From NCBI GenBank assembly GCA_965203325.1, contig OZ241875.1, positions 4,224,001 through 4,288,000 of the forward strand: a DNA stretch of 64,000 nucleotides, read 5' to 3'. A program made the translations under genes and the position numbers. Positions 1 through 64,000 of this stretch are shown here, in pieces. This DNA is from a bacterium. Its GTDB lineage: Bacteria; UBA8248. Numbering within the stretch: the first letter of the stretch is position 1; each line of letters starts with the position of its first letter. Under the pieces are notes generated by a model that searched no databases, had not been told where the DNA came from, and saw only the letters and a list, made by a program, of their open reading frames with translations.

Positions 1-762
1 GGCAGCCTGGTCGTCCTGATCATGCAGCTTGTCTTCTTCTCCGCCTGCCTGGTGGCGGTGGATTTCTCCCGAATATCGGTTTCGGTCCACTGGGTCGCTT
101 TTCTGGCGGCGGGGATTTCCTCGCCTACTTTGGCGTTGATGTTCCTGTTTCGCTCCATCCAGAGGATCGGCGTCGCCTCCACCAGCCCGGTCTCCAACAC
201 CCACCCCATTTTCGGGGCGTTCTGGGCGTTTCTGGTGCTGGGGGAACGCCCGCCCGCCGTCTTGTGGCTGGGTATCCTCGTCGTCGTGGCCGGTGTTTTC
301 TGCATGACGAGCGGAGGAGGTCCGCTCGCCAGAGGCCGCGTGCTGCTGTTGCCGGTCACCGCGGCGGCTTTCATGGGGCTCGCCCACACGTTCAGGAAAA
401 TGGGGCTGGGAGGCGTGGAATCCCTTGTTTTCGGGGGGTTTCTGCAATCCGTCTCGGCATGCGCCCTGGGTCCTTTGATCCTGAAGGCGGGCACCGGGTG
501 GAGGCCGTTCGTGTTCAACAGGCCCTCGCTCGGCAACTTCATCCTGGCGGGTCTCGCGATGGCGGCCGCCCAGTTGACGTTGATGGCCGCCCTGAGCATG
601 GGGGAGGTGTCGCGCGTGACGCCCATGGTGGCGACGGTGCCGCTTTTCATGCTCGTGCTCGCACCCTTGATACTCGGGGAGCGCGAGAGGATCACCCCGC
701 GTATCGTCCTGGGCGTGCTGATCACGGTGGCGGGGGTGATTCTGGTGACTTCGCTGCGCTAG
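1..762 (+). CDS. EamA/DMT family transporter (5'-partial)
   Basis: Frame open from base 1; multi-TM protein with two EamA-type halves ending LVLGERP and LILGERERITPRIVLG. Confidence 0.85.
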   Translation, partial: GSLVVLIMQLVFFSACLVAVDFSRISVSVHWVAFLAAGISSPTLALMFLFRSIQRIGVASTSPVSNTHPIFGAFWAFLVLGERPPAVLWLGILVVVAGVFCMTSGGGPLARGRVLLLPVTAAAFMGLAHTFRKMGLGGVESLVFGGFLQSVSACALGPLILKAGTGWRPFVFNRPSLGNFILAGLAMAAAQLTLMAALSMGEVSRVTPMVATVPLFMLVLAPLILGERERITPRIVLGVLITVAGVILVTSLR

Positions 763-1115
763 GCGCGATCCGGCCCGGTTTCGACGTAACGCCTTATCTT
801 TCAAATATATAAACTTTCAGAAATTTACCGGAAAACCCTGTTAATTTATCGGTATTTATCGTATTTTTCAGAAATTCCCCCCGCCGCCGGACGCGGCGAC
901 TCGCCCCGCGAGCATAGCCGATACCCGGGAGCGCGCATGACGGCAAATGCGGGGAAATGCGCGCCGGCGCGGACCCGCGCGTCCACGCCCGCGTTTTGTT
1001 TTCACCGTCGTTCCGGCGAATGACGGTGGAGACCGGAAGATTGGCCGAAGCCGGGGGGGGTGGAGATGCAGCGGCGTTCTCGAAAACGGCGAGGCGGATT
1101 TTCGGGGAGAGGCGC

Positions 1116-2090
1116 TCAGGCGGCGATTTCGAGATGGGGCGATTCCCCCAGGATGAGGGAGCGGAATTTTTCCAGAATGTGAGGATTTCGCCGGACGATC
1201 TCGAACAGCATCCCCAGGCTGAGGTGGTTGCCGAAATCATCGTCCCATTCCAACTGGTTCTTGCAGTTCTCCCTTGTCAACCGGAAGCGGGACCAGGAGA
1301 GTTTCCCGTCGGCTTGTTCATCCATCCCCACGATGAGTTCGTCTCCGTAAAACCAGATCCACATTTCCAAATCGTTGACGCGGACGGGTTCGACTTCGGG
1401 CCGCCCGCCCTTGAACCTGCCGAATGCGCCCACGCGGGCGAATGAGGGAACGTCGTCGCCGGTAACGCCGAGCTTATGGAGAATCTCCATCCCCAGTTCG
1501 AATGAAATCTCGGGGTCGTCGTTGTTGTGGGTGGAAAATTGTCCCACCACATCTTTCTCGCCCAAGTCGATTTTGAGCAGGGCGTATGGCTTCTCTCTCT
1601 TGAGAAACAGCCAGAACTTGAACTCGCCGGCTTCGGTTTGTTCCCAGTATCTTTCTGCGTCCTCGCGCTTTCCGACGCAGATTTCGAGAGTTTTTCCGAT
1701 GGCCATGAGCTTCTTGAGGGAGAGCACCTCTTCTAGCCGGAATTCCCCGCTGAGGGGGATGATTTTTGGGGCGGCTTCTGCTTCGGCGCGCCTCTCGCGG
1801 GCGTCGGTCAATGCCTTTTTAAGGTGGCTCACATTCTTGCAGGCTTCTTCGAAGGAATGGCGGCAGCTCTTGAGGAGTTTCCCGGCCCTGCGCCTCACGG
1901 CCTCGTCCTCATGCCCGGAGCACTTGAGAGCTTGCCGGATGGACCTGAGTGCGGTGCGCACGGTTCGCTCGCCGGTCTCTCCCTTCTCTTGCAGGTATGC
2001 GTCGAGCCCTTTCTTGAATTTTTCGAGGGGGAAATCCTCGCCTGCTTCTTTTTTCAGGCGGTTCCACTGCATCAGGCATTCGGCGTTCAT
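1116..2090 (-). CDS. Hypothetical protein with PcfJ-like domain
   Basis: ATG at 2090 after GGAG RBS; LKKLMAIGKTLEICVG...YW...VGQFSTHNN resembles the PcfJ motif. Confidence 0.55.
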   Translation of the reverse strand: MNAECLMQWNRLKKEAGEDFPLEKFKKGLDAYLQEKGETGERTVRTALRSIRQALKCSGHEDEAVRRRAGKLLKSCRHSFEEACKNVSHLKKALTDARERRAEAEAAPKIIPLSGEFRLEEVLSLKKLMAIGKTLEICVGKREDAERYWEQTEAGEFKFWLFLKREKPYALLKIDLGEKDVVGQFSTHNNDDPEISFELGMEILHKLGVTGDDVPSFARVGAFGRFKGGRPEVEPVRVNDLEMWIWFYGDELIVGMDEQADGKLSWSRFRLTRENCKNQLEWDDDFGNHLSLGMLFEIVRRNPHILEKFRSLILGESPHLEIAA

Positions 2091-2133
2091 GTTTTCTCCT
2101 TCTTCATCAACCCGGTTGAAAGAAAACGCGGCT

Positions 2134-2307
2134 TTACGATTTGAACCAGCCCTTCTTCTCGGGCTTTGGCGGAGGAGGTGGGGGAGGATATGCCCGCTCC
2201 AGAGCGTCGGCAATTCTTTCCAGCGAATTACTGATCTCGAGAAATTTGCTAAATGCCGCAATAATTACTCCCTTTTCCACAGTGGTAAAGATGGAATCAT
2301 TTGCCAT
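2134..2307 (-). CDS. Small hypothetical protein with poly-Pro tract and KKGWFKS end
   Basis: ATG at 2307; MANDSIF...LERIADALERAYPPPPPPPKPEKKGWFKS. Confidence 0.5.
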   Translation of the reverse strand: MANDSIFTTVEKGVIIAAFSKFLEISNSLERIADALERAYPPPPPPPKPEKKGWFKS

Positions 2308-2469
2308 CGTTTCATCCTTTCCTGGCTGTATAGTTTGCGCGATACGCCACGAGTCCGTAACGCAACCATGCCCTGTCTTCATGTTCGAGTCCTTCCCGAA
2401 ACCAATCCTTCACCATCTTATTGACCCATTTCATCGCGTCATTATGAATTTTGTTCTGTTTCGTTTCAC

Positions 2470-3450
2470 TCATTTTTCAAATTGGCTCTCCTGTTCGTCC
2501 GCCTCGTCTTCCGGGCCGGTTTCGCCGCTCAACATTTTCCCGAGTTTCACGGCGGCGGCGATCATTTCCTCGCAGGCGGCCCATTGATCGTCCGTGATCT
2601 GCGCCTCCAGCCAATTCAGGCGCTCACGTGTCGCGTCTTCGCCCTCGCCGCGCAGGCGCTTGGGGATCTGGCCGAGGCGCGCGTGCCCGTGGGAGAGGAC
2701 CCACCCGGCGCGCCGTGAGCCGCCGGTGATGCGCGCTCGGCTCTCGGGGAAAAGATAGCCCCTGCAGCTGATGTCGGGGTCGAACTCGACGTCGGCGGGG
2801 TCGAGCGCGCCGTTGCCGGCTTCCAGGTTTTCAGCCAGTCGCTTCAGGAAATTGGAGAAGGGGTTCCCGTTTTCCCGATACGCCTCCCAGCGGGGGTCGT
2901 CCCACTCGAGGTTTCCGGGGTGGCGGAACAGGTCGCGCCTCCCGATGGATTCCTCCTCCTCCTCATATGCCCACCCGGAGTCTGCGAGATGCTCGGGCAG
3001 GGCGCGGTTGAATTCTTCGAGGACGTCTCTGGCTTCCTCGACACGGCGGCGGCGCTCGGCGAGGCTCAATTCGGCGAGGAGGGTGAAGAGCATGGGGGCC
3101 TCCTCGATGAGTCTGTGCACCTCCACCCCGTAGTGTTCCTCCACCATGTCGTAGGCGAGGGCGGTTTCGCTGTCCAAGTGAACCCTGGGGCCTGAGGCTC
3201 TCGAAGCGGAATGGATTCGGGCTTCTTCCCGCACGAGTTCGGATTCAGGAGCCTCGGCCAGAATTCGGGGGTTTGAGAGTCCGAGAGCGCCGGCGATGAG
3301 CCTCACGGTGGCCCCGTGGGATTCGCCTGCATATCCGCCCTCGATGCGGCCGATGGTCTTCTTGTCGACTTTCGCCCTGTCGGCCAGTTCCTGCTGGCTC
3401 AAATTCCTGATTTTGCGCAGCATTTTCAGTGTTTCGGGTTGTATCTTCAT
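2470..3450 (-). CDS. XRE-family HTH transcriptional regulator with long C-terminal domain
   Basis: N-terminal LKMLRKIRNLSQQELADRAKVDKKTIGRIEGG is a canonical HTH_XRE; likely start MKIQP at 3450. Confidence 0.8.
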   Translation of the reverse strand: MKIQPETLKMLRKIRNLSQQELADRAKVDKKTIGRIEGGYAGESHGATVRLIAGALGLSNPRILAEAPESELVREEARIHSASRASGPRVHLDSETALAYDMVEEHYGVEVHRLIEEAPMLFTLLAELSLAERRRRVEEARDVLEEFNRALPEHLADSGWAYEEEEESIGRRDLFRHPGNLEWDDPRWEAYRENGNPFSNFLKRLAENLEAGNGALDPADVEFDPDISCRGYLFPESRARITGGSRRAGWVLSHGHARLGQIPKRLRGEGEDATRERLNWLEAQITDDQWAACEEMIAAAVKLGKMLSGETGPEDEADEQESQFEK

Positions 3451-4090
3451 CGTAATGAGCCTCGTGTGCGGAAGGTTGGTGTTCTCCGTGTTGCAGGTAA
3501 AGATAATCCTTTGCAATGAGGACATCAAGAGGAATATTGGGGGAATATGTATATCAATAAAGAGATATTCAGTATATTTTAGTGATAATGTCCCTGATAT
3601 AGGGTGTTGTAGGGTTTTGAGAGGATTGCACGGGAGATTCGGGTCGAAGCCGAAGGGGAGAGTAGTGATTTTCACCTTTGCTCGTCTTAGAGACAAGAGC
3701 AGTTTCGGGCATTTTCGATTGTCCTGTAAGGTGCTGTTATTAGCTTAGTTAACAGGTTGCCATGAATCTTCCCTGGCAGGCCCGTAATCAAAACGAAAGC
3801 GGGTTCATTACAACTCCAGAGCAACCCGGCGCGCGGGGGTCGTCGGACCTCAGGCCCGTATGAAGATGCAAGGACCGGTCCGAATCGATTACGCGAGCTT
3901 GAAAGTTTTCCGTTCGAGTACCGTTTTCCCGATCCCGTATCGATGACCGTATGTGGACGTACATGGACACCAGCATAGGACATAGAGATGCGGTGACCGG
4001 CATATCACCGCACTCGGCGAGTCGATACGGACGAGCGTGGCATGATAGAACTTATGGCCCGTGATCGGGAGCGAGTGAATCAGGGACAAC

Positions 4091-5140
4091 ATGAGGGATT
4101 CGTCAGCCATGGTCGTGCCGAAAAACGAGGGGAGGGTATGCGATGCAGTCGTCAGGACCCTCGAAAAATGGACACTCGAGACGCGCTCGGATGTCCGCCG
4201 TCCCGACAAGGAGGGAGGCATTCCTCCCGTCGACCTCCGTGTGAAGATCGGCTCCCGGGAATATGCGATCGAGCACACCCGGATCGAGTCGGTTGAAAAT
4301 CAGATTACGACCGTGTTTGTCGCGAGACGGATCACTGAGCACATCAAAAAAACTATCCCGGAGCCTTTTTCAAGCCCGGCCTACTACGAACTGCAATTCC
4401 CGGTCGACGTTTCCCTGCCCAAAGGCCGAGTCAAAAGAGAACGAGCACTTGGTGCTCTCGTCGAATGGCTCCGAGCGAGCGAGAAAATCCTGCGCGAGCG
4501 GAGCTCCGACCACATCTTATTGGTCCGCGATCCTTCTTGGTCCGATGATCGCATCCAGGGAACCCCGCCGGGATTTGACTGTGAATTCGAACTGCTGCGA
4601 TGGCGGAGTGCACGACTCGTGCAACGAAAGCCGGGATCACTTTCGTTCAGATTCATTCCTCCGGACAATCTGGAAAGCCCGCGTTTGGAGAGTCTCCGGC
4701 ATGCCTTTTCCAGGAAATGCCCCAAGCTTGAGGACTGCAAGGCGGATGGCGCACGTACCGTTCTGGTTTTGGAAAGCGGTGATCCGGGCCTTACGAGCTT
4801 CGAGTTCCGCGGAGACCTTCTCCCTTCGCTGCTATCGGCGTGCACAAATGCGCCAGACGAGATCTTCCTGGTGGAAACCCGCAGTGAACATTGGTCGGTG
4901 CAGCTGCTCAAGCGCGACGGGGCTCATTGGCCTGACACCGGAATGCCCGAAATGGGCGTCTCCTACTACGACCCCGATCCATCGTCCCTGCCGGGTATAC
5001 CCGAATGGCTTGCCGGCATCCCCCAATGGATGCGCGATGCCATGCAGTACGACCGCATGTATACGCCCTTCTTGTCGGGGTGGGCTCCCAAAACCTTCGA
5101 GAAAGGCGAATTGTCCGATCTGACGGCAACACCGGCGTAA
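4091..5140 (+). CDS. Hypothetical protein, possible PD-(D/E)xK-like nuclease fold
   Basis: 349-aa ORF; PPVDLRVKIGSREYAIEHTRIE resembles a D...ExT restriction-like motif. Confidence 0.55.
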   Translation: MRDSSAMVVPKNEGRVCDAVVRTLEKWTLETRSDVRRPDKEGGIPPVDLRVKIGSREYAIEHTRIESVENQITTVFVARRITEHIKKTIPEPFSSPAYYELQFPVDVSLPKGRVKRERALGALVEWLRASEKILRERSSDHILLVRDPSWSDDRIQGTPPGFDCEFELLRWRSARLVQRKPGSLSFRFIPPDNLESPRLESLRHAFSRKCPKLEDCKADGARTVLVLESGDPGLTSFEFRGDLLPSLLSACTNAPDEIFLVETRSEHWSVQLLKRDGAHWPDTGMPEMGVSYYDPDPSSLPGIPEWLAGIPQWMRDAMQYDRMYTPFLSGWAPKTFEKGELSDLTATPA

Positions 5141-5720
5141 CCACCATGCCCGAACAATCATCGAAAGACGTGTAAGGGAAAACGGTCAATCAGACAGGAT
5201 CGGGAAAATCCGGGCCGTTGGCATACAATCCACGAAGGAATGTCCGCCTGTTTCGGCTTGGCCGTATTGTATTTGGCGGACGACCCGGAACATCAGCATA
5301 CGATGCGATAAAAACGAATGAAACAAGGGAATCGGCGCCGTTTCGACCTGCGGACGGGCAGCGCGCAGCGCCTTGCCGCGGCCGGGGCTTCTCCGGTCGA
5401 GATGCAACTCGCCGGGCGCCGCCAATCGCCGGTCATGCCGGAGCGCCATTCGCAGGGACGGCTCGCGAAACAGCCCACTGCGGCGTGAACGAAAGAGGCT
5501 TTCGAGCTCTCGCCCGGGGGGCGGCGTCCTTCCTTTTTTTCCGTAGCGCCTCGCTGCACGTTCCCCGGCGACCTTCGTTTTCCGGAAAACCCCCTTGATT
5601 TCAGGTTGAATCGATGAGCGACCCGCTCGCGGACGCGGTCGCGGACTCTTCCCGGGTGTACCTTTCGCGCTAGAAACAACGATTGAACGGGCGCTCGCAC
5701 TTTCCTTATGTTCGCGCGCC

Positions 5721-6440
5721 ATGACCGCGTTCGACGACGATACCGGCACCCCGCTGGACGAGCGGCTGCGCCGGAGCATTGCGCTCTGGCGCGCGCGCCG
5801 CGGGATGAGCGCGAGGCGCTTCGGGGTGGGCGCGCTGGGCATTCCCGGCTTCGTGGGACTGCACGCCCGGGGGCGGCCCCTGCGGGTCGACACGGCGGAC
5901 CGGGTGCTCGCGTTCATGGGGTATCCGCCCCTGGGACCGCTCCTGCGGGCCGAGGTCGAGGCGTTTCTCGCGGTGAGCGGGACGAAGGTCTCGATCCTGG
6001 GCGAGGAGACCGTGGGGAATCCCTCCTTCGTAGGAAGGCTGCGCCGGGGCGCCTCGCCGTATCTCAAGACCTTCGACCGGGTGCGCGCCTGGATGGCGGC
6101 CAACGCGACGGGAGAGGAGGTCCGCGCCATACGCGAGAGGCTCGCGGACTTGCCCGATCCGTTCGACGGGACGTGGGACGCCGCCGGGGAACCCGGGGCC
6201 GCGGGAGACGTCGATGAACTTGCGGAGGAGAACCACCTAGACACGCGGGAGGCGGCCGCCTGGCTCGGCCTCTCGCCCAAGACGCTCGAGCGCTACCGCG
6301 TGAGCGGAGAGGGGCCGGATTTTCTTCGCACCGGATACCGGGTGCGCTACCTGCTCGAAGACCTCGAGAAGTGGGCCTCCGCCCGGAGGTGGACTTCCAC
6401 GTCCGAGGAGAGAGCCGCCCGGAGAAAGAAGAGGCGGTAG
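5721..6440 (+). CDS. Excisionase/HTH_17 domain protein with two N-terminal HTH-like repeats
   Basis: C-terminal LDTREAAAWLGLSPKTLERYRVSGEGPDFLRTGYRVRYLLEDLEKW; duplicated GxPxFVG(R)LxxG...TxDRVxA(F/W)M units. Confidence 0.75.
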   Translation: MTAFDDDTGTPLDERLRRSIALWRARRGMSARRFGVGALGIPGFVGLHARGRPLRVDTADRVLAFMGYPPLGPLLRAEVEAFLAVSGTKVSILGEETVGNPSFVGRLRRGASPYLKTFDRVRAWMAANATGEEVRAIRERLADLPDPFDGTWDAAGEPGAAGDVDELAEENHLDTREAAAWLGLSPKTLERYRVSGEGPDFLRTGYRVRYLLEDLEKWASARRWTSTSEERAARRKKRR

Positions 6441-6845
6441 AGAGATATTCGAGAGAAGACGGGCGTCCTGCACACTGCGGACCTGCCCGGAGCGAAGGAC
6501 ATGCTCACGACGAAACGCCGGGCGGACCTCACCGCCCGTAGCGCAGCCTCGCCATCGCGGCCACGGCCGCCGAGTGCCCCCCCTCGTAGAGATCCCCCCA
6601 GGTACGCCGCTATCCCGGCGTCGATCTCTGGGTTGCCCGAACGCTCGAATCCCCTAAGCGTCGGGTCGGATGGTCTTGCCCCCGTCGTTATGCCGAGAAG
6701 CCAACCTTCCGGGTCGGTGGTCGTGTCCATTCCCTGGGGCCGCCCGAGCGCCTCCTCGATTGCCAAGTATGGACGACGACGGGGAATTTCCACAAAAAAA
6801 AGCCGTTTCGCAAGCGAATACCGGCGAAACGGCGGGTTTCTGGAG

Positions 6846-7046
6846 TCCGATAATTGACGTTATCAGAAAATTTAACACCTCTCACGGCCATGTCAAGCAC
6901 GAATCCGGGGTCCCCGGAGGGGTTTCGGGTGCCGTTTTGCGTCTTTTTTCGCTCATGTTTCGCTCATTTGCAGCCCGAATGCCCCCCGAAACGGGTTTTT
7001 CGGCGGAAAACGGGGCTTCTGGGGGCCGATAACGTCAATTAGCGGA
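6846..7046. promoter_or_regulatory. Inverted-repeat-bounded segment containing a minus-strand sigma70-like promoter
   Basis: TAATTGACGTTATC (6851-6864) and its exact reverse complement (7028-7041); inside, minus strand TTGACA-16 nt-TAAATT with an extended -10 TG (6869-6896). Confidence 0.6.
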
Positions 7047-7158
7047 CACCAGCCCGGGTTCGAGGCGGCGCATACCGCAGGAATCCGCCTCTCGCGGAAA
7101 GACTCACGACCGGTTGCGTCAGCTTGAACCCGAAATCTCTGAACAGGGGGCATTCCAA

Positions 7159-10158
7159 ATGAAGAACATTGCACGGATCTCGATGCTGCCGGCGGCGGCG
7201 TTCTGCAGCGCGGTCCGGCGGCGTGAAGTGCGCCCGGCCGGGGCGCGCGAGCCGGCTCCCTCGACATCGGCGGGCTCCAGACGGCCTGACGCCCGCACCG
7301 GGCGCGGCCGCGCCCGCCGCCTCTCCCTCCTCCTCCCCGTCCTCGCGCTGCTGCTCGGCGCGCTCGGCCTGTTCGCCCCCGCGCCGGCGGAGGCGCAACG
7401 CGCCGGCCCGACTGTGACGGCAACCGCCGGGGACGCGAGCGTCAGGGTGAACTGGACCTTCACCGACACCGATCCCGCAGACTGGGAAATCGAGTACGGC
7501 GTGCATCCCAGCGGCTCGACCTCCACGGTGACGGAGTTTTCTTCGGGCGCCAGGTCGAGGACGATTACGGGCCTGACGAACGCTACGACCTACCGGTTTC
7601 GCGTGCGGGGAATAAACGCAAGACCCACCCAGTGGTCGGGCTGGGTCACGGCGACCCCGCAGGCCGCGACCCCCGGCGACCCCACGGGCGTGACGGTGAC
7701 GCCGGGGAATGCGCAGCTGTCGGTGTCGTGGACGGCGCCGTCGGGGACGGTGACGGGCTACGACGTGCACTACACGTCCTCGTCGACGGTTGCGGCGGGC
7801 GCGACGGTGCAGACCGTCTCGGCCGCGGCCGGCTGGCTGGCGCACCCCACCCGCACCGCCACCGACACCTCGACCTCGCAGACGATCTCGAGCCTGATGA
7901 ACGGCACGCCCTACCGGGTGCGGGTGCGGGCGAAGAACACCGCCGGCGACAGCGCCTGGGTGGTGAAGAGCGGCACGCCCAGCGCGCCCTCCGCCACGGC
8001 CGTCTGGTCGGCGACGCTTACGCCGCAGACGGTTACCGGTGGCGTTGGCTGTCTCACCAAGTCCCAATGCGATTCGCGACTCACCGACAACAGCTTCACA
8101 GTCGGCGGGACGGACTATCACTTTACTTTTCTCGTGGACTTCTCCGCCACGGGCCTTCAAGCGGCCTTCAATGCGGTTCCGAACGCTACGCTCCGGGCGC
8201 TCAAGTTTTGCGTGGGCACGACGGGGTATGAGATTGGCGCAGGGATTAGTCAGGCACTCTCCGCGTCCGCCATCGGCTGGTCCGCCGGCACCCCGGTCTC
8301 GCTGAGCATCGACACGTCCTGCACGGCGCAGATGACGCAATCCACGAACGCGAACCTGAGCGGTCTGACGGTGGGCAGCAGCACGAGTTCGGGCGGCCAG
8401 TACACGGATTTCAGCATCGGCACCTTCGGGGCGACGACGACGACCTACACGGCGTCGGTGGCGAACGACCAGACGCATGTGAAGCTGACGCCGACGGTGG
8501 CGGACACCGGCAAGGCGACGGTCGGGGTGCGCAAGGGCCAGGGCAGTTTCACGGCGGTGACGAGCGGCTCGGCGAGTTCGGCGATCGCGCTCGACGTGGG
8601 CGCGAACACGCTCACGGTGCGGGTGACGGCCGAGGACACGACGACGACCAAGGACTACACGGTCACCGTCACGCGGCGGCAGGCGCAGCAGACCCTGTCC
8701 ACGAACGCGGACCTGAGCGGCCTGACGGCGGGCAGCGCCACGAGTTCGACCGGCACGTTCACGAATTTCAGCATCGGCACCTTCGCGGCGACGACGACGA
8801 GCTACTCAGCGTCGGTGGCGAACGACCGGACGCATGTGAAGCTGACGCCGACGGTGGCGGACACCGGCAAGGCGACGGTGACGGTGGCCGGCAACGCGGT
8901 GAACAGCGGCTCGGCCAGCGGCCCCATCGCGCTTAGCGTGGGGGCCAACGCGATCACGGTGCGGGTGACGGCCGAGGACACGACGACGACCAAGGACTAC
9001 ACCGTCACCGTCACGCGGCAGGCGCTCCCGGCGAAGGTGACGACCGCCGTCTCCGGCACCATGACGGTCGGAGACGGAGGGAGCTGGAAGGGCTTTCGAG
9101 CCACACCAGTTGTTGGAGCGCTCTCTGACGCCGACTTCACCTACGGCGGGGTCGATTACAGGATCCTCGGTCTCCGGCTCGGAAACTCCGGCTATCTCGC
9201 CTTGCACCTGAACAAGGCCCTGGACCGCAATTGGGGCCTTGTGCTGAACGTTGGCGACAGCCGGTTCCGTATCGCGGATGCCGTTCTGTCCACGGGCCCG
9301 GGCTACGAGGGTGTAATAGCGGGCTGGTTCTATTCCAACCAGGGCGAAACGCCCCCGAGCTGGACCGTCGGCGACACCGTGCCGGTGAGCCTGGGGACGC
9401 TCACTTCCTCCACGGTGAAGCTCTCCGTCAGCCCGAACCCGGTGAACGAGGGCGCGTCGGCGAGCGTGGAGGCGTGCCTGTCGGCGGTGCCGCAGGGCAC
9501 CGTGCGCATTCCGGTGACGCTGAGCCACGGGACCTCGGAGGACGGCGACTGGGGGGTGTCGCTGACGGGCGACACGGACGGCCGCCTGCCGATCAGCACG
9601 GCGTACACCATCGCCATCAGCGGCTGGCTCCAGCGCGGCTGCGGCGTCGTCAACATCCCGACGCACCCGGACAGCGACGCCGACGACGAGACCTTCACGG
9701 TGGCGCTGGACACGGCCAGCCTGCCGCCGGGGGTGCGGGCGGGCAGCCCGGCCTCGGTGGTGGTGAGGATCAAGGACCTCACCGACTTGCCGGAGGTGAC
9801 GCTGCGGGCGGTGCGCCGCACGGTGGCCGAGGGTTCGCCGGTGGAGTTGCAGGTGGCCCTGACGGAGCCGCTGGCGACCGACGTGGCGATCCCGCTCAGG
9901 GTGAGGTGGGTCACGTCGGAGACGGCCGACCACGGGTTCGTCAGGAGCATCACGATCGCCGCCGGCGCGACGAGCGGGTCGGGCACGATCAGGACCTACG
10001 AGGACGACGACACGGACGACGAGCGCTTCCAGGTAGCGGTGATCCAGCCGGACCTGCCGGAGGGCGTGGCGCCGGGCTCACCGTCCACGGTCGGGATCAC
10101 GATCGTCGACGCGGCGAACGCCCGGCTGCGGGCGCTTGACTTGAATTCCGGCAATTAA
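7159..10158 (+). CDS. Secreted adhesin-like protein: 2x fibronectin III, 2x cadherin-like beta-sandwich, Calx-beta-like domains
   Basis: Signal ...LLLPVLALLLGALGLFAPAPAEA-Q; Fn3 motifs (ITGLTNATTYRFRVRG; LMNGTPYRVRVRA); STNA(N/D)LSGLT...KDYTVTVTR repeats; DSDADDETFTVAL and DDDTDDERFQVAV. Confidence 0.85.
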   Translation: MKNIARISMLPAAAFCSAVRRREVRPAGAREPAPSTSAGSRRPDARTGRGRARRLSLLLPVLALLLGALGLFAPAPAEAQRAGPTVTATAGDASVRVNWTFTDTDPADWEIEYGVHPSGSTSTVTEFSSGARSRTITGLTNATTYRFRVRGINARPTQWSGWVTATPQAATPGDPTGVTVTPGNAQLSVSWTAPSGTVTGYDVHYTSSSTVAAGATVQTVSAAAGWLAHPTRTATDTSTSQTISSLMNGTPYRVRVRAKNTAGDSAWVVKSGTPSAPSATAVWSATLTPQTVTGGVGCLTKSQCDSRLTDNSFTVGGTDYHFTFLVDFSATGLQAAFNAVPNATLRALKFCVGTTGYEIGAGISQALSASAIGWSAGTPVSLSIDTSCTAQMTQSTNANLSGLTVGSSTSSGGQYTDFSIGTFGATTTTYTASVANDQTHVKLTPTVADTGKATVGVRKGQGSFTAVTSGSASSAIALDVGANTLTVRVTAEDTTTTKDYTVTVTRRQAQQTLSTNADLSGLTAGSATSSTGTFTNFSIGTFAATTTSYSASVANDRTHVKLTPTVADTGKATVTVAGNAVNSGSASGPIALSVGANAITVRVTAEDTTTTKDYTVTVTRQALPAKVTTAVSGTMTVGDGGSWKGFRATPVVGALSDADFTYGGVDYRILGLRLGNSGYLALHLNKALDRNWGLVLNVGDSRFRIADAVLSTGPGYEGVIAGWFYSNQGETPPSWTVGDTVPVSLGTLTSSTVKLSVSPNPVNEGASASVEACLSAVPQGTVRIPVTLSHGTSEDGDWGVSLTGDTDGRLPISTAYTIAISGWLQRGCGVVNIPTHPDSDADDETFTVALDTASLPPGVRAGSPASVVVRIKDLTDLPEVTLRAVRRTVAEGSPVELQVALTEPLATDVAIPLRVRWVTSETADHGFVRSITIAAGATSGSGTIRTYEDDDTDDERFQVAVIQPDLPEGVAPGSPSTVGITIVDAANARLRALDLNSGN
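8341..9020 (+). repeat. Near-identical tandem duplication of a cadherin-like domain inside the adhesin
   Basis: 8341-8670 and 8698-9020 share long identical stretches (e.g. GACGCATGTGAAGCTGACGCCGACGGTGGCGGACACCGGCAAGGCGACGGT). Confidence 0.9.
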
Positions 10159-10172
10159 GGGGGGCATGTCCG

Positions 10173-12593
10173 ATGAAGAAGATTGTACGGATTGCGGTGC
10201 TGCTGTCGGCGGCGTTGTGCATGGCGACGGGCGCCGGGGCCGGGCAGGTGAGCCTGGACGGTGCGTTCGACCCGGACCGCGCGACCTACAGCGCGACGGT
10301 GGCCCACGACGTGACCGAGGTCACGGTGAACGCGAGCCCCGAGAACCCGAATGCGCGGGTGACGGTGAACGGCGGCGACCCCGCGACGCCGGTGGCGCTG
10401 GCCGTGGGGAAGAATACCATCGTGGTGGTGGTGACGGCGCCGGACGCGCGCTACACGCGCACCTACACGGTGACGGTGACGCGCGAGGCGGCGCCGGAGC
10501 CGGCGCGGCAGCAGGTGGCGCAGCAGCAGGCGTCGGAGCCGCTGACGGCGGCGTTCGAGGGAGCGCCGGAAGAGCATGACGGCAAGGCGGCGTTGGCGCT
10601 GGAGGTGCGTTTCAGCGAGGCGCTGGGCGAGACCGCGAGCGCTCCGGCCGCGGCCTCTTTCGCCGTGACGGGCGGCAGGGTCAAGCAGGTGCGGAAGGTG
10701 GCGTCCGGCCTGTGGCGGGTGCGCGTCGCGCCGAAGTCGTGGAAGGACGTGACGGTGACGCTGGCGGGCGGGCGCGCCTGCGGCGCGGCGGGCGCGGTGT
10801 GCACGGCCGACGGGAGGGCGCTCACGAACACGTCGAGTATGACCATAGGCGGCCCGGTGCGCATCCGGGTCGCGGACGCGCGGGGGAAGGAAGGCAAGGA
10901 CGCATCGCTGGACTTCGCGGTGACGCTGAGCCGCGCGGCGTCGGGGCCGGTCTCGGTGGACTACGCGACCGAGGACGGCACGGCGGCGGCGGGGGCGGAC
11001 TACACGGCCACGTCGGGCACCCTGACCTTCGCGGTGGGCGAGACGGCGAAGACGGTCTCGGTGCCGCTGCTCGACGACGCCATCGACGAGGGCAAGGAGA
11101 CGTTCAAGCTCAAGCTGTCGAACCCCCGGGGGGCGTATCTGCGGGGGATTCACCGCCAGGCGAAGGGGGTGATCCGCAACGACGACCCGCTGCAAAGGAT
11201 GTGGCTCGCGCGGTTCGGGCGCACGGCGGCGGGCCACGTCGCCGGGGCGATTGACGGACGCCTTTCGGGCGGCGCCGCCGCGGGCGTCGTGCTGGGCGGC
11301 CACAGCCTCTCAGGCAAGGCGGAGCGCGAGGCCATCGAGTCGCGCCTCGCCGAGGCCCTGCTCAAGGAGAGGGAGGCCCGGCTCGGGCGCGGCGAGGAGG
11401 CGCAGGCATCCCCGGTGCGCGAGGTCGCGATGTCCGATCTCCTGCTCGCGAGTTCGTTTCACATGGCCTCGGCGGAGAAGGTGGACGCCGGCTCGCGCTG
11501 GTCGCTGTGGGGCCGGGGCGCGCGCTCCTCGTTCGAGGGCGCCGAGGGCGATCTCTCGCTGGATGGCGACGTGACGACGGCGACCGTGGGCTTCGACTAC
11601 GAGCGCGCGCGCTGGCTGGTGGGCGTGGCGCTCTCGCGAAGCGCGGGCGACGGCTCGTACAAGGCGGGCGGCGCGTGCGATACGGGCTGCGCGGGCGAGG
11701 TGGAGAGCACGCTTACGGGTGTCTACCCCTACGCGCGCTACCGCGTGAGCGGGACGTTCTCGCTCTGGGGCGCTGTGGGCCACGGGCAGGGGGAGATGAC
11801 GCTCACGCCCGGGGGGTCGTCCCCGGTGGAGGCCGACGTGGCGATGGGCATGGCGGCGGCGGGGGCGCGCGGGGTCGTTCTGCCCGCGCGCGCGGCGGGC
11901 GGGTTCGAGCTCGCGCTCCGCGCGGACGTCCTGGTGACGAACACGCGCTCGGACGCCGCGGCGGGCCTTGCGGAGACCGACGCGGAGACGAGCCGCGTGC
12001 GCCTCGTGCTGGAGGGTTCGCGCTCGCTCAGGTTCGGCGATGCGGTGCTGACGCCCTCGCTGGAGATAGGGTTCCGGAACGATTCGGGCGACGCGGAGAC
12101 GGGCGGCGGGGTGGAGGCCGGCGGTTCGGTCCGCTGGACCTCGGGGGCCCTGACGACGGAGGTGCGCGCGCGCGGCCTGCTCTCCCACGGCGAGAGCGGT
12201 TATGAGGAATGGGGCGTGAGCGCCTCGGTGGCGTACGCTCCGGGCTCCGGGGGACGGGGCCTCACGCTTCGGGCGGGCTCCTCGTGGGGCGCCTCCGCCG
12301 GCGGTGCGGAGCGGCTCTGGTCGCAGGCGGCGGGCCTGGCGCCTGCCGGTGCGTTCGAGCCGGGCGGTGCGGGCTTCGAGGCCGAGGCGGCCTGGGGCCT
12401 GGACGCCCCCCGGGGGCTGCTGACGCCCTATACGGGCGTGGCGGTCTCGGGGAACGCGGAGACCTGGCGCGCGGGCGCGCGCTGGAAGCCCGGGGCGGCC
12501 ACGGAGGTGAGCCTCGAGGCGAGCCTCACCGAACAGGCCGGCGGCGGGAGACCCGAAGGCGGCCTCCTGCTCAGAGGCTCGAAGCGGTGGTAG
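10173..12593 (+). CDS. Autotransporter-type outer-membrane protein (signal peptide, truncated cadherin-like domain, Calx-beta, C-terminal beta-barrel)
   Basis: Own signal peptide; Calx-beta VSVDYATEDGTAAAGADY...DDAIDEGKETF; linker WLARFGRTAAGHV; amphipathic barrel strands ending in W. Confidence 0.85.
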   Translation: MKKIVRIAVLLSAALCMATGAGAGQVSLDGAFDPDRATYSATVAHDVTEVTVNASPENPNARVTVNGGDPATPVALAVGKNTIVVVVTAPDARYTRTYTVTVTREAAPEPARQQVAQQQASEPLTAAFEGAPEEHDGKAALALEVRFSEALGETASAPAAASFAVTGGRVKQVRKVASGLWRVRVAPKSWKDVTVTLAGGRACGAAGAVCTADGRALTNTSSMTIGGPVRIRVADARGKEGKDASLDFAVTLSRAASGPVSVDYATEDGTAAAGADYTATSGTLTFAVGETAKTVSVPLLDDAIDEGKETFKLKLSNPRGAYLRGIHRQAKGVIRNDDPLQRMWLARFGRTAAGHVAGAIDGRLSGGAAAGVVLGGHSLSGKAEREAIESRLAEALLKEREARLGRGEEAQASPVREVAMSDLLLASSFHMASAEKVDAGSRWSLWGRGARSSFEGAEGDLSLDGDVTTATVGFDYERARWLVGVALSRSAGDGSYKAGGACDTGCAGEVESTLTGVYPYARYRVSGTFSLWGAVGHGQGEMTLTPGGSSPVEADVAMGMAAAGARGVVLPARAAGGFELALRADVLVTNTRSDAAAGLAETDAETSRVRLVLEGSRSLRFGDAVLTPSLEIGFRNDSGDAETGGGVEAGGSVRWTSGALTTEVRARGLLSHGESGYEEWGVSASVAYAPGSGGRGLTLRAGSSWGASAGGAERLWSQAAGLAPAGAFEPGGAGFEAEAAWGLDAPRGLLTPYTGVAVSGNAETWRAGARWKPGAATEVSLEASLTEQAGGGRPEGGLLLRGSKRW

Positions 12594-13234
12594 GGGCGGA
12601 CCCGGGGGGTAGCGCAGGCCGTTCCTCCCGGCCCGCTTCATCGCGGTCCCCCTCCCGGCGGGAGGGGGCGCGCATCCCGCTCTCCCGCGTGGTTTCAGGC
12701 GGCGGGGTTTCCGGCGGTAGTAAAATCTCCTGATCCCGTTGATATCATCGAGAAGCATTCATTTCCCCGGGTCTCGTCCGGAATCCACCTTCCGCAGCAA
12801 GTAATCAAAACGCTAACGAGGGGAATCAAGCCTCTGCGCATCCCGGGGCATGCCTGCCGGATCATTGCGCCATTCCCCTCTTCGGGCCGGCCCGGACAGC
12901 CTGATCGCGGCAATACTCCGGCGCTCCGCCCGGGGCGTGATCGAGCCACTTCCGGCGTTCTTGTCCATGCGCGTCTCCCCTTTCGTCCCTTTCGCTCATC
13001 CCGGGTGCATACGGTAGTCCGCACCGCACGGAAATAAACTGAAAAACCGCCCGCTTGCAAGGGGTTTCGATATCCGCATTCCAGCGCCCGGGGGCCGGGG
13101 CGTTCATCGTGCGCCTCCCCCGGGCCCCGCACCGGCGAGAGGCCGAGCCGGGCCGTGATGGGGCGCGGGAGCCGGGCCGGAGAGGCCGGGCGGCGCCCGC
13201 GATCCCCTTTCTCACAATCCCGGAGGCGCGACCC

Positions 13235-13576
13235 ATGAGTAACCAAAATCCATCCCGCACCGCGAGGCTGCTCGTCCTGGCGGGACTTGGCCTGGCCCTC
13301 CTCGCCACGATTCTCCTTCTCGCGGCAGGCAGCGGCCTCCGCCACCTGGGGGCCGTCTGGGCCTGTTCGGCCCTCTGGTGCCTCCTCACAGCCCTCTCGT
13401 GCGTCCTGTGGCGGGGGTTCCGCCACGGGGACTGGTCCGCCTTCGCTCGCTACGAACTGCCCGACGGGAAAGAAGAGGATTTCGAGTGGTCCGCCCGCAC
13501 CGGACGCTACGCCTGGCGCCGCGACGTCGAGGAGGAGGAACTGTTCGGCCAGGACCCGGACGCACCCTTCCCGTAG
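13235..13576 (+). CDS. Small membrane protein
   Basis: GGAGG RBS; two hydrophobic helices and an acidic tail. Confidence 0.55.
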   Translation: MSNQNPSRTARLLVLAGLGLALLATILLLAAGSGLRHLGAVWACSALWCLLTALSCVLWRGFRHGDWSAFARYELPDGKEEDFEWSARTGRYAWRRDVEEEELFGQDPDAPFP

Positions 13577-13763
13577 AAGGCCCAAGCCGAACGAAGACTC
13601 TCCTGAACGAACGGACCGCCTTCTTTCCCGCCGGCGGTGGCTCTGCGCCACCGGGAGGCGGAGTCCGACCGGGAGGGGGCGGCGGAGGGGAGCCGGGAGG
13701 GAGTCTTCTCGCGTTCGAGGCTCGCCTCCGCCGCCATCATCCACCCACCCAAGGAGGCGCGCG

Positions 13764-14060
13764 ATGCGAAAACCCGGACCCGAAGCGAGTACTTTCCTCA
13801 CCCACCTGTTCGGCCGAGGCCTTGAGGACGAACGCTACGAAGTGAAACGCTACAAGTCCGCCGATGGCGACATCAGGCCCGTGCCCGACAGGGAGAGCGG
13901 GAGGCGCAAGAAGAAGAGAGCGACGGCCTCGCGGAAAGCCGTACGCGAGATGCGGCCCGCGCGGGACGAACTCATCGTCTGCACGGGGATCAGGATCCCC
14001 GGCAGCGGGCTGCAACTGTGGGGCGAGCACCTCGTGTGGGCCCGGATGCTGTGCCGGTGA
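13764..14060 (+). CDS. Hypothetical protein (paralogous remnant at 38161-38226)
   Basis: AAGGAGG RBS; SRKAVREMRPARDELIVCTGIR segment conserved in a second copy. Confidence 0.55.
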   Translation: MRKPGPEASTFLTHLFGRGLEDERYEVKRYKSADGDIRPVPDRESGRRKKKRATASRKAVREMRPARDELIVCTGIRIPGSGLQLWGEHLVWARMLCR

Positions 14061-14153
14061 GGAACTCCCCCCCGGGAGGACTTCCGCCCGCAAGCCGTCT
14101 CGCCGGCCCGGCGCCGGCCGCACGATTCCATCCACCCCAGGGAGGGAGGCGGG

Positions 14154-14960
14154 ATGCCCTACAAGGACCTGGAAAAGGCCCGAGCTTACGAGCGCGAGCG
14201 CCACCGCAAACGCACCGCCGACCGACTCGCGCGCGGCCTGTGCCCCCGGTGCGGAAAGATTCCTCCCGCGCCCGGGCGCAGTCTGTGCGAGCCCTGCGGA
14301 GAGAGGGATCGGGAGACCCGACGCGCCCGATACGCCGAAGCCCGAGCGGGGGGAGCCCCATATGGCGGCCGCTGCCCCGAGAGCCGCCGCCGCATGGCGC
14401 GCGAGAGGGCGAGGAAGCGCAGGCGCGAGCGGGTGGAGACCGGCTTGTGCCCGCGCTGCGGACGCGAGCCCGTCGAGGCCGGCGCCGTCTGCGAACCCTG
14501 CCGGGAGACGAGGCGCGCTGAAGAGCGGAAGCTCTACGCCGCCAAGAGAGCGAAAGGGCTTTGCGGACGGTGTGGTGCGGAAGTCGTCGATGAGGCTTCG
14601 ACGTGCGCTTCGTGCGCCGCAAAACAAGAAAAACGCCGGCCGCGCAAGAACACCGCGAGCCGGGCGCGCTATCGCGACAGGCGGGCACGGTCGGTTTGTG
14701 TCGACTGCGGCGCCCATGCGGACGCAGGGGTGAGATGTACTCCCTGCGCGCGCCGATCGTACCACTCCTCGGGAGAGCACAAGGGGATGCCCGTCTATCC
14801 GCCGCGCTTCACCGTGGTCGAACTAGCCACGGGCGAGGAGCACGGACCCTGGGACTCCTGGGAGGAGGTGGCCATGTGCCTCGCCTTCGAGAAGCTCTCC
14901 CGCGAGGAAGTGGAAGTCATCGAAGACGCACCGCTCATTGCGTCCATGACCGGTTGGTAG
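14154..14960 (+). CDS. Arg-rich protein with four tandem CxxC...CxxC zinc-finger-like repeats
   Basis: GLCPRCG..CEPC twice, GLCGRCG..CASC, VCVDCG..CTPC; GGAGG RBS. Confidence 0.75.
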   Translation: MPYKDLEKARAYERERHRKRTADRLARGLCPRCGKIPPAPGRSLCEPCGERDRETRRARYAEARAGGAPYGGRCPESRRRMARERARKRRRERVETGLCPRCGREPVEAGAVCEPCRETRRAEERKLYAAKRAKGLCGRCGAEVVDEASTCASCAAKQEKRRPRKNTASRARYRDRRARSVCVDCGAHADAGVRCTPCARRSYHSSGEHKGMPVYPPRFTVVELATGEEHGPWDSWEEVAMCLAFEKLSREEVEVIEDAPLIASMTGW

Positions 14961-14981
14961 TCGCCGTCCTCGCCACGCCCT

Positions 14982-15833
14982 TCATCCCGTGTCGACCTCG
15001 ATCAGCAGCCGGCAATGGTCGCTGGCGCCCCACTCATCCACGTCGTTGAGCGCGCGGACCCGCACCCTCTCGTGAAAACCCCGCGAGGCGAAGGCGTAGT
15101 CGAGCTGGCGGTCGGCTTCCGCCGGCGACCTGCCCGGGGGATAGTGCGTCGGGACGTTCCGCGTATCGGCCGGCACGTCGGGCGGGGGCGACGCCGCCTG
15201 CCTGCCGCCGGGCGCCTGCGGACCCAGGAACTCAAGTCCCAGCGCATCCATCCGCGCCCATACCGTGCGCTCGCGCACGGGCAGCGACAGGCTGTGGCCC
15301 GTCGCGCCGTAGAACATGTTCAGGTCGCCCGCGGCCAGGATGCGGTGCATGGATGGGTCGGTGTGGCCGATGAAGGCCGAGAGGTCCGAGATGATCCGGT
15401 GCGCCGAAACGTCGGAAGCGCCGACCCTGAACGGACTTCCTGTAGTAGGATGGGGCTTCATCCAGCGCGCGTACATCGAGACCGCCACGAACGCCTCCTC
15501 TTCGTCCTCACGCGGGACCACCCGCGCGGCGGCGATGGTGCCGATGCCGCTCACGCCGACGTCGCCCCCGCCGAGGTGGCTGATCGGGGGGACCTCGCGA
15601 AAGCGCTCGACCCGGACCCGGCCGGACAACCCGGCGATCAGACACCATCGGTCATAGAGGTGACGGCTCCAGAAAACGTCGTCCTCGCGGGGGAGCAGGT
15701 GCGCCAGGTCGCCAGGCGGGCTCCCGGCTTCCTGGAGCAGCGCGACGTCCGCCTCGTCCCGCCTCGCCATCCTCGCCAGTTCGCGCCACGGCTCCTGGCG
15801 CCTGGCGATATTCCAGCTCACGACCCTGATCAT
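14982..15833 (-). CDS. Endonuclease/exonuclease/phosphatase (EEP) family protein
   Basis: Motifs VVSWN, DVALLQE, AGDLN, LDYAF, SDH. Confidence 0.85.
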   Translation of the reverse strand: MIRVVSWNIARRQEPWRELARMARRDEADVALLQEAGSPPGDLAHLLPREDDVFWSRHLYDRWCLIAGLSGRVRVERFREVPPISHLGGGDVGVSGIGTIAAARVVPREDEEEAFVAVSMYARWMKPHPTTGSPFRVGASDVSAHRIISDLSAFIGHTDPSMHRILAAGDLNMFYGATGHSLSLPVRERTVWARMDALGLEFLGPQAPGGRQAASPPPDVPADTRNVPTHYPPGRSPAEADRQLDYAFASRGFHERVRVRALNDVDEWGASDHCRLLIEVDTG

Positions 15834-15945
15834 CCCGGAAACCTCCTCTCCACGCCCGCCGGGGTACGTACGGCCGGCCCGCCGCCGGGGGGCAGACCCG
15901 GCCGGGGGGAGGGTTTACGCCGCCCTGCTGCGCAGCCGGCCGGTT

Positions 15946-16308
15946 TCAGTCCGACACGGGGAGCCACCACCACAACAGCCAGGCCGGGAGACTGAGAACG
16001 ACCGCCCAGGCGGCTATCGCGAGCGGGCCGGGGAGTCCCGCCACCAGGGGCGCCGTTACCGCTCCGAGCCCCGCCCACGTCGCCCAGGCGGCGCGGCGCC
16101 AACCCAGCCGCCATATCTGCCGGCAAGCCAGGGCGAGGGGCAACCCGCACGGCGCAAGCGTTGCCGCCGAGGAGGGCAGCATCGGCGTCCAGCCCTCGGG
16201 ATCCGCCCAGAAGCGCACGGCGGCGGTCACGACTGCCCCGACAGGCAGCCACAAGAGCGCGAGCGGCCAGAAGCCGCGCCGTCTGTGCTGCTCCCCTTCG
16301 ATGAGCAT
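15946..16308 (-). CDS. Small membrane protein
   Basis: Hydrophobic Trp/Leu-rich ORF with several TM-like segments. Confidence 0.5.
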   Translation of the reverse strand: MLIEGEQHRRRGFWPLALLWLPVGAVVTAAVRFWADPEGWTPMLPSSAATLAPCGLPLALACRQIWRLGWRRAAWATWAGLGAVTAPLVAGLPGPLAIAAWAVVLSLPAWLLWWWLPVSD

Positions 16309-16493
16309 GTCCCATCTGACCCGAATCCCGAGGCGGGCGCAAGTCCGGCATGGCCGGCGGGCGGTCCCCATCGGCTATGAACCTCCCTGGGAGAGGTGGA
16401 GCGAAGCTCGGGGCCGGGCAAAGGCCCGGCAGGGGAGAGGGAGACGGTATCCAGCTCCCGCCGCCGGGGACAACCCTGACAGGAGGCTTGGCC

Positions 16494-16625
16494 ATGTACG
16501 AGAACGACTTCGACATCGACGTTCCCACCACGGACGAACTGCTCGCAGAACTCGGACTCGACGCGTACACGATCCGCAAGATTCGCGACGAGGCGGGGGG
16601 CGAGGAAGAGTTTTGTAGCGTGTAG
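16494..16625 (+). CDS. 43-aa acidic microprotein
   Basis: AGGAGG RBS; MYENDFDIDVPTTDELLAELGLDAYTIRKIRDEAGGEEEFCSV. Confidence 0.5.
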   Translation: MYENDFDIDVPTTDELLAELGLDAYTIRKIRDEAGGEEEFCSV

Positions 16626-16703
16626 GGCAAACCGGGGGGGTGGAGAGAAAGGCTCTCTCCCTCCCAACACTTTTTCTCACTCACACCACGAAGGAGAATC
16701 ATC

Positions 16704-17144
16704 ATGGCATTCGGACTCAACCGCGCGGAACTGATCGGGCGTCTCGGCGCCGACGTCACCGTCAACCATCTCACGAGCGGCGGCCGCGTCGCCAACCTGT
16801 CCATCGCAACTGATGAGGGCTACGTCGACAAGCAGAGCGGCGAGCGGGTGGACAAGACCGAGTGGCACCGGGTCGTGACCTTCCAGCCCGGCCTGGTGGA
16901 CATGTTCGAAAAGCACGCGAAGAAGGGCCGCCTGGTCTACGTGGCGGGCAAGCTGCAGACCCGCCGCTGGAAGAAGGACGGGGAAGACTCCGATCGCTTC
17001 TCCACCGAGATCCTGATCGCCCCGGGCGGACGCGTGCAGTTCCTCGACAAGGTGAACGGGAACGGCAATGGCAACGGAAACGGCGCGCACGCCGAGACGA
17101 CGGCGGTGGCGGCTGGCGTTGTGGGGGAAGACATCCCGTTTTGA
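16704..17144 (+). CDS. ssb: Single-stranded DNA-binding protein
   Basis: LNRAELIGRLGAD, TEWHRVV, GKLQTRRW, C-terminal EDIPF. Confidence 0.95.
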   Translation: MAFGLNRAELIGRLGADVTVNHLTSGGRVANLSIATDEGYVDKQSGERVDKTEWHRVVTFQPGLVDMFEKHAKKGRLVYVAGKLQTRRWKKDGEDSDRFSTEILIAPGGRVQFLDKVNGNGNGNGNGAHAETTAVAAGVVGEDIPF

Positions 17145-17151
17145 GCGCTTC

Positions 17152-17185
17152 AAGGGCCGGCGCCTCGCGCGTCGGCCCTTTTTTT
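17152..17185 (+). terminator. Rho-independent terminator after ssb
   Basis: AAGGGCCGGCGC...GCGTCGGCCCTT stem followed by a T-run. Confidence 0.8.
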
Positions 17186-17480
17186 CTGCTCCTTATCCAG
17201 AGGAAGTCCGCCCTGCCGGCTCTCACATCTACCGGGAACACCCGGTAAATCTCCGGTTCCGTGAACGATGAACCATGTTCACGGAAGTCGGCATGCGCCT
17301 GCAATCATCCCGTATTCAAGACAGTGGCTCGGTCCACCCCCCGCTGCGGGAATTTCGGGCCGGAAAAACGGCCCGAAATGACCCTTTCCGCAGCATGAGA
17401 GATTGTTTCCCGATGAGCTTCGCCTTCATCGTGAAACACCCAGAAACTCTTGTGTCCCGGTGGCGGTACTACCCTCTCTC

Positions 17481-17671
17481 TCTTAGCGCTCCCATTTTAG
17501 CACGCACGGCGCGGGGTCAAGGGTGCTTTTGCAAAAGACGCAAAAGCATCTTTTTTCAGAAAAAATCGGTGAAGCGTGGATTTTTTCCGCTACGCGCCCT
17601 CCGGGTGAAAAAAGACTGAAAACCGCCCCTGACGCCCACGCCTACCACGTGCTGAAAATGGGGCGCTAAGA
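17481..17671. promoter_or_regulatory. Long imperfect hairpin, Frpo/ssi-like single-strand promoter candidate
   Basis: TCTTAGCGCTCCCATTTTAGCACG pairs with CGTGCTGAAAATGGGGCGCTAAGA; inner GGTCAAGGG/CCCCTGAC and TCTTTTTT/AAAAAAGA arms. Confidence 0.6.
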
Positions 17672-17706
17672 AGCGCATCCGTTAACTCTCTGGAAAGGAG
17701 AAAGGC

Positions 17707-18081
17707 ATGGAAACCACCGTGGTGAACCTGAACGACTATGTTGCTCCCCCGTTCGGCGGCGGCTTGCTGGTCAGAATCGACCGCAGGACGAAGTGGGGAA
17801 ACCCCTTCCGAATCGGCCAGGACGGCGAGCGCGACGAGGTCATCGAGAAATACCGGCGATGGCTGTGGGAAAGAATCCGGCGCGAGGAGCAGGACCTCTA
17901 CGAACTCGCCGACCTTCAAGGCTGCGAGCTCGGCTGCCACTGCCATCCCCTTCCGTGTCACGGCGATGTACTCGCACGCGCCGCCGAGTGGGCCGCCGGG
18001 TATCTCGACGAGATGCCGAAAGAAGTGGGGCGCAACGAGCGTGGCTACGCTCTTCCCGAATTCAACCATCCCCTCGCTTGA
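17707..18081 (+). CDS. DUF4326 domain protein
   Basis: IDRRTKWGNPF, YRRWL, LGCHCHPLPCHGDVL. Confidence 0.85.
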   Translation: METTVVNLNDYVAPPFGGGLLVRIDRRTKWGNPFRIGQDGERDEVIEKYRRWLWERIRREEQDLYELADLQGCELGCHCHPLPCHGDVLARAAEWAAGYLDEMPKEVGRNERGYALPEFNHPLA

Positions 18082-18102
18082 GGACAACCAAAGGAGTGAA
18101 CG

Positions 18103-19062
18103 ATGACTGCCACAGCGACACACGACCACAAGGAGAGCATCATGCACGAGGTCGACAACATCGAAGCGCAGAACGAATCCTTCACCGCCATGGTCTGCGA
18201 ACAGGCCCAGCTGTTCGGCGCGACCCCCGGACCGGACGAGTTCGACAACCGGCCCGTCTGGGGCGAGGCGGAATCCACCGCCGCCGTCCTCAAGGCCTTC
18301 GTCGCACTCGCGGAAGCCGCACCCGACGGAACGCAGCTGGCCGACGAGCGAAGAAACCTCCTGTGGGGCTTAGTCAACACCCTCGACGCCCAGACACAGC
18401 GGCTCGACCGCGCCGCCGACAAGCTCATCCCCGGCATCCGTGAAATGCAGCGCGAGCAGGACGGCTCCGAGATCAGGTCCCGCGAACTCGAACTCGCGAC
18501 CGACCGGGCCGAGAACCTCACCGCCCGCCGCGACGCCTTCGAAGGGCTGCGCGACACGGCCGCCGAGGCCTACCGCGTCGAGACCGGCGAGGTATGGCGG
18601 CCCCGGCGAGGATCGCACGTCTCTCAGACCGGCAAGCTCACGTCGGCGGTGATCGAGGCGCGCGACTTCCAGCGGGCGAGAAAGGACCGCGAGAGCGCCG
18701 CCCACCTCCCCCAGGGAACCCTCGTCGCCGTCGCGGGCGGCAAGGAGGCCACCGACGCGGGTAAAATCATCGGCCAGCTCGACAAGCTGAAAGCCAAGTA
18801 CGCCGACGTCGTCCTCGTCCACGGCGGCGGCCCCGGTGCGGAGAAGGTCGCGGCGGGATGGGCCGAGCGCAACGGCGTCCACCAGATCGTCTGCAAGCCC
18901 GACTGGGACGCCCACGGCAGGGCCGCTCCCTTCCGCCGCAACGACGAACTGCTCTCCCTCCTGCCCAAGGGCGTGATCGCGTTCCCGGGTTCGGGCATCA
19001 CCGACAACCTCGTCGACAAGGCGCGAAGCCTCGGCATCCCCGTACAACGCGTCGCCGCATAG
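18103..19062 (+). CDS. DUF2493 (SLOG/YspA-like) domain protein
   Basis: VLVHGGGPGAE...PDWDAHGRAAPFRRNDELL...AFPGSGIT. Confidence 0.85.
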   Translation: MTATATHDHKESIMHEVDNIEAQNESFTAMVCEQAQLFGATPGPDEFDNRPVWGEAESTAAVLKAFVALAEAAPDGTQLADERRNLLWGLVNTLDAQTQRLDRAADKLIPGIREMQREQDGSEIRSRELELATDRAENLTARRDAFEGLRDTAAEAYRVETGEVWRPRRGSHVSQTGKLTSAVIEARDFQRARKDRESAAHLPQGTLVAVAGGKEATDAGKIIGQLDKLKAKYADVVLVHGGGPGAEKVAAGWAERNGVHQIVCKPDWDAHGRAAPFRRNDELLSLLPKGVIAFPGSGITDNLVDKARSLGIPVQRVAA

Positions 19063-19269
19063 GACGTTCGACACGGCGGGTCGCATCGCCACACAGGCGG
19101 TGCGGCCCGTCGCCTCTCTCCTCGATCACTCCACCGCTCCTCTCCTGGTTACTCCGCTCGCCTCCAACCGCTCAGTCGCCGCGGCGGCTCCCGCCCGCCA
19201 TTCTCTCCGGCAAAAATTCCCCCGTCGTTCGTTCCCACGAATTTGGCAATCTGACGCCCTTCGGCGCTT

Positions 19270-19460
19270 CGGGTTTCACACCCCACGCAGCGGGCTGCTG
19301 GATGCAGGCCAGTCGTGCGCCAGGCATGGCGTTCCTTGCGCAAACGCCCTCAAATACCGCCCCGCCTTCGCTGGGAGAGCGTGTTACGACGTAACACGCC
19401 CATATCTCATTGAATTCCTTGAGCCTCATAAAAAGCGTATGCTCATGGCATACGCTGGGC
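19270..19460 (-). other. Origin of transfer (oriT), MOBF-type nic site
   Basis: Minus strand TGCGTGGGGTGT^G at 19289-19277 equals the F nic core; perfect IRs at 19379-19399 and 19434-19456; lies between leading genes and an RHH gene. Confidence 0.75.
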
Positions 19461-19591
19461 ATAGTATTTCCCAGGCATGTGTGCTATGAGCTTACAAATG
19501 AATCTGTGCCCAGAGCGACCGGATTTTATTTGTAAATGCAACGATACCGGCGATTTCCCGGCCAATAAATCGAACCATTGGAGGCAAAAAC

Positions 19592-19975
19592 ATGACCGAA
19601 AACCATTCCGTCACCGGCGATTCCAGCGAGAATTCCGACGAAAAACATGGCGAATCGCGTTCGCCACGCTCGATCCGGTTCTCCGATTCCGAGTGGACTT
19701 CCATTGAAAAGGAGGCCAGGGAGCGCGGAATGACGGCCGCAGAACTCGTTCGCCATGCCGCATTGGGTTTCGCTACGGGCAAGCTGACCGCAAATTCTAC
19801 GGGGTTTCCACCTGAAATCGCAGCCCAGATCGAGCGGATCTATCGCGGGGTTTACCTTCTTTCCACGCTGAAGCGGGATGAATTGGTGCGGGAAGGACGC
19901 GAGAATGAACTCGACCGAACCATAAAAGACGCCCGCGAGTCACAGGATTCCATTATGGAAAATGCTTCCGAATGA
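19592..19975 (+). CDS. Ribbon-helix-helix relaxosome accessory protein (TrwA/MobC-like)
   Basis: PRSIRFSDSEWTSIEKEARERGMTAAELVRHAA is an RHH pattern; adjacent to oriT. Confidence 0.7.
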   Translation: MTENHSVTGDSSENSDEKHGESRSPRSIRFSDSEWTSIEKEARERGMTAAELVRHAALGFATGKLTANSTGFPPEIAAQIERIYRGVYLLSTLKRDELVREGRENELDRTIKDARESQDSIMENASE

Positions 19976-20223
19976 GTTTTTCAAGAGCAGATTTTCTCCT
20001 CCACCGTAACGCAAAACATGATCAGGCGATCGGAAAGAAATGGGGTTTTATTCTTTTTTACATTTTCTTCGGGGCTGCTTCGGGGGGAGATACTCTAATT
20101 TAGTGCAAGCTTTCTCGAAATCAACTTAAATGACGTTGACGCCGACACTTCTATAGAACGGTCATTGCCAGATATACACTTCCAACAATCAGGCTGTCCT
20201 TCACAACCGCGTTATATCTGGCA

Positions 20224-20350
20224 ACAAATAACCCCCGGAGAGGCCGAGGCATCGCGAGGGTTGAATCGTTTCCCCGTTCGGGGAATTGCCTGCGAAGCTT
20301 TGCTTCTTGTTATGGAAAGCAACCAGGCATCGATCAGCTAAAATCTGTTA
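20224..20350 (-). ncRNA. tracrRNA
   Basis: 36-nt anti-repeat 20309-20344 (first 21 nt identical to the repeat, remainder partly G:U-compatible), followed on the minus strand by AAG, a GAAGC-AAA-GCTTC nexus-like hairpin and two further hairpins; possible promoter TTGACT-17-TATCAG upstream. Confidence 0.9.
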
Positions 20351-20395
20351 TCCTGATACCTTATTTTTGCGATACAGTCAACGAGGAGATTCATC

Positions 20396-23362
20396 ATGCG
20401 TCAACTCATCTTGGGTCTCGACTTGGGCCCGAACTCCATTGGCTGGGCGCTCGTTGAAGAAGACGACTCCGGCCCCAAGAGCCTGGAAGCCATCGGCGTG
20501 CGTGTTTTTCAAGAAATGGTCGACAGGCAGAAGAAGACACCCAAGAACCACAAGAGGCGCGACGCGCGCCAGGCCCGACGTCAGCGCTCCAGACGGAAGA
20601 TGCGGCGCGATACCCTCCAGAATGAACTCGTCCGTTGCGGGCTTCTGCCGGAGAGCGCCGAAGAACGAGAGGCTCTCTTTCATCGAACCGACCCTTATGA
20701 AATCAGAAAACGGGGACTGGACAATGAACTGGCCCCACACGAACTCGGCCGTGCGATTTTCCATTTGAACCAGAGGCGAGGATTTTTGAGCAACCGCAAG
20801 GTGCGCGATACAAAAGACAAGAAAAAAGAAGACGGCGTTGTCAAACAAGAGATTGGAGAACTCAAGAAGGAAATCTCTGAATCTGGCAGCCGCACGCTGG
20901 GTGAGTTTCTTTCTGACCAACCCAAAAAGAGGAACCGCCGCACGGATCGGAAGATGTACGAGGATGAGTTCGACGTGCTCTGGAAGAAGCAGACGGAGTT
21001 TCACCCGGAACTGCTAACCGATGCACTACGTGCGCGAATGCGCAAAATCCTGTTCTTCCAGCGTCCGCTGAAGCTTCAGAAGGATCTCGTCGGGAAATGC
21101 ACGTTTGAGCCTCACAAGAAAAGGTGTCCGTGGTGCAGGCCCGAAGCCCAGTGGTTCCGGGCGCTTCAGGACGTCAACCATCTCGAAGTCAGGGATCCCG
21201 AATCGGGCGGCTATCGCCCACTACGCCAGGATGAGAGAGAGGAAGTCAAGAAGCAACTTCGCGAGAAGAAGACGCTCACCTGGAACGGTGCCCGCAAGGC
21301 GTTGGGACTTCACTTGGGCGAGACCTTCAACATCGAAGACAGAGGAGAGGGCGGAAAGAAACACCTGATCGGCTCGGTCACGCTTGTGGACGTCCGGAAA
21401 ATCCTTATGAAAAAGACGTGGGAAGCCATGCCTCAAAACGAGCAGGACGAATTTCTGGAAGATTTGTTCAGCATCCAGAAGGAAGAAGCTCTTTTGAAGC
21501 GGTTGGAGGAGCATTGGCAGCTTACCCGCGAGCAGGCGGATGCTCTCTTGAACACGGAGTTTCAGCCGGGCTATGCGAGCCTTTCGCTCAGGGCGATTCG
21601 CAGAATCACACCACATCTGGAAAGAGGGCGGAACTACCACGATGCCTGCCGGGCGGCGGGCTACCAACATGATTACGAAAAGGAAATCGACGCGAACGAC
21701 GTGCTGCCGCCGGCACCCGATATCAGAAACCCCATCGTCCAGAAGGCGCTCAATGAGGTGCGCAGGGTGGTGAACGCCATTATTCGAAAGTACGGCAAGC
21801 CGACCCGCATCCGCGTGGAACTCGCGCGGGATTTAAAACTTGGTCAGAAGCAGAAGGCCAGACTGAATGCGCAGAACAGGAAGAACCGGGACCTGAACGA
21901 AGAGGCGCGCAAGTTGATAGCGGAGGTGGAGGAATTCGACAACGGGGAGAACAGGCTCAGATTCAGACTCTGGAAGGAACAGAAGGGATTGTGTCCCTAC
22001 ACGGGCAGGAGCATCGGCGCGCGCGATATATTCAGCCGCGAATACGAGGTGGATCATATCCTCCCCTATAGCCGGACGCTCGATGACTCCTACATGAACA
22101 AGGTATTATCCTTGGCTTCCGCCAATAGGGATAAAGGTAACAGGACACCCCTGGAATGGATGGGTGGCGACCCGCAGATGCGTCAGCGGATATCCTCGAT
22201 GAAGGACATGCCCTACTCCAAGAGAAGGCGTTTCGATCAGAAAGAAATTAAAACGGATGAATTCATCTCGCGCCAGCTGAACGACACTCGCTACATCAGT
22301 CGAGAGGTGAGCAGCTACCTCAAGGGACTCGGTGCAGACATACAGATCACAACGGGCCAGGCCACGGCTGCGCTTCGCCGCTCCTGGGGGCTGAACGCGA
22401 TTCTGGCTGTCGATTCGGATATGGAGAAAAACCGCGCCGACCACCGCCACCACGCCATCGACGCGCTTGTGGTCGCGCTCACCGACAGAAAACTCTTTTA
22501 TTTTATAGCGAATCTTTCCGCAGAGGTGCGTGAGATTCTGGGCAAGCGTCGTTTTCCCCTGCCGGATCCCTGGCCGGATTTCATGGGAGAAGTGCGCGAG
22601 AAGGTAGAGGCCATCGTCGTCTCGCACCAGCCGCTTCGGAAGATCAGTGGGGCCTTCCACGAGGAAACCGCCTTGGGGCGTATCTCCCACGAGGGGCGGG
22701 ACGTTTTTGTCCGCAGGATTCCACTTGAAGAACTCACGTCGGAAGCGAAAGTAAAGAGAATTGTTGATCGCCGCATTCGAGAACTCGTACAAGAGCGTCT
22801 TGAGGCTCATATTGGAAACGCCAAGGCCGCCTTCGCTAGCCCTCTCTATCTCGAACACTCGCGCAAGGGCGCAGGAAAAACGCAAATCAAAACGGCACGC
22901 GTCGCAGTAGCGGAAAATAAAACTATAGATAGTCTTTACCCAGTAACACGAGAAGGAGAGGAAAAGCCCTTCAAGTATTACGAATTGGGTAACAACCACC
23001 ACATCGAGATCATCGAGCACGTCGAAACCGGCAAGAGGGAAGGCGTAGTCGTCTCGGCCATGGAAGCCGCGCGGCGCGCACGGCGCGAGCGCACACCCAT
23101 CGTCCAGCGCGACCACGGAGAGGCATGGCGGTTCGTGATGTCTCTTTCGATAAACGATCTTGTTAAGCTCGATGCTCCGGTGAACGGCTGCGATCTGTAC
23201 CGCGTTCAAGCAATTTCACCAGGAGACATCAGGTTGCGGGCACATAAGGCCGCAACGATTGATGACGATGCAACGCTTGTAAGAATTAGATCCCTTAAAA
23301 ACCTCAGGGTGAAAAAAATGTCCGTCGATCCCCTGGGCAAACTGGAGACCGCCCATGATTAA
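20396..23362 (+). CDS. cas9: Type II-C CRISPR-associated endonuclease Cas9 (988 aa)
   Basis: RuvC-I LGLDLGPNSIGW, Arg-rich bridge helix, RuvC-II RVELARD, HNH YEVDHILP..NKVL..NRDKGN, RuvC-III HHAIDA. Confidence 0.97.
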   Translation: MRQLILGLDLGPNSIGWALVEEDDSGPKSLEAIGVRVFQEMVDRQKKTPKNHKRRDARQARRQRSRRKMRRDTLQNELVRCGLLPESAEEREALFHRTDPYEIRKRGLDNELAPHELGRAIFHLNQRRGFLSNRKVRDTKDKKKEDGVVKQEIGELKKEISESGSRTLGEFLSDQPKKRNRRTDRKMYEDEFDVLWKKQTEFHPELLTDALRARMRKILFFQRPLKLQKDLVGKCTFEPHKKRCPWCRPEAQWFRALQDVNHLEVRDPESGGYRPLRQDEREEVKKQLREKKTLTWNGARKALGLHLGETFNIEDRGEGGKKHLIGSVTLVDVRKILMKKTWEAMPQNEQDEFLEDLFSIQKEEALLKRLEEHWQLTREQADALLNTEFQPGYASLSLRAIRRITPHLERGRNYHDACRAAGYQHDYEKEIDANDVLPPAPDIRNPIVQKALNEVRRVVNAIIRKYGKPTRIRVELARDLKLGQKQKARLNAQNRKNRDLNEEARKLIAEVEEFDNGENRLRFRLWKEQKGLCPYTGRSIGARDIFSREYEVDHILPYSRTLDDSYMNKVLSLASANRDKGNRTPLEWMGGDPQMRQRISSMKDMPYSKRRRFDQKEIKTDEFISRQLNDTRYISREVSSYLKGLGADIQITTGQATAALRRSWGLNAILAVDSDMEKNRADHRHHAIDALVVALTDRKLFYFIANLSAEVREILGKRRFPLPDPWPDFMGEVREKVEAIVVSHQPLRKISGAFHEETALGRISHEGRDVFVRRIPLEELTSEAKVKRIVDRRIRELVQERLEAHIGNAKAAFASPLYLEHSRKGAGKTQIKTARVAVAENKTIDSLYPVTREGEEKPFKYYELGNNHHIEIIEHVETGKREGVVVSAMEAARRARRERTPIVQRDHGEAWRFVMSLSINDLVKLDAPVNGCDLYRVQAISPGDIRLRAHKAATIDDDATLVRIRSLKNLRVKKMSVDPLGKLETAHD

Positions 23363-24248
23363 ACGTATCGTCGAAATCGGAAGCCCCGCCCGTCTCTCGC
23401 TCAAGAGGAAACAACTCCGGGTCGAGCGAGAGGAATTCGCCGCAGAGTCCCTCCCCGTGGAGGACCTCGGCGTCTTAATTCTGGATCACCCGGCCATCCG
23501 CCCATCCCAGGGACTATTGTCTGAGTGCATGAAGAACAACGTCGCCGTCGTGATGTGCGACGAGAAGCACCTGCCCGCCTCCGTCCTTCTCCCATTGGAC
23601 GGGCACACTCTCCACAGCAAAATCGTGAAGGAACAAGCCGCCGCTACGCCCGGCAGGCTAAGCCGACTTTGGCGAGCCATCGTGCGTGAGAAGATACTCG
23701 CCCAGGCCGATGCGCTCGACGCCTTCGAGGAATACGGCGAACCGCTCAGGGCCATCGCGGGACGCGCGGGGCGGGAAAACCCGGCTCAGGCCGAAGCCCG
23801 CGCCGCCAGGATGTACTGGCCGAGGATGTTCGGCGAGGATTTCAGGCGAAACCGCGCGCTCCCGGGCGTGAACCGCCTCTTGAATTACGGCTACTCCCTT
23901 ATTCGCGCGGCCACGGCAAGAGCGATTGTCGCCTCGGGACTTCACCCCGCCTTCGGCCTGCACCACCACAACCAGTACGACGGCTTTTGCCTTGCGGACG
24001 ACCTGATGGAACCGCTCCGTCCGCTGGTGGACCGCAGGGTACGCCTCATGCGGGACGCGCCGGAGGACTGGGGAGAGGAACTCGAACTGGAAAAAGAGGA
24101 AAAGCGCGAGCTTCTGAGCGTTCTGGCCGAAGAAGTGAGCTTCGGCAGAAGAACCTATCCTCTCCTCACCGCGCTTCAATACTTCGCCGCGGGTGTTCGC
24201 CGCGTGGTATGCGGGGAGGAGAAGGAGACGGAAATTCCCCGGCCATGA
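23355..24248 (+). CDS. cas1: Type II Cas1
   Basis: LPVEDLGVLILD, EARAARMYW, LLNYGY, GLHHHNQYDGFCLADDLMEPLRP. Confidence 0.97.
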   Translation: MIKRIVEIGSPARLSLKRKQLRVEREEFAAESLPVEDLGVLILDHPAIRPSQGLLSECMKNNVAVVMCDEKHLPASVLLPLDGHTLHSKIVKEQAAATPGRLSRLWRAIVREKILAQADALDAFEEYGEPLRAIAGRAGRENPAQAEARAARMYWPRMFGEDFRRNRALPGVNRLLNYGYSLIRAATARAIVASGLHPAFGLHHHNQYDGFCLADDLMEPLRPLVDRRVRLMRDAPEDWGEELELEKEEKRELLSVLAEEVSFGRRTYPLLTALQYFAAGVRRVVCGEEKETEIPRP

Positions 24249-24574
24249 CATTCGGGGGATGGCGTAGCATGTGGCTCATGGTGATGTTTGATTTGCCGAC
24301 CGACACGAAGGCGGCGCGCAAGGCTTACCAGGAGTTTCGAGGCTTTCTGCTCGAAGACGGGTTCACCATGCTTCAATATTCGGTCTACGCCCGGCATTGT
24401 CCGAGTTCCGAGAACGCGGAAGTACACGAAAAACGGATAAATGCCGCTCTACCCCCCGACGGGGAAGTTCGGCTTTTGCTGTTCACCGACAAGCAGTTTT
24501 CGCGGATGAAGATTTTTTACGGAAAGGTACGTAAGGCGACGGAAAAGGCTCCCGAGCAGATCACGCTTTTCTGA
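24245..24574 (+). CDS. cas2: Cas2
   Basis: MWLMVMFDLPT, LLEDGFTMLQYSVYAR; ATGA overlap with cas1. Confidence 0.95.
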   Translation: MTFGGWRSMWLMVMFDLPTDTKAARKAYQEFRGFLLEDGFTMLQYSVYARHCPSSENAEVHEKRINAALPPDGEVRLLLFTDKQFSRMKIFYGKVRKATEKAPEQITLF

Positions 24575-24591
24575 TCTGTACTCGGGAGCCT
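24546..24591 (-). terminator. Hairpin over the cas2 stop; likely terminator for the convergent pre-crRNA
   Basis: AGGCTCCCGAG-CAGATCA...TGATCTG-TA-CTCGGGAGCCT; followed by a short T-run on the minus strand. Confidence 0.6.
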
Positions 24592-24625
24592 AAACCGAAC
24601 CGATTCAACCCCTTGGGGAGAACCA

Positions 24626-27166
24626 ATTTTAGCTGATCGATGCCTGCCCGCAATCCACAACTATGATTGTTGTGCTCTCGTTGTCCAGCGTATTTTAGCT
24701 GATCGATGCCTGCCCGCAATCCACAACTATCTGCTTTTGTGCATTTTAGCTGCCATGATTTTAGCTGATCGATGCCTGCCCGCAATCCACAACATAAACC
24801 CGAGTAACCTAGCAAGGATGTCAATTTTAGCTGATCGATGCCTGCCCGCAATCCACAACGACACTTTGGGAACTTATAAGTGGGTTCAATTTTAGCTGAT
24901 CGATGCCTGCCCGCAATCCACAACAAAAGGTCGGGTTGCCCTTGCTCCCGAGTAATTTTAGCTGATCGATGCCTGCCCGCAATCCACAACTGGCGTGATA
25001 GCGGGGGCGTCCGCAAATCATTTTAGCTGATCGATGCCTGCCCGCAATCCACAACGTATCCTCGGGGAGCGTCCACCTTGAAAATATTTTAGCTGATCGA
25101 TGCCTGCCCGCAATCCACAACCGCTGGTCACGGACTCACTAGGAGGCGGAGATTTTAGCTGATCGATGCCTGCCCGCAATCCACAACGAAAACCTTTCTC
25201 GTCATTTTCGGTGCGCCATTTTAGCTGATCGATGCCTGCCCGCAATCCACAACATGAGTTCCGCGATCCTCTGTCCTCCGTAATTTTAGCTGATCGATGC
25301 CTGCCCGCAATCCACAACTATCGTCGGCCTACTGGCACAGCCGGAAGGATTTTAGCTGATCGATGCCTGCCCGCAATCCACAACCCCCTAGTTAGTCGAA
25401 AAGAACGCGCTAGAATTTTAGCTGATCGATGCCTGCCCGCAATCCACAACCGCGATCTCGCTACAGCCCGCAGGGAACCTATTTTAGCTGATCGATGCCT
25501 GCCCGCAATCCACAACTGAGGCTCTACTAGAGAAGGCAGGACAGGGATTTTAGCTGATCGATGCCTGCCCGCAATCCACAACTTCTTTCAAATGGTTTAC
25601 TATTTTGGTTGCATTTTAGCTGATCGATGCCTGCCCGCAATCCACAACCCAGGAGGGAGAGGGCGAAGAAACGAAAAGATTTTAGCTGATCGATGCCTGC
25701 CCGCAATCCACAACTATGACGAGCTCGACTACGCCTGGGAGGTGATTTTAGCTGATCGATGCCTGCCCGCAATCCACAACCAGAACGCGGTTGCCTGACC
25801 CGCACTTGACATTTTAGCTGATCGATGCCTGCCCGCAATCCACAACTGGTGGGACGACAAGAACATGGAGTTGCAGATTTTAGCTGATCGATGCCTGCCC
25901 GCAATCCACAACGGTCCTCCTGGTGAAAACTGGCGGCTATCGATTTTAGCTGATCGATGCCTGCCCGCAATCCACAACTGGATCCAGACGAAGGACGGCG
26001 ACCCCTCGATTTTAGCTGATCGATGCCTGCCCGCAATCCACAACCGCTACCTCGGCGGCCTGTTGTCGAGCATCATTTTAGCTGATCGATGCCTGCCCGC
26101 AATCCACAACCCGAGATCAACCACTGGCGGCAATCGCTCTATTTTAGCTGATCGATGCCTGCCCGCAATCCACAACTCGAAGGAAGACCGGCTCGGTCAC
26201 GAGGAATTTTAGCTGATCGATGCCTGCCCGCAATCCACAACCCGAGCCGGTCGGCGAACTGGGAATGCGCAATTTTAGCTGATCGATGCCTGCCCGCAAT
26301 CCACAACGGAAGAGAAAGATGCCCTGAAAAAACTGCAATTTTAGCTGATCGATGCCTGCCCGCAATCCACAACGGAGAGGCTTATAGGGTCATCTTCAAG
26401 TCGATTTTAGCTGATCGATGCCTGCCCGCAATCCACAACCTCAGTCTATTCCGAGTCGTGCTCCACTGTATTTTAGCTGATCGATGCCTGCCCGCAATCC
26501 ACAACTACGCTTGCCACGCCGGCTGGTACGCCAACATTTTAGCTGATCGATGCCTGCCCGCAATCCACAACTGTCTCCGGAAGAGGACCTGCTCGCGCGG
26601 GATTTTAGCTGATCGATGCCTGCCCGCAATCCACAACTCTTCGTCGCCCGCGACGCCGGCCGCGACTATTTTAGCTGATCGATGCCTGCCCGCAATCCAC
26701 AACAGGCGGTGGGTTCGGACGCGGACCTGCTCGATTTTAGCTGATCGATGCCTGCCCGCAATCCACAACTCGAATGACGATCTGCTCCGCGTTCTCTTGA
26801 TTTTAGCTGATCGATGCCTGCCCGCAATCCACAACGTCTCGGCTCACGGCTCGGCTGGCATGGTCATTTTAGCTGATCGATGCCTGCCCGCAATCCACAA
26901 CGTCGGCGACTTCCGCAACCATTCCAACATTATTTTAGCTGATCGATGCCTGCCCGCAATCCACAACGAAAGGATGTGTAGGGCCAACTACACCACGATT
27001 TTAGCTGATCGATGCCTGCCCGCAATCCACAACACGACCGCCTGTTCGTTCATGGCGCCCTCCATTTTAGCTGATCGATGCCTGCCCGCAATCCACAACC
27101 GTGAGAGGATGCAGGGGAGCGGCAAGGGGTATTTTAGCTGATCGATGCCTGCCCGCAATCCACAAC
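24626..27166 (-). CRISPR. Type II-C CRISPR array, 39 repeats of 36 nt, 38 spacers of 29-31 nt
   Basis: Repeat (crRNA sense) GTTGTGGATTGCGGGCAGGCATCGATCAGCTAAAAT; orientation inferred from the anti-repeat and the GTT start; no csn2 or cas4. Confidence 0.98.
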
Positions 27167-27245
27167 TCTACCTCAACAAGGCGCACTACCTCACGGACGA
27201 CGAATTTGTCGCGTTCCGTCTGGTGCTCAACGACGCGGAAGCGGA

Positions 27246-27983
27246 TCACCAGGTTGCCGTCGCAGGCACTCCCACCATGAACGCGGAATTAAATGCCCGG
27301 AATCCTTGGAAGTTGATCACAAGGTCATCGGTTTCGGACAAGGGCGTCGACACCTGTTCCAGGCTGGCGCGCAATAGATCCTTCAAACTGTTTTCCGGTT
27401 CTTTCCACGCAACGACATACAACTCCTTTCCGGGTCGTAGCGCTAGCTTCCCGAGTACGAAGTGCGGTAAGTCAACCTGCAATTCCCTGCTGGAATCCAT
27501 GATGAAGAATCCTACGACAACAACTTTCTCCACATGGCCGACGATCAGCAATTCGCCTTTTCCTTTGGCTAGATTTTCCGGGCGCCTGTCCGTAACCCCC
27601 CATGACGGGAATAGGATGCTGAAGGTGGGCACCGCTCCTCGATCGGATATCGGTTCAGTCCATCTGGGTCCGAATCGACTACTTGCGCTGACACGGACCG
27701 CCGTTTCGTCAGTGATGGCAATGTGCTGAGCTCCTGACGTGTGAAGACTAACCTTTTCCGCGTTCGTGACGTCCCGGTTGTAAATGTACGCATCACCTTT
27801 TGGTCCAACCCTCACCCCCCACCGAACCGACAAGCCCGTGTTGCTCATTACCGAGACGTTGACAGGTCCCTCGGTCAAGGGCAATTCGATCTCCGTTCCT
27901 TTGGGACACAATGACAGGACCTGTATCGAGTCATCCTCAAATGAGATCTCGTTCAGGACGGTGACGATTTCTTCCTTCTTCAT
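27246..27983 (-). CDS. Hypothetical protein
   Basis: 245-aa ORF with globular composition; no motif recognised. Confidence 0.65.
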   Translation of the reverse strand: MKKEEIVTVLNEISFEDDSIQVLSLCPKGTEIELPLTEGPVNVSVMSNTGLSVRWGVRVGPKGDAYIYNRDVTNAEKVSLHTSGAQHIAITDETAVRVSASSRFGPRWTEPISDRGAVPTFSILFPSWGVTDRRPENLAKGKGELLIVGHVEKVVVVGFFIMDSSRELQVDLPHFVLGKLALRPGKELYVVAWKEPENSLKDLLRASLEQVSTPLSETDDLVINFQGFRAFNSAFMVGVPATATW

Positions 27984-28477
27984 GGTTATGCCCCCAATGA
28001 GCCTGTTGTGTAACAGGCTGGACTAACGGCCGATCCAGTCCCTCTTAAATGCATACCGATATTGTTCCGATACCGTATCTCTGTGAGATGGCGAAGGGGA
28101 TAAGCCGATCACTACGGATGCGGCTCACCTCGTCTCGATCCAATGGATACGATACGAAGTGGGCGAGAACCGCACAAAGTGTCATACTATGGTCCTGAAG
28201 GCAATGCTGGTTCGTGGTGAGGAACTGCCCGGAACGATGGACGCATTCCAGACAACAGACTGAAAGAGAAAGACTTTCCGTCGATGCTTGGTATCGACGC
28301 TCTCGAAACTCTGTGAATCCCGGATGCGTGGGATTTGAGGAAAAAACATCGCTGGGGTCGAGTGGGCAGTTCTCCCCTACACACCGCTACAGACTAAAAA
28401 CGTTGGCCTCGCAAGAGGTTAAAGGACGGGACGCGTAATGGGGCTTGCTCTGTCGGCGTTCGTGTCCGAAGGCGCCG

Positions 28478-29353
28478 TCAAAAGCCGTAAAAAAGCTTTC
28501 CATACTTCTCAAACAATCTTCCGTTAAGTTTGTCGATAAAGTTCAACACTTCCTCTATGTACGGGTCGTATAGCTCGACTCTTCTTGACCACTCTCGAAA
28601 CGGCAATATGGCAAACGGAAGGATCAGCGAAACGTGACCGACGCTGACGCGAAGCGGTTCGTACAGCGGCGAGTAACCTTTAGCGACGTTCCCGCGCAAG
28701 GAGAAGCTGAGGACATCTTGCCAAGAACCGTGGACAGATTGCGAGAAGGTGCCGTATGCCGCAGCATAGAAGTCTTCGCCCACTACCTCCTTGAATATCT
28801 GATGGAACGTCTTGCCCTGAACGCGCCAGTTGTTTCGAATCTGTTTCTCGAAGCTGTGTTCGTCCAACCCCTCTCGGGCGAGCTTTTCGTTGATCGATCG
28901 TAAGAGCCGGCGCCCAGGTTTGCTGTTATAGTATTCGGACCCGGAAGCCGCTTGTTCGAGCATCTGGAGTCTGTTTCTGTAGGAACAGCGCCGATAGTCT
29001 TCCAACGTCAATTTGTCCGAACGGAGCAGATAGGTAGCAGTGACGGCCACCTCGATGAGCGATCGTTCGGTGATGGCCGCGAACTCCGCGCTGTCCTCCC
29101 TGTAGATCCAGAGGATGAGTTTCAGTAGTTTCCACGTGCGGACGAGCAGGCCGAGTATCGTGGCATCGTCGATAGAGAAGCCCGTCGGGTTCCTTTCGAT
29201 GTTCTTCAGGTGGGAGAGGACGTCGAGAATCTCCGCGACATCCTCGTAAAAGGTCAGCGTCTGTTGGTCCGCCTCCGGCGTGGAGGCAAGGAGCCGCGCA
29301 CGGTAGTCACGGTCGTATTTAGCGAGGATGTCCTGTATCTCGTCCATGCTCAT
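28478..29353 (-). CDS. DUF5677-like (HEPN-related) protein, copy B
   Basis: ERSLIE...ATYL and YGTFSQSVHGSW motifs. Confidence 0.65.
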   Translation of the reverse strand: MSMDEIQDILAKYDRDYRARLLASTPEADQQTLTFYEDVAEILDVLSHLKNIERNPTGFSIDDATILGLLVRTWKLLKLILWIYREDSAEFAAITERSLIEVAVTATYLLRSDKLTLEDYRRCSYRNRLQMLEQAASGSEYYNSKPGRRLLRSINEKLAREGLDEHSFEKQIRNNWRVQGKTFHQIFKEVVGEDFYAAAYGTFSQSVHGSWQDVLSFSLRGNVAKGYSPLYEPLRVSVGHVSLILPFAILPFREWSRRVELYDPYIEEVLNFIDKLNGRLFEKYGKLFYGF

Positions 29354-29388
29354 GTGTTTGCGCGGCCCACTTTGAAGAACGATGTAGC

Positions 29389-30291
29389 TTAGTTCGTGGC
29401 GGGGGCTGCAGAACCCCCAGCAGCAGGGCCGTCATAGAGTTCGTCGAACTTGAAGTAGATCGCACGGCCGTAGTCTTGGAGCCGATAGAGAACCTCGAGT
29501 AAGGAATCGTCCTGCAACTGGATTCTCTCGAACCATAGGACGTACGGGGGCGTCGCGTATCGGATCAAGGGCAGGATTGTCCTGGCGTCAACGTCATGGT
29601 ACAGAGCGAATGCGGAGAAGGTACCGTCGTCGTTTCGCGAAAGACACCAATCCATGGATTCGTTCCACGAACCGTGTATGGATTCGGACATCATACCGTA
29701 GACGAACGGATATTCAGCTGGGCTAGCCACTTGGCCAAAGATGTCGTATAGCGACTTTCCTTGGAGGCGCCAACGATTTCGCTTCTGCACGGAAAAGCTC
29801 TCTTTGGACAGCCCCTCGATAGCGAGGCCCTCAATGGCGGATCGTAGAACGCGCTGACCCGCAGGGCTACCAAAGAACTCGGATCCGCTTTCCTGGTCAC
29901 GCAGTATCCTGAGCGTGTCCTTGTACGAGCACCTTCGGAAGTCCTCTACAGCGTCGTCTCCCATTTGCAAGAGATAGGTAGCGACGATTGCCGACTCGAT
30001 CAGCGGACGAGAGAACACGTTAAGGTAATCACCATTGTTGATTTCGTAGAATCTGGTGACTAGCTCGAACAACTTCGCGACACGAGTCAGGAGACCGACG
30101 ATCGGCGCGTCAGCAAGGCCGTAACCATCGGGGTTTCGACTTGGGTTGCGTTGTAGCGTGACCATGCGAAATATCCGAGTTACGTCCCTGCAGAAAGTGA
30201 GTACGAACCGGTTAACGTCGTCGAGCGACTCGAGGCGGTCGAGAAGACGGTCGTCCTCGTACTTCAGCCGGATTCGGTCGGTTTCGTTCAT
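29389..30291 (-). CDS. DUF5677-like (HEPN-related) protein, copy A
   Basis: SRPLIE...ATYL and YGMMSESIHGSW motifs; paralog of its neighbour. Confidence 0.65.
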   Translation of the reverse strand: MNETDRIRLKYEDDRLLDRLESLDDVNRFVLTFCRDVTRIFRMVTLQRNPSRNPDGYGLADAPIVGLLTRVAKLFELVTRFYEINNGDYLNVFSRPLIESAIVATYLLQMGDDAVEDFRRCSYKDTLRILRDQESGSEFFGSPAGQRVLRSAIEGLAIEGLSKESFSVQKRNRWRLQGKSLYDIFGQVASPAEYPFVYGMMSESIHGSWNESMDWCLSRNDDGTFSAFALYHDVDARTILPLIRYATPPYVLWFERIQLQDDSLLEVLYRLQDYGRAIYFKFDELYDGPAAGGSAAPATN

Positions 30292-30399
30292 GCGGTGACT
30301 GGCTTGGAAGGAAATGGTCGAAGGCAAAACCGATACGAAATGGGGACAAAGAAATTTGAAGATGTGATTCCATGTGCCTTCTCGATCTTCTCAGACGAC

Positions 30400-30900
30400 G
30401 TTGCGATAACAAAACAGGTCCCGGGAGTGACCTCCGCAGTTAGAATCAGTCGGTCGTGTATCTCCGGCACCATCTTGAGCTCTTCGTAGTTTTTCGTCAC
30501 CTCGAACATCGCGATCAGGTCGTCTACAGCGAACTGCGGCAGGATGGAGCGGTAGACCAGGTCTGGAAATCGCTTGCGGCACCACAGGAGGTGCTGTTGG
30601 AACCGGACGATGGAGAACTCGTCGCTACCGCCTTGGGCCTGGACAGGTAGTACGAACTGTCTTCCGTTGCTGTCAACTGCGACGTACATCTCGTCGACCT
30701 CGGTCTGGCCGATTGACTTGATGGTGGTGCGTAGGTGGATCTGCAGTGAGCAGGATAGTACATCCAGAAAGGCGTCGAGCAGGCGATTGTACAGGATAGT
30801 GGCGAGAAGGGCCTGCACTCCGCTCAGGGAGAGTAAATACCGTAACAGGGAGCGGGCGGACACAACGGGGGACTGATTCGAGCTATGCCTTCCCGTGTCG
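30400..30900 (-). pseudogene. Degraded restriction-like (PD-(D/E)xK) endonuclease fragment
   Basis: YNRLLDAFL..HLRTT..GQTEVDEMY..VLPVQAQGG resembles an endonuclease family with QAK; here K is replaced by Q and the N-terminus is missing. Confidence 0.5.
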
Positions 30901-30987
30901 GCTTGGTCGCACAGGATGCGAGTCTTAGTGTATCTCAATTCGGACGGCTCCATGTTGCAGGGCATCTTGTGTGCAACCGCCCAGTGT

Positions 30988-31344
30988 TCATACATCTGGC
31001 GGATCCATCTCAGAAAGCAGCGCCTTTATGATCCGATGTAGTTCCGGCAAGTCGTTAACGACGTAATCCCAGACGCGTTCGGGTATCACAACAGCATAGC
31101 CATGGATCAACATGTTGCGGAAGTCGACGACCACACGCATGGTGGGAATTCGTTCGGCAATCTCGGGCGAGACCTTAGACAGGAAATTGAGCGCCTCGCC
31201 GATGATCTCGAACTTGCGTTCGACGGCGGCTTGCGTTCGCGCGTCGGCTAGATAGGCCTCGCGATGCATGCTTTCTGTGAAGTGCACAATGTGCTCAGCG
31301 GCCTGATCCACATCCGCCAGCAGGACGCGTGGGTCACGCTGCAT
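30988..31344 (-). CDS. HepT-like HEPN (DUF86) toxin
   Basis: AVERKFEIIGEA and Rx4H motif FRNMLIHGY. Confidence 0.9.
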   Translation of the reverse strand: MQRDPRVLLADVDQAAEHIVHFTESMHREAYLADARTQAAVERKFEIIGEALNFLSKVSPEIAERIPTMRVVVDFRNMLIHGYAVVIPERVWDYVVNDLPELHRIIKALLSEMDPPDV

Positions 31345-31645
31345 AGACAAGCTCGCGTGACTTGTCGATGGCCGCTCGAAGATACGGGTTGCGGATCGCC
31401 CCTACTTCGACCAGATCGACCGGACAGCCCAGCGTCCGGCGTAACGCTTCGGAAAAGCCGAAGTATTGTTGGAGCGGTTTCCGGTCGTCGTGGAGTCTGA
31501 ATTCCACCAGGAAGTCGGCGTCGCTGGATACCGGGTCGAAGTCCGTGCCCCTTGCCGCCGAGCCGAAGACCTCAAGCCGAGCGACCCGATATTGCCGACA
31601 GAGTGCTACGAGTTCGTCTCGTTTGTCAGCAATGGCTGCGTGCAT
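31334..31645 (-). CDS. MntA-like minimal nucleotidyltransferase antitoxin
   Basis: FGSAARG..SDADFLV..PVDLV..RNPYL; overlaps the HEPN gene. Confidence 0.9.
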   Translation of the reverse strand: MHAAIADKRDELVALCRQYRVARLEVFGSAARGTDFDPVSSDADFLVEFRLHDDRKPLQQYFGFSEALRRTLGCPVDLVEVGAIRNPYLRAAIDKSRELVYAA

Positions 31646-31690
31646 GCTCAGTTCTCCTCCGTCGTGGATGAATGGTGCCGTTCCCCGAAG

Positions 31691-31910
31691 TCATCGCAAT
31701 AGCCCTTCCTCCAGCGTGTTTTTCAATCAATCCCTTGCCAATGTCATTTCCGCTTCGGCTGTGGTCAGTTCCTTCAGCAGTTTCTATGGGTTCCGGCTCC
31801 GTCGTATGCGGGTTTCTAATATCGAGATTGTATTCGTGCGCCTCGATCTCGTCGACTCCGCCTTTCCAGACTCGGCCGCCTTCTGTGCGGCCATTGCGTT
31901 CCGCATCGCC
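31691..31910 (-). pseudogene. Remnant of a type I RM HsdM C-terminus
   Basis: Reads ..RVWKGGVDEIEAHEYNLDIRNPH.., then after a frameshift ..LLKELTTAEAE..*LKNTLEEGLLR*. Confidence 0.55.
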
Positions 31911-31919
31911 CGGGGGTCT

Positions 31920-32077
31920 TCACGAATATCCTGCGAATTCAGTCGGTCATATTTCTCCAGCTACAGCACGACAATGATCGGTCACTCTTGTTTGGCAACT
32001 ATCACAGCGACAACTCGGGCGATATTGACCAGCCGCCCACAACCGTACTTTTCGTACTTGGTGCTCAGGATATGCAT
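31920..32077 (-). pseudogene. Phd/YefM antitoxin pseudogene
   Basis: GGAGG RBS; MHILSTKYEKYGCGRLVNIAR..VAKQE*PIIVVL*LEKYDRL with two in-frame stops. Confidence 0.6.
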
Positions 32078-32635
32078 GCCCTCCCCGACAGCAGAAGCAA
32101 TAGTATTGGTCAACTTGGCCGAAGATGCAATAATTGTGAGTTGTTGCGAATCGTTGTGTCAGTATTCCACGATAGCAAACACGCTCACAGCCAGTCGATA
32201 CTGGAGCGTTCGGCAGATTCTCCCGCACCGCATTCCGCCTTCTGTCCAAGCACCCTATCCGGTCCGTTTGTCATCGTGACAATCTCAGGCGGTCGAGGCG
32301 GATCGGGTGGCGACACTCTATTTAGCGTATGAGTCGATTCCTCTGACAGCAAAACTTTTTCGACATTTCCAAGGTGGTTTGTTTTCTAGACTTCTGTCGG
32401 ATTTGGCGGCAGTTCGACTTTGTATCCAATAGCGAGGATTATTACTCTCGCTGCTTGGTAGCCGCATCATTTAGCGCACACGTTCCGATCATCTGATTTG
32501 AGCGAAACAGACTTAGGTTTTCTCATCTAGGAACCGGTCAACAACTACTATTTAGCGCGGCCCGAAAAGGCATCACAATAAATCTGCTATCGTGTAGTCC
32601 ATTCGCTCCCACTTGCCTCCGATGAGGGCTAGTAA

Positions 32636-35461
32636 TCATAAACTGAGGTCTCGCTCGGTCTGCTTCTCGCGATCCGTCGTTCGTCCCTCTTTCGACCCCG
32701 CTCCCGTCTCTTTCGCTGGTACTTCCCGTACAGTTTCCCCGATCCCCTCGAGCGCCGATACCCGTTCGCCCGTGGCCGTTTCGAGCCGCTCGCGCAGGGC
32801 ATTTGCGTCGTCGGTCACGAGTTCCGCGCGGTCCCGGGCGCGGCTGATCTCGACGTAGAAGCTCTTCTGCGTGGTGAGGTGGGGGTGGTTCGCCTGCATC
32901 GCGGCGATCACGTTGTCGACGGTCCGGCCCTGGAAGGCGTGAACGGTCGATGCCCAGGCATGGTCGAGGTGGCGCAGTTGGGGATCGCCCGGGGTCATAG
33001 CGAGCCTGCGCCCGTCTTCCAGGCGCAAGGAGACGCGGTCGTTCCCGACCGAAAGCACTTCGGCCGTGCGGCTGTTGACGAGACCGAAGCCCTTGTCGTT
33101 GCGGGTCCAGCGGATACGGTCGCCGGCGCGAAGCTCGATATCTTCTGCCCGGTAGACCTCGGCGCCGCCCGTCCGCCCGGCGATCCGCCCGGGCTTCCAT
33201 GAGACGCGCTCGCCGTCCTTGCCTTCGAGCACCACCGTCCGGTTCTCGTGATCCACGCCCGATACGCGGAGTTCGTCGCCCTTCTCCACGCCCAGGCGCT
33301 TGTAGGGGCGGTGAAAGGCCACGACGTCGCCAGGGGCGTAGTTCGCGGCGAGCGATTTCTCGGCGTTCGTGTAACCGCGGGAGACGAGCCGCTCCCCCCT
33401 GAAGGCGGGGCCGTGGATATTGCCCTCCCGCGCGAGACGCTCCCGTATATGGGCGTTGATCTTCCGGCGAAGTTCATGACTGGGCGCCATGACGCCGGTG
33501 TTCTCGCGCGCCTCGGGCGAAAGAGCGAGCCAGCGCGCCGCCACCGCGCCCGCGATGTTGTCGGCCTTCACCTGCGCGACGTTCGACCCGAGCTTCTCGA
33601 ACGCGCGGCCGATCTCGCCGGCGAGGCTCGCCTCGACCGCGGCCTTGAGGTCCGGGTCGCGCTGGCGCAGGATATCGTCCATCACGGCGGTCTTCATGCC
33701 GGCTTGCTGCAGTTGCGCGAAGGGCTTGCCGGCGTCCACGGCGTCCAGTTGTTTCTCATCGCCCACCAGCACGACCCTGGGGATGCGCAGGGCGCGGGCG
33801 ACCCGCAGGAGATCTCGGGCCTGCAAGGTGGAAGCAAGGGACCCCTCGTCCACCACGAGCACCGTCTTGCCCCAGGCCGCGCGCATCTGCCGCTCGGCCT
33901 TTCTGGTGAGCCTTTCCCCGGCCACGCCGGCGTTTCGCGCGAGGAAACGCTGCAGCGTCTCGCTCTCGATCCCGGCCTCGGTTCCGAGCGTCTTGACCGC
34001 CGAGGCCGAGGGCGCAAGGCCCTTGACCTCGAACCCGCGTTTTTCCAGTAACACGCGGGCGCGGTTCAGCATGGTGGTCTTGCCGGTCCCGGCATAGCCC
34101 TGCACGCCGACGACGCGGTCCTTGGCCGAGAGGATGAGTTTGACCGCTTCCCTCTGGCCTTTCGTCAGCGCTCCCTTGTGCAGATACGCCTGCGCGATCC
34201 AGCTGCGCATCGCCACCCGGCCCCGGCCCTGACCGTCCCGCATCAGCCCGATCGTCTCGCGTTCGTCCGCGAGCGCCTTGTCGGTCGCCAGGTCATCCCT
34301 CCCGTGCAGCCCAGGTGCTGTGTGAAGCCGTCCCCCTCTTTCGAGGTCGCCCAGCGCCCTCTCCGCCGCCTCGACGGACACCGCGCCCGGCCGCCAGGCC
34401 AGCGCGGCGGCCAGCGCGTCGGCGCGGGCGAACACGGCCTCGCGCTCTGAGAGATGCGCCACGGCCCATTCCACGGCCTCTCCGGCCGGACCGCTCTCCC
34501 GGACCTCTCCTTTGCTTTCAAGACCGGCGACCCTTGAGGCCGCTTCGGCCGCATGGGCCCTGGCGTCGAATCCGAGGTCCGCGGCCTGTTTCTCCCACAT
34601 GCCCCTGAGCGCGGACTTGTCCACGTCACGTTTTCGGGCGCGGGTCATGAGCGCCGCGCGCTCGGCGATGCGCTGATTCTCCGCCGTCGTTCCCAGGCCC
34701 CGCTCCGCCATCGCGGCCTCGATCTCCGCCCGACGGGTCGAGAACGCCTCGATCACCTCGCGGCGGACGCCGGCGACCTCGAACCGCCCGTCGGCGTGCG
34801 TCTTCTCAATCCCGTAGCCCAGCTTCCCCAGTCCCTGCGCCAGCTCGCTCCTGTAGAGCATGCCGATCAGCTTCTGGCTGCGGTAGAGCGCCTCGTTGGA
34901 CATCGTCCGCCACTTGCCGTCCGGACCCCGAACCATGTTGGCCAGCACCGCGTGGGTGTGAAGCTGGGGGTCGAGGTTGCGCGAGGCGTCGTGGCGGAAG
35001 GTCGCGGCCAGCGTTTTCTGATCCCCGGCCCGGACCATGCGTCCCGTCTCCGGGTCCTTCATCCTGGTCTCCGCGGCGTGGCCCTCGACCCAGGCGAGAG
35101 TGCGCTCGACCGCCCGGTCATGGGCCTCGACGACGCGGGCGTCGCCGCCCACCAGCGCGGCGAGCGAGACGGACTTGGGCGCAGAGAAGGTGAGGTCGCG
35201 TCCGGGACGGTGCTCCAGGACGCCGTCCTTGCGCCTGCGGCCGAGCTTTCTCCCCGAACCGTCGGGCACATGGCCCTCGAGTACCGCCTTGAATACTTCC
35301 GGGTCGACCGTGCCCGTGAGGCCTAAGTCCTCCGCTCCCCTGCCGGCCCATGCGCTCACCTCCCTGTGGGCGGGGTCGTCTTTGGCGTAATAGCCGTCGC
35401 GCTCGTAGTAGGAGGCGCCCTGGGCGGGGGCGGCCACGGCGCCGATCGAGACGACCATCAC
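32636..35461 (-). CDS. trwC: MOBF conjugative relaxase-helicase (TrwC/TraI type)
   Basis: SYYERDGYY, DLTFSAPKSVS, HDASRNLDPQLHTH, helicase GYAGTGKTT and VDEGS. Confidence 0.95.
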   Translation of the reverse strand: MMVVSIGAVAAPAQGASYYERDGYYAKDDPAHREVSAWAGRGAEDLGLTGTVDPEVFKAVLEGHVPDGSGRKLGRRRKDGVLEHRPGRDLTFSAPKSVSLAALVGGDARVVEAHDRAVERTLAWVEGHAAETRMKDPETGRMVRAGDQKTLAATFRHDASRNLDPQLHTHAVLANMVRGPDGKWRTMSNEALYRSQKLIGMLYRSELAQGLGKLGYGIEKTHADGRFEVAGVRREVIEAFSTRRAEIEAAMAERGLGTTAENQRIAERAALMTRARKRDVDKSALRGMWEKQAADLGFDARAHAAEAASRVAGLESKGEVRESGPAGEAVEWAVAHLSEREAVFARADALAAALAWRPGAVSVEAAERALGDLERGGRLHTAPGLHGRDDLATDKALADERETIGLMRDGQGRGRVAMRSWIAQAYLHKGALTKGQREAVKLILSAKDRVVGVQGYAGTGKTTMLNRARVLLEKRGFEVKGLAPSASAVKTLGTEAGIESETLQRFLARNAGVAGERLTRKAERQMRAAWGKTVLVVDEGSLASTLQARDLLRVARALRIPRVVLVGDEKQLDAVDAGKPFAQLQQAGMKTAVMDDILRQRDPDLKAAVEASLAGEIGRAFEKLGSNVAQVKADNIAGAVAARWLALSPEARENTGVMAPSHELRRKINAHIRERLAREGNIHGPAFRGERLVSRGYTNAEKSLAANYAPGDVVAFHRPYKRLGVEKGDELRVSGVDHENRTVVLEGKDGERVSWKPGRIAGRTGGAEVYRAEDIELRAGDRIRWTRNDKGFGLVNSRTAEVLSVGNDRVSLRLEDGRRLAMTPGDPQLRHLDHAWASTVHAFQGRTVDNVIAAMQANHPHLTTQKSFYVEISRARDRAELVTDDANALRERLETATGERVSALEGIGETVREVPAKETGAGSKEGRTTDREKQTERDLSL

Positions 35462-37545
35462 AACCAGTCCGGCGTGCGGGACCTGGCCCCATCGCCGTCT
35501 TCGCCCCGGTTTTGCTCATCGTCATCCGCCGCACCGGCGTCATCTCCTTCCGCGGAGTGGACCGCGGGTTGCGGCGCCCCGGGTGTTTCGGAGGATTGAT
35601 CGGGCCCCGCCAGGCCTGAGTCCGGCGGCGGAGCGGGTCGTTCACACTCGTAAACTTCCGCCTCGCCGTTCGCGGTCGTATCGCCGGGCGATTCGGCTTC
35701 CTGCCGATTCGCCGCCTCGCCGGATTCAGTCGCCCTCCCGGACTCGTGTGTTTTCCCGGTCTTCGATGCCCCGGCTTCGGCGCCTCCCGTTTCTTGCGTC
35801 GGCGCATTCTCCCTCGGCATGAAACTCTCGGCCGCACCGGGTCTTTTCACGTAGTCGAGCTCGATGCGGGCCACCGGCCAGGGGCCGGGGAACTTGAGGT
35901 AGCCGTGCAGATTCTCGAGGCGCATGATCTCGGACGGCAGCGCCAGGGGGCGCATCTCGCGGCGCTGCGTGAGCGATACGCCGTCCCTCATCGCGCTGGC
36001 GCCGTAGCTCAGGCCCTCCGCGTACTCGGTGACCTCGCCGCGCCCCAGGCTCTCGGCCGACCAGCGCGCCGTCTCCTGGTCGGGCGCCGCCAGCACCACC
36101 CGGGTGCCGCAGAGGCCCGATACCGTCTCGGCGCCGTTTCGCCCGTACAGATCGCGCAGGGCGGAAATCACCTGGATCCCCAGCACGAAACACCCCCCGA
36201 ACTGGCGCGATTCGGCGAGTCCGGGCTGGAGACTCGGCACCTGGTGGAGGGTGGGGAGTTCGTCGAGCACAATCCAAATCCTGCGCGCGTCGTCCCGGCC
36301 GAGGGACAACAGCGCGTTCACGGCGATCTCCAGCCAGGTCGAGATGAGGCCCCTGAGACTCGCGTGCTGGTCGCCTCGCGAGGTCAGGAACAGGAAGCCG
36401 GTTTCGTCCTCGCGCTCCACCCACTCCCTGATCGAGAAGGGGACGCCTGAGTCGGGCAGGCATTCGAGCGCGCCCAGGTGCGCCGTCAGCATGGCGCGCA
36501 CCGAGAGCGCCGTCTTGGGGTTCTCGGGGTCCACGATGGACTGCGCCACCGTGCCCTCCATGGCCTCGGCCAGAGAGGTGAGTTCGGTCTTGAGCAGGTG
36601 CTCGACGAGTATCCGGTTCTCCGTCACGCCGCGCTTCCAGAGTACGCCCGCGCCGTTCGCGAACAACTGCCGCGCGGCCGTGACCCAGAAGGGGTCCACC
36701 GTGTCCTTCTGCTGCGGGATGAGGGCGGCGGCCATCGTGTCGAAGTCCCTGGGCGTCCTGGCTTCCAGGAAGGGCGACCACCGTGGCGCCCGGGCGTCCA
36801 GGGGATTCATCAGGACGTCGCGGGCGGGGTCGTAGAACGCTCGCGTGTAGCTTCCCATCTTGTCGTAGAGGATGCAGCGCTCGCCGCGTTCCCTGATCTG
36901 CGCGACCAGGTCCGATATCAGGACGGTCTTGCCCGAACCCGTGGTTCCCGAGACGATGGTGTGCTGGGTCTCGGCGCGCTCGGGCCAGGGGACGCCCGCG
37001 ATGCGGGGTCTGGACTTGCGCGCGGCCGGAAAGAATTTTTCCCCCAGGCGGGAGAAAACGGGTTGGACGCGTCTTCCCAGCGCACCTGCCGAGGTCATCT
37101 CGGCGCCCCGCACCCTGCGCGCGCGGGCCATGCGCCGACCCAGGAGCCAGAAGAAGAACGCGAACAGGGCCACGCCGCCCAGACCGAGCCAGAGGCCCAG
37201 CCAGGCTTTCGAATAAATGGTATCGAGCATGCGCCTCCTGATCCGCTCGATCCTGGGGTCCGAAGCGATGAGCTCGATCCGCTCGATCGTTCGCTCACCC
37301 GCCCCCCACTCGTACACCTGGCCCGAATCGGGGGAATACCCGATGGCGAGCTTGGCCTCGGCCAGCGTGCCCAGGCCCACGACGCGCCACTCGTGCGCGC
37401 TCGTCGTCGTGAAGACCGTGATCGCGGGCGTCAGGACGACAGTCAGGACGAGTCCAAAAATTCCCCAGCGCGCGAGCTGGCCCCACATCCTGGCGTCGTG
37501 GAGCAGGGTCTGGCCGCCGCGCAGGGTGGCGTTTCCGATGGTCAT
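35458..37545 (-). CDS. traD: Type IV coupling protein (TraD/TrwB type)
   Basis: Two N-terminal TM helices, GTTGSGKT, IVLDELP, acidic tail; overlaps the relaxase start. Confidence 0.93.
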   Translation of the reverse strand: MTIGNATLRGGQTLLHDARMWGQLARWGIFGLVLTVVLTPAITVFTTTSAHEWRVVGLGTLAEAKLAIGYSPDSGQVYEWGAGERTIERIELIASDPRIERIRRRMLDTIYSKAWLGLWLGLGGVALFAFFFWLLGRRMARARRVRGAEMTSAGALGRRVQPVFSRLGEKFFPAARKSRPRIAGVPWPERAETQHTIVSGTTGSGKTVLISDLVAQIRERGERCILYDKMGSYTRAFYDPARDVLMNPLDARAPRWSPFLEARTPRDFDTMAAALIPQQKDTVDPFWVTAARQLFANGAGVLWKRGVTENRILVEHLLKTELTSLAEAMEGTVAQSIVDPENPKTALSVRAMLTAHLGALECLPDSGVPFSIREWVEREDETGFLFLTSRGDQHASLRGLISTWLEIAVNALLSLGRDDARRIWIVLDELPTLHQVPSLQPGLAESRQFGGCFVLGIQVISALRDLYGRNGAETVSGLCGTRVVLAAPDQETARWSAESLGRGEVTEYAEGLSYGASAMRDGVSLTQRREMRPLALPSEIMRLENLHGYLKFPGPWPVARIELDYVKRPGAAESFMPRENAPTQETGGAEAGASKTGKTHESGRATESGEAANRQEAESPGDTTANGEAEVYECERPAPPPDSGLAGPDQSSETPGAPQPAVHSAEGDDAGAADDDEQNRGEDGDGARSRTPDWL

Positions 37546-37927
37546 TCGATTCTCCCTTTCAGGGTTTGATGGATGGCTGTGATTTTCCTCGTGGAGTCAC
37601 TTGCCGGCCTCCCTTCGGTGGGGTGAAGACGCGTTTGGCCAACCGATCCCCAGCGGCGATGTAGGACGGCTTGCGAGCCGGGTCTTGATGCTTCGTCTCA
37701 ATTGACAGGCCGGGGTGGTCCCGGTGCGGGATTCGATCGCATTCATCTCAGCGTATGTAATACGAAAATACTTCACCGGCAACAGGTTTCAGTAGCTCAT
37801 ATCCTACGGAATTGTTCCAAATACGCTCACACTTGCGCTCCGGTGCGCAGAACCATGACAAAAACGTGAGAAAACGCGATGGAAGAAGACGAGAGAGAAG
37901 CGCTCCGGCGCGAACCGTCGAGCGCCG

Positions 37928-38098
37928 TCATGTTTCCTTCAACAGTTCGTCGATGCGGTCGGCAATGCGTTGCGCGGGTTCGCGCAGTTGCCCGACATTT
38001 CAGTCGGAGGCGTAGCCCTAGGTCACCCCGTCGGGCCGGGTGTGATTCACCAGCCGCTAAGTTAGCGAACGCGGCAGCATGAGTTCGTGTTCCGCAAC
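37928..38098 (-). pseudogene. Tyrosine integrase C-terminal remnant
   Basis: VAEHELMLPRSLT*RLVNHTRPDGVT*GYASD*NVGQLREPAQRIADRIDELL: H...Y catalytic region with three stops. Confidence 0.6.
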
Positions 38099-38335
38099 CT
38101 TATGCAGTGCCCGACATAACGTCCCGCCACATAACAGCCCCAATCCTGAGTGCCTGAGTTCTTGAGCCCCGTACAGACGATGAACTCGTCCCGCTCGGGT
38201 CGTATCTCCCGGACCGCCCTGCGCGAGGACAAGACATTTGTATGGGACGTATAGCACGCGAGGGGCGTTTATAAGGATTGAGCAAGAGGATACAAGCTCT
38301 TTCTCGTATCTGTTTTGAGGCAATTGCTTCATCCA

Positions 38336-41300
38336 TTAGGGCGAGATCACAACGCGAAAAGACGCTTGAGTGGTCTTGATTAGGTAAAGCTCTGTCGTCG
38401 CGAGAAGCCGCAAGCTATCGTCCGTTATGCTATTTACAGAAGCTCCTGGCTGTACAAGTATCATTTCGAAGTTCAGCTTCGCACGACGCGCCTTTTCCTT
38501 AAAGTAGGCAAACCCTTTCATGTCACTCTTTAAAAAGCGGGACGCTCCGTCTTGTTGCCATGCTTCGTGGCGTCGTTTGAGGTCGTTATACAATCTTCGT
38601 AATCCAGTGTGCTTCACAGTGATGCTCTTCTGGGCTTGGCCGCAAACCGTGTAGAAATTTCGAATATCTTGTGAAATTCGCCCTTCGTGTGCGCCTTTGC
38701 AATGGACAAGACAAAGTTGGATTGTACTTTCGTTTACATCTTTTAAGCAGACCAGATCCGCTGCTTCACCACAACCATCGTCATTGAAGATGACGTCGTA
38801 GTCATCCCGCAGATTTTCAAAGGTACGATATTGGATCGTGGCGGTGTCGCGCGTTTTATGCATAGATTCTTGATTAAGCGGTATCCCTCTCCAGTCCCAA
38901 CATTCCAGCTTATCTTTATCGAAGATACCGGAGTCAAGATTTGCTGGGATGTGGTAGCAATTGTAGGAATAAGTGCCGTCGGCGTAACGAACGATGAAGG
39001 GGTCTTTCTGAAGGTACTCCTCCAATGATAGTGCAGGCACATTACTCATTTGAATACTTATCGCAGGGCCAGCAATGTGTTCGTGTTGATAGCCTCCCGT
39101 GAGCGATTCAGAAATGGATAGCCGATATTCTGAAATTGCACTCTCGGAGATAATCCTTATTGAAATCGAACCGTCATGTTGGATTGCACCAATCTCGAGA
39201 TCGACCATGAAGAGGGGAATTTCCATCTTGTCGAAGATGACCCACTGCCGATTGCCAATGCGTAACTGGGCCCGCTCGCCCCATTGTACCGAAATTGGAT
39301 GGGACTCGTACGGGCCTGGCATTCTTTTCGGTCGAAGGAAGTCGCGGGTAATGTTGGTTTCCTGCTGATCCTCTGTGGTAACCTTCGCCCACGTTGCTGA
39401 AGTCCAGTTGATCCATTCAGCGATTGTCCCGGATTTTTGCTGCCAGATCTTTCCGCGACGCTGCGCACCTCCCCATAAGACACGTTCCCCGTCTTCGTAT
39501 CCAAGACATGCGATGTTGTTCAGGGAAGACTCCGCCTTCTCTATGCTGGCAAGGCCTTCAGTTACATTCGGGCCGAAATAAGAAGTGAAACTAATCGCGC
39601 CAATTCGGGAGGAGCCTAAACTCTTTACTAGCGGAAGCTCTACATTATTCAATATGTTGAATATCGGCGTGCCTGAGACAAGCTCCGCTGTTTCATCTGT
39701 GACGGCTTTCGCTATGCGGTCGGAGGGAAGCGCACCATAGTTACTCGTATACAGGCAGAGCACGCCATTCGCTCTGTCCCATCTAAGAACAAGGAGGTCA
39801 TATATAGTATCGAGTAGATTTTCATAGTTTCCCCATTTCACTTCGACGGAACGGCATAATACAGCTACCAGCACTTCCTCAGCTTCGTTGAAGGCAACCC
39901 AGCTTTTCGTCTCAGGTGACAGGACCGAACGAAATTTGAATGGCGACCAATTTTCGCAGGTTGTCCTAAAAAACTGAGCGGAAAGTGCCGGTCGCAGATT
40001 CCAAAGCGATAAATGCTTGTGCAAGTCACCAGCTTCTTTGAGTCCGTATACGACTTCTTGCAGTCTTAACTCTGAAGCTATTCGCTCTTCACTCAATTGC
40101 CGTATGATCTGGTCCCAATCCGCACCATCAGCGTAGAGTTTGGCCAGCTTCGATTCGGCGTCTGGATCAGCTATGTTCGTAACTACCGTAGCTTCACCAA
40201 TTTCCCTCCAATTACCCTTTCGCGTAAACCGGCCGATAAATTGTAGCGTAACCGCAAGTGATTTATGGGTATCGTGGAGTGCTGCGATTTTCAGGTTCGC
40301 TAAATCAAACCCCTCTCCAAGCATGTCAACGCAAACTACAATACGCGACCTGCTGAGATTTCTGTCAAGAATGCGTTGCAGCGCTTCCTTGTTGGCGTTC
40401 GTGCGACCCGGGCCCGAAAACACCACGACAGGGTTTAGATCCGGGGCGAGCTCACGATAGAGTACTGCAATTTTCTCGGCGCGTTCTTTGGTGCGTGTTC
40501 GGGCCATCAAGAGATGGTCCAAACCGAGTTCATCTAAATCGCGACGTAGGGCGAAGATCGCTTCTTTAGCGATTGCTTGGTCTCGCTTACTCTGATCCCC
40601 ATACTCTTCAATAGTACGGAGGTTAATTGGCCGATAATAACCTGCCACCTGTGCATCGCCAAGCTTGTAGTTGAAGATAATCTTTCCATCAATTCTATTG
40701 CCATCACGTCTGAACGGCGTTGCAGTAAACTGGATGATACGTTTTTCTTTGAACAATTCTCGGATGGCGTTCCAAGTGGTCGCCGTCACGTGGTGTGCTT
40801 CATCTACGATCAGGTCGGTGCATTCTTGGATAAGATAGTTGGTAGCATCTGGGGCTGACGCCTGTATAGTATTTGGAAGGGCTATAATGACGTTGGCGTG
40901 TTCTATTATGGAACGGGCTTCTTCAACAGAGCTAATTCCTCCCTTAATGATTGCGACATGTGGCCTTGGTAGTTCGTGTGGTATGACGCCGACATCGTGC
41001 AGAACTCCAAGTGATGCAAACTTTTCTCCGATCTGACTGCGTAACGTATTGCTTGGAACAAGTACGAGGGTGCGTTTGAGCTGGCGATAGACCAGGGTGG
41101 CAAGCATTGTTTCGGTTTTGCCCGTTCCCGTGGGCAACACTATCGTTGCAGCCTCAAAGTCTCCTTCAACAGCGAAATGTGCGGAAATCGCGTGAAGTGC
41201 GCCGATTTGCGGAACACGCAGACCTGGTATTCCGACTTCTTCGTTTGCTGTACGGAAATAGAACTTGTTTGACCAGGACTGGATAACATTCTCAGGGGTA

Positions 41301-41629
41301 TCAGCATAAGTTTCCAGTTCCCCCAACTTGTCCCAGGCTACCGTGAACTGCTTGGGCCAAGTTTCTGGGCCACCAAGTTGTTCACACGTTACAACAGGCA
41401 GGGAAGTAGGTTGGCGACGTGCTCCCTTGCGCCTTAGAATAACTTTGTCATAAGGCTGAGTCAGATCTGTCCTAAGTATATAGTGGCCCGATAATTCGCA
41501 ATCAAAAAGGAGGGATTGGCAACTCGCTCCCATGAATGGGCGCTGGATTACACGGTTGCGACCAATGCGTTTCTTCCGCTCGGGAAGTGGTGGTAGGTTG
41601 ACAATACCTTGCCATTTGGAATTGTTCAT
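38336..41629 (-). CDS. SF2 DExH helicase (Res-like) with C-terminal PD-(D/E)xK-like nuclease
   Basis: LPTGTGKT, VDEAHH, FTATP, DMLGEGFD, QFIGR; C-terminal DDGCGEAADLV..LVHCKG. Confidence 0.85.
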   Translation of the reverse strand: MNNSKWQGIVNLPPLPERKKRIGRNRVIQRPFMGASCQSLLFDCELSGHYILRTDLTQPYDKVILRRKGARRQPTSLPVVTCEQLGGPETWPKQFTVAWDKLGELETYADTPENVIQSWSNKFYFRTANEEVGIPGLRVPQIGALHAISAHFAVEGDFEAATIVLPTGTGKTETMLATLVYRQLKRTLVLVPSNTLRSQIGEKFASLGVLHDVGVIPHELPRPHVAIIKGGISSVEEARSIIEHANVIIALPNTIQASAPDATNYLIQECTDLIVDEAHHVTATTWNAIRELFKEKRIIQFTATPFRRDGNRIDGKIIFNYKLGDAQVAGYYRPINLRTIEEYGDQSKRDQAIAKEAIFALRRDLDELGLDHLLMARTRTKERAEKIAVLYRELAPDLNPVVVFSGPGRTNANKEALQRILDRNLSRSRIVVCVDMLGEGFDLANLKIAALHDTHKSLAVTLQFIGRFTRKGNWREIGEATVVTNIADPDAESKLAKLYADGADWDQIIRQLSEERIASELRLQEVVYGLKEAGDLHKHLSLWNLRPALSAQFFRTTCENWSPFKFRSVLSPETKSWVAFNEAEEVLVAVLCRSVEVKWGNYENLLDTIYDLLVLRWDRANGVLCLYTSNYGALPSDRIAKAVTDETAELVSGTPIFNILNNVELPLVKSLGSSRIGAISFTSYFGPNVTEGLASIEKAESSLNNIACLGYEDGERVLWGGAQRRGKIWQQKSGTIAEWINWTSATWAKVTTEDQQETNITRDFLRPKRMPGPYESHPISVQWGERAQLRIGNRQWVIFDKMEIPLFMVDLEIGAIQHDGSISIRIISESAISEYRLSISESLTGGYQHEHIAGPAISIQMSNVPALSLEEYLQKDPFIVRYADGTYSYNCYHIPANLDSGIFDKDKLECWDWRGIPLNQESMHKTRDTATIQYRTFENLRDDYDVIFNDDGCGEAADLVCLKDVNESTIQLCLVHCKGAHEGRISQDIRNFYTVCGQAQKSITVKHTGLRRLYNDLKRRHEAWQQDGASRFLKSDMKGFAYFKEKARRAKLNFEMILVQPGASVNSITDDSLRLLATTELYLIKTTQASFRVVISP

Positions 41630-41893
41630 GTTTTACCCCTTAACATACGGATATAGACGAGACTCTTTTGCGCGTGCAAAGACAGAATAGTCGTCTGTTT
41701 ACACTTGCGTATCCCGCCTTTCGAATGGATTTCTCCGGCAAATGCCTCGTATGTCCACACATCGTTTTTCAGTGTTGCGAGAACGGAGTTCTTCCCGAAA
41801 ATTGCCCTTTAGGATGCGACGGCGCAATGATTGTATTTGCCGTTCTAAAGGCGGCTTGCGGGGAGGGCGGACATCCTCAATTAGCTTTAGTTC

Positions 41894-42664
41894 CTACGCT
41901 GTCTTCGTGAGATGACTTTGCAGAAACGTTGATCTCCTCTCAAGGGCGCCGGGTCTGTGAAGGTCGTAAAGATCGAGAATGTCTGAACCAAGTTCGTTTT
42001 GGAGCCAGAAAAGGTCCTGGAAATCATTCGCACTCAGGACTTTAGGCTTGAACCTTAGGTCGCACTTTATGGGATCGTAGAACCATCGCCTCTGCATGGG
42101 CATCAAAGCAGGTTCGCCCAAACGGATTATTTCCTGAAGCAATGCTTCGCGTAGATATTGGTCAGCGTTCGAGCGAAATGCAGTTCGCACTAATACTGGC
42201 AAAGGCAGTAAAGCCGGATCGCAAAGGATGAGCCCAAGCTGAATGCAAAACGCCCGAACGTTAAACGTAGTAGGAGAAGATGAAACGATAAGCCGCCACC
42301 AACGCTCGTGAGCAACTTCTAGGGGTCGCTCGCAGTAGAAGTCGAGCGTCTTTTGATGAAAAAGTGCCGCATCCGTCTTAGTAACTCCAGACTTCTGTGA
42401 CTTGCACTCTAAGACTATACAGCGATTACCACTAGTCGCGCCCGAGTCTATCTCATGCCCGATTCCAGAGGCCGGGCGGAAACCGAATAAAGTTGTGGTA
42501 CCGGGACCTTGGCGACACGTCAGGCCGGGGCGTTGGAGCAAGCTACCAATTGCGTGTTCCCATATACGACCGTCGACCAAGATGCCACGGTGATTTGTGC
42601 TCGCTCTGGCGAGTAGCCAAGCGTCTAACGTAAATTCGGCGAGTACGTCTAGATCGTGTGTCAT
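41894..42664 (-). CDS. PD-(D/E)xK-family nuclease-like protein
   Basis: WEH..GHEIDSG..IVLECKSQ; likely start MTHDL 10 bp after the ATPase stop. Confidence 0.65.
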   Translation of the reverse strand: MTHDLDVLAEFTLDAWLLARASTNHRGILVDGRIWEHAIGSLLQRPGLTCRQGPGTTTLFGFRPASGIGHEIDSGATSGNRCIVLECKSQKSGVTKTDAALFHQKTLDFYCERPLEVAHERWWRLIVSSSPTTFNVRAFCIQLGLILCDPALLPLPVLVRTAFRSNADQYLREALLQEIIRLGEPALMPMQRRWFYDPIKCDLRFKPKVLSANDFQDLFWLQNELGSDILDLYDLHRPGALERRSTFLQSHLTKTA

Positions 42665-42674
42665 GATTGGCCCG

Positions 42675-43943
42675 TCATCGCGTTCCGAGGAGCAGATCGT
42701 CGATGTCTTCGGATTCGCTACCATAATCGATTGCAATTTCGAGGTCGGTACTTTCAAATTGTCCATCGAAGAACCGTCGGGCTAGTTCTCCAGTAATCCG
42801 AGGTGCTCCTCGTTCAGCTGCAAAATTGAGTAATTCGTGTGCGCGGTTAAGCAAAATACCTACGCGCCCCTCAGATACCTCGCGTAGGACACCAATCGAG
42901 TCTGGTTCGAAGGGAACAAGTTCATCATCGACGCTGTCTTCGCGGCCTTCTTCCAGGTATACACGAAGCAACTCGCGTACTTGATCGTCATCCTTTAGAC
43001 CGCGTAGGACCACAACGGAAGCGGCATTACTAGGGGACACTTCGAATGGCGGCAGACGATTTTGTTCCCAAAAGCGTTCAAGCTCTAGCGCTGCTCGGCT
43101 ATGGAAAGTGAAGATGAAATGCACTCTGTTTGCGTAGGGTGGCCCTTCAAGCATGTCCCGAATTCGGCCGATTTCTCTTGACCGTTTTGCAGCAGTGATG
43201 CTTCGTGTCGTGGCTAAATCCTCAAGCTGGTCGATCATCAAGTAGAGATGATCAATCCCAGCGGATGCGAGAGCAGCAAGGGCAAAGTCGAGATAGTGAA
43301 GACCGTTTCGCAGACGAGCCGTGGCCGATACTGCTCCTAGCGCCATCTGGACATGTTGAGCGCCACCTGAAGCGAAAGCGTTTACCAGTTCCTGTCGAAG
43401 TGGAGGAGCAGTTCCGCAGATACGATGCCACGTATTGTTAATGTGACTTGCGACTTCAGAAGGCTCCTCCGATTTCAATTGCTCGATGATACGCGCCTTG
43501 GCTTGGTCTAGGACTGCGCTCTTATCCCCTAATGGCTGTGCGAGATCAATTACCGCGTTAAACAGAACGGGATATAGCCCAGAAGCATTGAGATTGTTCA
43601 AATTAGAAAAAGCGGCGGCAACCGGTCTTTGTTTCTCTGGTCGAACACCAGCCTCAGTCAGGGTCTCGACACCCAAGTCTTGGTTGATCTCCTTCGTGAT
43701 TTCTCGCATGAGGGTTGTCTTTCCGAATCCTGTGTCGGCATTAGCTCCCTGGGACCACAGGAAACCAATATTGACTCTTCCCCGAATCGAACTTCGGATA
43801 AACTTGCGACGAAACTCACGAGATTCCTCGTCAAACACGGCCGGGCTGTAGGGTGAATCCTGATCATGGATAGCTGCGGCCGGAAAAGGATTGCCATTCA
43901 ATCCCCATGCTTCTTCCATGTGGTCAAACGCATCGACTGTCAT
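42675..43943 (-). CDS. AAA+ ATPase (Orc1/Cdc6-ExeA-like architecture)
   Basis: WGLNGNPF N-terminus, Walker A GANADTGFGKTT, Walker B LYLMIDQLE, lid FEPDSI..SEGRVG. Confidence 0.8.
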   Translation of the reverse strand: MTVDAFDHMEEAWGLNGNPFPAAAIHDQDSPYSPAVFDEESREFRRKFIRSSIRGRVNIGFLWSQGANADTGFGKTTLMREITKEINQDLGVETLTEAGVRPEKQRPVAAAFSNLNNLNASGLYPVLFNAVIDLAQPLGDKSAVLDQAKARIIEQLKSEEPSEVASHINNTWHRICGTAPPLRQELVNAFASGGAQHVQMALGAVSATARLRNGLHYLDFALAALASAGIDHLYLMIDQLEDLATTRSITAAKRSREIGRIRDMLEGPPYANRVHFIFTFHSRAALELERFWEQNRLPPFEVSPSNAASVVVLRGLKDDDQVRELLRVYLEEGREDSVDDELVPFEPDSIGVLREVSEGRVGILLNRAHELLNFAAERGAPRITGELARRFFDGQFESTDLEIAIDYGSESEDIDDLLLGTR

Positions 43944-43954
43944 TTCGACCTCCT

Positions 43955-45142
43955 TTAGGAGTTTCGAGGTTGCAGGGTCATTTCATATCGGCGGTTACCG
44001 CCTCGTCTGTAGACCGGCTCTGAAGTCGGTTGGCGAGTGGTGCCAAGGTGAAGCAAAACGTGAACACCGAGGTCCGGGATGATTCCAGTAGCTAAACGTT
44101 CGAGCACTAAATCCACAAGAGCTCGCGTGACCTTACAACGAAAAGCTGCATCTGCACGCACACGATAAATGGGAAGATATGGAGCAGCGAGCCTGCTGTC
44201 GGCTACTTGTGCTTGGGCATAATAGGCGGTGACAATCGCTTCCGACACCTGCTGTTCATGTGTTTCAGACGTTCGGCGTTGAATTTGTAGATCGCAGTTC
44301 CCATCAAGATCAGCCGCAAGCCATATAACGTTCTTGCCCTTGAACTGAGGCACATAGCGGGATTGGTCGAGTATTCGTAGTTGTGAGCCCCAACTCTTTA
44401 ATATCTTTAAGTCAGTCGCGCCGATGGCAAGTCCACGCAACCGAATGGCGGCTTCGATGAACGCATCATTCAAAGCTTCTGCCATTTCCTTATTTGTCGG
44501 TCTTTTCTCGCGCTTGTGCCCAAATCGCTTCCGAACGACTGAAACAATGACTTCTCGGATTTGAGCTTTGTGGCTATTTGATAGTTCGTGATCTGTAAGC
44601 CACTCAGTTGCGTAGTGAAACCAATGCTCTGTTTTCTTTCCAGAGCGGCGGGATTCCTCCACGTCTCCTTCCGTGATCTCAGGACAAGCAAGTGGTCCTG
44701 TCTCAAGTATATGAATGAACCTCTGGAAATAGGGGTGTGCGGAATAAACAGCAGTCGTGAGGCGGTCGAAGAACGCCGCCATGTTACTCTCGGCTTGCTC
44801 TGCGGCATCATGGCCAAGAGAAGTGAGACTATATTGACGGTCTCGGTGCGCATCTACGTACTTGCGAGCTGAAGGAAGTTGACGACGTTCTACAAACCCA
44901 AGTCGCATTGCTTCGTCGAGCACCTCACGAGTGGGCGCCCAATACCTATCCCTGTCTCCAACCCGGCTTGCGGTTTTCCGGCCGAGCCCTTGGACGAATA
45001 ACCGATCAACGGTGGCAGCGTATCGGAGGCGAGCCTGTTCGAATGTCGCACCCTCGCGCAGGCCGGACAGTTGAGCCCGCATGTGAGGGACCAATTGTTG
45101 TAATCGAGGAATCGTGTCACGTATATCAGTCGGCTTCATCAT
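43955..45142 (-). CDS. Hypothetical protein with winged-helix-like segments
   Basis: VLDEAMRLGFVE..YSLTSLG and LPIYRVR..ALVDLVLERL patterns. Confidence 0.7.
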   Translation of the reverse strand: MMKPTDIRDTIPRLQQLVPHMRAQLSGLREGATFEQARLRYAATVDRLFVQGLGRKTASRVGDRDRYWAPTREVLDEAMRLGFVERRQLPSARKYVDAHRDRQYSLTSLGHDAAEQAESNMAAFFDRLTTAVYSAHPYFQRFIHILETGPLACPEITEGDVEESRRSGKKTEHWFHYATEWLTDHELSNSHKAQIREVIVSVVRKRFGHKREKRPTNKEMAEALNDAFIEAAIRLRGLAIGATDLKILKSWGSQLRILDQSRYVPQFKGKNVIWLAADLDGNCDLQIQRRTSETHEQQVSEAIVTAYYAQAQVADSRLAAPYLPIYRVRADAAFRCKVTRALVDLVLERLATGIIPDLGVHVLLHLGTTRQPTSEPVYRRGGNRRYEMTLQPRNS

Positions 45143-45148
45143 GATATA

Positions 45149-45177
45149 AACATATACAAATGTCAGGTCTCTGTCAA
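45149..45177 (-). promoter_or_regulatory. Sigma70-like promoter, probably leaderless, for the ATPase cluster
   Basis: TTGACA-17 nt-TATGTT ending 6 nt before the ATG at 45142. Confidence 0.6.
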
Positions 45178-45607
45178 GAGTTCTGAGTTAATAAAATATA
45201 AAAATGGTAAAAGCTGGCTTAGACAATACGAGACTGTCGAGTTCAGCTAAGTTAACGCGAGGCCGAAGTCCAGTGAAAAATTGATGCTACCTATATGGAT
45301 TATAAGCAGTGTATCGTGTGTTTCAGTGAAGTGTTTGTGATTCGGGCACTACAATCGACCGGAAAACCTGAGGGAACTAAAGAATGCGAATAGCTGAAAT
45401 GCGGCGATGTCAGTTCAGGACTCCTAAAAACGATGAATGCCTAAGGGGTTACCATAGCGGTATTAAATCTAGTTGGGAAACGATTAGTCAGCCCGATAAA
45501 ACATCATCTAGGGGGTTGTAACAAACACGGCTCCAAGGACATGGAAATCTTCAATGAACTGCAAGAGAACGACGAAGTCATGAACTACAAACATGCCTAC
45601 AACCTTC

Positions 45608-46768
45608 TCACAAGATATCCTCGGAAATGCTCAACGCGACCCGTTCCGCCGCCTCGCGCACCGTATCGCGCGCGAGATGCGCGTAGCGCGCCGTGGTCTG
45701 TATATGGGAGTGGCCGAGCAGCTTCGCGATGACGGAGAGTCCTTCTCCCAGCGCCAGCGCTCTCGAGGCGTAGGAGTGACGCAGGTCGTGGATCCGCACG
45801 TCATCGAGCTCCGCCCGCGCCCGTACCTTTCGCCAGACGTGATCGAGCCCGCTCAGGCGCGCGCCCGGCTTCCTGCCGGGGAATACCCAGGGATTTCCGG
45901 GAAGACGGGGAAGAGCGGCCAGGAGCTCGGCCGCCGCCGGCGGAAGCGAGACCACGCGCGCACCCGTCTTCGAGTCCACCAGCCGCAGTTCCGATTCCCC
46001 GAGCGCCACGTCCTCCCAGCGCAGCCCGAGGACCTCCGACTTCCGGCACCCGGTCAGCATCAGGAGCCTGATGGCGGCCACGGCGCAGGCGGACGCGCCG
46101 CCCTCCGCCTCCAGCGCGTCGAGCGCCAATCCCAGGCGTTCGAACTCCGCCTCCGTGAGGAACCGCTCCCGCCTGCGAAGGGGGTATTTCACGATGGCGC
46201 GGCACGGGTTCGTTCCTTCGGGCAAAAGCCCCCAGTCGCCTGCCGCCTCGAACATCGAGGAGAGTACCCGCAGCGCCGCGTTCGCCGCCGCAGGCGTCTC
46301 GTGGAGTCCCCGGTGGAGCGCCGCCGCCTGCGCCCCCTCAAGCGATGCGAGCGGTATCTTCCCCAGGGCGGGCAATATGTGCGCACGAAGCGCCGCCCGG
46401 ACCGCGGCGGCCGTGCGCGGCTTGCACCTCACCTCGACGTGTTCCGCCATGTAGCGCCCGGCGAGTTCGGCCACGGTGGGGCCGCCGGCGGATCTCACGG
46501 GCGCGGCCTCCCCGCCCGCCTTGATCTGAGCGATGAGGAGCGCCGCGCGCCTTCTCGCCTCCTCGGAATGGATCACGCCGTGGCGGCCTACCGTCACCCG
46601 TCTCGGTCCCTCGGGCCCCCGCGCCTGCGCGATATACACCTTGCTCCCCGTGGGGTAGACACGGACGCCGAAGCCGGTGAGATCCCTGTCCCAGAACACC
46701 GTGTCCTTGTGGACCTCGAGTTTCCCCACCATCCGGTTCGAGAGCGTTTTCATTGCGGGCTTCCTCAT
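45608..46768 (-). CDS. Tyrosine integrase B (arm-binding + catalytic domain)
   Basis: LTGCRKSE, DSKTG, HDLRHSYAS, LLGHSHIQTTARY. Confidence 0.95.
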   Translation of the reverse strand: MRKPAMKTLSNRMVGKLEVHKDTVFWDRDLTGFGVRVYPTGSKVYIAQARGPEGPRRVTVGRHGVIHSEEARRRAALLIAQIKAGGEAAPVRSAGGPTVAELAGRYMAEHVEVRCKPRTAAAVRAALRAHILPALGKIPLASLEGAQAAALHRGLHETPAAANAALRVLSSMFEAAGDWGLLPEGTNPCRAIVKYPLRRRERFLTEAEFERLGLALDALEAEGGASACAVAAIRLLMLTGCRKSEVLGLRWEDVALGESELRLVDSKTGARVVSLPPAAAELLAALPRLPGNPWVFPGRKPGARLSGLDHVWRKVRARAELDDVRIHDLRHSYASRALALGEGLSVIAKLLGHSHIQTTARYAHLARDTVREAAERVALSISEDIL

Positions 46769-47928
46769 CGCTCCATCCTCCCGTTCGTGACGTGGACGCC
46801 TATGCTCTCGCCCACCCGGGCCGCCGCCGCCCGCTCGGCATCCCGCATCAGGTGCGCGTAGCGCGCCGTCGTCGCCACCTCGCCGTGTCCAAGCAGCGCC
46901 CCGATCACCGGGAGGTTCTCGCCCAGCGCGAGCGCACGGCTCGCATACGAATGACGCAAGTCGTGAAGCCGCACGTCCCCGAGCCCCGCCCCCGCCCGGA
47001 GGGGCTTCCAGTAGTGATAGAGGTTCGTGAGCCTGCCCCCGCCCCGCTGGGCGCGGAACACCCAGGGACCGTCCCCCCGCGGGGGAAGGGCATCGAGCAA
47101 CGGCCCCGTCAGCGGAACCATCCGCGGTCCCGTCTTCGTGTCTCTCAATCTCAGTTCCCCCGCCGCGCGGTCCACGTCGTCCCAGTGCAAGTTCAGCACC
47201 TCATCCCGCCGGCATCCCGTCAGGAGGAGAATCCTGATCGCCGCCACCGCAGGCGGCCACGACGTATCGTCTTCCCGCAACACACGGCCCAACCGGCGGT
47301 ATTCCGCAGGCGTCAGGAACCGCTCCCGCTTGCGCGTCCGGTAGCGGCGAAGCCTTCGGCACGGGTTCCGGCCGGGCGGTATCAGTTCCCACGCCTCGGC
47401 AAGCGCGAACATCCGCTTGAGCACGTCCACCGCGGCGTTCGCCGTCCCCGGCGTCGCGCGAAGGGCGTGCTGGAGCGCCGCGGCCTCCGCCTTGCCCACG
47501 TCTCCCACGTTCATCGAACCCAGCGCCGGCAGGATATGGTTGTCGAGCACGGAGCGGTACTTCGGCGCCGTGGACGGCTTGCAGCGGCTCGCGACGTACT
47601 CGCGCATGAAGCGTCCGGCCAGGTCCGCCACCCTAAGCGCGGGTTCAGCCTCTCCGGAGAGGGGCTCCTCGCCCCGCCTGATCCGGTCGATGACGGGTGC
47701 TGCGCGTTTCCTGGCCTCATCGCACGAGAGCGCCCCGTGGCGACCGAGCGTCACGCGCACAGGCCCTCTGGGTCCTCTCGACTGCACCACGTAGACCTTC
47801 CGGCCCGTTGCGTGCACCCGCACCCCGAAGCCCGCCAGTTCCCGGTCCCAGAATACGGCGTCCTTCTCCTTGACGGAGAGCGCGTCGACCGCGCGCTTGG
47901 TGAGCCTGAACTCGCTTCTTCTCGGCAT
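46765..47928 (-). CDS. Tyrosine integrase A (arm-binding + catalytic domain)
   Basis: LTGCRRDE, DTKTG, HDLRHSYAS, LLGHGEVATTARY; start MPRRS after GGAGG. Confidence 0.95.
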   Translation of the reverse strand: MPRRSEFRLTKRAVDALSVKEKDAVFWDRELAGFGVRVHATGRKVYVVQSRGPRGPVRVTLGRHGALSCDEARKRAAPVIDRIRRGEEPLSGEAEPALRVADLAGRFMREYVASRCKPSTAPKYRSVLDNHILPALGSMNVGDVGKAEAAALQHALRATPGTANAAVDVLKRMFALAEAWELIPPGRNPCRRLRRYRTRKRERFLTPAEYRRLGRVLREDDTSWPPAVAAIRILLLTGCRRDEVLNLHWDDVDRAAGELRLRDTKTGPRMVPLTGPLLDALPPRGDGPWVFRAQRGGGRLTNLYHYWKPLRAGAGLGDVRLHDLRHSYASRALALGENLPVIGALLGHGEVATTARYAHLMRDAERAAAARVGESIGVHVTNGRMER

Positions 47929-48345
47929 GGTTCCTCCAGACAAATATGTAATCAAAACGCATACGAGCGGCGTCAAACGAGAGCGTATTCAAGCATAAGT
48001 ATGACGAAAACGCAAGAGGGGAAATTCGAAAGGTATGTTATTTAATCAAGTATTATCAGTTATTTGCATCATCCAGGCGTAGTCAGTCGAACGATTGACA
48101 TACCGGTCGATTTGAATTATATGTTTGCTCGTCATTCCGGCGTATGCCGGAATCCAGAGCCGGGGAGGGGCGCTCTCCGATTTGGTCTCTCTAATCATTC
48201 TCCTTGAGGGTCGGGTATTCCGAGGGGGAAACCAGACGCAGAAACCGCGTCCTTTCAACAAATGCTGAGGTGGAGGAAGGGTTTGTATCGGAGCATAGGT
48301 TCTAATGCCGAAGCTAAGTTTCTAACTGCTAATTTTCAAGTGAAC

Positions 48346-49389
48346 TCAGTCTCGATTGATCACTGCTTCAGCTATTTGAAGCTGCTCGATGAGCCACCCG
48401 AAATCAGGAACGTCGCCCAGGATCATGCCTTGGATAGCCCTGTAATCTCTTTCAATCACCGAGCGCAGTTCTGATTGTGGAACCAATCGCAAGGTACCTG
48501 GAACGGCTTTCTCGAACTGCTTCCAGGCTTGTCGGAAGGCGATGAGGTTGTGCTCCCGGACCGAATCCAGTAGATCGATATTCGAAAGAGCTGATCTGCC
48601 CGTTTCGGTTGCCGTAATCATCGCGGCATCATAGTAATGGCGCGAAATCAAATCCCTGTCGGTCGGCAAACGCTTTCCATCTTGATACCCGTAGTGCAGG
48701 CCATGCAGGATCAACAGCTTCTCCCAGTAAGTGCGTTCCGGTGCAAGGGTTCTCACACCGTCCACGTGGAGCGACCAGCTTGGTAGTTCGCCGGAGATGT
48801 AGGGACTCACGGCGCAGGTTAAACTCGGGTCCAGCGCGGACCTCGCTCCCGCTTCAATCTTCACGCGCGGGGACACGTAGGAAACGTCACCGCTCGGGTA
48901 CAGGGTGGAATATTCGATGAAGAGCGTTTGCCGGTTTCCATCATCTTCGTCTGGCAGGACACCGCATCCCTCCACCATCTCGTCAATCAAACCTATCAAC
49001 GCCGCTTTTAGATCTCCCAGAATGTAGTCGCTGCAGACCCCCGCGAGTTCTTTGAAGAGCGCATTTCGTTTCTTTCCGGACAGGTCTCCTCTTATCGTCG
49101 GGTCCCTATCGCCTTCGAAGCCCAAGCCGTCGCGATAGACTACCAGGTCGATGTCCTCGGAAAACCGCTTGATGAGACCGAATGCCTTGGACAAGGATGT
49201 CCCGCCCTTGAAGAGTAGTTTTGGATGCCCGTCGGGCAATCCGTTGTAGAGCGCATCAAGAACGAAACAGACCCAGAAGTCCTTTTCCACGTAACCGGGC
49301 AACGTACCGAGTCGCCTCGCCGCTTCTTCGAACACGTCGCGTTTGTCCTGCTCAGGCAAGGCGAAAAAGGATACGAACGCTCCGTTCAT
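48346..49389 (-). CDS. AbiEii/AbiGii nucleotidyltransferase toxin
   Basis: VEKDFWV, FKGGTSLSK, RFSEDIDL, RHYYD. Confidence 0.92.
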   Translation of the reverse strand: MNGAFVSFFALPEQDKRDVFEEAARRLGTLPGYVEKDFWVCFVLDALYNGLPDGHPKLLFKGGTSLSKAFGLIKRFSEDIDLVVYRDGLGFEGDRDPTIRGDLSGKKRNALFKELAGVCSDYILGDLKAALIGLIDEMVEGCGVLPDEDDGNRQTLFIEYSTLYPSGDVSYVSPRVKIEAGARSALDPSLTCAVSPYISGELPSWSLHVDGVRTLAPERTYWEKLLILHGLHYGYQDGKRLPTDRDLISRHYYDAAMITATETGRSALSNIDLLDSVREHNLIAFRQAWKQFEKAVPGTLRLVPQSELRSVIERDYRAIQGMILGDVPDFGWLIEQLQIAEAVINRD

Positions 49390-50009
49390 GAGGCCGCCGC
49401 CTCATCGGTCGCAATGCTGCGCGCGAGCGGCTGCGCCCAGCCCGGCAGGTCGCGGCTGTTTCGGGCCAGGTCGCGTTTTACCGCGTCGGGAAGACGACGC
49501 TTCAGAATTGAGGCGACGCGAGCGTCCGAGGCGGCTGCGGGACCAAGCCACCGGAGCGCCTGAAAAACTGGAGCCGCCGCCTTCCCGGCCCAGCGCATGA
49601 CGCTTGGACTCGCATGCCGGAACCGAAGCGTTCGCCCGTCGATCTCGACCGATCGCGACGCGCCATCTGTCACGTAGCAAGGTCTGGCGGGAACTGCGTT
49701 TGTGAGGCCGAGTTGGTTGGCGGCCGCCATGCCGTCGGGCATGACCCGGATGCCGTCTCTTCGCGCGATAGCCGCGATCGCGGCATCCAGGTCGGCCGGC
49801 GCGGGCCGATTCAGCACACCGCTCATCCTCGGCTCCTCGTACAAGCCACGACCGACCCGGCGCAGTCGGCCCGCCTTGACGAGACGCGACAAGGCCTGGT
49901 CGACGGCCTCACGGCTCCCGATATCCAGAAAATCCCTCGGCGTGCACACCCACGTCCCGTTGCCGCTTGCGGAAATCCTCTTCATAATCTTGTCGGACAT
50001 GGAAATCAT
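49386..50009 (-). CDS. DUF6088/AbiEi-like antitoxin
   Basis: DFLDIGSREAVDQALSRL..RVGRGLY, AANQLGLTNAVP; overlaps the toxin gene. Confidence 0.88.
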   Translation of the reverse strand: MISMSDKIMKRISASGNGTWVCTPRDFLDIGSREAVDQALSRLVKAGRLRRVGRGLYEEPRMSGVLNRPAPADLDAAIAAIARRDGIRVMPDGMAAANQLGLTNAVPARPCYVTDGASRSVEIDGRTLRFRHASPSVMRWAGKAAAPVFQALRWLGPAAASDARVASILKRRLPDAVKRDLARNSRDLPGWAQPLARSIATDEAAAS

Positions 50010-50027
50010 TCGACATCCCCCTCCAAA

Positions 50028-50059
50028 TTGTCAGAAATTATACTATATAAACCTGACAA
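50028..50059. promoter_or_regulatory. Inverted-repeat operator upstream of the AbiE pair
   Basis: TTGTCAG-N18-CTGACAA around an AT-rich core. Confidence 0.55.
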
Positions 50060-50408
50060 ACCAAACTGGTTTTTAAGTCGCAGACAAACGTAGGGAAAAA
50101 GATGACATCCACGGCCCGGATTGACTCTCCCGCCACGGTTGGCTAAGCATCCAGCTTCAATCGTCAGCCCGTCCCACCTCAATCACTACCTCCCCCCTCC
50201 CCAATCGCGTCAAACACTCATTCATCAATCGTGTTCGACCACAAAAAAAGAGGTTGACAGAAAGGCCGTTTGGCGTTTATTCAAAATATATGAAAGGTTG
50301 TATTTCGAGTTCGGTTTTCGCCCGCTGCACGAGGCCATGAACGAGTCACAAGCAAGAACGCCCGTCGAACGATCATCCCCTTTGGATACCGCATCGGAGG
50401 ATGAAGTC

Positions 50409-50765
50409 ATGGATAGATCTACCGCGCAAAATAGTTCCGCCGCTTCGGGCGCCGCCGGGATTCTCCGTGACGTCTTCGGCGGTCTCGACTACGGCCTCAG
50501 CTTCCGCCTGTGGGACGGGACGACGCTCCCGGTGGGCCGCGAGGCGCTGGCCATCGAGGTGGCGTTTCCCTCGCTGGACGCCTTCAAGCGCGTCATGCTG
50601 AACCCCAGCGCGGACGCCTTCGCGGAAGCCTATTGCGATTCGGTCATCGACGTCGAGGGCGATCTGTTTGAAGTCATGAAAGTGGCCGACAGCATGGAGA
50701 CGGTCGAATTGGGCACGATTCAGAAATTCAAGATCGCCCTCCGCATCTGGAAGCTATCCGAATGA
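50409..50765 (+). CDS. Stand-alone CFA-synthase N-terminal-like domain protein
   Basis: SFRLWDGT..FAEAYCDSVIDVEGDLFEV resembles the N-terminal region of long CFA synthases. Confidence 0.65.
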   Translation: MDRSTAQNSSAASGAAGILRDVFGGLDYGLSFRLWDGTTLPVGREALAIEVAFPSLDAFKRVMLNPSADAFAEAYCDSVIDVEGDLFEVMKVADSMETVELGTIQKFKIALRIWKLSE

Positions 50766-51874
50766 GCGCGCCCGAAGTCATCGTCGTCGGAGGGGGCCCG
50801 GGGGGCAGCACGGCCGCTTGGGAGTTGGCCAAGCGCGGCCGCCGCGTCCTCGTGCTCGATGCGGCCACCTTCCCGCGCGTCAAACTCTGCGCCGGCTGGG
50901 TGACGAAGCAGGTGATGGCCGACCTGCAATTGAACCCGGCTGAATACCCCCACACCATACAGCCGTTCCAGAGCGTGTTCGTCGGCTATGACGACAAGCT
51001 GCTCGAGACGAGGTGGAGCGAACCCGCGAGCTACGGGATCATCAGGAGCCAGTTCGACACCTGGCTCCTGAGGCGCGCGCAGGAAGAGGGCGCGGAAGTC
51101 CGCGAGGGCGTCCGCGTCCGCGGCGTGGAGAAAACGGCTGATGGAATGAGGGTGGATACAGGTGATGAAAAAATAAATGTTCCCGTCGTCATCGGTGCGG
51201 GCGGACACACCTGCCCGGTCGCGAGGGCGTTCGGCGACGTCTCCTCGGAAGAATCGGTCGTCTTGACGCAGGAGAGCGAGACGAACGTGGGTGCCGAGAA
51301 GCTCCGCGCCCTGGCGCCGAATTACGGTCTGCCCGAGTTGTTCGCCGAGCCCGACTTCAAGGGCTATGCGTGGTATTTCACAAAAGGGGACTTTTTGAAC
51401 ATCGGCGTGGGCTGCATCGGCAAGAAGCCGAGCGTCCACGAGCGCCTCGAAATCCTGCTCGCAAAATTCCGGGAGACGGGCAGGCTGCCCGCCGGAATGG
51501 AACTCACGAAATTCCGGGGCCACGCCTATTCGGTGCACCGGGTGCACGTCCGCAGGCCGGCGGGCGATGGCTTCGCGCTCATCGGCGACGCCGCAGGGCT
51601 CGCCAAGGATTTCAGCGGAGAGGGCATCGGCCCCGCCGTTCATAGCGCCAGGATGGCGGCCGAGGCCGCGGTTCAGTATCTCGAGACCGGGAAGGGCCTC
51701 GCGGAATACGGCGAGGCGCTTTATGAGAAGTACGGAGGCGGCGGGGAAGGGTTGTTCGATAAATTGGTCGATCGTCTTCCCGATAAGGTTCTTTTCGGCG
51801 TGGCGAAGTTCATTTGCGGCAACGCATGGCTCAGACGCCGGCTGGTTCTGGAAGGCGCATTCGGGATCGGATGA
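50762..51874 (+). CDS. Geranylgeranyl-reductase-like FAD oxidoreductase
   Basis: VGGGPGGS, FPRVKLCAG, GYAWYF, IGDAAG..GEGI. Confidence 0.88.
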   Translation: MSAPEVIVVGGGPGGSTAAWELAKRGRRVLVLDAATFPRVKLCAGWVTKQVMADLQLNPAEYPHTIQPFQSVFVGYDDKLLETRWSEPASYGIIRSQFDTWLLRRAQEEGAEVREGVRVRGVEKTADGMRVDTGDEKINVPVVIGAGGHTCPVARAFGDVSSEESVVLTQESETNVGAEKLRALAPNYGLPELFAEPDFKGYAWYFTKGDFLNIGVGCIGKKPSVHERLEILLAKFRETGRLPAGMELTKFRGHAYSVHRVHVRRPAGDGFALIGDAAGLAKDFSGEGIGPAVHSARMAAEAAVQYLETGKGLAEYGEALYEKYGGGGEGLFDKLVDRLPDKVLFGVAKFICGNAWLRRRLVLEGAFGIG

Positions 51875-51893
51875 ACAAAACATTGAGGCGGCC

Positions 51894-52811
51894 ATGGTAA
51901 AAGAGCGGACAAAAGAATTCGACGCAGAGGCGATATCGCACCACTACGACCTCTCCAACGAGTTTTACGAGCAGTTCCTGTGCGAGAACATGCTCTACAC
52001 GTGCGCCTATTACCGCACGCCCGACGGCGACCTCGCCCAGGCGCAGCGCGACAAGATGGACCTCGTCTGCCGGAAGCTCAGGCTCTCCCCCGGCGAGGAT
52101 TATCTCGACATCGGCTGCGGGTGGGGCTCGCTCGCGATATGGGCGGCGAAGCACTACGGCGTGAACGCCACCGCCGTCACGCTCTCGCGCGAGCAGGCCA
52201 AGTGGGGCCAGGAGTGGGCGCGCCGTGAGGGGGTCGAGGAGAGGTGCGAGATCCACCACATGGATTACCGTGATTTCCCGGAATCGAGGACGTTCAACAA
52301 GATTTCCGCCATCGGCATCATCGAGCACGTCGGCATCGCGAACTACATGAGCTACTTCTCTTCCGTGAGAAACCGCCTGCGCGACGGGGGGTTGTTCCTG
52401 AACCACGGGATCACGACGAACAAGTTCTGGAAGCCCACGAGCCAGAACGAATTTCTGCTGAGAAACGTCTTTCCCAACGGGGAGATGGACAACATCTCCC
52501 ACATCCAGGACGTGATGGAACTCGCGCGCTGGGAGATCCTCGACGTGGAGAATCTGAGGCTCCACTACGCGCGGACGTGCAAGCACTGGTACGAGAAATT
52601 CGAGGAGAACGCCGAGCGCATCAAGGAGTTGGTCGGCGAGCGCACCTACCGGATCTACCGCGTCTGGCTGGTATGTTCGTCGAACGCGTTTTTCTGCAAT
52701 TCGCTGGGCCTCTACCAGGTGCTGGCGCAGAAATACGAACAGGAATACCGCTTCGACCCGCCGACGCACCGTGAGGATATCTATCGAGCGTTCCTCGATC
52801 AGGACGCCTGA
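51894..52811 (+). CDS. cfa: Cyclopropane-fatty-acyl-phospholipid synthase family SAM methyltransferase
   Basis: HHYDLSNEFY, YTCAY, LDIGCGWG, EHVG, HYARTC. Confidence 0.85.
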   Translation: MVKERTKEFDAEAISHHYDLSNEFYEQFLCENMLYTCAYYRTPDGDLAQAQRDKMDLVCRKLRLSPGEDYLDIGCGWGSLAIWAAKHYGVNATAVTLSREQAKWGQEWARREGVEERCEIHHMDYRDFPESRTFNKISAIGIIEHVGIANYMSYFSSVRNRLRDGGLFLNHGITTNKFWKPTSQNEFLLRNVFPNGEMDNISHIQDVMELARWEILDVENLRLHYARTCKHWYEKFEENAERIKELVGERTYRIYRVWLVCSSNAFFCNSLGLYQVLAQKYEQEYRFDPPTHREDIYRAFLDQDA

Positions 52812-52889
52812 TCCGCGCCTCCGGGGAGAGGGGTTGTTGAAAAAATCGTGATTCCGCGTTCGGCGTATGGAGCCAAACGAGAAGGGAAT

Positions 52890-53140
52890 GAACTTCACTC
52901 CCCCCTTGAGGGGGAGTCGATGAGGTGAGGGTATAAACCCGAAACCGAATCGGTGGGGGGAGTTTTTTTCTGTGGCATGTCCCCCCACCGCATCAACCTT
53001 CGCCCTTAAGGGCTTGGTTTCTGCGACTCCCCCTCAAGGGGGGAGTTGATTCTTTCCTTTCTGCAAGAAGTGACAAAACCCTCAAGGGGGGAGTAAATTT
53101 CCCCTTTTATTAGGAAGTAATGACCCCCAAGGGGGAATCT
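52890..53140. repeat. REP-like palindromic cluster (CCCCCTTGAGGGGG family)
   Basis: Several CCCCCT(T/C)(G/A)AGGGGG palindromes in the intergenic region. Confidence 0.7.
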
Positions 53141-53211
53141 ATCTTGCTCTTTCGTCGTTCTTGCCAAACCCCTGTTCATCCGACTTATGTAACATCTCCC
53201 TCACGCGCGGC

Positions 53212-54204
53212 ATGAAAAATAACGCTTCTTCGCCCACCCCGCCTTTCCGCCCGGCGTGGTTCTGCCGGGGGCGTCACCTCCAGAGCACGTGGGGATATTG
53301 TTTGAGAAAACACCCGAGGGTCGACTGGCGGCGCGAGCGCTGGGATACGCCCGACGGCGATTTTCTGGACGTTGATTTTCTCGATTCGGATCAACCGGAC
53401 GCCCCGACGCTGCTCGTCCTGCACGGCCTGGAAGGTTCCGCCGATTCCCATTACGTGCGCGGGGCGGCGGGGAGGGCGTGCGCGCTCGGCTGGCGGACAT
53501 TGGCGCTGAACTACCGCTCCTGCAGCGGCGAGCCGAACCGCAATCCCAAATTCTACCACTGCGGGGAGACGGGGGACCCGGGATTCGTGGTAGGGCGGAT
53601 TCTGGAGAGGTTCAGCGGGCCGCTCGTTCTGGCGGGCTTCTCTCTGGGAGGGAACGTCCTGCTGAAATGGCTGGGGGAATGCGGCGATAAGGTTTCGCCC
53701 CGCATACACGGGGCCGCCAGTATTTCCCCGAGCATAGGGCCCGCCGCGTGCGCGAAAGTGCTCGATTCCTTGCCGGGTTATTTCTACAAATGGCATCTGT
53801 TGAGCAGTGTGAAGGAAAAAGCGGAGCGTTTCTCGAAAATGCACCCCGGCCTCATCGACATCGATGGCGTTCGGCGCGCGCGGACTTTCCACCGTTTCGA
53901 CCGCCTCGTCATCGCGCCGCTCTATGGGTTCCGGGACGAGCTGGATTATTACGAGCAAGCGGACGCCTCGCCGTATCTGCCCCGAATCCGAGTGAAAACG
54001 CTCATTCTCTCCGCCGAGAACGACCCCATCGTGCCGCCCCACGTGTTTCCCCATCGAGAAATCGGGGAATCCGAATGGCTGAGCGGCGTCTTGCTGAAAA
54101 GCGGCGGGCACGTGGGCTTCGTGTCGGGCGGCAACCCCCGCGCGCCGGTCTACTGGGCCGAGGAGCGGGCGTTCGAGTTTCTCGATGATTGTCTGAAAAG
54201 CTGA
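53212..54204 (+). CDS. YheT-family alpha/beta hydrolase
   Basis: HLQS, LHGLEGS, GFSLGG, AENDP, GGHVGF. Confidence 0.88.
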   Translation: MKNNASSPTPPFRPAWFCRGRHLQSTWGYCLRKHPRVDWRRERWDTPDGDFLDVDFLDSDQPDAPTLLVLHGLEGSADSHYVRGAAGRACALGWRTLALNYRSCSGEPNRNPKFYHCGETGDPGFVVGRILERFSGPLVLAGFSLGGNVLLKWLGECGDKVSPRIHGAASISPSIGPAACAKVLDSLPGYFYKWHLLSSVKEKAERFSKMHPGLIDIDGVRRARTFHRFDRLVIAPLYGFRDELDYYEQADASPYLPRIRVKTLILSAENDPIVPPHVFPHREIGESEWLSGVLLKSGGHVGFVSGGNPRAPVYWAEERAFEFLDDCLKS

Positions 54205-54219
54205 CGGAGAGGTTTGTCG

Positions 54220-54400
54220 AAAAAGCCCCCCTCCTTAGGGGATAAAGGCACCCCCCCCTACCCCCCCTTGTCAGGGGGGTATGAAAAGGCGGCGCCCGAC
54301 GCCGGTAGAGGGCTTTTGTTTTTTTGCCCCCCTGACAAGGGGGGGTAGGGGGGTTGGTTTTCAAGGCGCAGGTGCCCCTTCCTCCTTGAGGGGCTTTCTC
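54220..54400. repeat. REP-like palindromic cluster
   Basis: CCCCCTTGTCAGGGGG and CCCCCTGACAAGGGGG inverted pair. Confidence 0.7.
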
Positions 54401-54425
54401 GACAGCCCCGGTAAAACCATGTTCG

Positions 54426-55520
54426 CTAGGCGTTTCTGTCGTATTCCCGGGATTGCAGCTTCTCGTGGCGCGCCCTCGCGCAACTGATGAGCCGATCCAG
54501 CATTTCGGGGTAGGAGACGCCCGCCGCGCGGATCATGCGCGGGTACCCGCTCAACTGCGTGAAGCCGGGCAGGGTGTTCACCTCGTTGATGTAGAGTTCG
54601 CCCGTTCTTTCGCGGTAGAAGAAATCCACGCGGGCGAGTCCCGAACAGCCCAGCGCGCTGAACGCGCTCCGCGCGTAGAGGCGGGTGTGATCGGCCAAGG
54701 ATTCCTCCACGGGCGCGGGGATGATCAACTCCGCGCGCCCCTCTTCGTACTTCGCCTCGTAGTCGTACCAGCCCGAACGCGTCGTGATCTCCATGATCGG
54801 ACTCGCGAGGAATTCGCCCAAAGCGGGGCCTTCGAGCACGGAGCACTCGAGCTCGCGGCCCTGCGCGTGTTCTTCGATCAATACCTTGCTGTCGAAGCGG
54901 AAGGAGTCGGCGACGGCGTCTTGAAGATCATCGGGACTCTCCACCAAATGGACGCCGACGCTGCTGCCCGAAGAGGAAGGTTTGACGAAGAGGGGATAGC
55001 CGATCTTCGAAGCCGCCTCCTCGCAGAGGGCGTCGCGGTCTGCACCCCAAGTTTCCGGGAACAGCGTGAGCGCGGGAAGAACAGGCAGTCCCGCCGCGCG
55101 CAGCACCGCCTTGGCGACGGCCTTGTCCATCGTGACGGCGGAAGACGCGCACCCCGAACCCACGAAGGGAACCTCCGCCAGCTCGAACAGGCCCTGCAGC
55201 GTGCCGTCCTCCCCGAAGGTGCCGTGAATGATGGGGAAGAAGACGTCGATAGCGAGGCGCTCACCGCTCCCGGCGTACCGGAGCGGCGCTTCGCCCGGCG
55301 TGCCCGAAAAGAGAACTTCCTCGCCCGCATCTTCCGGCGCATCGGGGGCGGGGAGGGCGATCCATGCCCCCGACCTCGTGATGAGGATGGGGTGGACGTC
55401 GTATTTCCCGGAATCGAGTTCCGCCATGATGGCCCGGCCCGAGTTGCGGCTCACCTCGTGCTCGGTCGAGCGGCCGCCGAACACGACGCCGACGCTCGTT
55501 TTTGAAGATGCTGACGCCAT
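54426..55520 (-). CDS. ddl: D-alanine--D-alanine ligase
   Basis: FGGRSTEHEVS, HGTFGEDGTLQG, GSSVGV, YDYEAKY, NEVNTLPG. Confidence 0.95.
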   Translation of the reverse strand: MASASSKTSVGVVFGGRSTEHEVSRNSGRAIMAELDSGKYDVHPILITRSGAWIALPAPDAPEDAGEEVLFSGTPGEAPLRYAGSGERLAIDVFFPIIHGTFGEDGTLQGLFELAEVPFVGSGCASSAVTMDKAVAKAVLRAAGLPVLPALTLFPETWGADRDALCEEAASKIGYPLFVKPSSSGSSVGVHLVESPDDLQDAVADSFRFDSKVLIEEHAQGRELECSVLEGPALGEFLASPIMEITTRSGWYDYEAKYEEGRAELIIPAPVEESLADHTRLYARSAFSALGCSGLARVDFFYRERTGELYINEVNTLPGFTQLSGYPRMIRAAGVSYPEMLDRLISCARARHEKLQSREYDRNA

Positions 55521-55571
55521 TTGCGGCGAATCCTTCTTAGGGGGCTTACAAATTTTAGGTGGGCGTAGGAC

Positions 55572-56138
55572 CTAACGTATCAGTTTCGAGAGGAATTTGA
55601 AATCCTCGGTGCCCGCCACGCGGAGAAGCTCGAAGAGCGCCTGCTCGGTCGTGGCGGGGATGGCGCCCGCGCGTTCGAGCGCCGAGAGGCCCGTCCGCCA
55701 GTTCAGCTTCGAGCGCGAACAGGTGGCGTCGGCCACCGCGTGGACGATGAAGCCGTTATCGAGCAGGTCGAGCGCCGTCTGGTAGCAGCACACGTGCGTC
55801 TCCGCACCCGTGAGTAGTATCTTCGTCCGGCCCGTCTCGTGCAGGCGCGGGAGGAACGTCTCCTCGGCGCAGCAGCTGAACGCGATCTTCTCGATGGGGG
55901 CGAACCCCGGCACCTTCTCCGCCACCTCGGAGAGGGTGGGGCCGAGTCCCTTTGGGTATTGCTCGGTGACGAGGATCGGGAAATCGAGTCGCGCCGCCGC
56001 CTCCGCCAGAGTGAGGATGCGTTCGACGACCTGCGCGCGCACGTCTTCGGCCATGGCGGACATGAGCCTCTCCTGCGCGTCGACGATGAGCAGGAGGCAG
56101 TCTTCGGGCTTAAGCCTGAACGAGTCGATGTCGGCCAT
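55572..56138 (-). CDS. Isochorismatase-family hydrolase
   Basis: LLIVDAQE, TEQYPKGLG, ETHVCCYQT. Confidence 0.9.
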   Translation of the reverse strand: MADIDSFRLKPEDCLLLIVDAQERLMSAMAEDVRAQVVERILTLAEAAARLDFPILVTEQYPKGLGPTLSEVAEKVPGFAPIEKIAFSCCAEETFLPRLHETGRTKILLTGAETHVCCYQTALDLLDNGFIVHAVADATCSRSKLNWRTGLSALERAGAIPATTEQALFELLRVAGTEDFKFLSKLIR

Positions 56139-56300
56139 TCGCTCTCCGCCTTCTGGAAACGGGAAACCGTGAAAAAGGCTATTACAGGGTTTTCACGCGG
56201 TCAAGGAATGCGCCCAAAGCCTTGATTCCCTTATGCCCGTGGGATAGCATCGCGCAGTAAATTTTCAGGCCATCATGGATACCAACAAAAGGGGAACAAC

Positions 56301-57293
56301 ATGCCGGACAAGGCGAAAGTCGTCCTGACCGATTACGTCTGGGAATCTTTGGACGTGGAGAACGAGATTCTGGGCGAGCTGGCCGACATCGTCGCCATGC
56401 AGACGAAGACGCCCGCGGAATTTCTGGCGGAAGCCGCCGATTGCGACGCGATCCTGAACACCTACGCCGGCCCCATCACCAAAGAGGACATGGCGGGGAT
56501 GCCGGATTGCAAGATCATCGCGCGCTACGGCATCGGGGTGGACACGATTGATCTAGACGCCGCCACGGAGGCGGGCATCATCGTCACGAACAACCCTACC
56601 TACTGCATCGAGGAGGTTGCCGAGCACACGATGGCGCTCCTGCTCGCATCGGCGAGGAAGGTGGTGTTTTACGATCGCCGGGTGCGCGCGGGTGAGTGGG
56701 CGGTCCCGCCGGGCAAGCCCATGTTCCGCCTCGTGGGCGCGACGCTGGGACTCGTGGGCTTCGGGAACATCGCCCGCATGGTGGCCTCCCGCGCCGCATC
56801 GTTCGGGATGCGGGTGCTGTTCAACGACCCCTTTGTGGCGCAGGGCCAGTTCGACGCGCCCGGCGAGAAGGTGGATGAGTTGGCCGATATGTACGCCGAG
56901 GCCGATTTCGTCTCCATCCATCCGCCGCTCATCCCCCAGACGCGCGGGATGATGAACGATGCGGCGTTCTCGCAGATGAAGAACACCGCCGTCATCATCA
57001 ACTGCTCGCGCGGCCCTATTATCGATACCGACGCCCTCGTGCGCGCGCTCGATTCCGGCGAAATCGCAGGCTGCGCCTTGGATACGACCGACCCCGAACC
57101 CCTGCCCGACCCGCACCCTCTGCGGGGGCGCGAGAACGTCATCATCAACCCCCACGCGGCCTGGTACAGCGAGGAGTCCATGGTGGGCCTGCAACAAGGC
57201 GCGCCGGGCGAGGTGCGGCGTGTGCTTTCCGGCGAATGGCCCGTGAACGTGGTCAATAGAGCCGTCAGGGAGAACAACAGGGCGGGTTTGTAG
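56301..57293 (+). CDS. D-isomer-specific 2-hydroxyacid dehydrogenase (CtBP-like)
   Basis: RYGIGVD, GLVGFGNI, NCSRG, NPHAAW. Confidence 0.9.
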   Translation: MPDKAKVVLTDYVWESLDVENEILGELADIVAMQTKTPAEFLAEAADCDAILNTYAGPITKEDMAGMPDCKIIARYGIGVDTIDLDAATEAGIIVTNNPTYCIEEVAEHTMALLLASARKVVFYDRRVRAGEWAVPPGKPMFRLVGATLGLVGFGNIARMVASRAASFGMRVLFNDPFVAQGQFDAPGEKVDELADMYAEADFVSIHPPLIPQTRGMMNDAAFSQMKNTAVIINCSRGPIIDTDALVRALDSGEIAGCALDTTDPEPLPDPHPLRGRENVIINPHAAWYSEESMVGLQQGAPGEVRRVLSGEWPVNVVNRAVRENNRAGL

Positions 57294-57470
57294 GGGCGAG
57301 TGATTCTCGATCGCGCCTTGATTCGATTGGCGCAGATTCTCGTAGGGGCGGTTCGCGAACCGCCCCTGCAATTGAATAACCGTCATTCCAGTGAATATCA
57401 GAATGACAAACAAGAATCTGATTATGGATGCAAGGTGCTCTGTAGGGACAGGTCGCGACCTGTCCCTACA
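57290..57470. repeat. GTAG-type REP palindromes
   Basis: GTAGGGGCGGTTCGCGAACCGCCCCT and GTAGGGACAGGTCGCGACCTGTCCCTAC; related copy near 60270-60342. Confidence 0.7.
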
Positions 57471-57832
57471 GAGCTGCTCCCGTGGATTCATGAAACAGTG
57501 CAATTTCTCCTGTTTCTTCTCATACTTTATCGTATTCGAGAAGAAAGCCGTCCACAAGTTCGCAAAACTCATTCTATCCGTCGAGAAACGCGCATCCGCT
57601 CTTGACACGAGGCGGTTTCGCCCGTAATAAGAACCTTGGCAATAGCTCAAATCCTGATGGTCTCAGCGTCCGGCGAGGCCATGCGCCGCCCGTGGCGAAA
57701 CCAAGCGAATCGGTTTCATTATCCGTCGTTATCGGGGATAATGCCTCCGCGCGACGCTTGGTAGTCGACAGGCTTTGGGATGCGCGAAGTCGAAAGGTGG
57801 TTCGAGTCTCGAAACGGGAGTGCAGAGTCCGC

Positions 57833-58387
57833 ATGAACACTCGCTTGAAAGCCCCTCCGGTGAAGCTGCCTGCCGATTACGAGGAGGAGGCGAAAGAGAA
57901 AAGGCCGTTCATCGACCGCAGGCGGTTCATGAACTACACGGGGTGGCTCGGCGTCCTGGGCGCCATCAACGTCGCGCTGATCGGTTTCCTGCGATTCATG
58001 TTCCCGCGCGTTCTGTTCGAACCGCCCACCGAGTTCAAGGCGGGGGACCCGGCGGATTACGCCGTGGGCGTGGTGGACACCCGCTACGTGAACAGCGAGC
58101 GCGTCTGGATCATTCGCGAGCAGAATGGCTTCTACGCCCTGAGCGCGATTTGCACCCATCTGGGATGTACGCCGAAGTACCTGGGCTCCGAGGACAAGTT
58201 CAAATGCCCGTGCCACGGGAGCGGGTTCCGCCGAAGCGGCATCAACTTCGAGGGACCGGCCCCGAGGCCGCTCGAGAGGCTCAAAATCGGCCTGGCCGAG
58301 GATGGGCAACTGTTGATTGACAAGGGCAAGCTGTTTCTCCACGAGAAAGGGCAATGGGACGACCCGGGCGCTTTTCTCTTTATTTAG
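57833..58387 (+). CDS. Rieske Fe-S subunit of a bc complex
   Basis: Tat DRRRFM + TM helix; CTHLGC and CPCHGS. Confidence 0.93.
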   Translation: MNTRLKAPPVKLPADYEEEAKEKRPFIDRRRFMNYTGWLGVLGAINVALIGFLRFMFPRVLFEPPTEFKAGDPADYAVGVVDTRYVNSERVWIIREQNGFYALSAICTHLGCTPKYLGSEDKFKCPCHGSGFRRSGINFEGPAPRPLERLKIGLAEDGQLLIDKGKLFLHEKGQWDDPGAFLFI

Positions 58388-58435
58388 TATAAGGGCTTAT
58401 TTATTCGTTCGACGCGAGTTCGTGGGGGTTTTTAG

Positions 58436-59224
58436 ATGCCGAGTTTGAAAGAACGCTTGAACCTGGATCAGGTGAAACGCAGTGTGCTCGACTCCCAGGT
58501 ATGGAGGTCGATGTTCCGCCACGGGTATGAGGACACGCCGAGAAACCGCGTTCTCATGGTCGTGGACAACCTCTGGCTGCACCTGCATCCCACGAAAATC
58601 AGGCGCCACGCCATCCGCATCCGCTTCACGTGGTGCATGGGCGGGGTGACGTTCCTGTTGTTCCTCTACCTCGTCGTCACCGGCGTGGTCTTGATGTTTT
58701 ACTACCGGCCCGTGGGCGAGTACGCCTACGCGGACATCAAATACCTCGAATTCGACGCCCCCTTCGGCATGTTCATGCGCAACATGCACCGCTGGGCGGC
58801 GCACGCCATGGTCATCGCCGTGTGGCTCCACATGCTGCGCGTCTTCATGACGGGCTCCTACAAGCCGCCGCGCGAGTTCAACTGGGTCATCGGAGTGCTG
58901 CTGCTCACGCTCACGCTGCTGCTCAGCTTTACCGGCTATCTGCTCCCCTGGGATCAGCTCGCCATCTGGGCGGTGACGGTCGGAACCAACATGGCGCGGG
59001 CCACGCCTCTGCTGGGGTCCGAGGGCCCGTTCGCCGAAATGGTGGGCGTGACGCCGCGCTTCGACGCGCGCTCCGCACTCCTGGGCGGAACCATCGTGGG
59101 TCCGCCCACGCTGTTGCGCTTCTACGTGCTGCATTGCATCGTCGTTCCGCTGATAGCGGCGATCCTGATGATGGTGCATTTCTGGAGAATCCGAAAAGAC
59201 GGGGGCATCTCAGGGCCCCTGTAG
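58436..59224 (+). CDS. Cytochrome b6-like N-terminal subunit
   Basis: [35 protein letters not shown]. Confidence 0.93.
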
Positions 59225-59256
59225 GTTTCGTGGCATAAAAGGGAAGGGCGAGAACA

Positions 59257-60036
59257 TTGGCGAAGGAAGACAGGGTAGTCGGCTCTGCCGATGAGATGGC
59301 CAAGACGAGTTGGGAGCGGGTGAACGACAAGGTTCACGTGTGGCCCTACCTCACGCGCCTGGAGTTCATGTGCGCGATCATCATCACCATATTTTTGGTG
59401 GTGTGGTCCATCGTTATCGACGCGCCGCTCGAAGAGCCCGCGAACCCTTCCGTCACGCCGAACCCTTCGAAGGCGCCGTGGTATTTCCTGGGCCTTCAGG
59501 AGTTGCTCGTCTATTTCGACCCGTGGATGGCGGGCGTCGTGCTGCCCACCCTCATCATCGTGGGCCTGATGGCCATCCCCTTCATCGACGTGAACCCCAA
59601 GGGGAACGGCTACTACACTTTCCACGAACGCAGATTCGCCATCTTCACCTTCCTGTTCGGGTTTCTGGTCCTGTGGGTGTGGATGGTGGTGCAGGGAACC
59701 TTCCTGCGCGGGCCGGGGTGGAACTTCTTCATGCCCTGGGAGTACTGGGACCCGCACAAGGTCGTGGCCCTGACGAACGTGGACCTGCCATACATGCTGG
59801 GCTTCAGGAGCTACTGGGGCCAGGCGGCGTGCGGCACAGTGCTAATCCTGCTCTGGTACGCCACCATACCGGCTTACTACATCTGGCGGCGCGAGCGCAT
59901 GAAGAACGTGGGCCTGGTGCGCTATCTCATCAAGGCGTCGCTCAACATGACGATGATGGGTATCGTGGCGAAAATGGTCCTGCGCATCGGGCTCAACGTC
60001 AAATACGTGCTCGTCACGCCCTGGTTCAACATCTAG
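59257..60036 (+). CDS. Cytochrome b subunit-IV-like C-terminal subunit
   Basis: APLEEPANP..PNPSKAPWYFLGLQE. Confidence 0.88.
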   Translation: MAKEDRVVGSADEMAKTSWERVNDKVHVWPYLTRLEFMCAIIITIFLVVWSIVIDAPLEEPANPSVTPNPSKAPWYFLGLQELLVYFDPWMAGVVLPTLIIVGLMAIPFIDVNPKGNGYYTFHERRFAIFTFLFGFLVLWVWMVVQGTFLRGPGWNFFMPWEYWDPHKVVALTNVDLPYMLGFRSYWGQAACGTVLILLWYATIPAYYIWRRERMKNVGLVRYLIKASLNMTMMGIVAKMVLRIGLNVKYVLVTPWFNI

Positions 60037-60060
60037 GTTTTCTCAACCCGAGCGGAGAAG

Positions 60061-60168
60061 ATGGTTCAGGACAGACAGCGTAAACATCTCTGGTGGGACG
60101 CCTGTGGCGTGAAGGTGGCCGCGGTGGCCCTGCTCGTCGTCTCGGGCGTGATTTATTTTTTGGCGTAG
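60061..60168 (+). CDS. 35-aa single-TM microprotein at the end of the bc operon
   Basis: GGAG RBS; MVQDRQRKHLWWDACGVKVAAVALLVVSGVIYFLA. Confidence 0.45.
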   Translation: MVQDRQRKHLWWDACGVKVAAVALLVVSGVIYFLA

Positions 60169-60218
60169 GGGATACTTGAAGCCGCAGAAATCGCCTGATA
60201 CTTCAAAGAATAATTGTT

Positions 60219-60250
60219 GAGCCGCTTCCTCATGGAGGCGGCTTTTTTTG
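60219..60250 (+). terminator. Rho-independent terminator
   Basis: AGCCGCTTCC..GGAGGCGGCT stem with T-run. Confidence 0.75.
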
Positions 60251-60395
60251 TTCGAATGTCTCGTTTTTGTAGGGACAACCCCCGGTGGTTGTCCTTTATC
60301 GGATGGCGCAACGGCTGGACAGGCACGGGGGCCTGTCCCTACGTGTTTATCGCGCGTTTTCTCTTTTGGCGCATTCTTTTACTGGAACAGGAGAA

Positions 60396-60908
60396 TCACT
60401 CCGCACCGGGCCAGGCCATGTCGTGGGCGTGGAGTATCTCGCGGAGTTTCGCGACGTTGATGAGCTCCATGGGAGCGCCTTCGGAGTATTTCTGCACCTC
60501 TTCGGTGAAATATCCCGTCGAGATCAGGATTCCCTTCAAGGCCCTTTCGGCGCGCACGGTGTCGGAGAGGCCGATGACCCGTATCGAGTTCACAAAGTCG
60601 CCCTCGGGCACGAGAATGCCGTGGATGATGTAGTCGCCCCCGAGAATGGGTGCGGGGTTGTGCGCGAGGATGTCGATTTCCTCCTCGTTCACCCAGTGAA
60701 TCTCGACGATGCGCATGTTCATGCTTTCGAGCAAGTCCACGAGCATGCGCTCGAACGCCTGGGGAGACATCTGACGCAGGGATTCGATTTCAGAATCGTT
60801 CCTGGTCTGTTCGGCATCCGCTTCGAGCGCGATGTTCGAGGTCGTTCGCTTGACGAACAGTATGGTGATGAATCCCAGGATGAGCGCGACGAAGATGAGT
60901 TCTAACAT
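60396..60908 (-). CDS. Membrane-anchored Mrr-like (restriction endonuclease fold) protein
   Basis: N-terminal TM; MSPQAFERMLVDLL, IDILA, GILISTGYFT, MELIN. Confidence 0.75.
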   Translation of the reverse strand: MLELIFVALILGFITILFVKRTTSNIALEADAEQTRNDSEIESLRQMSPQAFERMLVDLLESMNMRIVEIHWVNEEEIDILAHNPAPILGGDYIIHGILVPEGDFVNSIRVIGLSDTVRAERALKGILISTGYFTEEVQKYSEGAPMELINVAKLREILHAHDMAWPGAE

Positions 60909-61032
60909 GCCGGAATCCAGAGGACAGTTAAGAGAAAGGGCGTCGCGATAGAGGTAAACATCCGGAATTCAAGGGTCCGTACACGGTAGTTGGTGAAGCT
61001 GAGTGATGAGTTCGAGTGAATGAGCAAAGCGC

Positions 61033-61200
61033 TTATCGAATCATCTCGTCGTAGACGTCGTCTTTTTTCCCCTTTTTGATGAGCCTGTCGTGTCTGAGGC
61101 CTTGTGAGATGGCCAGCCAGACGAAGAACGCCACAAGGGGAATCATGAATGCGATGGGGATGTTGTCGGGTTTCGTCAGAATGAGCAGGAAATTTTCCAT
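61033..61200 (-). CDS. Small membrane protein (KPDNIP motif)
   Basis: MENFLLILTKPDNIPIAFMIPLVAFFVWLAISQGLRHDRLI. Confidence 0.6.
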   Translation of the reverse strand: MENFLLILTKPDNIPIAFMIPLVAFFVWLAISQGLRHDRLIKKGKKDDVYDEMIR

Positions 61201-61443
61201 CTCGAATCCTTTTCGGTCGAATTGGCGGTAAATGAGCAACGCCGGTATTCTGACGCAAATCCGGGCCGAGGGCAAGAGAATCAGGGGTTTCGCTCCCGCA
61301 TATCAGCTGTTTCACCAGCGATACGCCTTGACAACCGGCGCGCGGAATGGATATATCTTTGATATCGAGAGTATGTCGCCGGAGTTATTGCGTGGAGCCG
61401 GCGCGTCGCCCTTTGTGATTCAAGTCATTCAAGAGGCGCTGAT

Positions 61444-61923
61444 ATGCCGCATTTCATCTTCGACGCTTGCATCGGGTGTTCCGTGTGCGAACCCGTCTGC
61501 CCCACGAAGGCCATCACGGGCGAGCCGCGCGAGATCTACAAGATCGACCCCACGCTCTGCATCGACTGCGGCGTGTGCGGCAAGTACTGTCCGGCCTTCG
61601 CCATACAGGACGATACGGGCGACATCATCAAGAACATCAAGCACAAGGAGATGCCCAAGGCGTTCGTGCTCGAAGAAAACTGCACGGGCTGCATCTGGTG
61701 CGTGGACGTGTGTCCGTTCGACTGCATTCGCATGGCGCCCTCCTCCGTGGAGCGCGACCACAGCGCGGTGGCCGTGGTGGATCAGTCCACGTGCGTCGGC
61801 TGCCGTCTGTGCGAGGAGATTTGCAACAAGGGGGCGATCATCGTGCCCAAGCACGAGGACGAATCCGAATACATGACGCCGTTCATGCACGAGTTCGTCA
61901 CCTCGCCGCTTCGCGCGTATTAA
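61444..61923 (+). CDS. Polyferredoxin-type 4Fe-4S protein (four CxxCxxCxxxC motifs)
   Basis: CIGCSVCEPVCP, CIDCGVCGKYCP, CTGCIWCVDVCP, CVGCRLCEEIC. Confidence 0.92.
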   Translation: MPHFIFDACIGCSVCEPVCPTKAITGEPREIYKIDPTLCIDCGVCGKYCPAFAIQDDTGDIIKNIKHKEMPKAFVLEENCTGCIWCVDVCPFDCIRMAPSSVERDHSAVAVVDQSTCVGCRLCEEICNKGAIIVPKHEDESEYMTPFMHEFVTSPLRAY

Positions 61924-61942
61924 GACGAGGCGTATCACACCA

Positions 61943-61973
61943 GGGCTCCCCCGGAATCGGGGGAGCTTTTTTA
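61943..61973 (+). terminator. Rho-independent terminator
   Basis: GCTCCCCCG..CGGGGGAGC stem with T-run. Confidence 0.8.
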
Positions 61974-62146
61974 TTGAGCGAACTCCTTGACGCTGTGTGG
62001 GTGCTCAGGTAGCGTTTTCCTGGATAGTGGCTCTATATTCATCGAAAGAGCCTGATTTTGCTCTTTTTCGCCATCAGGCCGAGCAAGTCGAAAGAGGAGG
62101 AAATTCGTTGCCTCCAGTTTTGACGTCACGCCCGCCCGCCCGGATC

Positions 62147-64000
62147 ATGGACATCGTCGATCTGGTCGAGGAATACTCGCCGGACTGCTCGGACTTGCTC
62201 ACCAAGGCCTATATCTACACGGCGAAGGTTCATAAGGGGCAATCGCGTATTTCCGGCGAGCCCTACATATCCCATCCGTTGGAGGTGGCCCGGCTTCTGG
62301 CGGAGTTGCGCCAGGACCCCGAAACCGTATGCGCGGGGCTTTTGCACGACACCGTGGAGGACACCGCCACCACGCTCGGGGAAATTGACGAGCATTTCGG
62401 AAAGGACGTCGCCGAACTCGTGGACGGCGTCACGAAACTCGCGAAAATCGACGTTTCGAACACGCAGGTCCGCCAGGCGGAAAGCTACCGCAAGATGCTG
62501 ATCGCCATGGCGAAGGATATTCGCGTCATCATCATCAAACTCGCCGACAGGCTCCACAACGCGCTGACGCTCCACCATCTCCCCCAGAAAAGCAGAGAGC
62601 GCATTGCGCGTGAGACGGCGGAAATATACGCCCCGCTCGCCAACCGCATCGGCATCGGGTGGCTCAAGGGAGCGCTCGAGGACGTGGCGTTCAAGCACCT
62701 GCATCCCAAGGAATTCCTGGAGATCGACGAGATGCTCCGCGACGGCCTCGAAGACCGCGAAGCGTATATGGAACTCGTCATGGAGCGATTGAGGGAGATT
62801 CTAGAGATGGAGGGCATCGAAGGCGATGCCTCCGCCAGATTCAAGCTCCACTCCAGCATCTACGAGAAGATGCAGACGCAAAACCTCGATTTCCACCAGG
62901 TGTACGACATTTGCGGCGTGAGAATCATCGTGGATTCCATGAAGGATTGTTATGCCGTATTGGGAATCCTGCATTCCACGTGGACGCCCATTCCCGGACG
63001 CTTCAAGGATTACATCGCCCTTCCCAAGGCGAATCTGTATCAATCCCTCCACACCACCATCGTGGGGCCGGAGGGCCAGCGGGTGGAGTTCCAGATCCGC
63101 ACGAAGGAGATGCACCGGGTGGCGGAGGAGGGCATCGCCGCTCACTGGAAGTACAAGGAGGGCGATGAGACCGACGACGGCATGGCCGACAAGTTCGAGT
63201 GGATCCGGAGAATCGTGGAAAGCCTGAACGAGGAGTCCGACCCCAGGAACCTGGTCGACTCCGTCAAGGTGAACCTGTTCCAGGACGAGGTGTTCGTCTT
63301 TACGCCCCGGGGCGAGGTGAAGAGCCTGCCGCGCGGGGCGACGCCGGTGGATTTCGCTTTTTCCATCCACACCGAGGTGGGGAGCCGTTGCGTGGGCGCC
63401 AAGGTCAACGGAAAAATTACGCCGCTCAGCACGCTGCTCGAGAACGGCGACATCGTCGAGATCATCACGAATCCGCACCGCAGGCCAAGTGCGGACTGGT
63501 TGAAGTTCGTCGTCACCGCCCGGGCGAAGCAGAAAATCAGAAACTGGATAAGACAGGAGCAGAAAGAGCGCTCCCTCACGCTCGGCCAGGAGTTGCTCGA
63601 AAATGAGCTGGAGCGGTGCGTGGAGAAGAAGGAAGTCGCGGGGTACATGAAGCCGAAGGAATTGAAAGGGGTGGCGCGGTCCTTCGGGGCGCAAAGCGAT
63701 CAGGATTTGTTGATTTCCATAGGTTTCGGGCGCGTATCCGCGCGGCAGGTGGTGCACAAGCTGTTGCCCGAGCAACTCGTGCGCGAGCGGGAGAAGCGGG
63801 AGAACTCCCGTCTCAGGCGTCTCGTGAGCCGCGTGAGCCGCCACAAGAACAAATCGGGCATCCTCGTCAAGGGCCAGGACGACGTTTTGATTCGTTACGG
63901 GAAATGCTGCCAGCCGATCCCGGGCGACGGGATCGTGGGCTTCATCACGCGCGGACGCGGCGTGACGGTGCACAACGAGAGTTGTCCCAACATCAAGGCG
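62147..64000 (+). CDS. spoT: Bifunctional (p)ppGpp synthetase/hydrolase RelA/SpoT (3'-partial)
   Basis: HKGQSRISGEPYISHP, LLHDTVEDT, KLADRLHN, YQSLHTT, GIAAHWKYK, TGS domain; runs off the window. Confidence 0.93.
   Translation, partial: MDIVDLVEEYSPDCSDLLTKAYIYTAKVHKGQSRISGEPYISHPLEVARLLAELRQDPETVCAGLLHDTVEDTATTLGEIDEHFGKDVAELVDGVTKLAKIDVSNTQVRQAESYRKMLIAMAKDIRVIIIKLADRLHNALTLHHLPQKSRERIARETAEIYAPLANRIGIGWLKGALEDVAFKHLHPKEFLEIDEMLRDGLEDREAYMELVMERLREILEMEGIEGDASARFKLHSSIYEKMQTQNLDFHQVYDICGVRIIVDSMKDCYAVLGILHSTWTPIPGRFKDYIALPKANLYQSLHTTIVGPEGQRVEFQIRTKEMHRVAEEGIAAHWKYKEGDETDDGMADKFEWIRRIVESLNEESDPRNLVDSVKVNLFQDEVFVFTPRGEVKSLPRGATPVDFAFSIHTEVGSRCVGAKVNGKITPLSTLLENGDIVEIITNPHRRPSADWLKFVVTARAKQKIRNWIRQEQKERSLTLGQELLENELERCVEKKEVAGYMKPKELKGVARSFGAQSDQDLLISIGFGRVSARQVVHKLLPEQLVREREKRENSRLRRLVSRVSRHKNKSGILVKGQDDVLIRYGKCCQPIPGDGIVGFITRGRGVTVHNESCPNIKA

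Follow-up and report, generated by a model that had tools for sequence, protein, structure and literature searches.

A putative two-gene autotransporter adhesin with a cadherin-like domain divided between adjacent genes

Can a single beta-sandwich domain be encoded in two genes, so that its first strand ends one exported protein and its remainder opens the next? This question is raised by two adjacent genes, here P1 and P2 (Table 1), in a bacterial genome of 4.39 Mb (G000); the window denotes the whole stretch of 64,000 nucleotides that was analysed. A sequence-only reading had described P1 as a protein with intact internal repeats and without a barrel, ending on the equivalent of the first strand of a repeat, and both open reading frames turned out exactly as it had noted. 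The locus is best explained as a classical (type Va-like) autotransporter adhesin that is encoded, in a conserved manner, by two genes; with docking of the two products included, this explanation is given slightly better than an even chance.

Table 1. Positions of the features of the split locus and of its upstream region within the window.
Feature	Positions	Strand	Details
HTH_17 (excisionase-like) DNA-binding gene	5721-6440	+	Pfam PF12728, E 1.7e-07
Inverted repeats, 25 nt	6840-6864 and 7028-7052		92% complementary, 163 nt enclosed, just 5' of P1
Split-junction relic at the P1 5' end	7100-7215	+	DRLRQLEPEISEQGAFQ, then MKNIARISMLPAAAFCSA; in-frame fusion to the P1 signal peptide
P1	7159-10158	+	999 aa, exported, without barrel; C-terminus is the tail
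Tail NARLRALDLNSGN	10117-10155	+	P1 residues 987-999; stop TAA 10156-10158
Intergenic spacer, 14 nt	10159-10172	+	G-run ribosome-binding site, AAGGGGGG counted from 10157
P2	10173-12593	+	806 aa; N-terminus MKKIVRIAVLLSAALCMATGAGAG, then QVSLDGAFDPDRATYSATVAHD...YTVTVTR
Putative P2 signal peptide	10173-10244	+	Residues 1-24; MKK, hydrophobic core, small residues; by inspection
Cadherin-like beta-sandwich domain without strand A	10245-10487	+	P2 residues 25-105
Calx-beta domain of P2	10905-11132	+	Residues 245-320; Pfam PF03160, E 1.3e-19
Predicted linker helix and C-terminal outer-membrane beta-barrel	11187-12593	+	P2 residues 339-806, end ...SKRW; AF2 model

The tail of P1 and the strandless domain of P2

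P1 comprises a signal peptide region, two fn3 domains, two intact cadherin-like domains and Calx-like domains. The two intact repeats read STNA[ND]LSGLT[VA]GS...FSIGTF...YT[AS]ASV...YTVTVTR, and the C-terminus of the protein reads AANARLRALDLNSGN-TAA. The Pfam family Cadherin-like (PF12733, gathering cut-off 24.2) was found in two stretches of P1 (105 bits) and at residues 30-105 of P2 (70 bits, E 2.5e-19), where AF2 modelled the domain with pLDDT values of 76-88. Ahead of it, residues 1-23 of P2 have pLDDT values below 50; the predicted signal peptide has a hydrophobic core of 13-15 residues and a small-residue c-region, and is conserved in 10 aligned copies.

The earlier claim that P2 has its own signal peptide and begins with a strandless domain is borne out. 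An L-x-x-L-x-[VLAT]-type strand precedes all 38 of the intact cadherin-like domains listed, whereas only the signal peptide stands ahead of the N-terminal domain of P2 and its relatives. In three unrelated proteins with a signal peptide followed by a cadherin-like domain (P0016, P0055 and P0058), strand A is retained. The view that strand A would be integral to the fold rests on its presence in every intact copy and on what is generally known of Ig-like folds. An HMM built from the clade scores 163 bits on the N-terminal domain of P2, whereas intact domains in these proteins reach no more than 46 bits.

Strand and domain occur in one chain in two fused relatives. In L056, ...WESANNYLKGLRMSSGG is followed by a 53-aa loop and GETLALTPAF..., and in P0137, ...WRSADARLNQLSMRVED is followed by a 13-aa loop and VDFDRAF...; the tail of P1 is collinear with the A strand of both. 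Since the same strand is joined by a loop to the domain in these proteins, the tail is shown, at the level of sequence, to be strand A of the cadherin-like domain of P2 by descent, in agreement with the proposal that it represents the first strand missing from P2.

The tail occurs three times in the genome, each time 14 nt 5' of a copy of P2, and this association exceeds chance. Its residues R, L, R, L and G do not vary across the 11 junctions compared, and the conserved pattern is N-x-R-L-[RG]-x-L-x-[LM]-x(1-2)-[GS]-[NQ]-end, which is close to, but not identical with, the consensus A-x-L-x-x-L-x-L suggested by the sequence-only reading. The codons of these residues vary synonymously (R, CGG/CGC; R, CGG/CGC/CGT; L, CTT/CTG/CTC; L, TTG/CTC; G, GGC/GGA/GGG), and by this comparison the tail is shown to be under constraint at the amino-acid level. 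Most tails are much alike, so that independent lineages are few in the sample, amounting to roughly four classes. In addition, the junction (tail, stop, ribosome-binding site and signal peptide) is conserved as DNA and moves as a unit, so that hitch-hiking could explain part of the conservation of the tail. The relic 5' of P1 is non-functional and carries P for L and S for G at two conserved positions of the tail. Its DNA is near-identical to that of the live L033 junction, except that CAG stands in place of the stop TAG, and the same leader is found ahead of the fused paralogues par3-par6.

A barrel recognised by fold comparison

The barrel of P2, from which the locus had been called an autotransporter, is upheld by fold comparison and goes unrecognised by Pfam. 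No match to PF03797 (Autotransporter beta-domain) was found in P2 at E values up to 10, and the only Pfam match to the barrel, OMP_b-brl, had an E value of 0.012, under its cut-off. Likewise, no autotransporter model of NCBIfam matched P2, and solved structures searched by sequence yielded no useful match to the N-terminal domain, an intact P1 repeat or the barrel. Because Calx-beta and Ig-like matches dominated the Foldseek results for the whole P2 model, the C-terminus was folded and searched alone, and BrkA, Hbp, EspP and NalP were then among its best matches. In a wide VIA-align search of 48,161 chains, the best six were all autotransporter (Va) translocators, namely AIDA-I, NalP and Hbp (Z 18.6), EstA (17.5), EspP (16.4) and AaaA (16.2), with 246-262 residues aligned at an rmsd of 3.5-4.6 and the alignment beginning at the helix. 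For residues 335-806, the AF2 model reaches a pLDDT of 70. In the model of the whole of P2, helices at 340-364 and 385-403 stand before the barrel. According to DSSP, both P2 models contain about 18 long barrel strands, the last five of which are of lower confidence and lie outside the translocator-aligned part. The modelled C-terminus of P2 is thus shown by fold comparison to have an autotransporter-like fold, unseen by Pfam.

The Calx-beta domain of P2 matched CBD1/CBD2 and the Calx domains of integrin beta4 in Foldseek. Two other kinds of attachment were considered. Isopeptide (SpyTag-like) ligation was set aside on inspection, the P2 domain having no invariant lysine. Anchoring of P2 as a lipoprotein seems unlikely: Cys16 is invariant but is preceded by Leu (AALC; VALC in L055), and Leu directly before Cys does not fit the lipobox rule.

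The junction across genomes and databases

The junction was found at 12 places, three in G000, eight in three MAGs labelled Alphaproteobacteria (G058-G060; L028, L029, L045, L030, L031, L033, L041 and L048) and one on a metagenome contig (L055); as judged from these assemblies, the split is shared and conserved among several marine, uncultured bacteria. The sequence-only reading had proposed a survey of homologues for the tail upstream of strandless partners, and at all 12 junctions the tail closes the upstream open reading frame in frame, the distal passenger (P1) being a separate frame with its own signal peptide. The upstream proteins vary widely (open frames of 370, 535, 1257, 1033 and 389 codons), and the domain before the tail is Calx-like, fn3 or unrelated, depending on the copy. 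Among the three P1 copies of G000, the C-terminal ~600 aa are ~95% identical and the N-terminal 300-400 aa are unrelated.

In the protein database, 41 of the 61 near-length matches consist of a signal peptide and a strandless domain (at least 104 bits) and the rest reach at most 53 bits, two truncated fragments excepted; among 68 longer matches, one alone reaches 100 bits, and it too is of the P2 type. By these sequence comparisons, homologues in the clade appear nearly always split and rarely fused, and the predominance of one fused frame, raised at the outset as an objection, was not found. Close relatives of the C-terminus of P1 have the exact tail end in 16 of 18 cases (626-1745 aa), P0075 and P0082 being frameshifted. 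In G060, two of five P2 copies are broken (L041 and L048), and the family is turning over quickly, to judge from its sequences. Among 44 genomes of its order, G000 alone contains the module, and the GC content of the locus (0.68-0.73) lies above that of the genome (0.604), suggesting recent acquisition. A recombination event, recent and confined to G000, in which the 5' leader joined the central part of a fused gene was dropped as an explanation because the junction is present in other genomes.

Docking, its alternatives and the route of export

In the proposed arrangement, the cut would fall in the loop that joins strand A to the remainder of one cadherin-like beta-sandwich domain. P1, which varies from copy to copy, would be a multi-domain protein lacking a barrel and carrying an export signal of its own, with strand A formed by the last 12-13 residues. 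P2, whose start lies 11-14 nt downstream (about 45 nt in L055), would consist, in this order, of signal peptide, domain remainder, Calx-beta domain, linker helix and autotransporter-type barrel. The C-terminal strand of P1 would insert into the incomplete N-terminal domain of P2 by strand complementation; by such docking, a distal module open to exchange would be held on a stalk that is anchored and constant. Docking of this kind is the best-supported reading, and we incline towards it by a little. When the final 119 residues of P1 were co-folded with residues 25-112 of P2, using purpose-built alignments of the two partners, the scores fell on either side of the mark (0.33, 0.31 and 0.28; mark 0.32) and three controls gave 0.00, a result that tips the balance in neither direction.

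Alternatively, the gene may have been split without docking, so that P1 (periplasmic or released) and P2 (a shorter adhesin) act independently and the tail is kept by its role in a DNA module, where it would serve initiation of P2 translation through translational coupling and provide a homologous-recombination handle for cassette shuffling. The junction is indeed homologous to the standard 5' leader of the family over about 110 nt, the G-run ribosome-binding site lies immediately 3' of the stop, the P1 copies are mosaic with unrelated N-terminal parts, and in L045, L028 and L029 the upstream boundary of the module is where the tail begins. Nevertheless, a coupling element needs neither the L-x-x-L-x-[LM] of strand A nor an exact C-terminal position. 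The conserved residues vary synonymously in their codons, and at 12 of 12 junctions the tail is in frame with a long exported frame. In L055, moreover, the DNA has diverged and the spacer is about 45 nt, yet a strand-like tail is still present. Independent action of the two products is regarded as rather unlikely. The suggestion that the two genes are a single one in disguise, through an assembly or sequencing artefact or through programmed recoding (read-through or frameshift) into one fused protein, finds some support in the five junctions that are in frame across a single stop, but seven are out of frame, and the spacers differ in length (12-14 nt apart from L055) and in their G-runs (4-7). 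As the frame relation of P1 and P2 differs among copies, a frameshift artefact or recoding was excluded; against a frameshift artefact, the sequence-only reading had cited the clean stop, the ribosome-binding site and the new signal peptide. In the window, read-through of the TAA in the P1 frame reaches a TGA five codons on; in a fused product, the loop of a domain would contain a hydrophobic signal peptide. The junction recurs in independent assemblies and in bridging contigs from public runs (X3 record 19; X4 records 29 and 30), and this explanation is given hardly any weight.

It is also conceivable, if improbable, that a fused adhesin gene broke once, that its pieces spread by duplication and transfer, and that P1 is being lost. 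The dN/dS of P1 (0.73-0.86) against that of P2 (0.30-0.37) fits such decay, as do the broken P2 copies, the frameshifted P1 relatives, the presence of the module in G000 alone within its order and the GC content that suggests recent acquisition. However, the distal passenger regions of intact fused paralogues, used as a control, have equal or higher dN/dS (0.56-1.81), a range within which P1 falls, so that the value for P1 was rejected as a sign that the gene is dead. Furthermore, pairs whose N-terminal domain is 54-65% identical to that of P2 still keep both halves, the 16 intact relatives of P1 retain the tail, and at least three kinds of preceding domain are joined to it.

Returning to docking, we infer both its compartment and the passage of P1 across the outer membrane as parts of the model. 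The passenger of a classical autotransporter passes the outer membrane in unfolded form, with its C-terminal end first and its N-terminal end last, and a non-covalent second chain would therefore be without a described route. Secretin (PF00263) was not found in the closed 4.39-Mb genome in a search whose control was positive in 6 of 14 genomes, which leaves P2 itself as the only evident outer-membrane route for P1. Tentatively, the incomplete domain of P2, the last to emerge, may capture P1 by the C-terminal strand, and P1 may then be carried or threaded through the P2 translocator. If this capture is true, it would represent a new type V display mode, with a two-piece adhesin whose distal part is exchanged by recombination while the 'tag/catcher' junction stays constant. 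The locus would then also offer a natural, genetically encoded split-domain docking pair, reusable as a protein-assembly tool. How a second non-covalent chain crosses the outer membrane becomes, if docking is real, a sharp and testable question; docking would also show how symbionts vary adhesin tips while one anchor is kept. A tail of 12-13 residues and an acceptor of ~80 residues are small enough for tests in vitro and by display in E. coli.

Compared with classical (type Va) autotransporters, P2 likewise has a signal peptide, a passenger (here Ig-like plus Calx-beta), a helix and a C-terminal barrel, and the genome also encodes fused paralogues, which are single-chain proteins of the ordinary kind. 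The distal passenger is here, however, a separate gene product, cut through a domain, and P2 has no PF03797 match; its models show about 18 strands, the last five of lower confidence, against 12 in the classical barrel. Pilins of chaperone-usher pili lack their C-terminal G strand, for which an N-terminal extension serves as donor. The present pair would share with their donor-strand complementation and exchange an incomplete Ig-like fold that takes a strand from another polypeptide, but the missing strand is the N-terminal A and the putative donor a C-terminal tail; the pair would be one-to-one rather than a polymer, and no chaperone or usher gene was found in the locus among the flanking ORFs scanned. 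Subunits of type V pili of Bacteroidota (FimA/Mfa1) form polymers, and their groove arises when a protease cuts a lipoprotein precursor. The polarity would be the same here, the groove of an absent N-terminal strand being filled by the C-terminal strand(s) of a partner, whereas P2 is encoded without the strand from the outset and the acceptor would be an autotransporter. Autoprocessed AIDA-I/Ag43 passengers and GAIN-domain proteins are made and exported as one chain and cut afterwards. P1 and P2, which may likewise be held together at the cell surface, without a covalent bond, by a common fold (compare bioRxiv 10.64898/2026.05.12.724683), are made and exported as separate chains.

Two-partner secretion (type Vb, TpsA/TpsB) also has passenger and barrel as separate polypeptides with adjacent genes, as described in PMC3297439, and to that extent the locus resembles it. 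Unlike in type Vb, P2 has its own passenger and no match to a Pfam POTRA family, and P1 has no Pfam match to TPS/Haemagg_act; a PF05860 profile search of the whole genome was without a match, and its control was likewise silent. The candidate recognition element is here a C-terminal strand, in type Vb an N-terminal domain of 300 residues. In the type V classes described so far, either a single chain comprises both passenger and barrel, or a protein with a TPS domain is paired with a barrel that bears POTRA (Vb); a conserved pair joined solely by a split Ig-like domain would lie outside both arrangements. No description of such a system was found in the open-access full texts searched.

The flanking ORFs that were scanned encode HTH, zinc-ribbon and Exo_endo_phos proteins according to Pfam. 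Homologues of the HTH_17 gene lie upstream of all three split loci of G000 and of L029, and the inverted repeats between this gene and P1 are possibly an invertible promoter switch.

A cadherin-like domain divided between two genes

The pair consists of P1, which has no barrel, and, downstream of it, P2, which combines a cadherin-like domain, a Calx-beta domain, a helix and a barrel; TAA and then 14 nt with a G-run ribosome-binding site separate them. Pfam assigned fn3 and Cadherin-like (PF12733) domains to P1, two of each, and one Cadherin-like (residues 30-105) and one Calx-beta domain to P2. Both internal cadherin-like repeats of P1 start with STNA[ND]LSGLT[VA]GS... and continue, past a short insert, with FSIGTF...YTASV; in every intact domain copy an L-x-x-L-x-[VL] strand precedes the element where the domain of P2 begins. 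P1 itself terminates in a strand of this type (...ITIVDAANARLRALDLNSGN), and the N-terminal sequence of P2 is MKKIVRIAVLLSAALCMATGAGAG, next QVSLDGAFDPDRATYSATV.... Comparison of the P1 repeats with P2 thus places the start of the P2 domain one element past this strand, in exact agreement with the sequence-only reading of a domain cut between the two proteins. The signal peptide of P2 contains a cysteine, Cys16, that is invariant in 10 aligned copies and in the metagenome contig L055; its surroundings (AALC; VALC in L055) are not a canonical lipobox.

Features of the split locus and its relatives in the host genome
Feature	Position	Strand	Remark
P1	window 7159-10158	+	999 aa ORF
P2	window 10173-12593	+	806 aa ORF
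G-run of P2 ribosome-binding site	window 10159-10164		equivalent sites in split loci L028-L048
P2 Cys16	window 10218-10220		inside signal peptide
Modelled barrel strands	window 11500-12593		P2 residues about 442-804
Relic split junction	window 7100-7215		5' end of P1; tail-like DRLRQLEPEISEQ without stop
Inverted repeats	window 6840-6864 and 7028-7052		25 nt, 92% complementary, 163 nt between; directly upstream of P1
P1 copy	C1:4231033-4234158
P1 copy	1992862-1996101 (approx.)	-
P1 copy	1259227-1262400 (approx.)	-
Relic junctions, fused paralogues par3-par6	C1:2557121, 2078061(-), 3869525(-), 705891		at 5' ends

The assignment of P2 to the autotransporters was upheld by fold and not by profile, as neither Pfam nor NCBIfam recognized its C-terminal half, and sequence searches of the PDB gave nothing or meaningless matches only. 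Comparison of an AF2 model of P2 residues 335-806 (pLDDT 70) against 48,161 representative chains put classical autotransporter translocators in the first six places, namely AIDA-I, NalP and Hbp (Z 18.6), EstA (Z 17.5), EspP (Z 16.4) and AaaA (Z 16.2), each aligned from the helix ahead of the barrel onwards. Foldseek was in agreement. Both AF2 models contain about 18 long beta strands, whereas classical autotransporter barrels have 12, and the last five modelled strands fall outside the stretch aligned to known translocators.

Conservation of the junction and its tail

The host genome (one contig, 4.39 Mb) contains three split loci with junctions 94-99% identical, plus several fused paralogues whose single chain reads ...ILNDEAHLDGLSVEGAASAGGPWAKLDLGAFAAETTAYAVTV over the equivalent junction site. 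Among 40 related genomes, each match outside the host that covers the N-terminal domain of P2 is part of a long open frame. P2 residues 1-120, used as a database query, retrieved 61 proteins, 41 of which begin with a signal peptide followed by the strandless domain at residue 23-43. A profile built from such strandless domains (the clade HMM) scored these 41 at 104 bits or more and the rest at 53 bits or less, except two N-terminally truncated fragments. Eight further junctions were recovered from MAGs labelled Alphaproteobacteria (a species-representative genome scan and three genomes it pointed to), and one, L055, from a metagenome scan. A recent, local recombination accident in the host genome was dropped as an explanation after the junction had been found conserved elsewhere.

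The survey of homologues proposed in the sequence-only reading bore out a conserved C-terminal tail upstream of strandless partners: at each of the 12 junctions the ORF upstream carries a signal peptide of its own and terminates in frame with the tail (the last 12-13 residues), its stop lying 12-14 nt before the ATG of the P2-type gene (about 45 nt in L055). The tails read NARLRALDLN[STA]GN, NARLRALDLSGN, TARLRDLQLNPGN, NPRLRDLQMNTGN, NPRLRALQLNAGN, NERLRQLELEIGQ and NNRLGELVMRASQ. The proteins that bear them are highly diverse (open frames of 370, 535, 1257, 1033 and 389 codons), the domain ahead of the tail being Calx-like, fn3 or unrelated. The last 140 residues of P1 retrieved 29 proteins. 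Identity is 74% or higher in 18, of which 16 terminate exactly in the tail (lengths 626-1745 aa); the ends of the other two are out-of-frame readings of the same stretch, and the 11 more distant matches have other C-terminal ends. In the MAG G060, two of five P2-type genes are broken, one ending about 353 residues in with no barrel after it and the other frameshifted about 57 residues in, and the upstream tails are intact at both (L041, L048).

Fused relatives show that the tail is the first strand (strand A) of the domain by descent. L056 carries ...NYAWESANNYLKGLRMSSGG, a 53-residue loop and GETLALTPAFDDEVYEYTARVPHNV... in one chain, and P0137 carries ...HNHSWRSADARLNQLSMRVED, 13 residues and VDFDRAFARGEADPPAYRARVAHDV...; at the equivalent position the split loci read ...HNTAWESANERLRQLELEIGQ-stop (L033) and ...HNFDWESANNRLGELVMRASQ-stop (L055). 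The clade HMM scores fused relatives at 78-85 bits, below the split clade and above every other cadherin-like domain. None of 68 longer database proteins has the split-clade domain in internal position, and the sole one at 100 bits is again P2-type. The unrelated P0016, P0055 and P0058 have the domain right after the signal peptide and retain strand A. The tail shares its conserved hydrophobic pattern, L-x-x-L-x-[LM], with strand A of intact copies, and 11 aligned junctions have R, L, R, L and G without variation. Across 12 tails, synonymous codons differ at conserved positions, and replacements there are limited to R->G, L->M and G->S, mostly in the most divergent pair.

Proposed docking and alternative explanations

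Most likely, P1 is tethered to P2 through insertion of its C-terminal strand into the incomplete N-terminal domain of P2. In the completed fold, the last residue of the tail would adjoin the mature N-terminus of P2, as in a nicked domain. The principle would be that of donor-strand complementation, in which a strand of one polypeptide completes the fold of another, and the polarity that of type V pili, in which a C-terminal donor replaces the missing N-terminal strand. No secretin was found in the closed host genome, so the translocator of P2 is the only evident route by which P1 would reach the surface. The docking reading is weakest on how a second chain, attached non-covalently, would pass.

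The family recombines strongly, and within it the junction also behaves like a module of DNA, with three mosaic P1 copies and relic junctions at other 5' ends; therefore the tail may partly be a passenger of the translation-initiation region of P2 or a recombination handle, a possibility of low but appreciable probability. A slowly decaying fission is less probable still, because conservation is deep and broad. Over the shared C-terminal 600 residues dN/dS is 0.73-0.86 in P1 versus 0.30-0.37 in P2; in two intact fused paralogues it is 0.56-1.81 for the distal passenger versus 0.11-0.58 for the barrel-proximal part, and the P1 value is therefore ordinary for the family. Artefact or recoding is very improbable, as the sequence-only reading had held for a frameshift: in five of the junctions P1 and P2 share a frame interrupted by one stop, in the other seven their frames differ, neither spacer nor G-run is constant in length, and short contigs of other public runs span the junction, one of them with an additional tail variant. 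The G-run ranges from 4 to 7 G among copies, which could affect translation of P2 or have originated by slippage.

With regard to known classes, passages of PMC3297439 give Vb as the only two-chain class and define it by a TPS domain together with POTRA domains; Pfam found neither in P1 or P2. Full-text searches of open-access literature turned up no account of an autotransporter that is cut within a domain or put together via strand donation. If the relay over the outer membrane is true, the system would be more than a variant of known autotransporters.

Exchange, relics and origin of the locus

The three P1 copies share about 95% identity over the C-terminal ~600 residues, and their N-terminal 300-400 residues are unrelated (fn3 pairs, a different module and a shorter form, one each), indicating by sequence comparison that the distal tip is undergoing exchange. 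About 60 nt either side of the P2 ATG are homologous to DNA around the start of P1. There, as in par3-par6, the relic junction runs from the tail-like sequence to a P2-type signal-peptide start (MKNIARISML...) and an in-frame fusion to a second, ordinary signal peptide, which leaves it uncertain at which codon P1 really starts. Its stop was lost (TAG -> CAG), and it carries L->P and G->S at two conserved tail positions. The inverted repeats upstream of P1 may form an invertible promoter switch; no recombinase gene was found in the nearby ORFs scanned.

The locus (window 6000-16000) has a GC content of 0.68-0.73 versus 0.604 for the genome, its closest relatives are in MAGs labelled Alphaproteobacteria (N-domain amino-acid identity 80-93%), and within the order of the host (44 genomes) the module was found in the host genome only. 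Together these features look like transfer across distant lineages. Among four public runs examined, the only plainly habitat-labelled one is a sponge metagenome, and transfer among co-resident symbionts is plausible.

What the first reader, a model, noticed from the sequence alone, without database searches (positions are those of the whole stretch)
41894..45177. Unassigned wHTH protein + AAA+ ATPase + PD-(D/E)xK nuclease operon: candidate new defence system
Seen: three tightly spaced genes (gaps 11 and 10 bp), lower GC than the backbone, with their own near-consensus leaderless promoter, inserted just downstream of the integrases. The ATPase has an Orc1/Cdc6-ExeA-like layout, a DQLE Walker B and an acidic EDIDDLL tail. 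Known: sensor + ATPase + nuclease is a recurrent anti-phage/anti-plasmid logic, and integrase-adjacent sites are defence hotspots. I cannot match it to a named system. Inference: a DNA-binding sensor loads an ATPase oligomer that activates the nuclease, possibly together with the downstream helicase.
Basis: partly seen in the sequence, partly recalled or inferred. Interest (0 to 1): 0.75.

Follow-up and report, generated by a model that had tools for sequence, protein, structure and literature searches.

The report
Conserved DNA-binder, ATPase, nuclease operon
Three tightly linked genes for a multi-winged-helix DNA-binding protein, a divergent AAA+ ATPase and a restriction-type nuclease form a self-contained cassette that hops between bacterial phyla and is most likely an uncharacterised anti-phage or anti-plasmid restriction system.

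Summary
Three minus-strand genes sit 11 and 10 bp apart in a 50% GC patch between a conjugation coupling protein and two integrases: A 45142..43955, B 43943..42675, C 42664..41894.

- **A** models as an array of winged helices. Its best fold match is the FokI recognition domain, and the match is weak.
- **B** is a divergent P-loop ATPase with only sub-threshold links to BrxC/BrxD-type Orc/Cdc6 ATPases.
- **C** has a PD-(D/E)xK fold with an invariant E-D…E-K motif.
- **Family libraries:** none of the three matches Pfam, NCBIfam or PADLOC.
- **Conservation:** the A-B-C order recurs in 15 of 16 related genome loci from at least seven phyla. The sixteenth is cut by a contig end.
- **Helicase:** the downstream helicase occurs in 0 of 16 loci.
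- **Promoter:** a palindromic operator overlapping the -35 box, followed by a start codon 5-9 nt after the -10 box, travels with the cassette. The palindrome is seen in 11 of 15 sequences.

A 2024 comparative-genomics paper mentions a closely similar architecture (Orc/Cdc6 ATPase, REase-ASCH fusion, DndG-like triple-wHTH protein), so this is a new variant of a predicted but untested kind.

The defence function is inferred, not shown. Known defence genes lie nearby in 5 of 15 related loci and in the window.

The parts
45143..45186 (-). Promoter and operator. Imperfect palindrome: arms 45186..45178 and 45171..45163, 7 of 9 complementary, around the -35 box TTGACA (45177..45172). The -10 box TATGTT is at 45154..45149, and the start codon follows 6 nt later (leaderless or nearly so).
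   Evidence: Sequence. Scan: (10 of 12 consensus positions, but the site count is not above shuffles). The element aligns upstream of gene A in the related loci. An inverted repeat centred on the -35 is found in 11 of 15 sequences, with compensatory arm changes in L010 and L012. The 16-nt core is found upstream of gene A in the window and 8 of 16 loci, with 3 loose 3-mismatch matches elsewhere and no second copy of the palindrome.
43955..45142 (-). Gene A, 395 aa: array of winged-helix domains, the predicted DNA-recognition subunit and probable autorepressor.
   Evidence: AF2 model: pLDDT 88.6, pTM 0.86. Foldseek PDB best hits are FokI 1fok/2fok (E 0.01-0.026, prob 0.69-0.89, TM 0.21-0.27). 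Then come RPC62, MukE/F, MarR and SspB; none reaches E<=1e-3. The nearest named ESM Atlas cluster is FokI D1-D3 at 0.81, which is weak. No Pfam family in 0 of 21 members. 335 relatives.
42675..43943 (-). Gene B, 422 aa: divergent AAA+/P-loop ATPase with a roughly 150-aa insert between Walker A and Walker B, and a conserved acidic-hydrophobic C-terminal tail (DIDDLLLG).
   Evidence: Walker A and B are conserved. Pfam gives only sub-threshold AAA_16 (12 of 16 members) and NACHT (11 of 16). ESM Atlas features resemble BrxC_BrxD clusters at 0.97. 3 of 24 distant relatives hit PF10923 just below cut-off. No PDB relative by sequence. 279 representative clusters at E<=1e-3. Strong Shine-Dalgarno AGGAGG before the ATG.
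41894..42664 (-). Gene C, 256 aa: PD-(D/E)xK nuclease core (about residues 1-165) plus a helical C-terminal domain; the predicted effector.
   Evidence: AF2 model: pLDDT 92.3, pTM 0.90. All interpretable Foldseek hits are PD-(D/E)xK nucleases: AF1548 (E 5e-3, prob 0.99), BspD6I small subunit, EndoMS/NucS, Can2, Hjc and the FokI cleavage domain. E71, D73, E86 and K88 are invariant in 25 of 25 sequences. No Pfam family in 0 of 25.
38336..41629 (-). Neighbouring 1097-aa SF2 helicase with a long C-terminal region. It shares the low-GC patch but is not a conserved part of the trio.
   Evidence: ResIII 5.6e-22, DEAD and Helicase_C. Weak PADLOC hits to PbeA (4e-8) and mREase_IV (3e-7). Found in 0 of 16 related loci. 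A 264-nt gap separates it from gene C.

Best explanation
The trio is an autonomous, horizontally mobile, ATP-dependent restriction-like defence cassette.

**Subunit roles.** Protein A is a FokI/DndG/SspB-style array of winged helices that recognises DNA. Protein B is a divergent Orc/Cdc6-BrxC/D-like AAA+ ATPase that lacks a DNA-binding domain of its own. It is inferred to assemble on A-bound DNA and use ATP binding or hydrolysis as a switch or scanner. Protein C is an active PD-(D/E)xK nuclease that cuts the target once licensed by A and B.

**Target.** No methyltransferase or other modification gene travels with the trio, and A is not hypervariable. The target is therefore more likely a conserved feature of foreign DNA (a modification, a structure or a replication intermediate) than a variable sequence.

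**Expression.** The palindromic operator over the -35 box implies that a cassette-encoded protein, most likely A, represses its own promoter. The leaderless first gene lets the cassette be expressed in many phyla.

**Shown:** gene order, conservation, folds, catalytic motifs, the operator and promoter layout, and horizontal spread.

**Inferred:** complex formation, the order of events, the target, autoregulation by A, and the defence phenotype itself.
For: **Unit.** A-B-C are colinear in 15 of 16 loci; the 16th is cut by a contig end. Identities of A, B and C to the window copies co-vary, r = 0.92-0.98 over 13 loci. The next downstream gene is convergent in 12 of 15 loci.

**Parts.**
- C has a nuclease fold with invariant E71/D73/E86/K88.
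- B has conserved Walker A and B motifs.
- A is a multi-wHTH model with FokI as best fold hit and SspB also listed.
- PMC10853773 (passages) states that a triple-wHTH module is shared by DndG, SspB and FokI. [quoted passage not shown]

**Mobility.**
- Trio GC is below both flanks in 9 of 14 loci and in the window.
- A well-supported clade of B joins Gammaproteobacteria, Spirochaetota and Acidobacteriota on short branches.
- Transposases or an integrase lie nearby in L002, L003, L004, L010 and L012.
- 3 of 16 copies are decayed: L010, L012 and L015.

**Context.**
- Strong PADLOC defence neighbours lie within about 6 kb in 5 of 15 assessable loci. These are L001 type II MTase, L009 HEC-01A, L010 type I RM plus Septu PtuA/B, L015 PD-T4-10_B plus type IIG fragments, and L016 PDC-S02 plus type I REase.
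- The window element also carries Cas9 and Cas1 with a CRISPR array of at least 39 repeats, AbiEi/AbiEii, a type II REase-like gene and HepT.

**Operator.** It is conserved across phyla with compensatory arm changes.
Against: **No experiment exists for any member.**

**Defence context is incomplete.** In 10 of 15 related loci no strong known defence gene was found within about 6 kb. Several copies sit among housekeeping genes: L003, L004, L006 and L011. A third of loci with defence neighbours is suggestive, not decisive.

**Fold evidence is weak.** For A no hit reaches E<=1e-3 and TM is 0.21-0.27. For C the best hit is E 5e-3.

**B's clade is not established.** The Orc/Cdc6 assignment rests on language-model features and sub-threshold hits only.

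**Family absent from tested collections.** No hits in 50,697 phage records or 5,426 E. coli genomes, and one weak hit (25% identity) in 72,556 plasmids. No systematic screen is likely to have tested it.

**High conservation of A is atypical.** A is 57-82% identical among the top 120 relatives. That is unusual for a specificity subunit under arms-race selection.
Confidence: 0.5

Rival explanations
1. A selfish addiction (toxin-antitoxin-like or restriction-like) module. C is a toxic nuclease held in check by A and/or B, and the cassette persists by killing cells that lose it. Any phage protection would be a side effect.
For: - The three-gene unit is autonomous and autoregulated behind a palindromic operator, a layout common in TA and RM control.
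- It occurs sporadically and is horizontally spread.
- 3 of 16 copies are decayed.
- It often sits alone among housekeeping genes.
Against: - An ATPase and a 395-aa multi-domain DNA binder are elaborate for an antitoxin.
- All three proteins are highly conserved rather than fast-evolving.
- There is no similarity to known TA families in Pfam or PADLOC.
- This reading overlaps the defence reading and is hard to separate from it by sequence alone.
Confidence: 0.15
2. An accessory module of mobile elements, acting in replication initiation, partition, entry exclusion or target choice. In this reading an Orc/Cdc6-like or TnsC/MuB-like ATPase, a DNA-binding protein and a TnsA-like nuclease serve the element rather than the host.
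For: - In the window the trio lies between the T4SS coupling protein and relaxase and two integrases.
- Transposases lie nearby in L002, L003, L004 and L012.
- One distant B relative carries an ISXO2-like transposase domain.
- Orc/Cdc6-clade ATPases include transposition ATPases (PMC10853773, passage).
Against: - No transposase, relaxase or replication gene is conserved next to the trio in the 16 loci, and the flanking mobile genes differ from locus to locus.
- No second copy of the upstream palindrome marks the far end of the cassette, so there are no terminal repeats.
- In L006 and L011 no mobile gene was seen within about 6 kb.
Confidence: 0.1
3. A DNA repair or recombination complex: structure-specific nuclease, loader ATPase and DNA-binding subunit. 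It would be used by the host itself and only incidentally found on mobile DNA.
For: - Fold neighbours of C include EndoMS/NucS and Hjc resolvases.
- An error-prone DnaE2-type polymerase gene lies within 6 kb in L001 and L012.
Against: - The distribution is patchy and cross-phylum, with atypical GC.
- The family is absent from E. coli, and only one weak plasmid hit was found.
- Copies are frequently decayed.
- The cassette carries a self-contained promoter and operator.
- The same fold neighbours of C include many restriction enzymes.
Confidence: 0.05

Closest known systems
[quoted passage not shown]
   Same: - The same three functions sit in one operon: a multi-wHTH DNA binder of the DndG/SspB/FokI type, an Orc/Cdc6-like AAA+ ATPase, and a restriction-fold nuclease.
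- The gene neighbourhoods are mobile.
- The authors predict an anti-selfish-element role.
- That kind is also uncharacterised experimentally.
   Different: - The nuclease here has no ASCH domain. There is no Pfam hit in 0 of 25 members, and the C-terminal part of the model is mainly helical.
- Whether the protein families are the same could not be tested, because the paper's gene lists are in a supplement that could not be read.
- B's place in the Orc/Cdc6 clade is not established here.
The SspB-SspC pair of the SspABCD phosphorothioation system, and the BrxA/BrxC and BrxD components of BREX
   Same: - They pair a tripartite HTH/wHTH DNA-binding protein with an Orc/Cdc6-type ATPase. The ATPase is thought to oligomerise on DNA and scan it (PMC10853773; PMC12839542; PMC12914056).
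- BrxD, like B, is a stand-alone ATPase of about 400-440 aa with no DNA-binding domain.
- SspB appears among A's fold hits, at ranks 34 and 41 with E 0.6-0.7.
   Different: - No PAPS reductase, cysteine desulfurase, PglZ, PglX or methyltransferase is conserved beside the trio.
- A does not match a DUF4007 model in Pfam (0 of 21 members). B does not match DUF6079 or reach the BrxC_BrxD cut-off (0 of 16).
- PADLOC gives no hit for A, B or C.
- The effector here is a nuclease, not a modification enzyme.
FokI and BspD6I type IIS restriction enzymes
   Same: A's best fold match is the three-wHTH recognition domain of FokI. C matches the FokI cleavage domain and the BspD6I small subunit. Together A and C look like a FokI split into two genes.
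   Different: - An ATPase gene sits between the two halves.
- There is no companion methyltransferase.
- All matches are weak (E >= 0.005), and no FokI Pfam domain is detected.
McrBC type IV restriction (functional analogy; the description of McrBC is recalled, not from a call)
   Same: The logic is the same: DNA recognition, then an oligomeric NTPase, then a PD-(D/E)xK nuclease subunit, with no methyltransferase.
   Different: - Recognition and NTPase are separate proteins here.
- B is not a McrB-type AAA_5 GTPase and C is not a McrC family member; no such Pfam or PADLOC hits were found.

Membership tests
Orc/Cdc6 + REase-ASCH + DndG-like triple-wHTH operons (PMC10853773) | [quoted passage not shown] | tested here: inconclusive
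   - Walker A and B are conserved.
- ESM Atlas features resemble BrxC_BrxD clusters at 0.97.
- 3 of 24 distant relatives hit PF10923 below cut-off, the best at 22.0 against 22.2 bits.
- 0 of 16 close members hit it.
- No structure of B was predicted.
Orc/Cdc6 + REase-ASCH + DndG-like triple-wHTH operons (PMC10853773) | A DndG/SspB/FokI-like protein of three winged helices | tested here: inconclusive
   The confident model (pLDDT 88.6) contains at least three helix-helix-wing units by my reading of its secondary structure. FokI is the best fold hit and SspB is listed, but no hit reaches E<=1e-3.
Orc/Cdc6 + REase-ASCH + DndG-like triple-wHTH operons (PMC10853773) | A restriction-fold nuclease fused to an ASCH domain | tested here: not met
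   The nuclease fold and motif are present. No ASCH domain was found: 0 of 25 members in Pfam at E<=1, and the C-terminal 90 residues are mainly helical.
Orc/Cdc6 + REase-ASCH + DndG-like triple-wHTH operons (PMC10853773) | The same protein families as the examples listed by the authors | not testable with these tools
   Supplementary Data S1 is a zip file too large to be read here.
SspABCD / BREX type 4 modification module | SspB-type DUF4007 protein and SspC/BrxC-type ATPase by family model | tested here: not met
   Pfam finds no family for A in 0 of 21 members. For B it finds only sub-threshold AAA_16 and NACHT. PADLOC and NCBIfam give no hit. That those two libraries hold Ssp models is recalled, not checked.
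SspABCD / BREX type 4 modification module | Adjacent PAPS-reductase-type (SspD/BrxP) and sulfur-donor genes | tested here: not met
   None was found among 157 flanking ORFs of 16 loci scanned with Pfam, nor beside the trio in the window.
BREX (BrxD) | BrxC_BrxD (PF10923) match at the curated cut-off, with PglZ and PglX nearby | tested here: not met
   0 of 16 members match. There is no PADLOC Brx hit. No PglZ or PglX lies in the flanks.
PD-(D/E)xK nuclease superfamily (protein C) | Restriction-endonuclease-like alpha/beta core carrying D...(D/E)xK | tested here: met
   The model has pLDDT 92.3. Fold hits to AF1548, EndoMS, Can2 and Hjc have probabilities of 0.77-1.00. D73 and E86-x-K88 are invariant in 25 of 25 sequences. 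No Pfam member family is matched.
Any system in PADLOC-DB 2.0.0 (2023) | At least one component matching a system model | tested here: not met
   0 families for A, B and C at E<=0.01, and 0 for 23 distant relatives of B. Systems described after 2023, and DefenseFinder models, were not available.

The most novel reading that the evidence does not exclude
The trio is a minimal 'scan-and-cut' immune module. It would use the wHTH-array plus Orc/Cdc6-type ATPase core that BREX and Ssp systems use for modification, here wired directly to a nuclease and working without any self-marking enzyme. It would tell foreign from self DNA by a conserved physical feature, not by a sequence tag. It would also carry its own phylum-independent expression kit: a leaderless first gene and a cassette-encoded repressor binding a co-travelling palindrome. 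The conserved DIDDLLLG tail of the ATPase would be the tether that recruits or releases the nuclease.
Probability: 0.3. Interest if true: 0.7.

Novelty: new variant of a known kind. Interest (0 to 1): 0.55.

Why it matters
If it protects cells, this would be an experimentally untouched defence family. It has hundreds of members in soil and marine bacteria of many phyla, and the Pfam, NCBIfam and PADLOC libraries searched here do not detect it.

It would also give a small, three-protein model for a larger question. BREX and Ssp systems contain the same kind of core, an Orc/Cdc6/BrxC-type ATPase working with a multi-winged-helix DNA reader, and its role there is still unclear after years of study. 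This trio could show how that pair couples DNA recognition to an effector.

The co-travelling operator and leaderless promoter show how a cassette can stay expressible after transfer between phyla.

Tried and rejected
**Family and database searches that found nothing**
- Family libraries gave nothing for A, B or C.
- PDB sequence searches with profiles of A, B and C gave nothing below E 0.05.
- The Foldseek search of A against viral models gave only single-wHTH hits with E >= 0.1.
- Plasmid, phage and E. coli collections gave one weak plasmid hit (25% identity), none and none.
- Rfam found no RNA family in 37400-46000 at E<=0.1.

**Ideas tested and dropped**
- Transposon ends: repeat searches found no terminal repeats around the trio or the low-GC patch, so I dropped the idea that the upstream palindrome is a transposon end.
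- The helicase as a fourth component: rejected, 0 of 16 loci.

No statement on binding comes from it.
- As a rough proxy I matched longest-contig lengths between hit lists. Of 119 listed B clusters, 37 share a length with an A hit, 43 with a C hit and 22 with both. This is a lower bound and only suggestive.

**Literature**
- Searches for a named system with this make-up returned no paper naming this trio (full text of PMC open-access papers and bioRxiv).
- The nearest statement in print is the sentence in PMC10853773.
- The supplement that lists its gene neighbourhoods could not be read. It may show that this very family was already catalogued.


Full report
**What is in the sequence**

Three genes lie head to tail on the minus strand. 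A runs 45142..43955 (395 aa), B 43943..42675 (422 aa) and C 42664..41894 (256 aa).

The mechanical ORF for C starts at 42766 and overlaps B. Its 117 relatives are 255-256 aa long and align from the ATG at 42664.

B is preceded by AGGAGG. A has no Shine-Dalgarno sequence at all.

GC is 0.49-0.52 across 38-45 kb. It is 0.69-0.70 in the relaxase and coupling-protein genes at 33-37 kb and 0.68-0.71 in the two integrase genes at 46-48 kb.

**Wider setting**

The trio sits on an integrative, mobilisable element rich in defence genes:
- a NikA-like gene;
- Cas9 and Cas1 at 20396-24248, with a CRISPR array of at least 39 repeats of 36 nt from 24626;
- a type II REase-like gene at 30288-30995, next to HepT;
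- a TrwC relaxase and a TrwB-type coupling protein;
- a 1097-aa helicase;
- the trio itself, then two integrases;
- AbiEi/AbiEii at 48346-50009.

**The three proteins**

None of A, B or C matches any model of PADLOC-DB 2.0.0, Pfam or NCBIfam at the usual thresholds. B reaches only AAA_16 at E 0.011, with 16.7 bits against a cut-off of 32.6. Scanning whole alignments changed nothing.

*Protein C.*
- It gave a confident model: pLDDT 92.3, pTM 0.90.
- All its interpretable fold neighbours are PD-(D/E)xK nucleases: AF1548, the BspD6I small subunit, EndoMS/NucS, Can2, Hjc, the FokI cleavage domain and MspJI.
- The best E-value is only 5e-3, though probabilities reach 0.99-1.00.
- E71, D73, E86 and K88 are invariant in 25 of 25 aligned sequences down to 26% identity.
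- I take it to be an active nuclease.

*Protein A.*
- It also modelled well: pLDDT 88.6, pTM 0.86.
- From its secondary structure I read at least three helix-helix-wing units.
- Its best fold hits are FokI with its three-wHTH recognition domain (E 0.01-0.026, prob 0.69-0.89, TM 0.21-0.27).
- Other multi-wHTH proteins follow: RPC62, MukE/F, the Brr2 WH region, MarR and SspB. None reaches E<=1e-3.
- The ESM Atlas independently gave FokI D1-D3 as the nearest named cluster, at a weak 0.81.

*Protein B.*
- Walker A is ADTGFGKT and Walker B is LMIDQLED. About 150 residues lie between them.
- There is a conserved N-terminal HMEEAW…NPFP motif.
- There is a C-terminal helical segment that, from memory, resembles an AAA+ lid.
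- After a variable acidic linker comes a tail, DIDDLLLG. It is present in 11 of 13 intact copies.
- No PDB relative is detectable by sequence.
- ESM Atlas features resemble BrxC_BrxD clusters at 0.97.
- A profile search of 1.84 billion representatives found 279 clusters at E<=1e-3.
- Of 24 distant members scanned, 3 touch PF10923 (BrxC_BrxD) just under its cut-off. None of the 23 of these that were scanned against PADLOC hits it.
- The 'Orc1/Cdc6-like' label is therefore a reasonable lead, not a result.

**Is the trio a unit?**

Yes.
- A pattern scan of 185,579 species genomes gave 16 loci.
- By their record titles they come from Pseudomonadota, Latescibacterota, Spirochaetota, Verrucomicrobiota, Acidobacteriota, Actinomycetota and Chloroflexota.
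- A, B and C are adjacent and in the same order in 15 of them. The 16th (L011) ends inside B.
- Identities of the three proteins to the window copies rise and fall together, r = 0.92-0.98 over 13 loci.
- The next downstream gene is convergent in 12 of 15 loci (my own greedy ORF calls of 90 aa or more).
- The window's helicase is found in none of the 16 loci.
- Three copies are decayed. L012 has a Mu-type transposase inserted in A. L010 and L015 carry frameshifts.

**Evidence of horizontal spread**
- GC of the trio is below both 5-kb flanks in 9 of 14 loci.
- In a tree of B, a well-supported clade joins gammaproteobacterial, spirochaete and acidobacterial copies on short branches.
- The family is absent from 50,697 phage records and 5,426 E. 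coli genomes. It has one 25%-identity hit in 72,556 plasmids. This may explain why no screen has met it.

**A conserved promoter and operator**

By itself it is no better than chance: 4 sites were found against 3.4 +/- 1.9 in shuffles.

Aligning the 60-70 nt upstream of gene A from 14 loci and the window shows one element with four parts:
- an imperfect palindrome (consensus ACTCAG..CTCTTGCAACAGACCTGA);
- a centre, TTGCAA or TTGACA, that is the -35 box;
- a TG-extended -10 box about 17 nt downstream;
- a start codon 5-9 nt after the -10 box in the 7 sequences (the window and 6 loci) where I measured it.

An inverted repeat centred on the -35 is the best one found in 11 of 15 sequences.
- It is perfect (9 of 9) in L003, L004 and L012.
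- It matches 8 of 9 in L010 and L016.
- It matches 7 of 9 in the window, L001, L006 and L011.
- It matches 6 of 9 in L002 and L005.

In L010 and L012 both arms have changed together (GGT/ACC to TAT/ATA), which keeps the symmetry.

The 16-nt core is found upstream of gene A in the window and 8 of 16 loci. Three loose 3-mismatch matches lie elsewhere, and there is no second copy of the palindrome. It is therefore not a pair of transposon ends.

A cis element that stays with the cassette across phyla must be read by something that also travels or is universal. RNA polymerase explains the hexamers but not the flanking symmetry. I therefore infer a cassette-encoded repressor, most likely A.

A leaderless first gene would also help expression in distant hosts. 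Both points are inference.

**Is it a defence system?**

The domain logic fits, and so does the mobile, patchy, decaying distribution.

Strong PADLOC neighbours lie within about 6 kb in 5 of 15 assessable related loci:
- L001: type II methyltransferase;
- L009: HEC-01A;
- L010: type I RM plus Septu PtuA/PtuB;
- L015: PD-T4-10_B plus type IIG fragments;
- L016: PDC-S02 plus type I REase.

The window itself is also defence-rich. In the other 10 loci I found none, and some copies (L003, L004, L006, L011) sit among housekeeping genes. This is suggestive enrichment without a proper background. I put the defence reading at about 0.5.

**Comparison with what is known**

PMC10853773 (passages read) makes three relevant statements:
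- SspC is a Cdc6/Orc-clade ATPase thought to scan DNA together with SspB;

The last is the closest description in print. The trio here has the same three functions, but its nuclease lacks ASCH. I could not check whether the families coincide, because the supplement is unreadable.

PMC12839542 (passages) describes BrxD as a stand-alone ORC-Cdc6 ATPase and tripartite HTH/wHTH proteins as universal in BREX.

PMC12914056 (passages) equates SspB with DUF4007 and SspC with BrxC.

By family models the trio belongs to none of these. No modification enzyme, PglZ or PAPS reductase accompanies it.

It therefore works most like a split FokI or a three-part McrBC, built on the BREX/Ssp type of reader-ATPase core. 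It is not a member of any of those families.

**Verdict**

I rate it a new variant of a predicted, experimentally untouched kind. It is of moderate to good interest, and the conserved operator and leaderless promoter are an unexpected extra.

**What stayed unchecked**
- metagenome and viral contig context (collections closed);
- cluster names;
- any test of binding;
- the fold of B;
- the 2024 paper's supplement.

Noticed in passing
window 45143-45186 (minus strand); L003 8761-8784 and the equivalent positions in the other loci: A palindromic operator overlaps the -35 box, with a TG-extended -10 box and a start codon 5-9 nt after it. The layout is conserved upstream of gene A across phyla. In L010 and L012 both arms changed together, keeping the symmetry.
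   Followed up: yes
window 20396-27200: A type II-C-like CRISPR-Cas locus on the same element: Cas9 (988 aa, RuvC_III, HNH_4 and Cas9_a domains), Cas1, and an array of at least 39 repeats of 36 nt with spacers of about 30 nt from 24626. ORFs called inside 24561-27141 are therefore spurious. Spacer targets were not examined.
   Followed up: partly
window 38336-41629 (minus strand): A 1097-aa SF2 helicase (ResIII, DEAD, Helicase_C) with about 600 further residues that match no family. It has weak PADLOC hits to PbeA and type IV mREase. It shares the low-GC patch with the trio but never co-occurs with it elsewhere (0 of 16 loci). It is probably a separate helicase-nuclease type defence gene.
   Followed up: partly
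window 28478-31350 and 48346-50009: More defence-type cargo: two DUF5677 genes, a type II REase-like gene (PADLOC 1.5e-46) next to a HepT-like RNase, and an AbiEi/AbiEii pair beside the integrases.
   Followed up: no
window 11605-11696: ARAGORN calls a 92-nt tRNA-Ala(CGC) inside a long, high-GC ORF (10173-12593, Cadherin-like and Calx-beta domains). One of the two calls is probably wrong.
   Followed up: no
L012 6159-9985; L010 10001-11268; L015 8831-12060: Decayed copies of the trio. In L012 gene A is split by a 2.6-kb insertion carrying a Mu-type transposase. B is broken in L010, and all three genes are broken in L015.
   Followed up: partly
L001 17502-20849 and L012 12230-17211: A DnaE2-type error-prone polymerase gene lies within 6 kb of the trio in 2 of 16 loci; in L012 a DUF6504 gene accompanies it. 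This may be coincidence.
   Followed up: no
Protein B residues 8-21 and 412-422 (window 43880-43922 and 42678-42710): Two short, strongly conserved motifs lie outside the ATPase core: an N-terminal HMEEAW…NPFP and a C-terminal DIDDLLLG tail after a variable acidic linker. They look like docking motifs, but their partners are unknown.
   Followed up: partly
Proteins P0467 (602 aa) and P0445 (501 aa): Two longer distant relatives of B. One has 277 extra N-terminal residues with no family. The other carries an ISXO2-like transposase domain, which could be a fusion or a mis-joined gene call.
   Followed up: no
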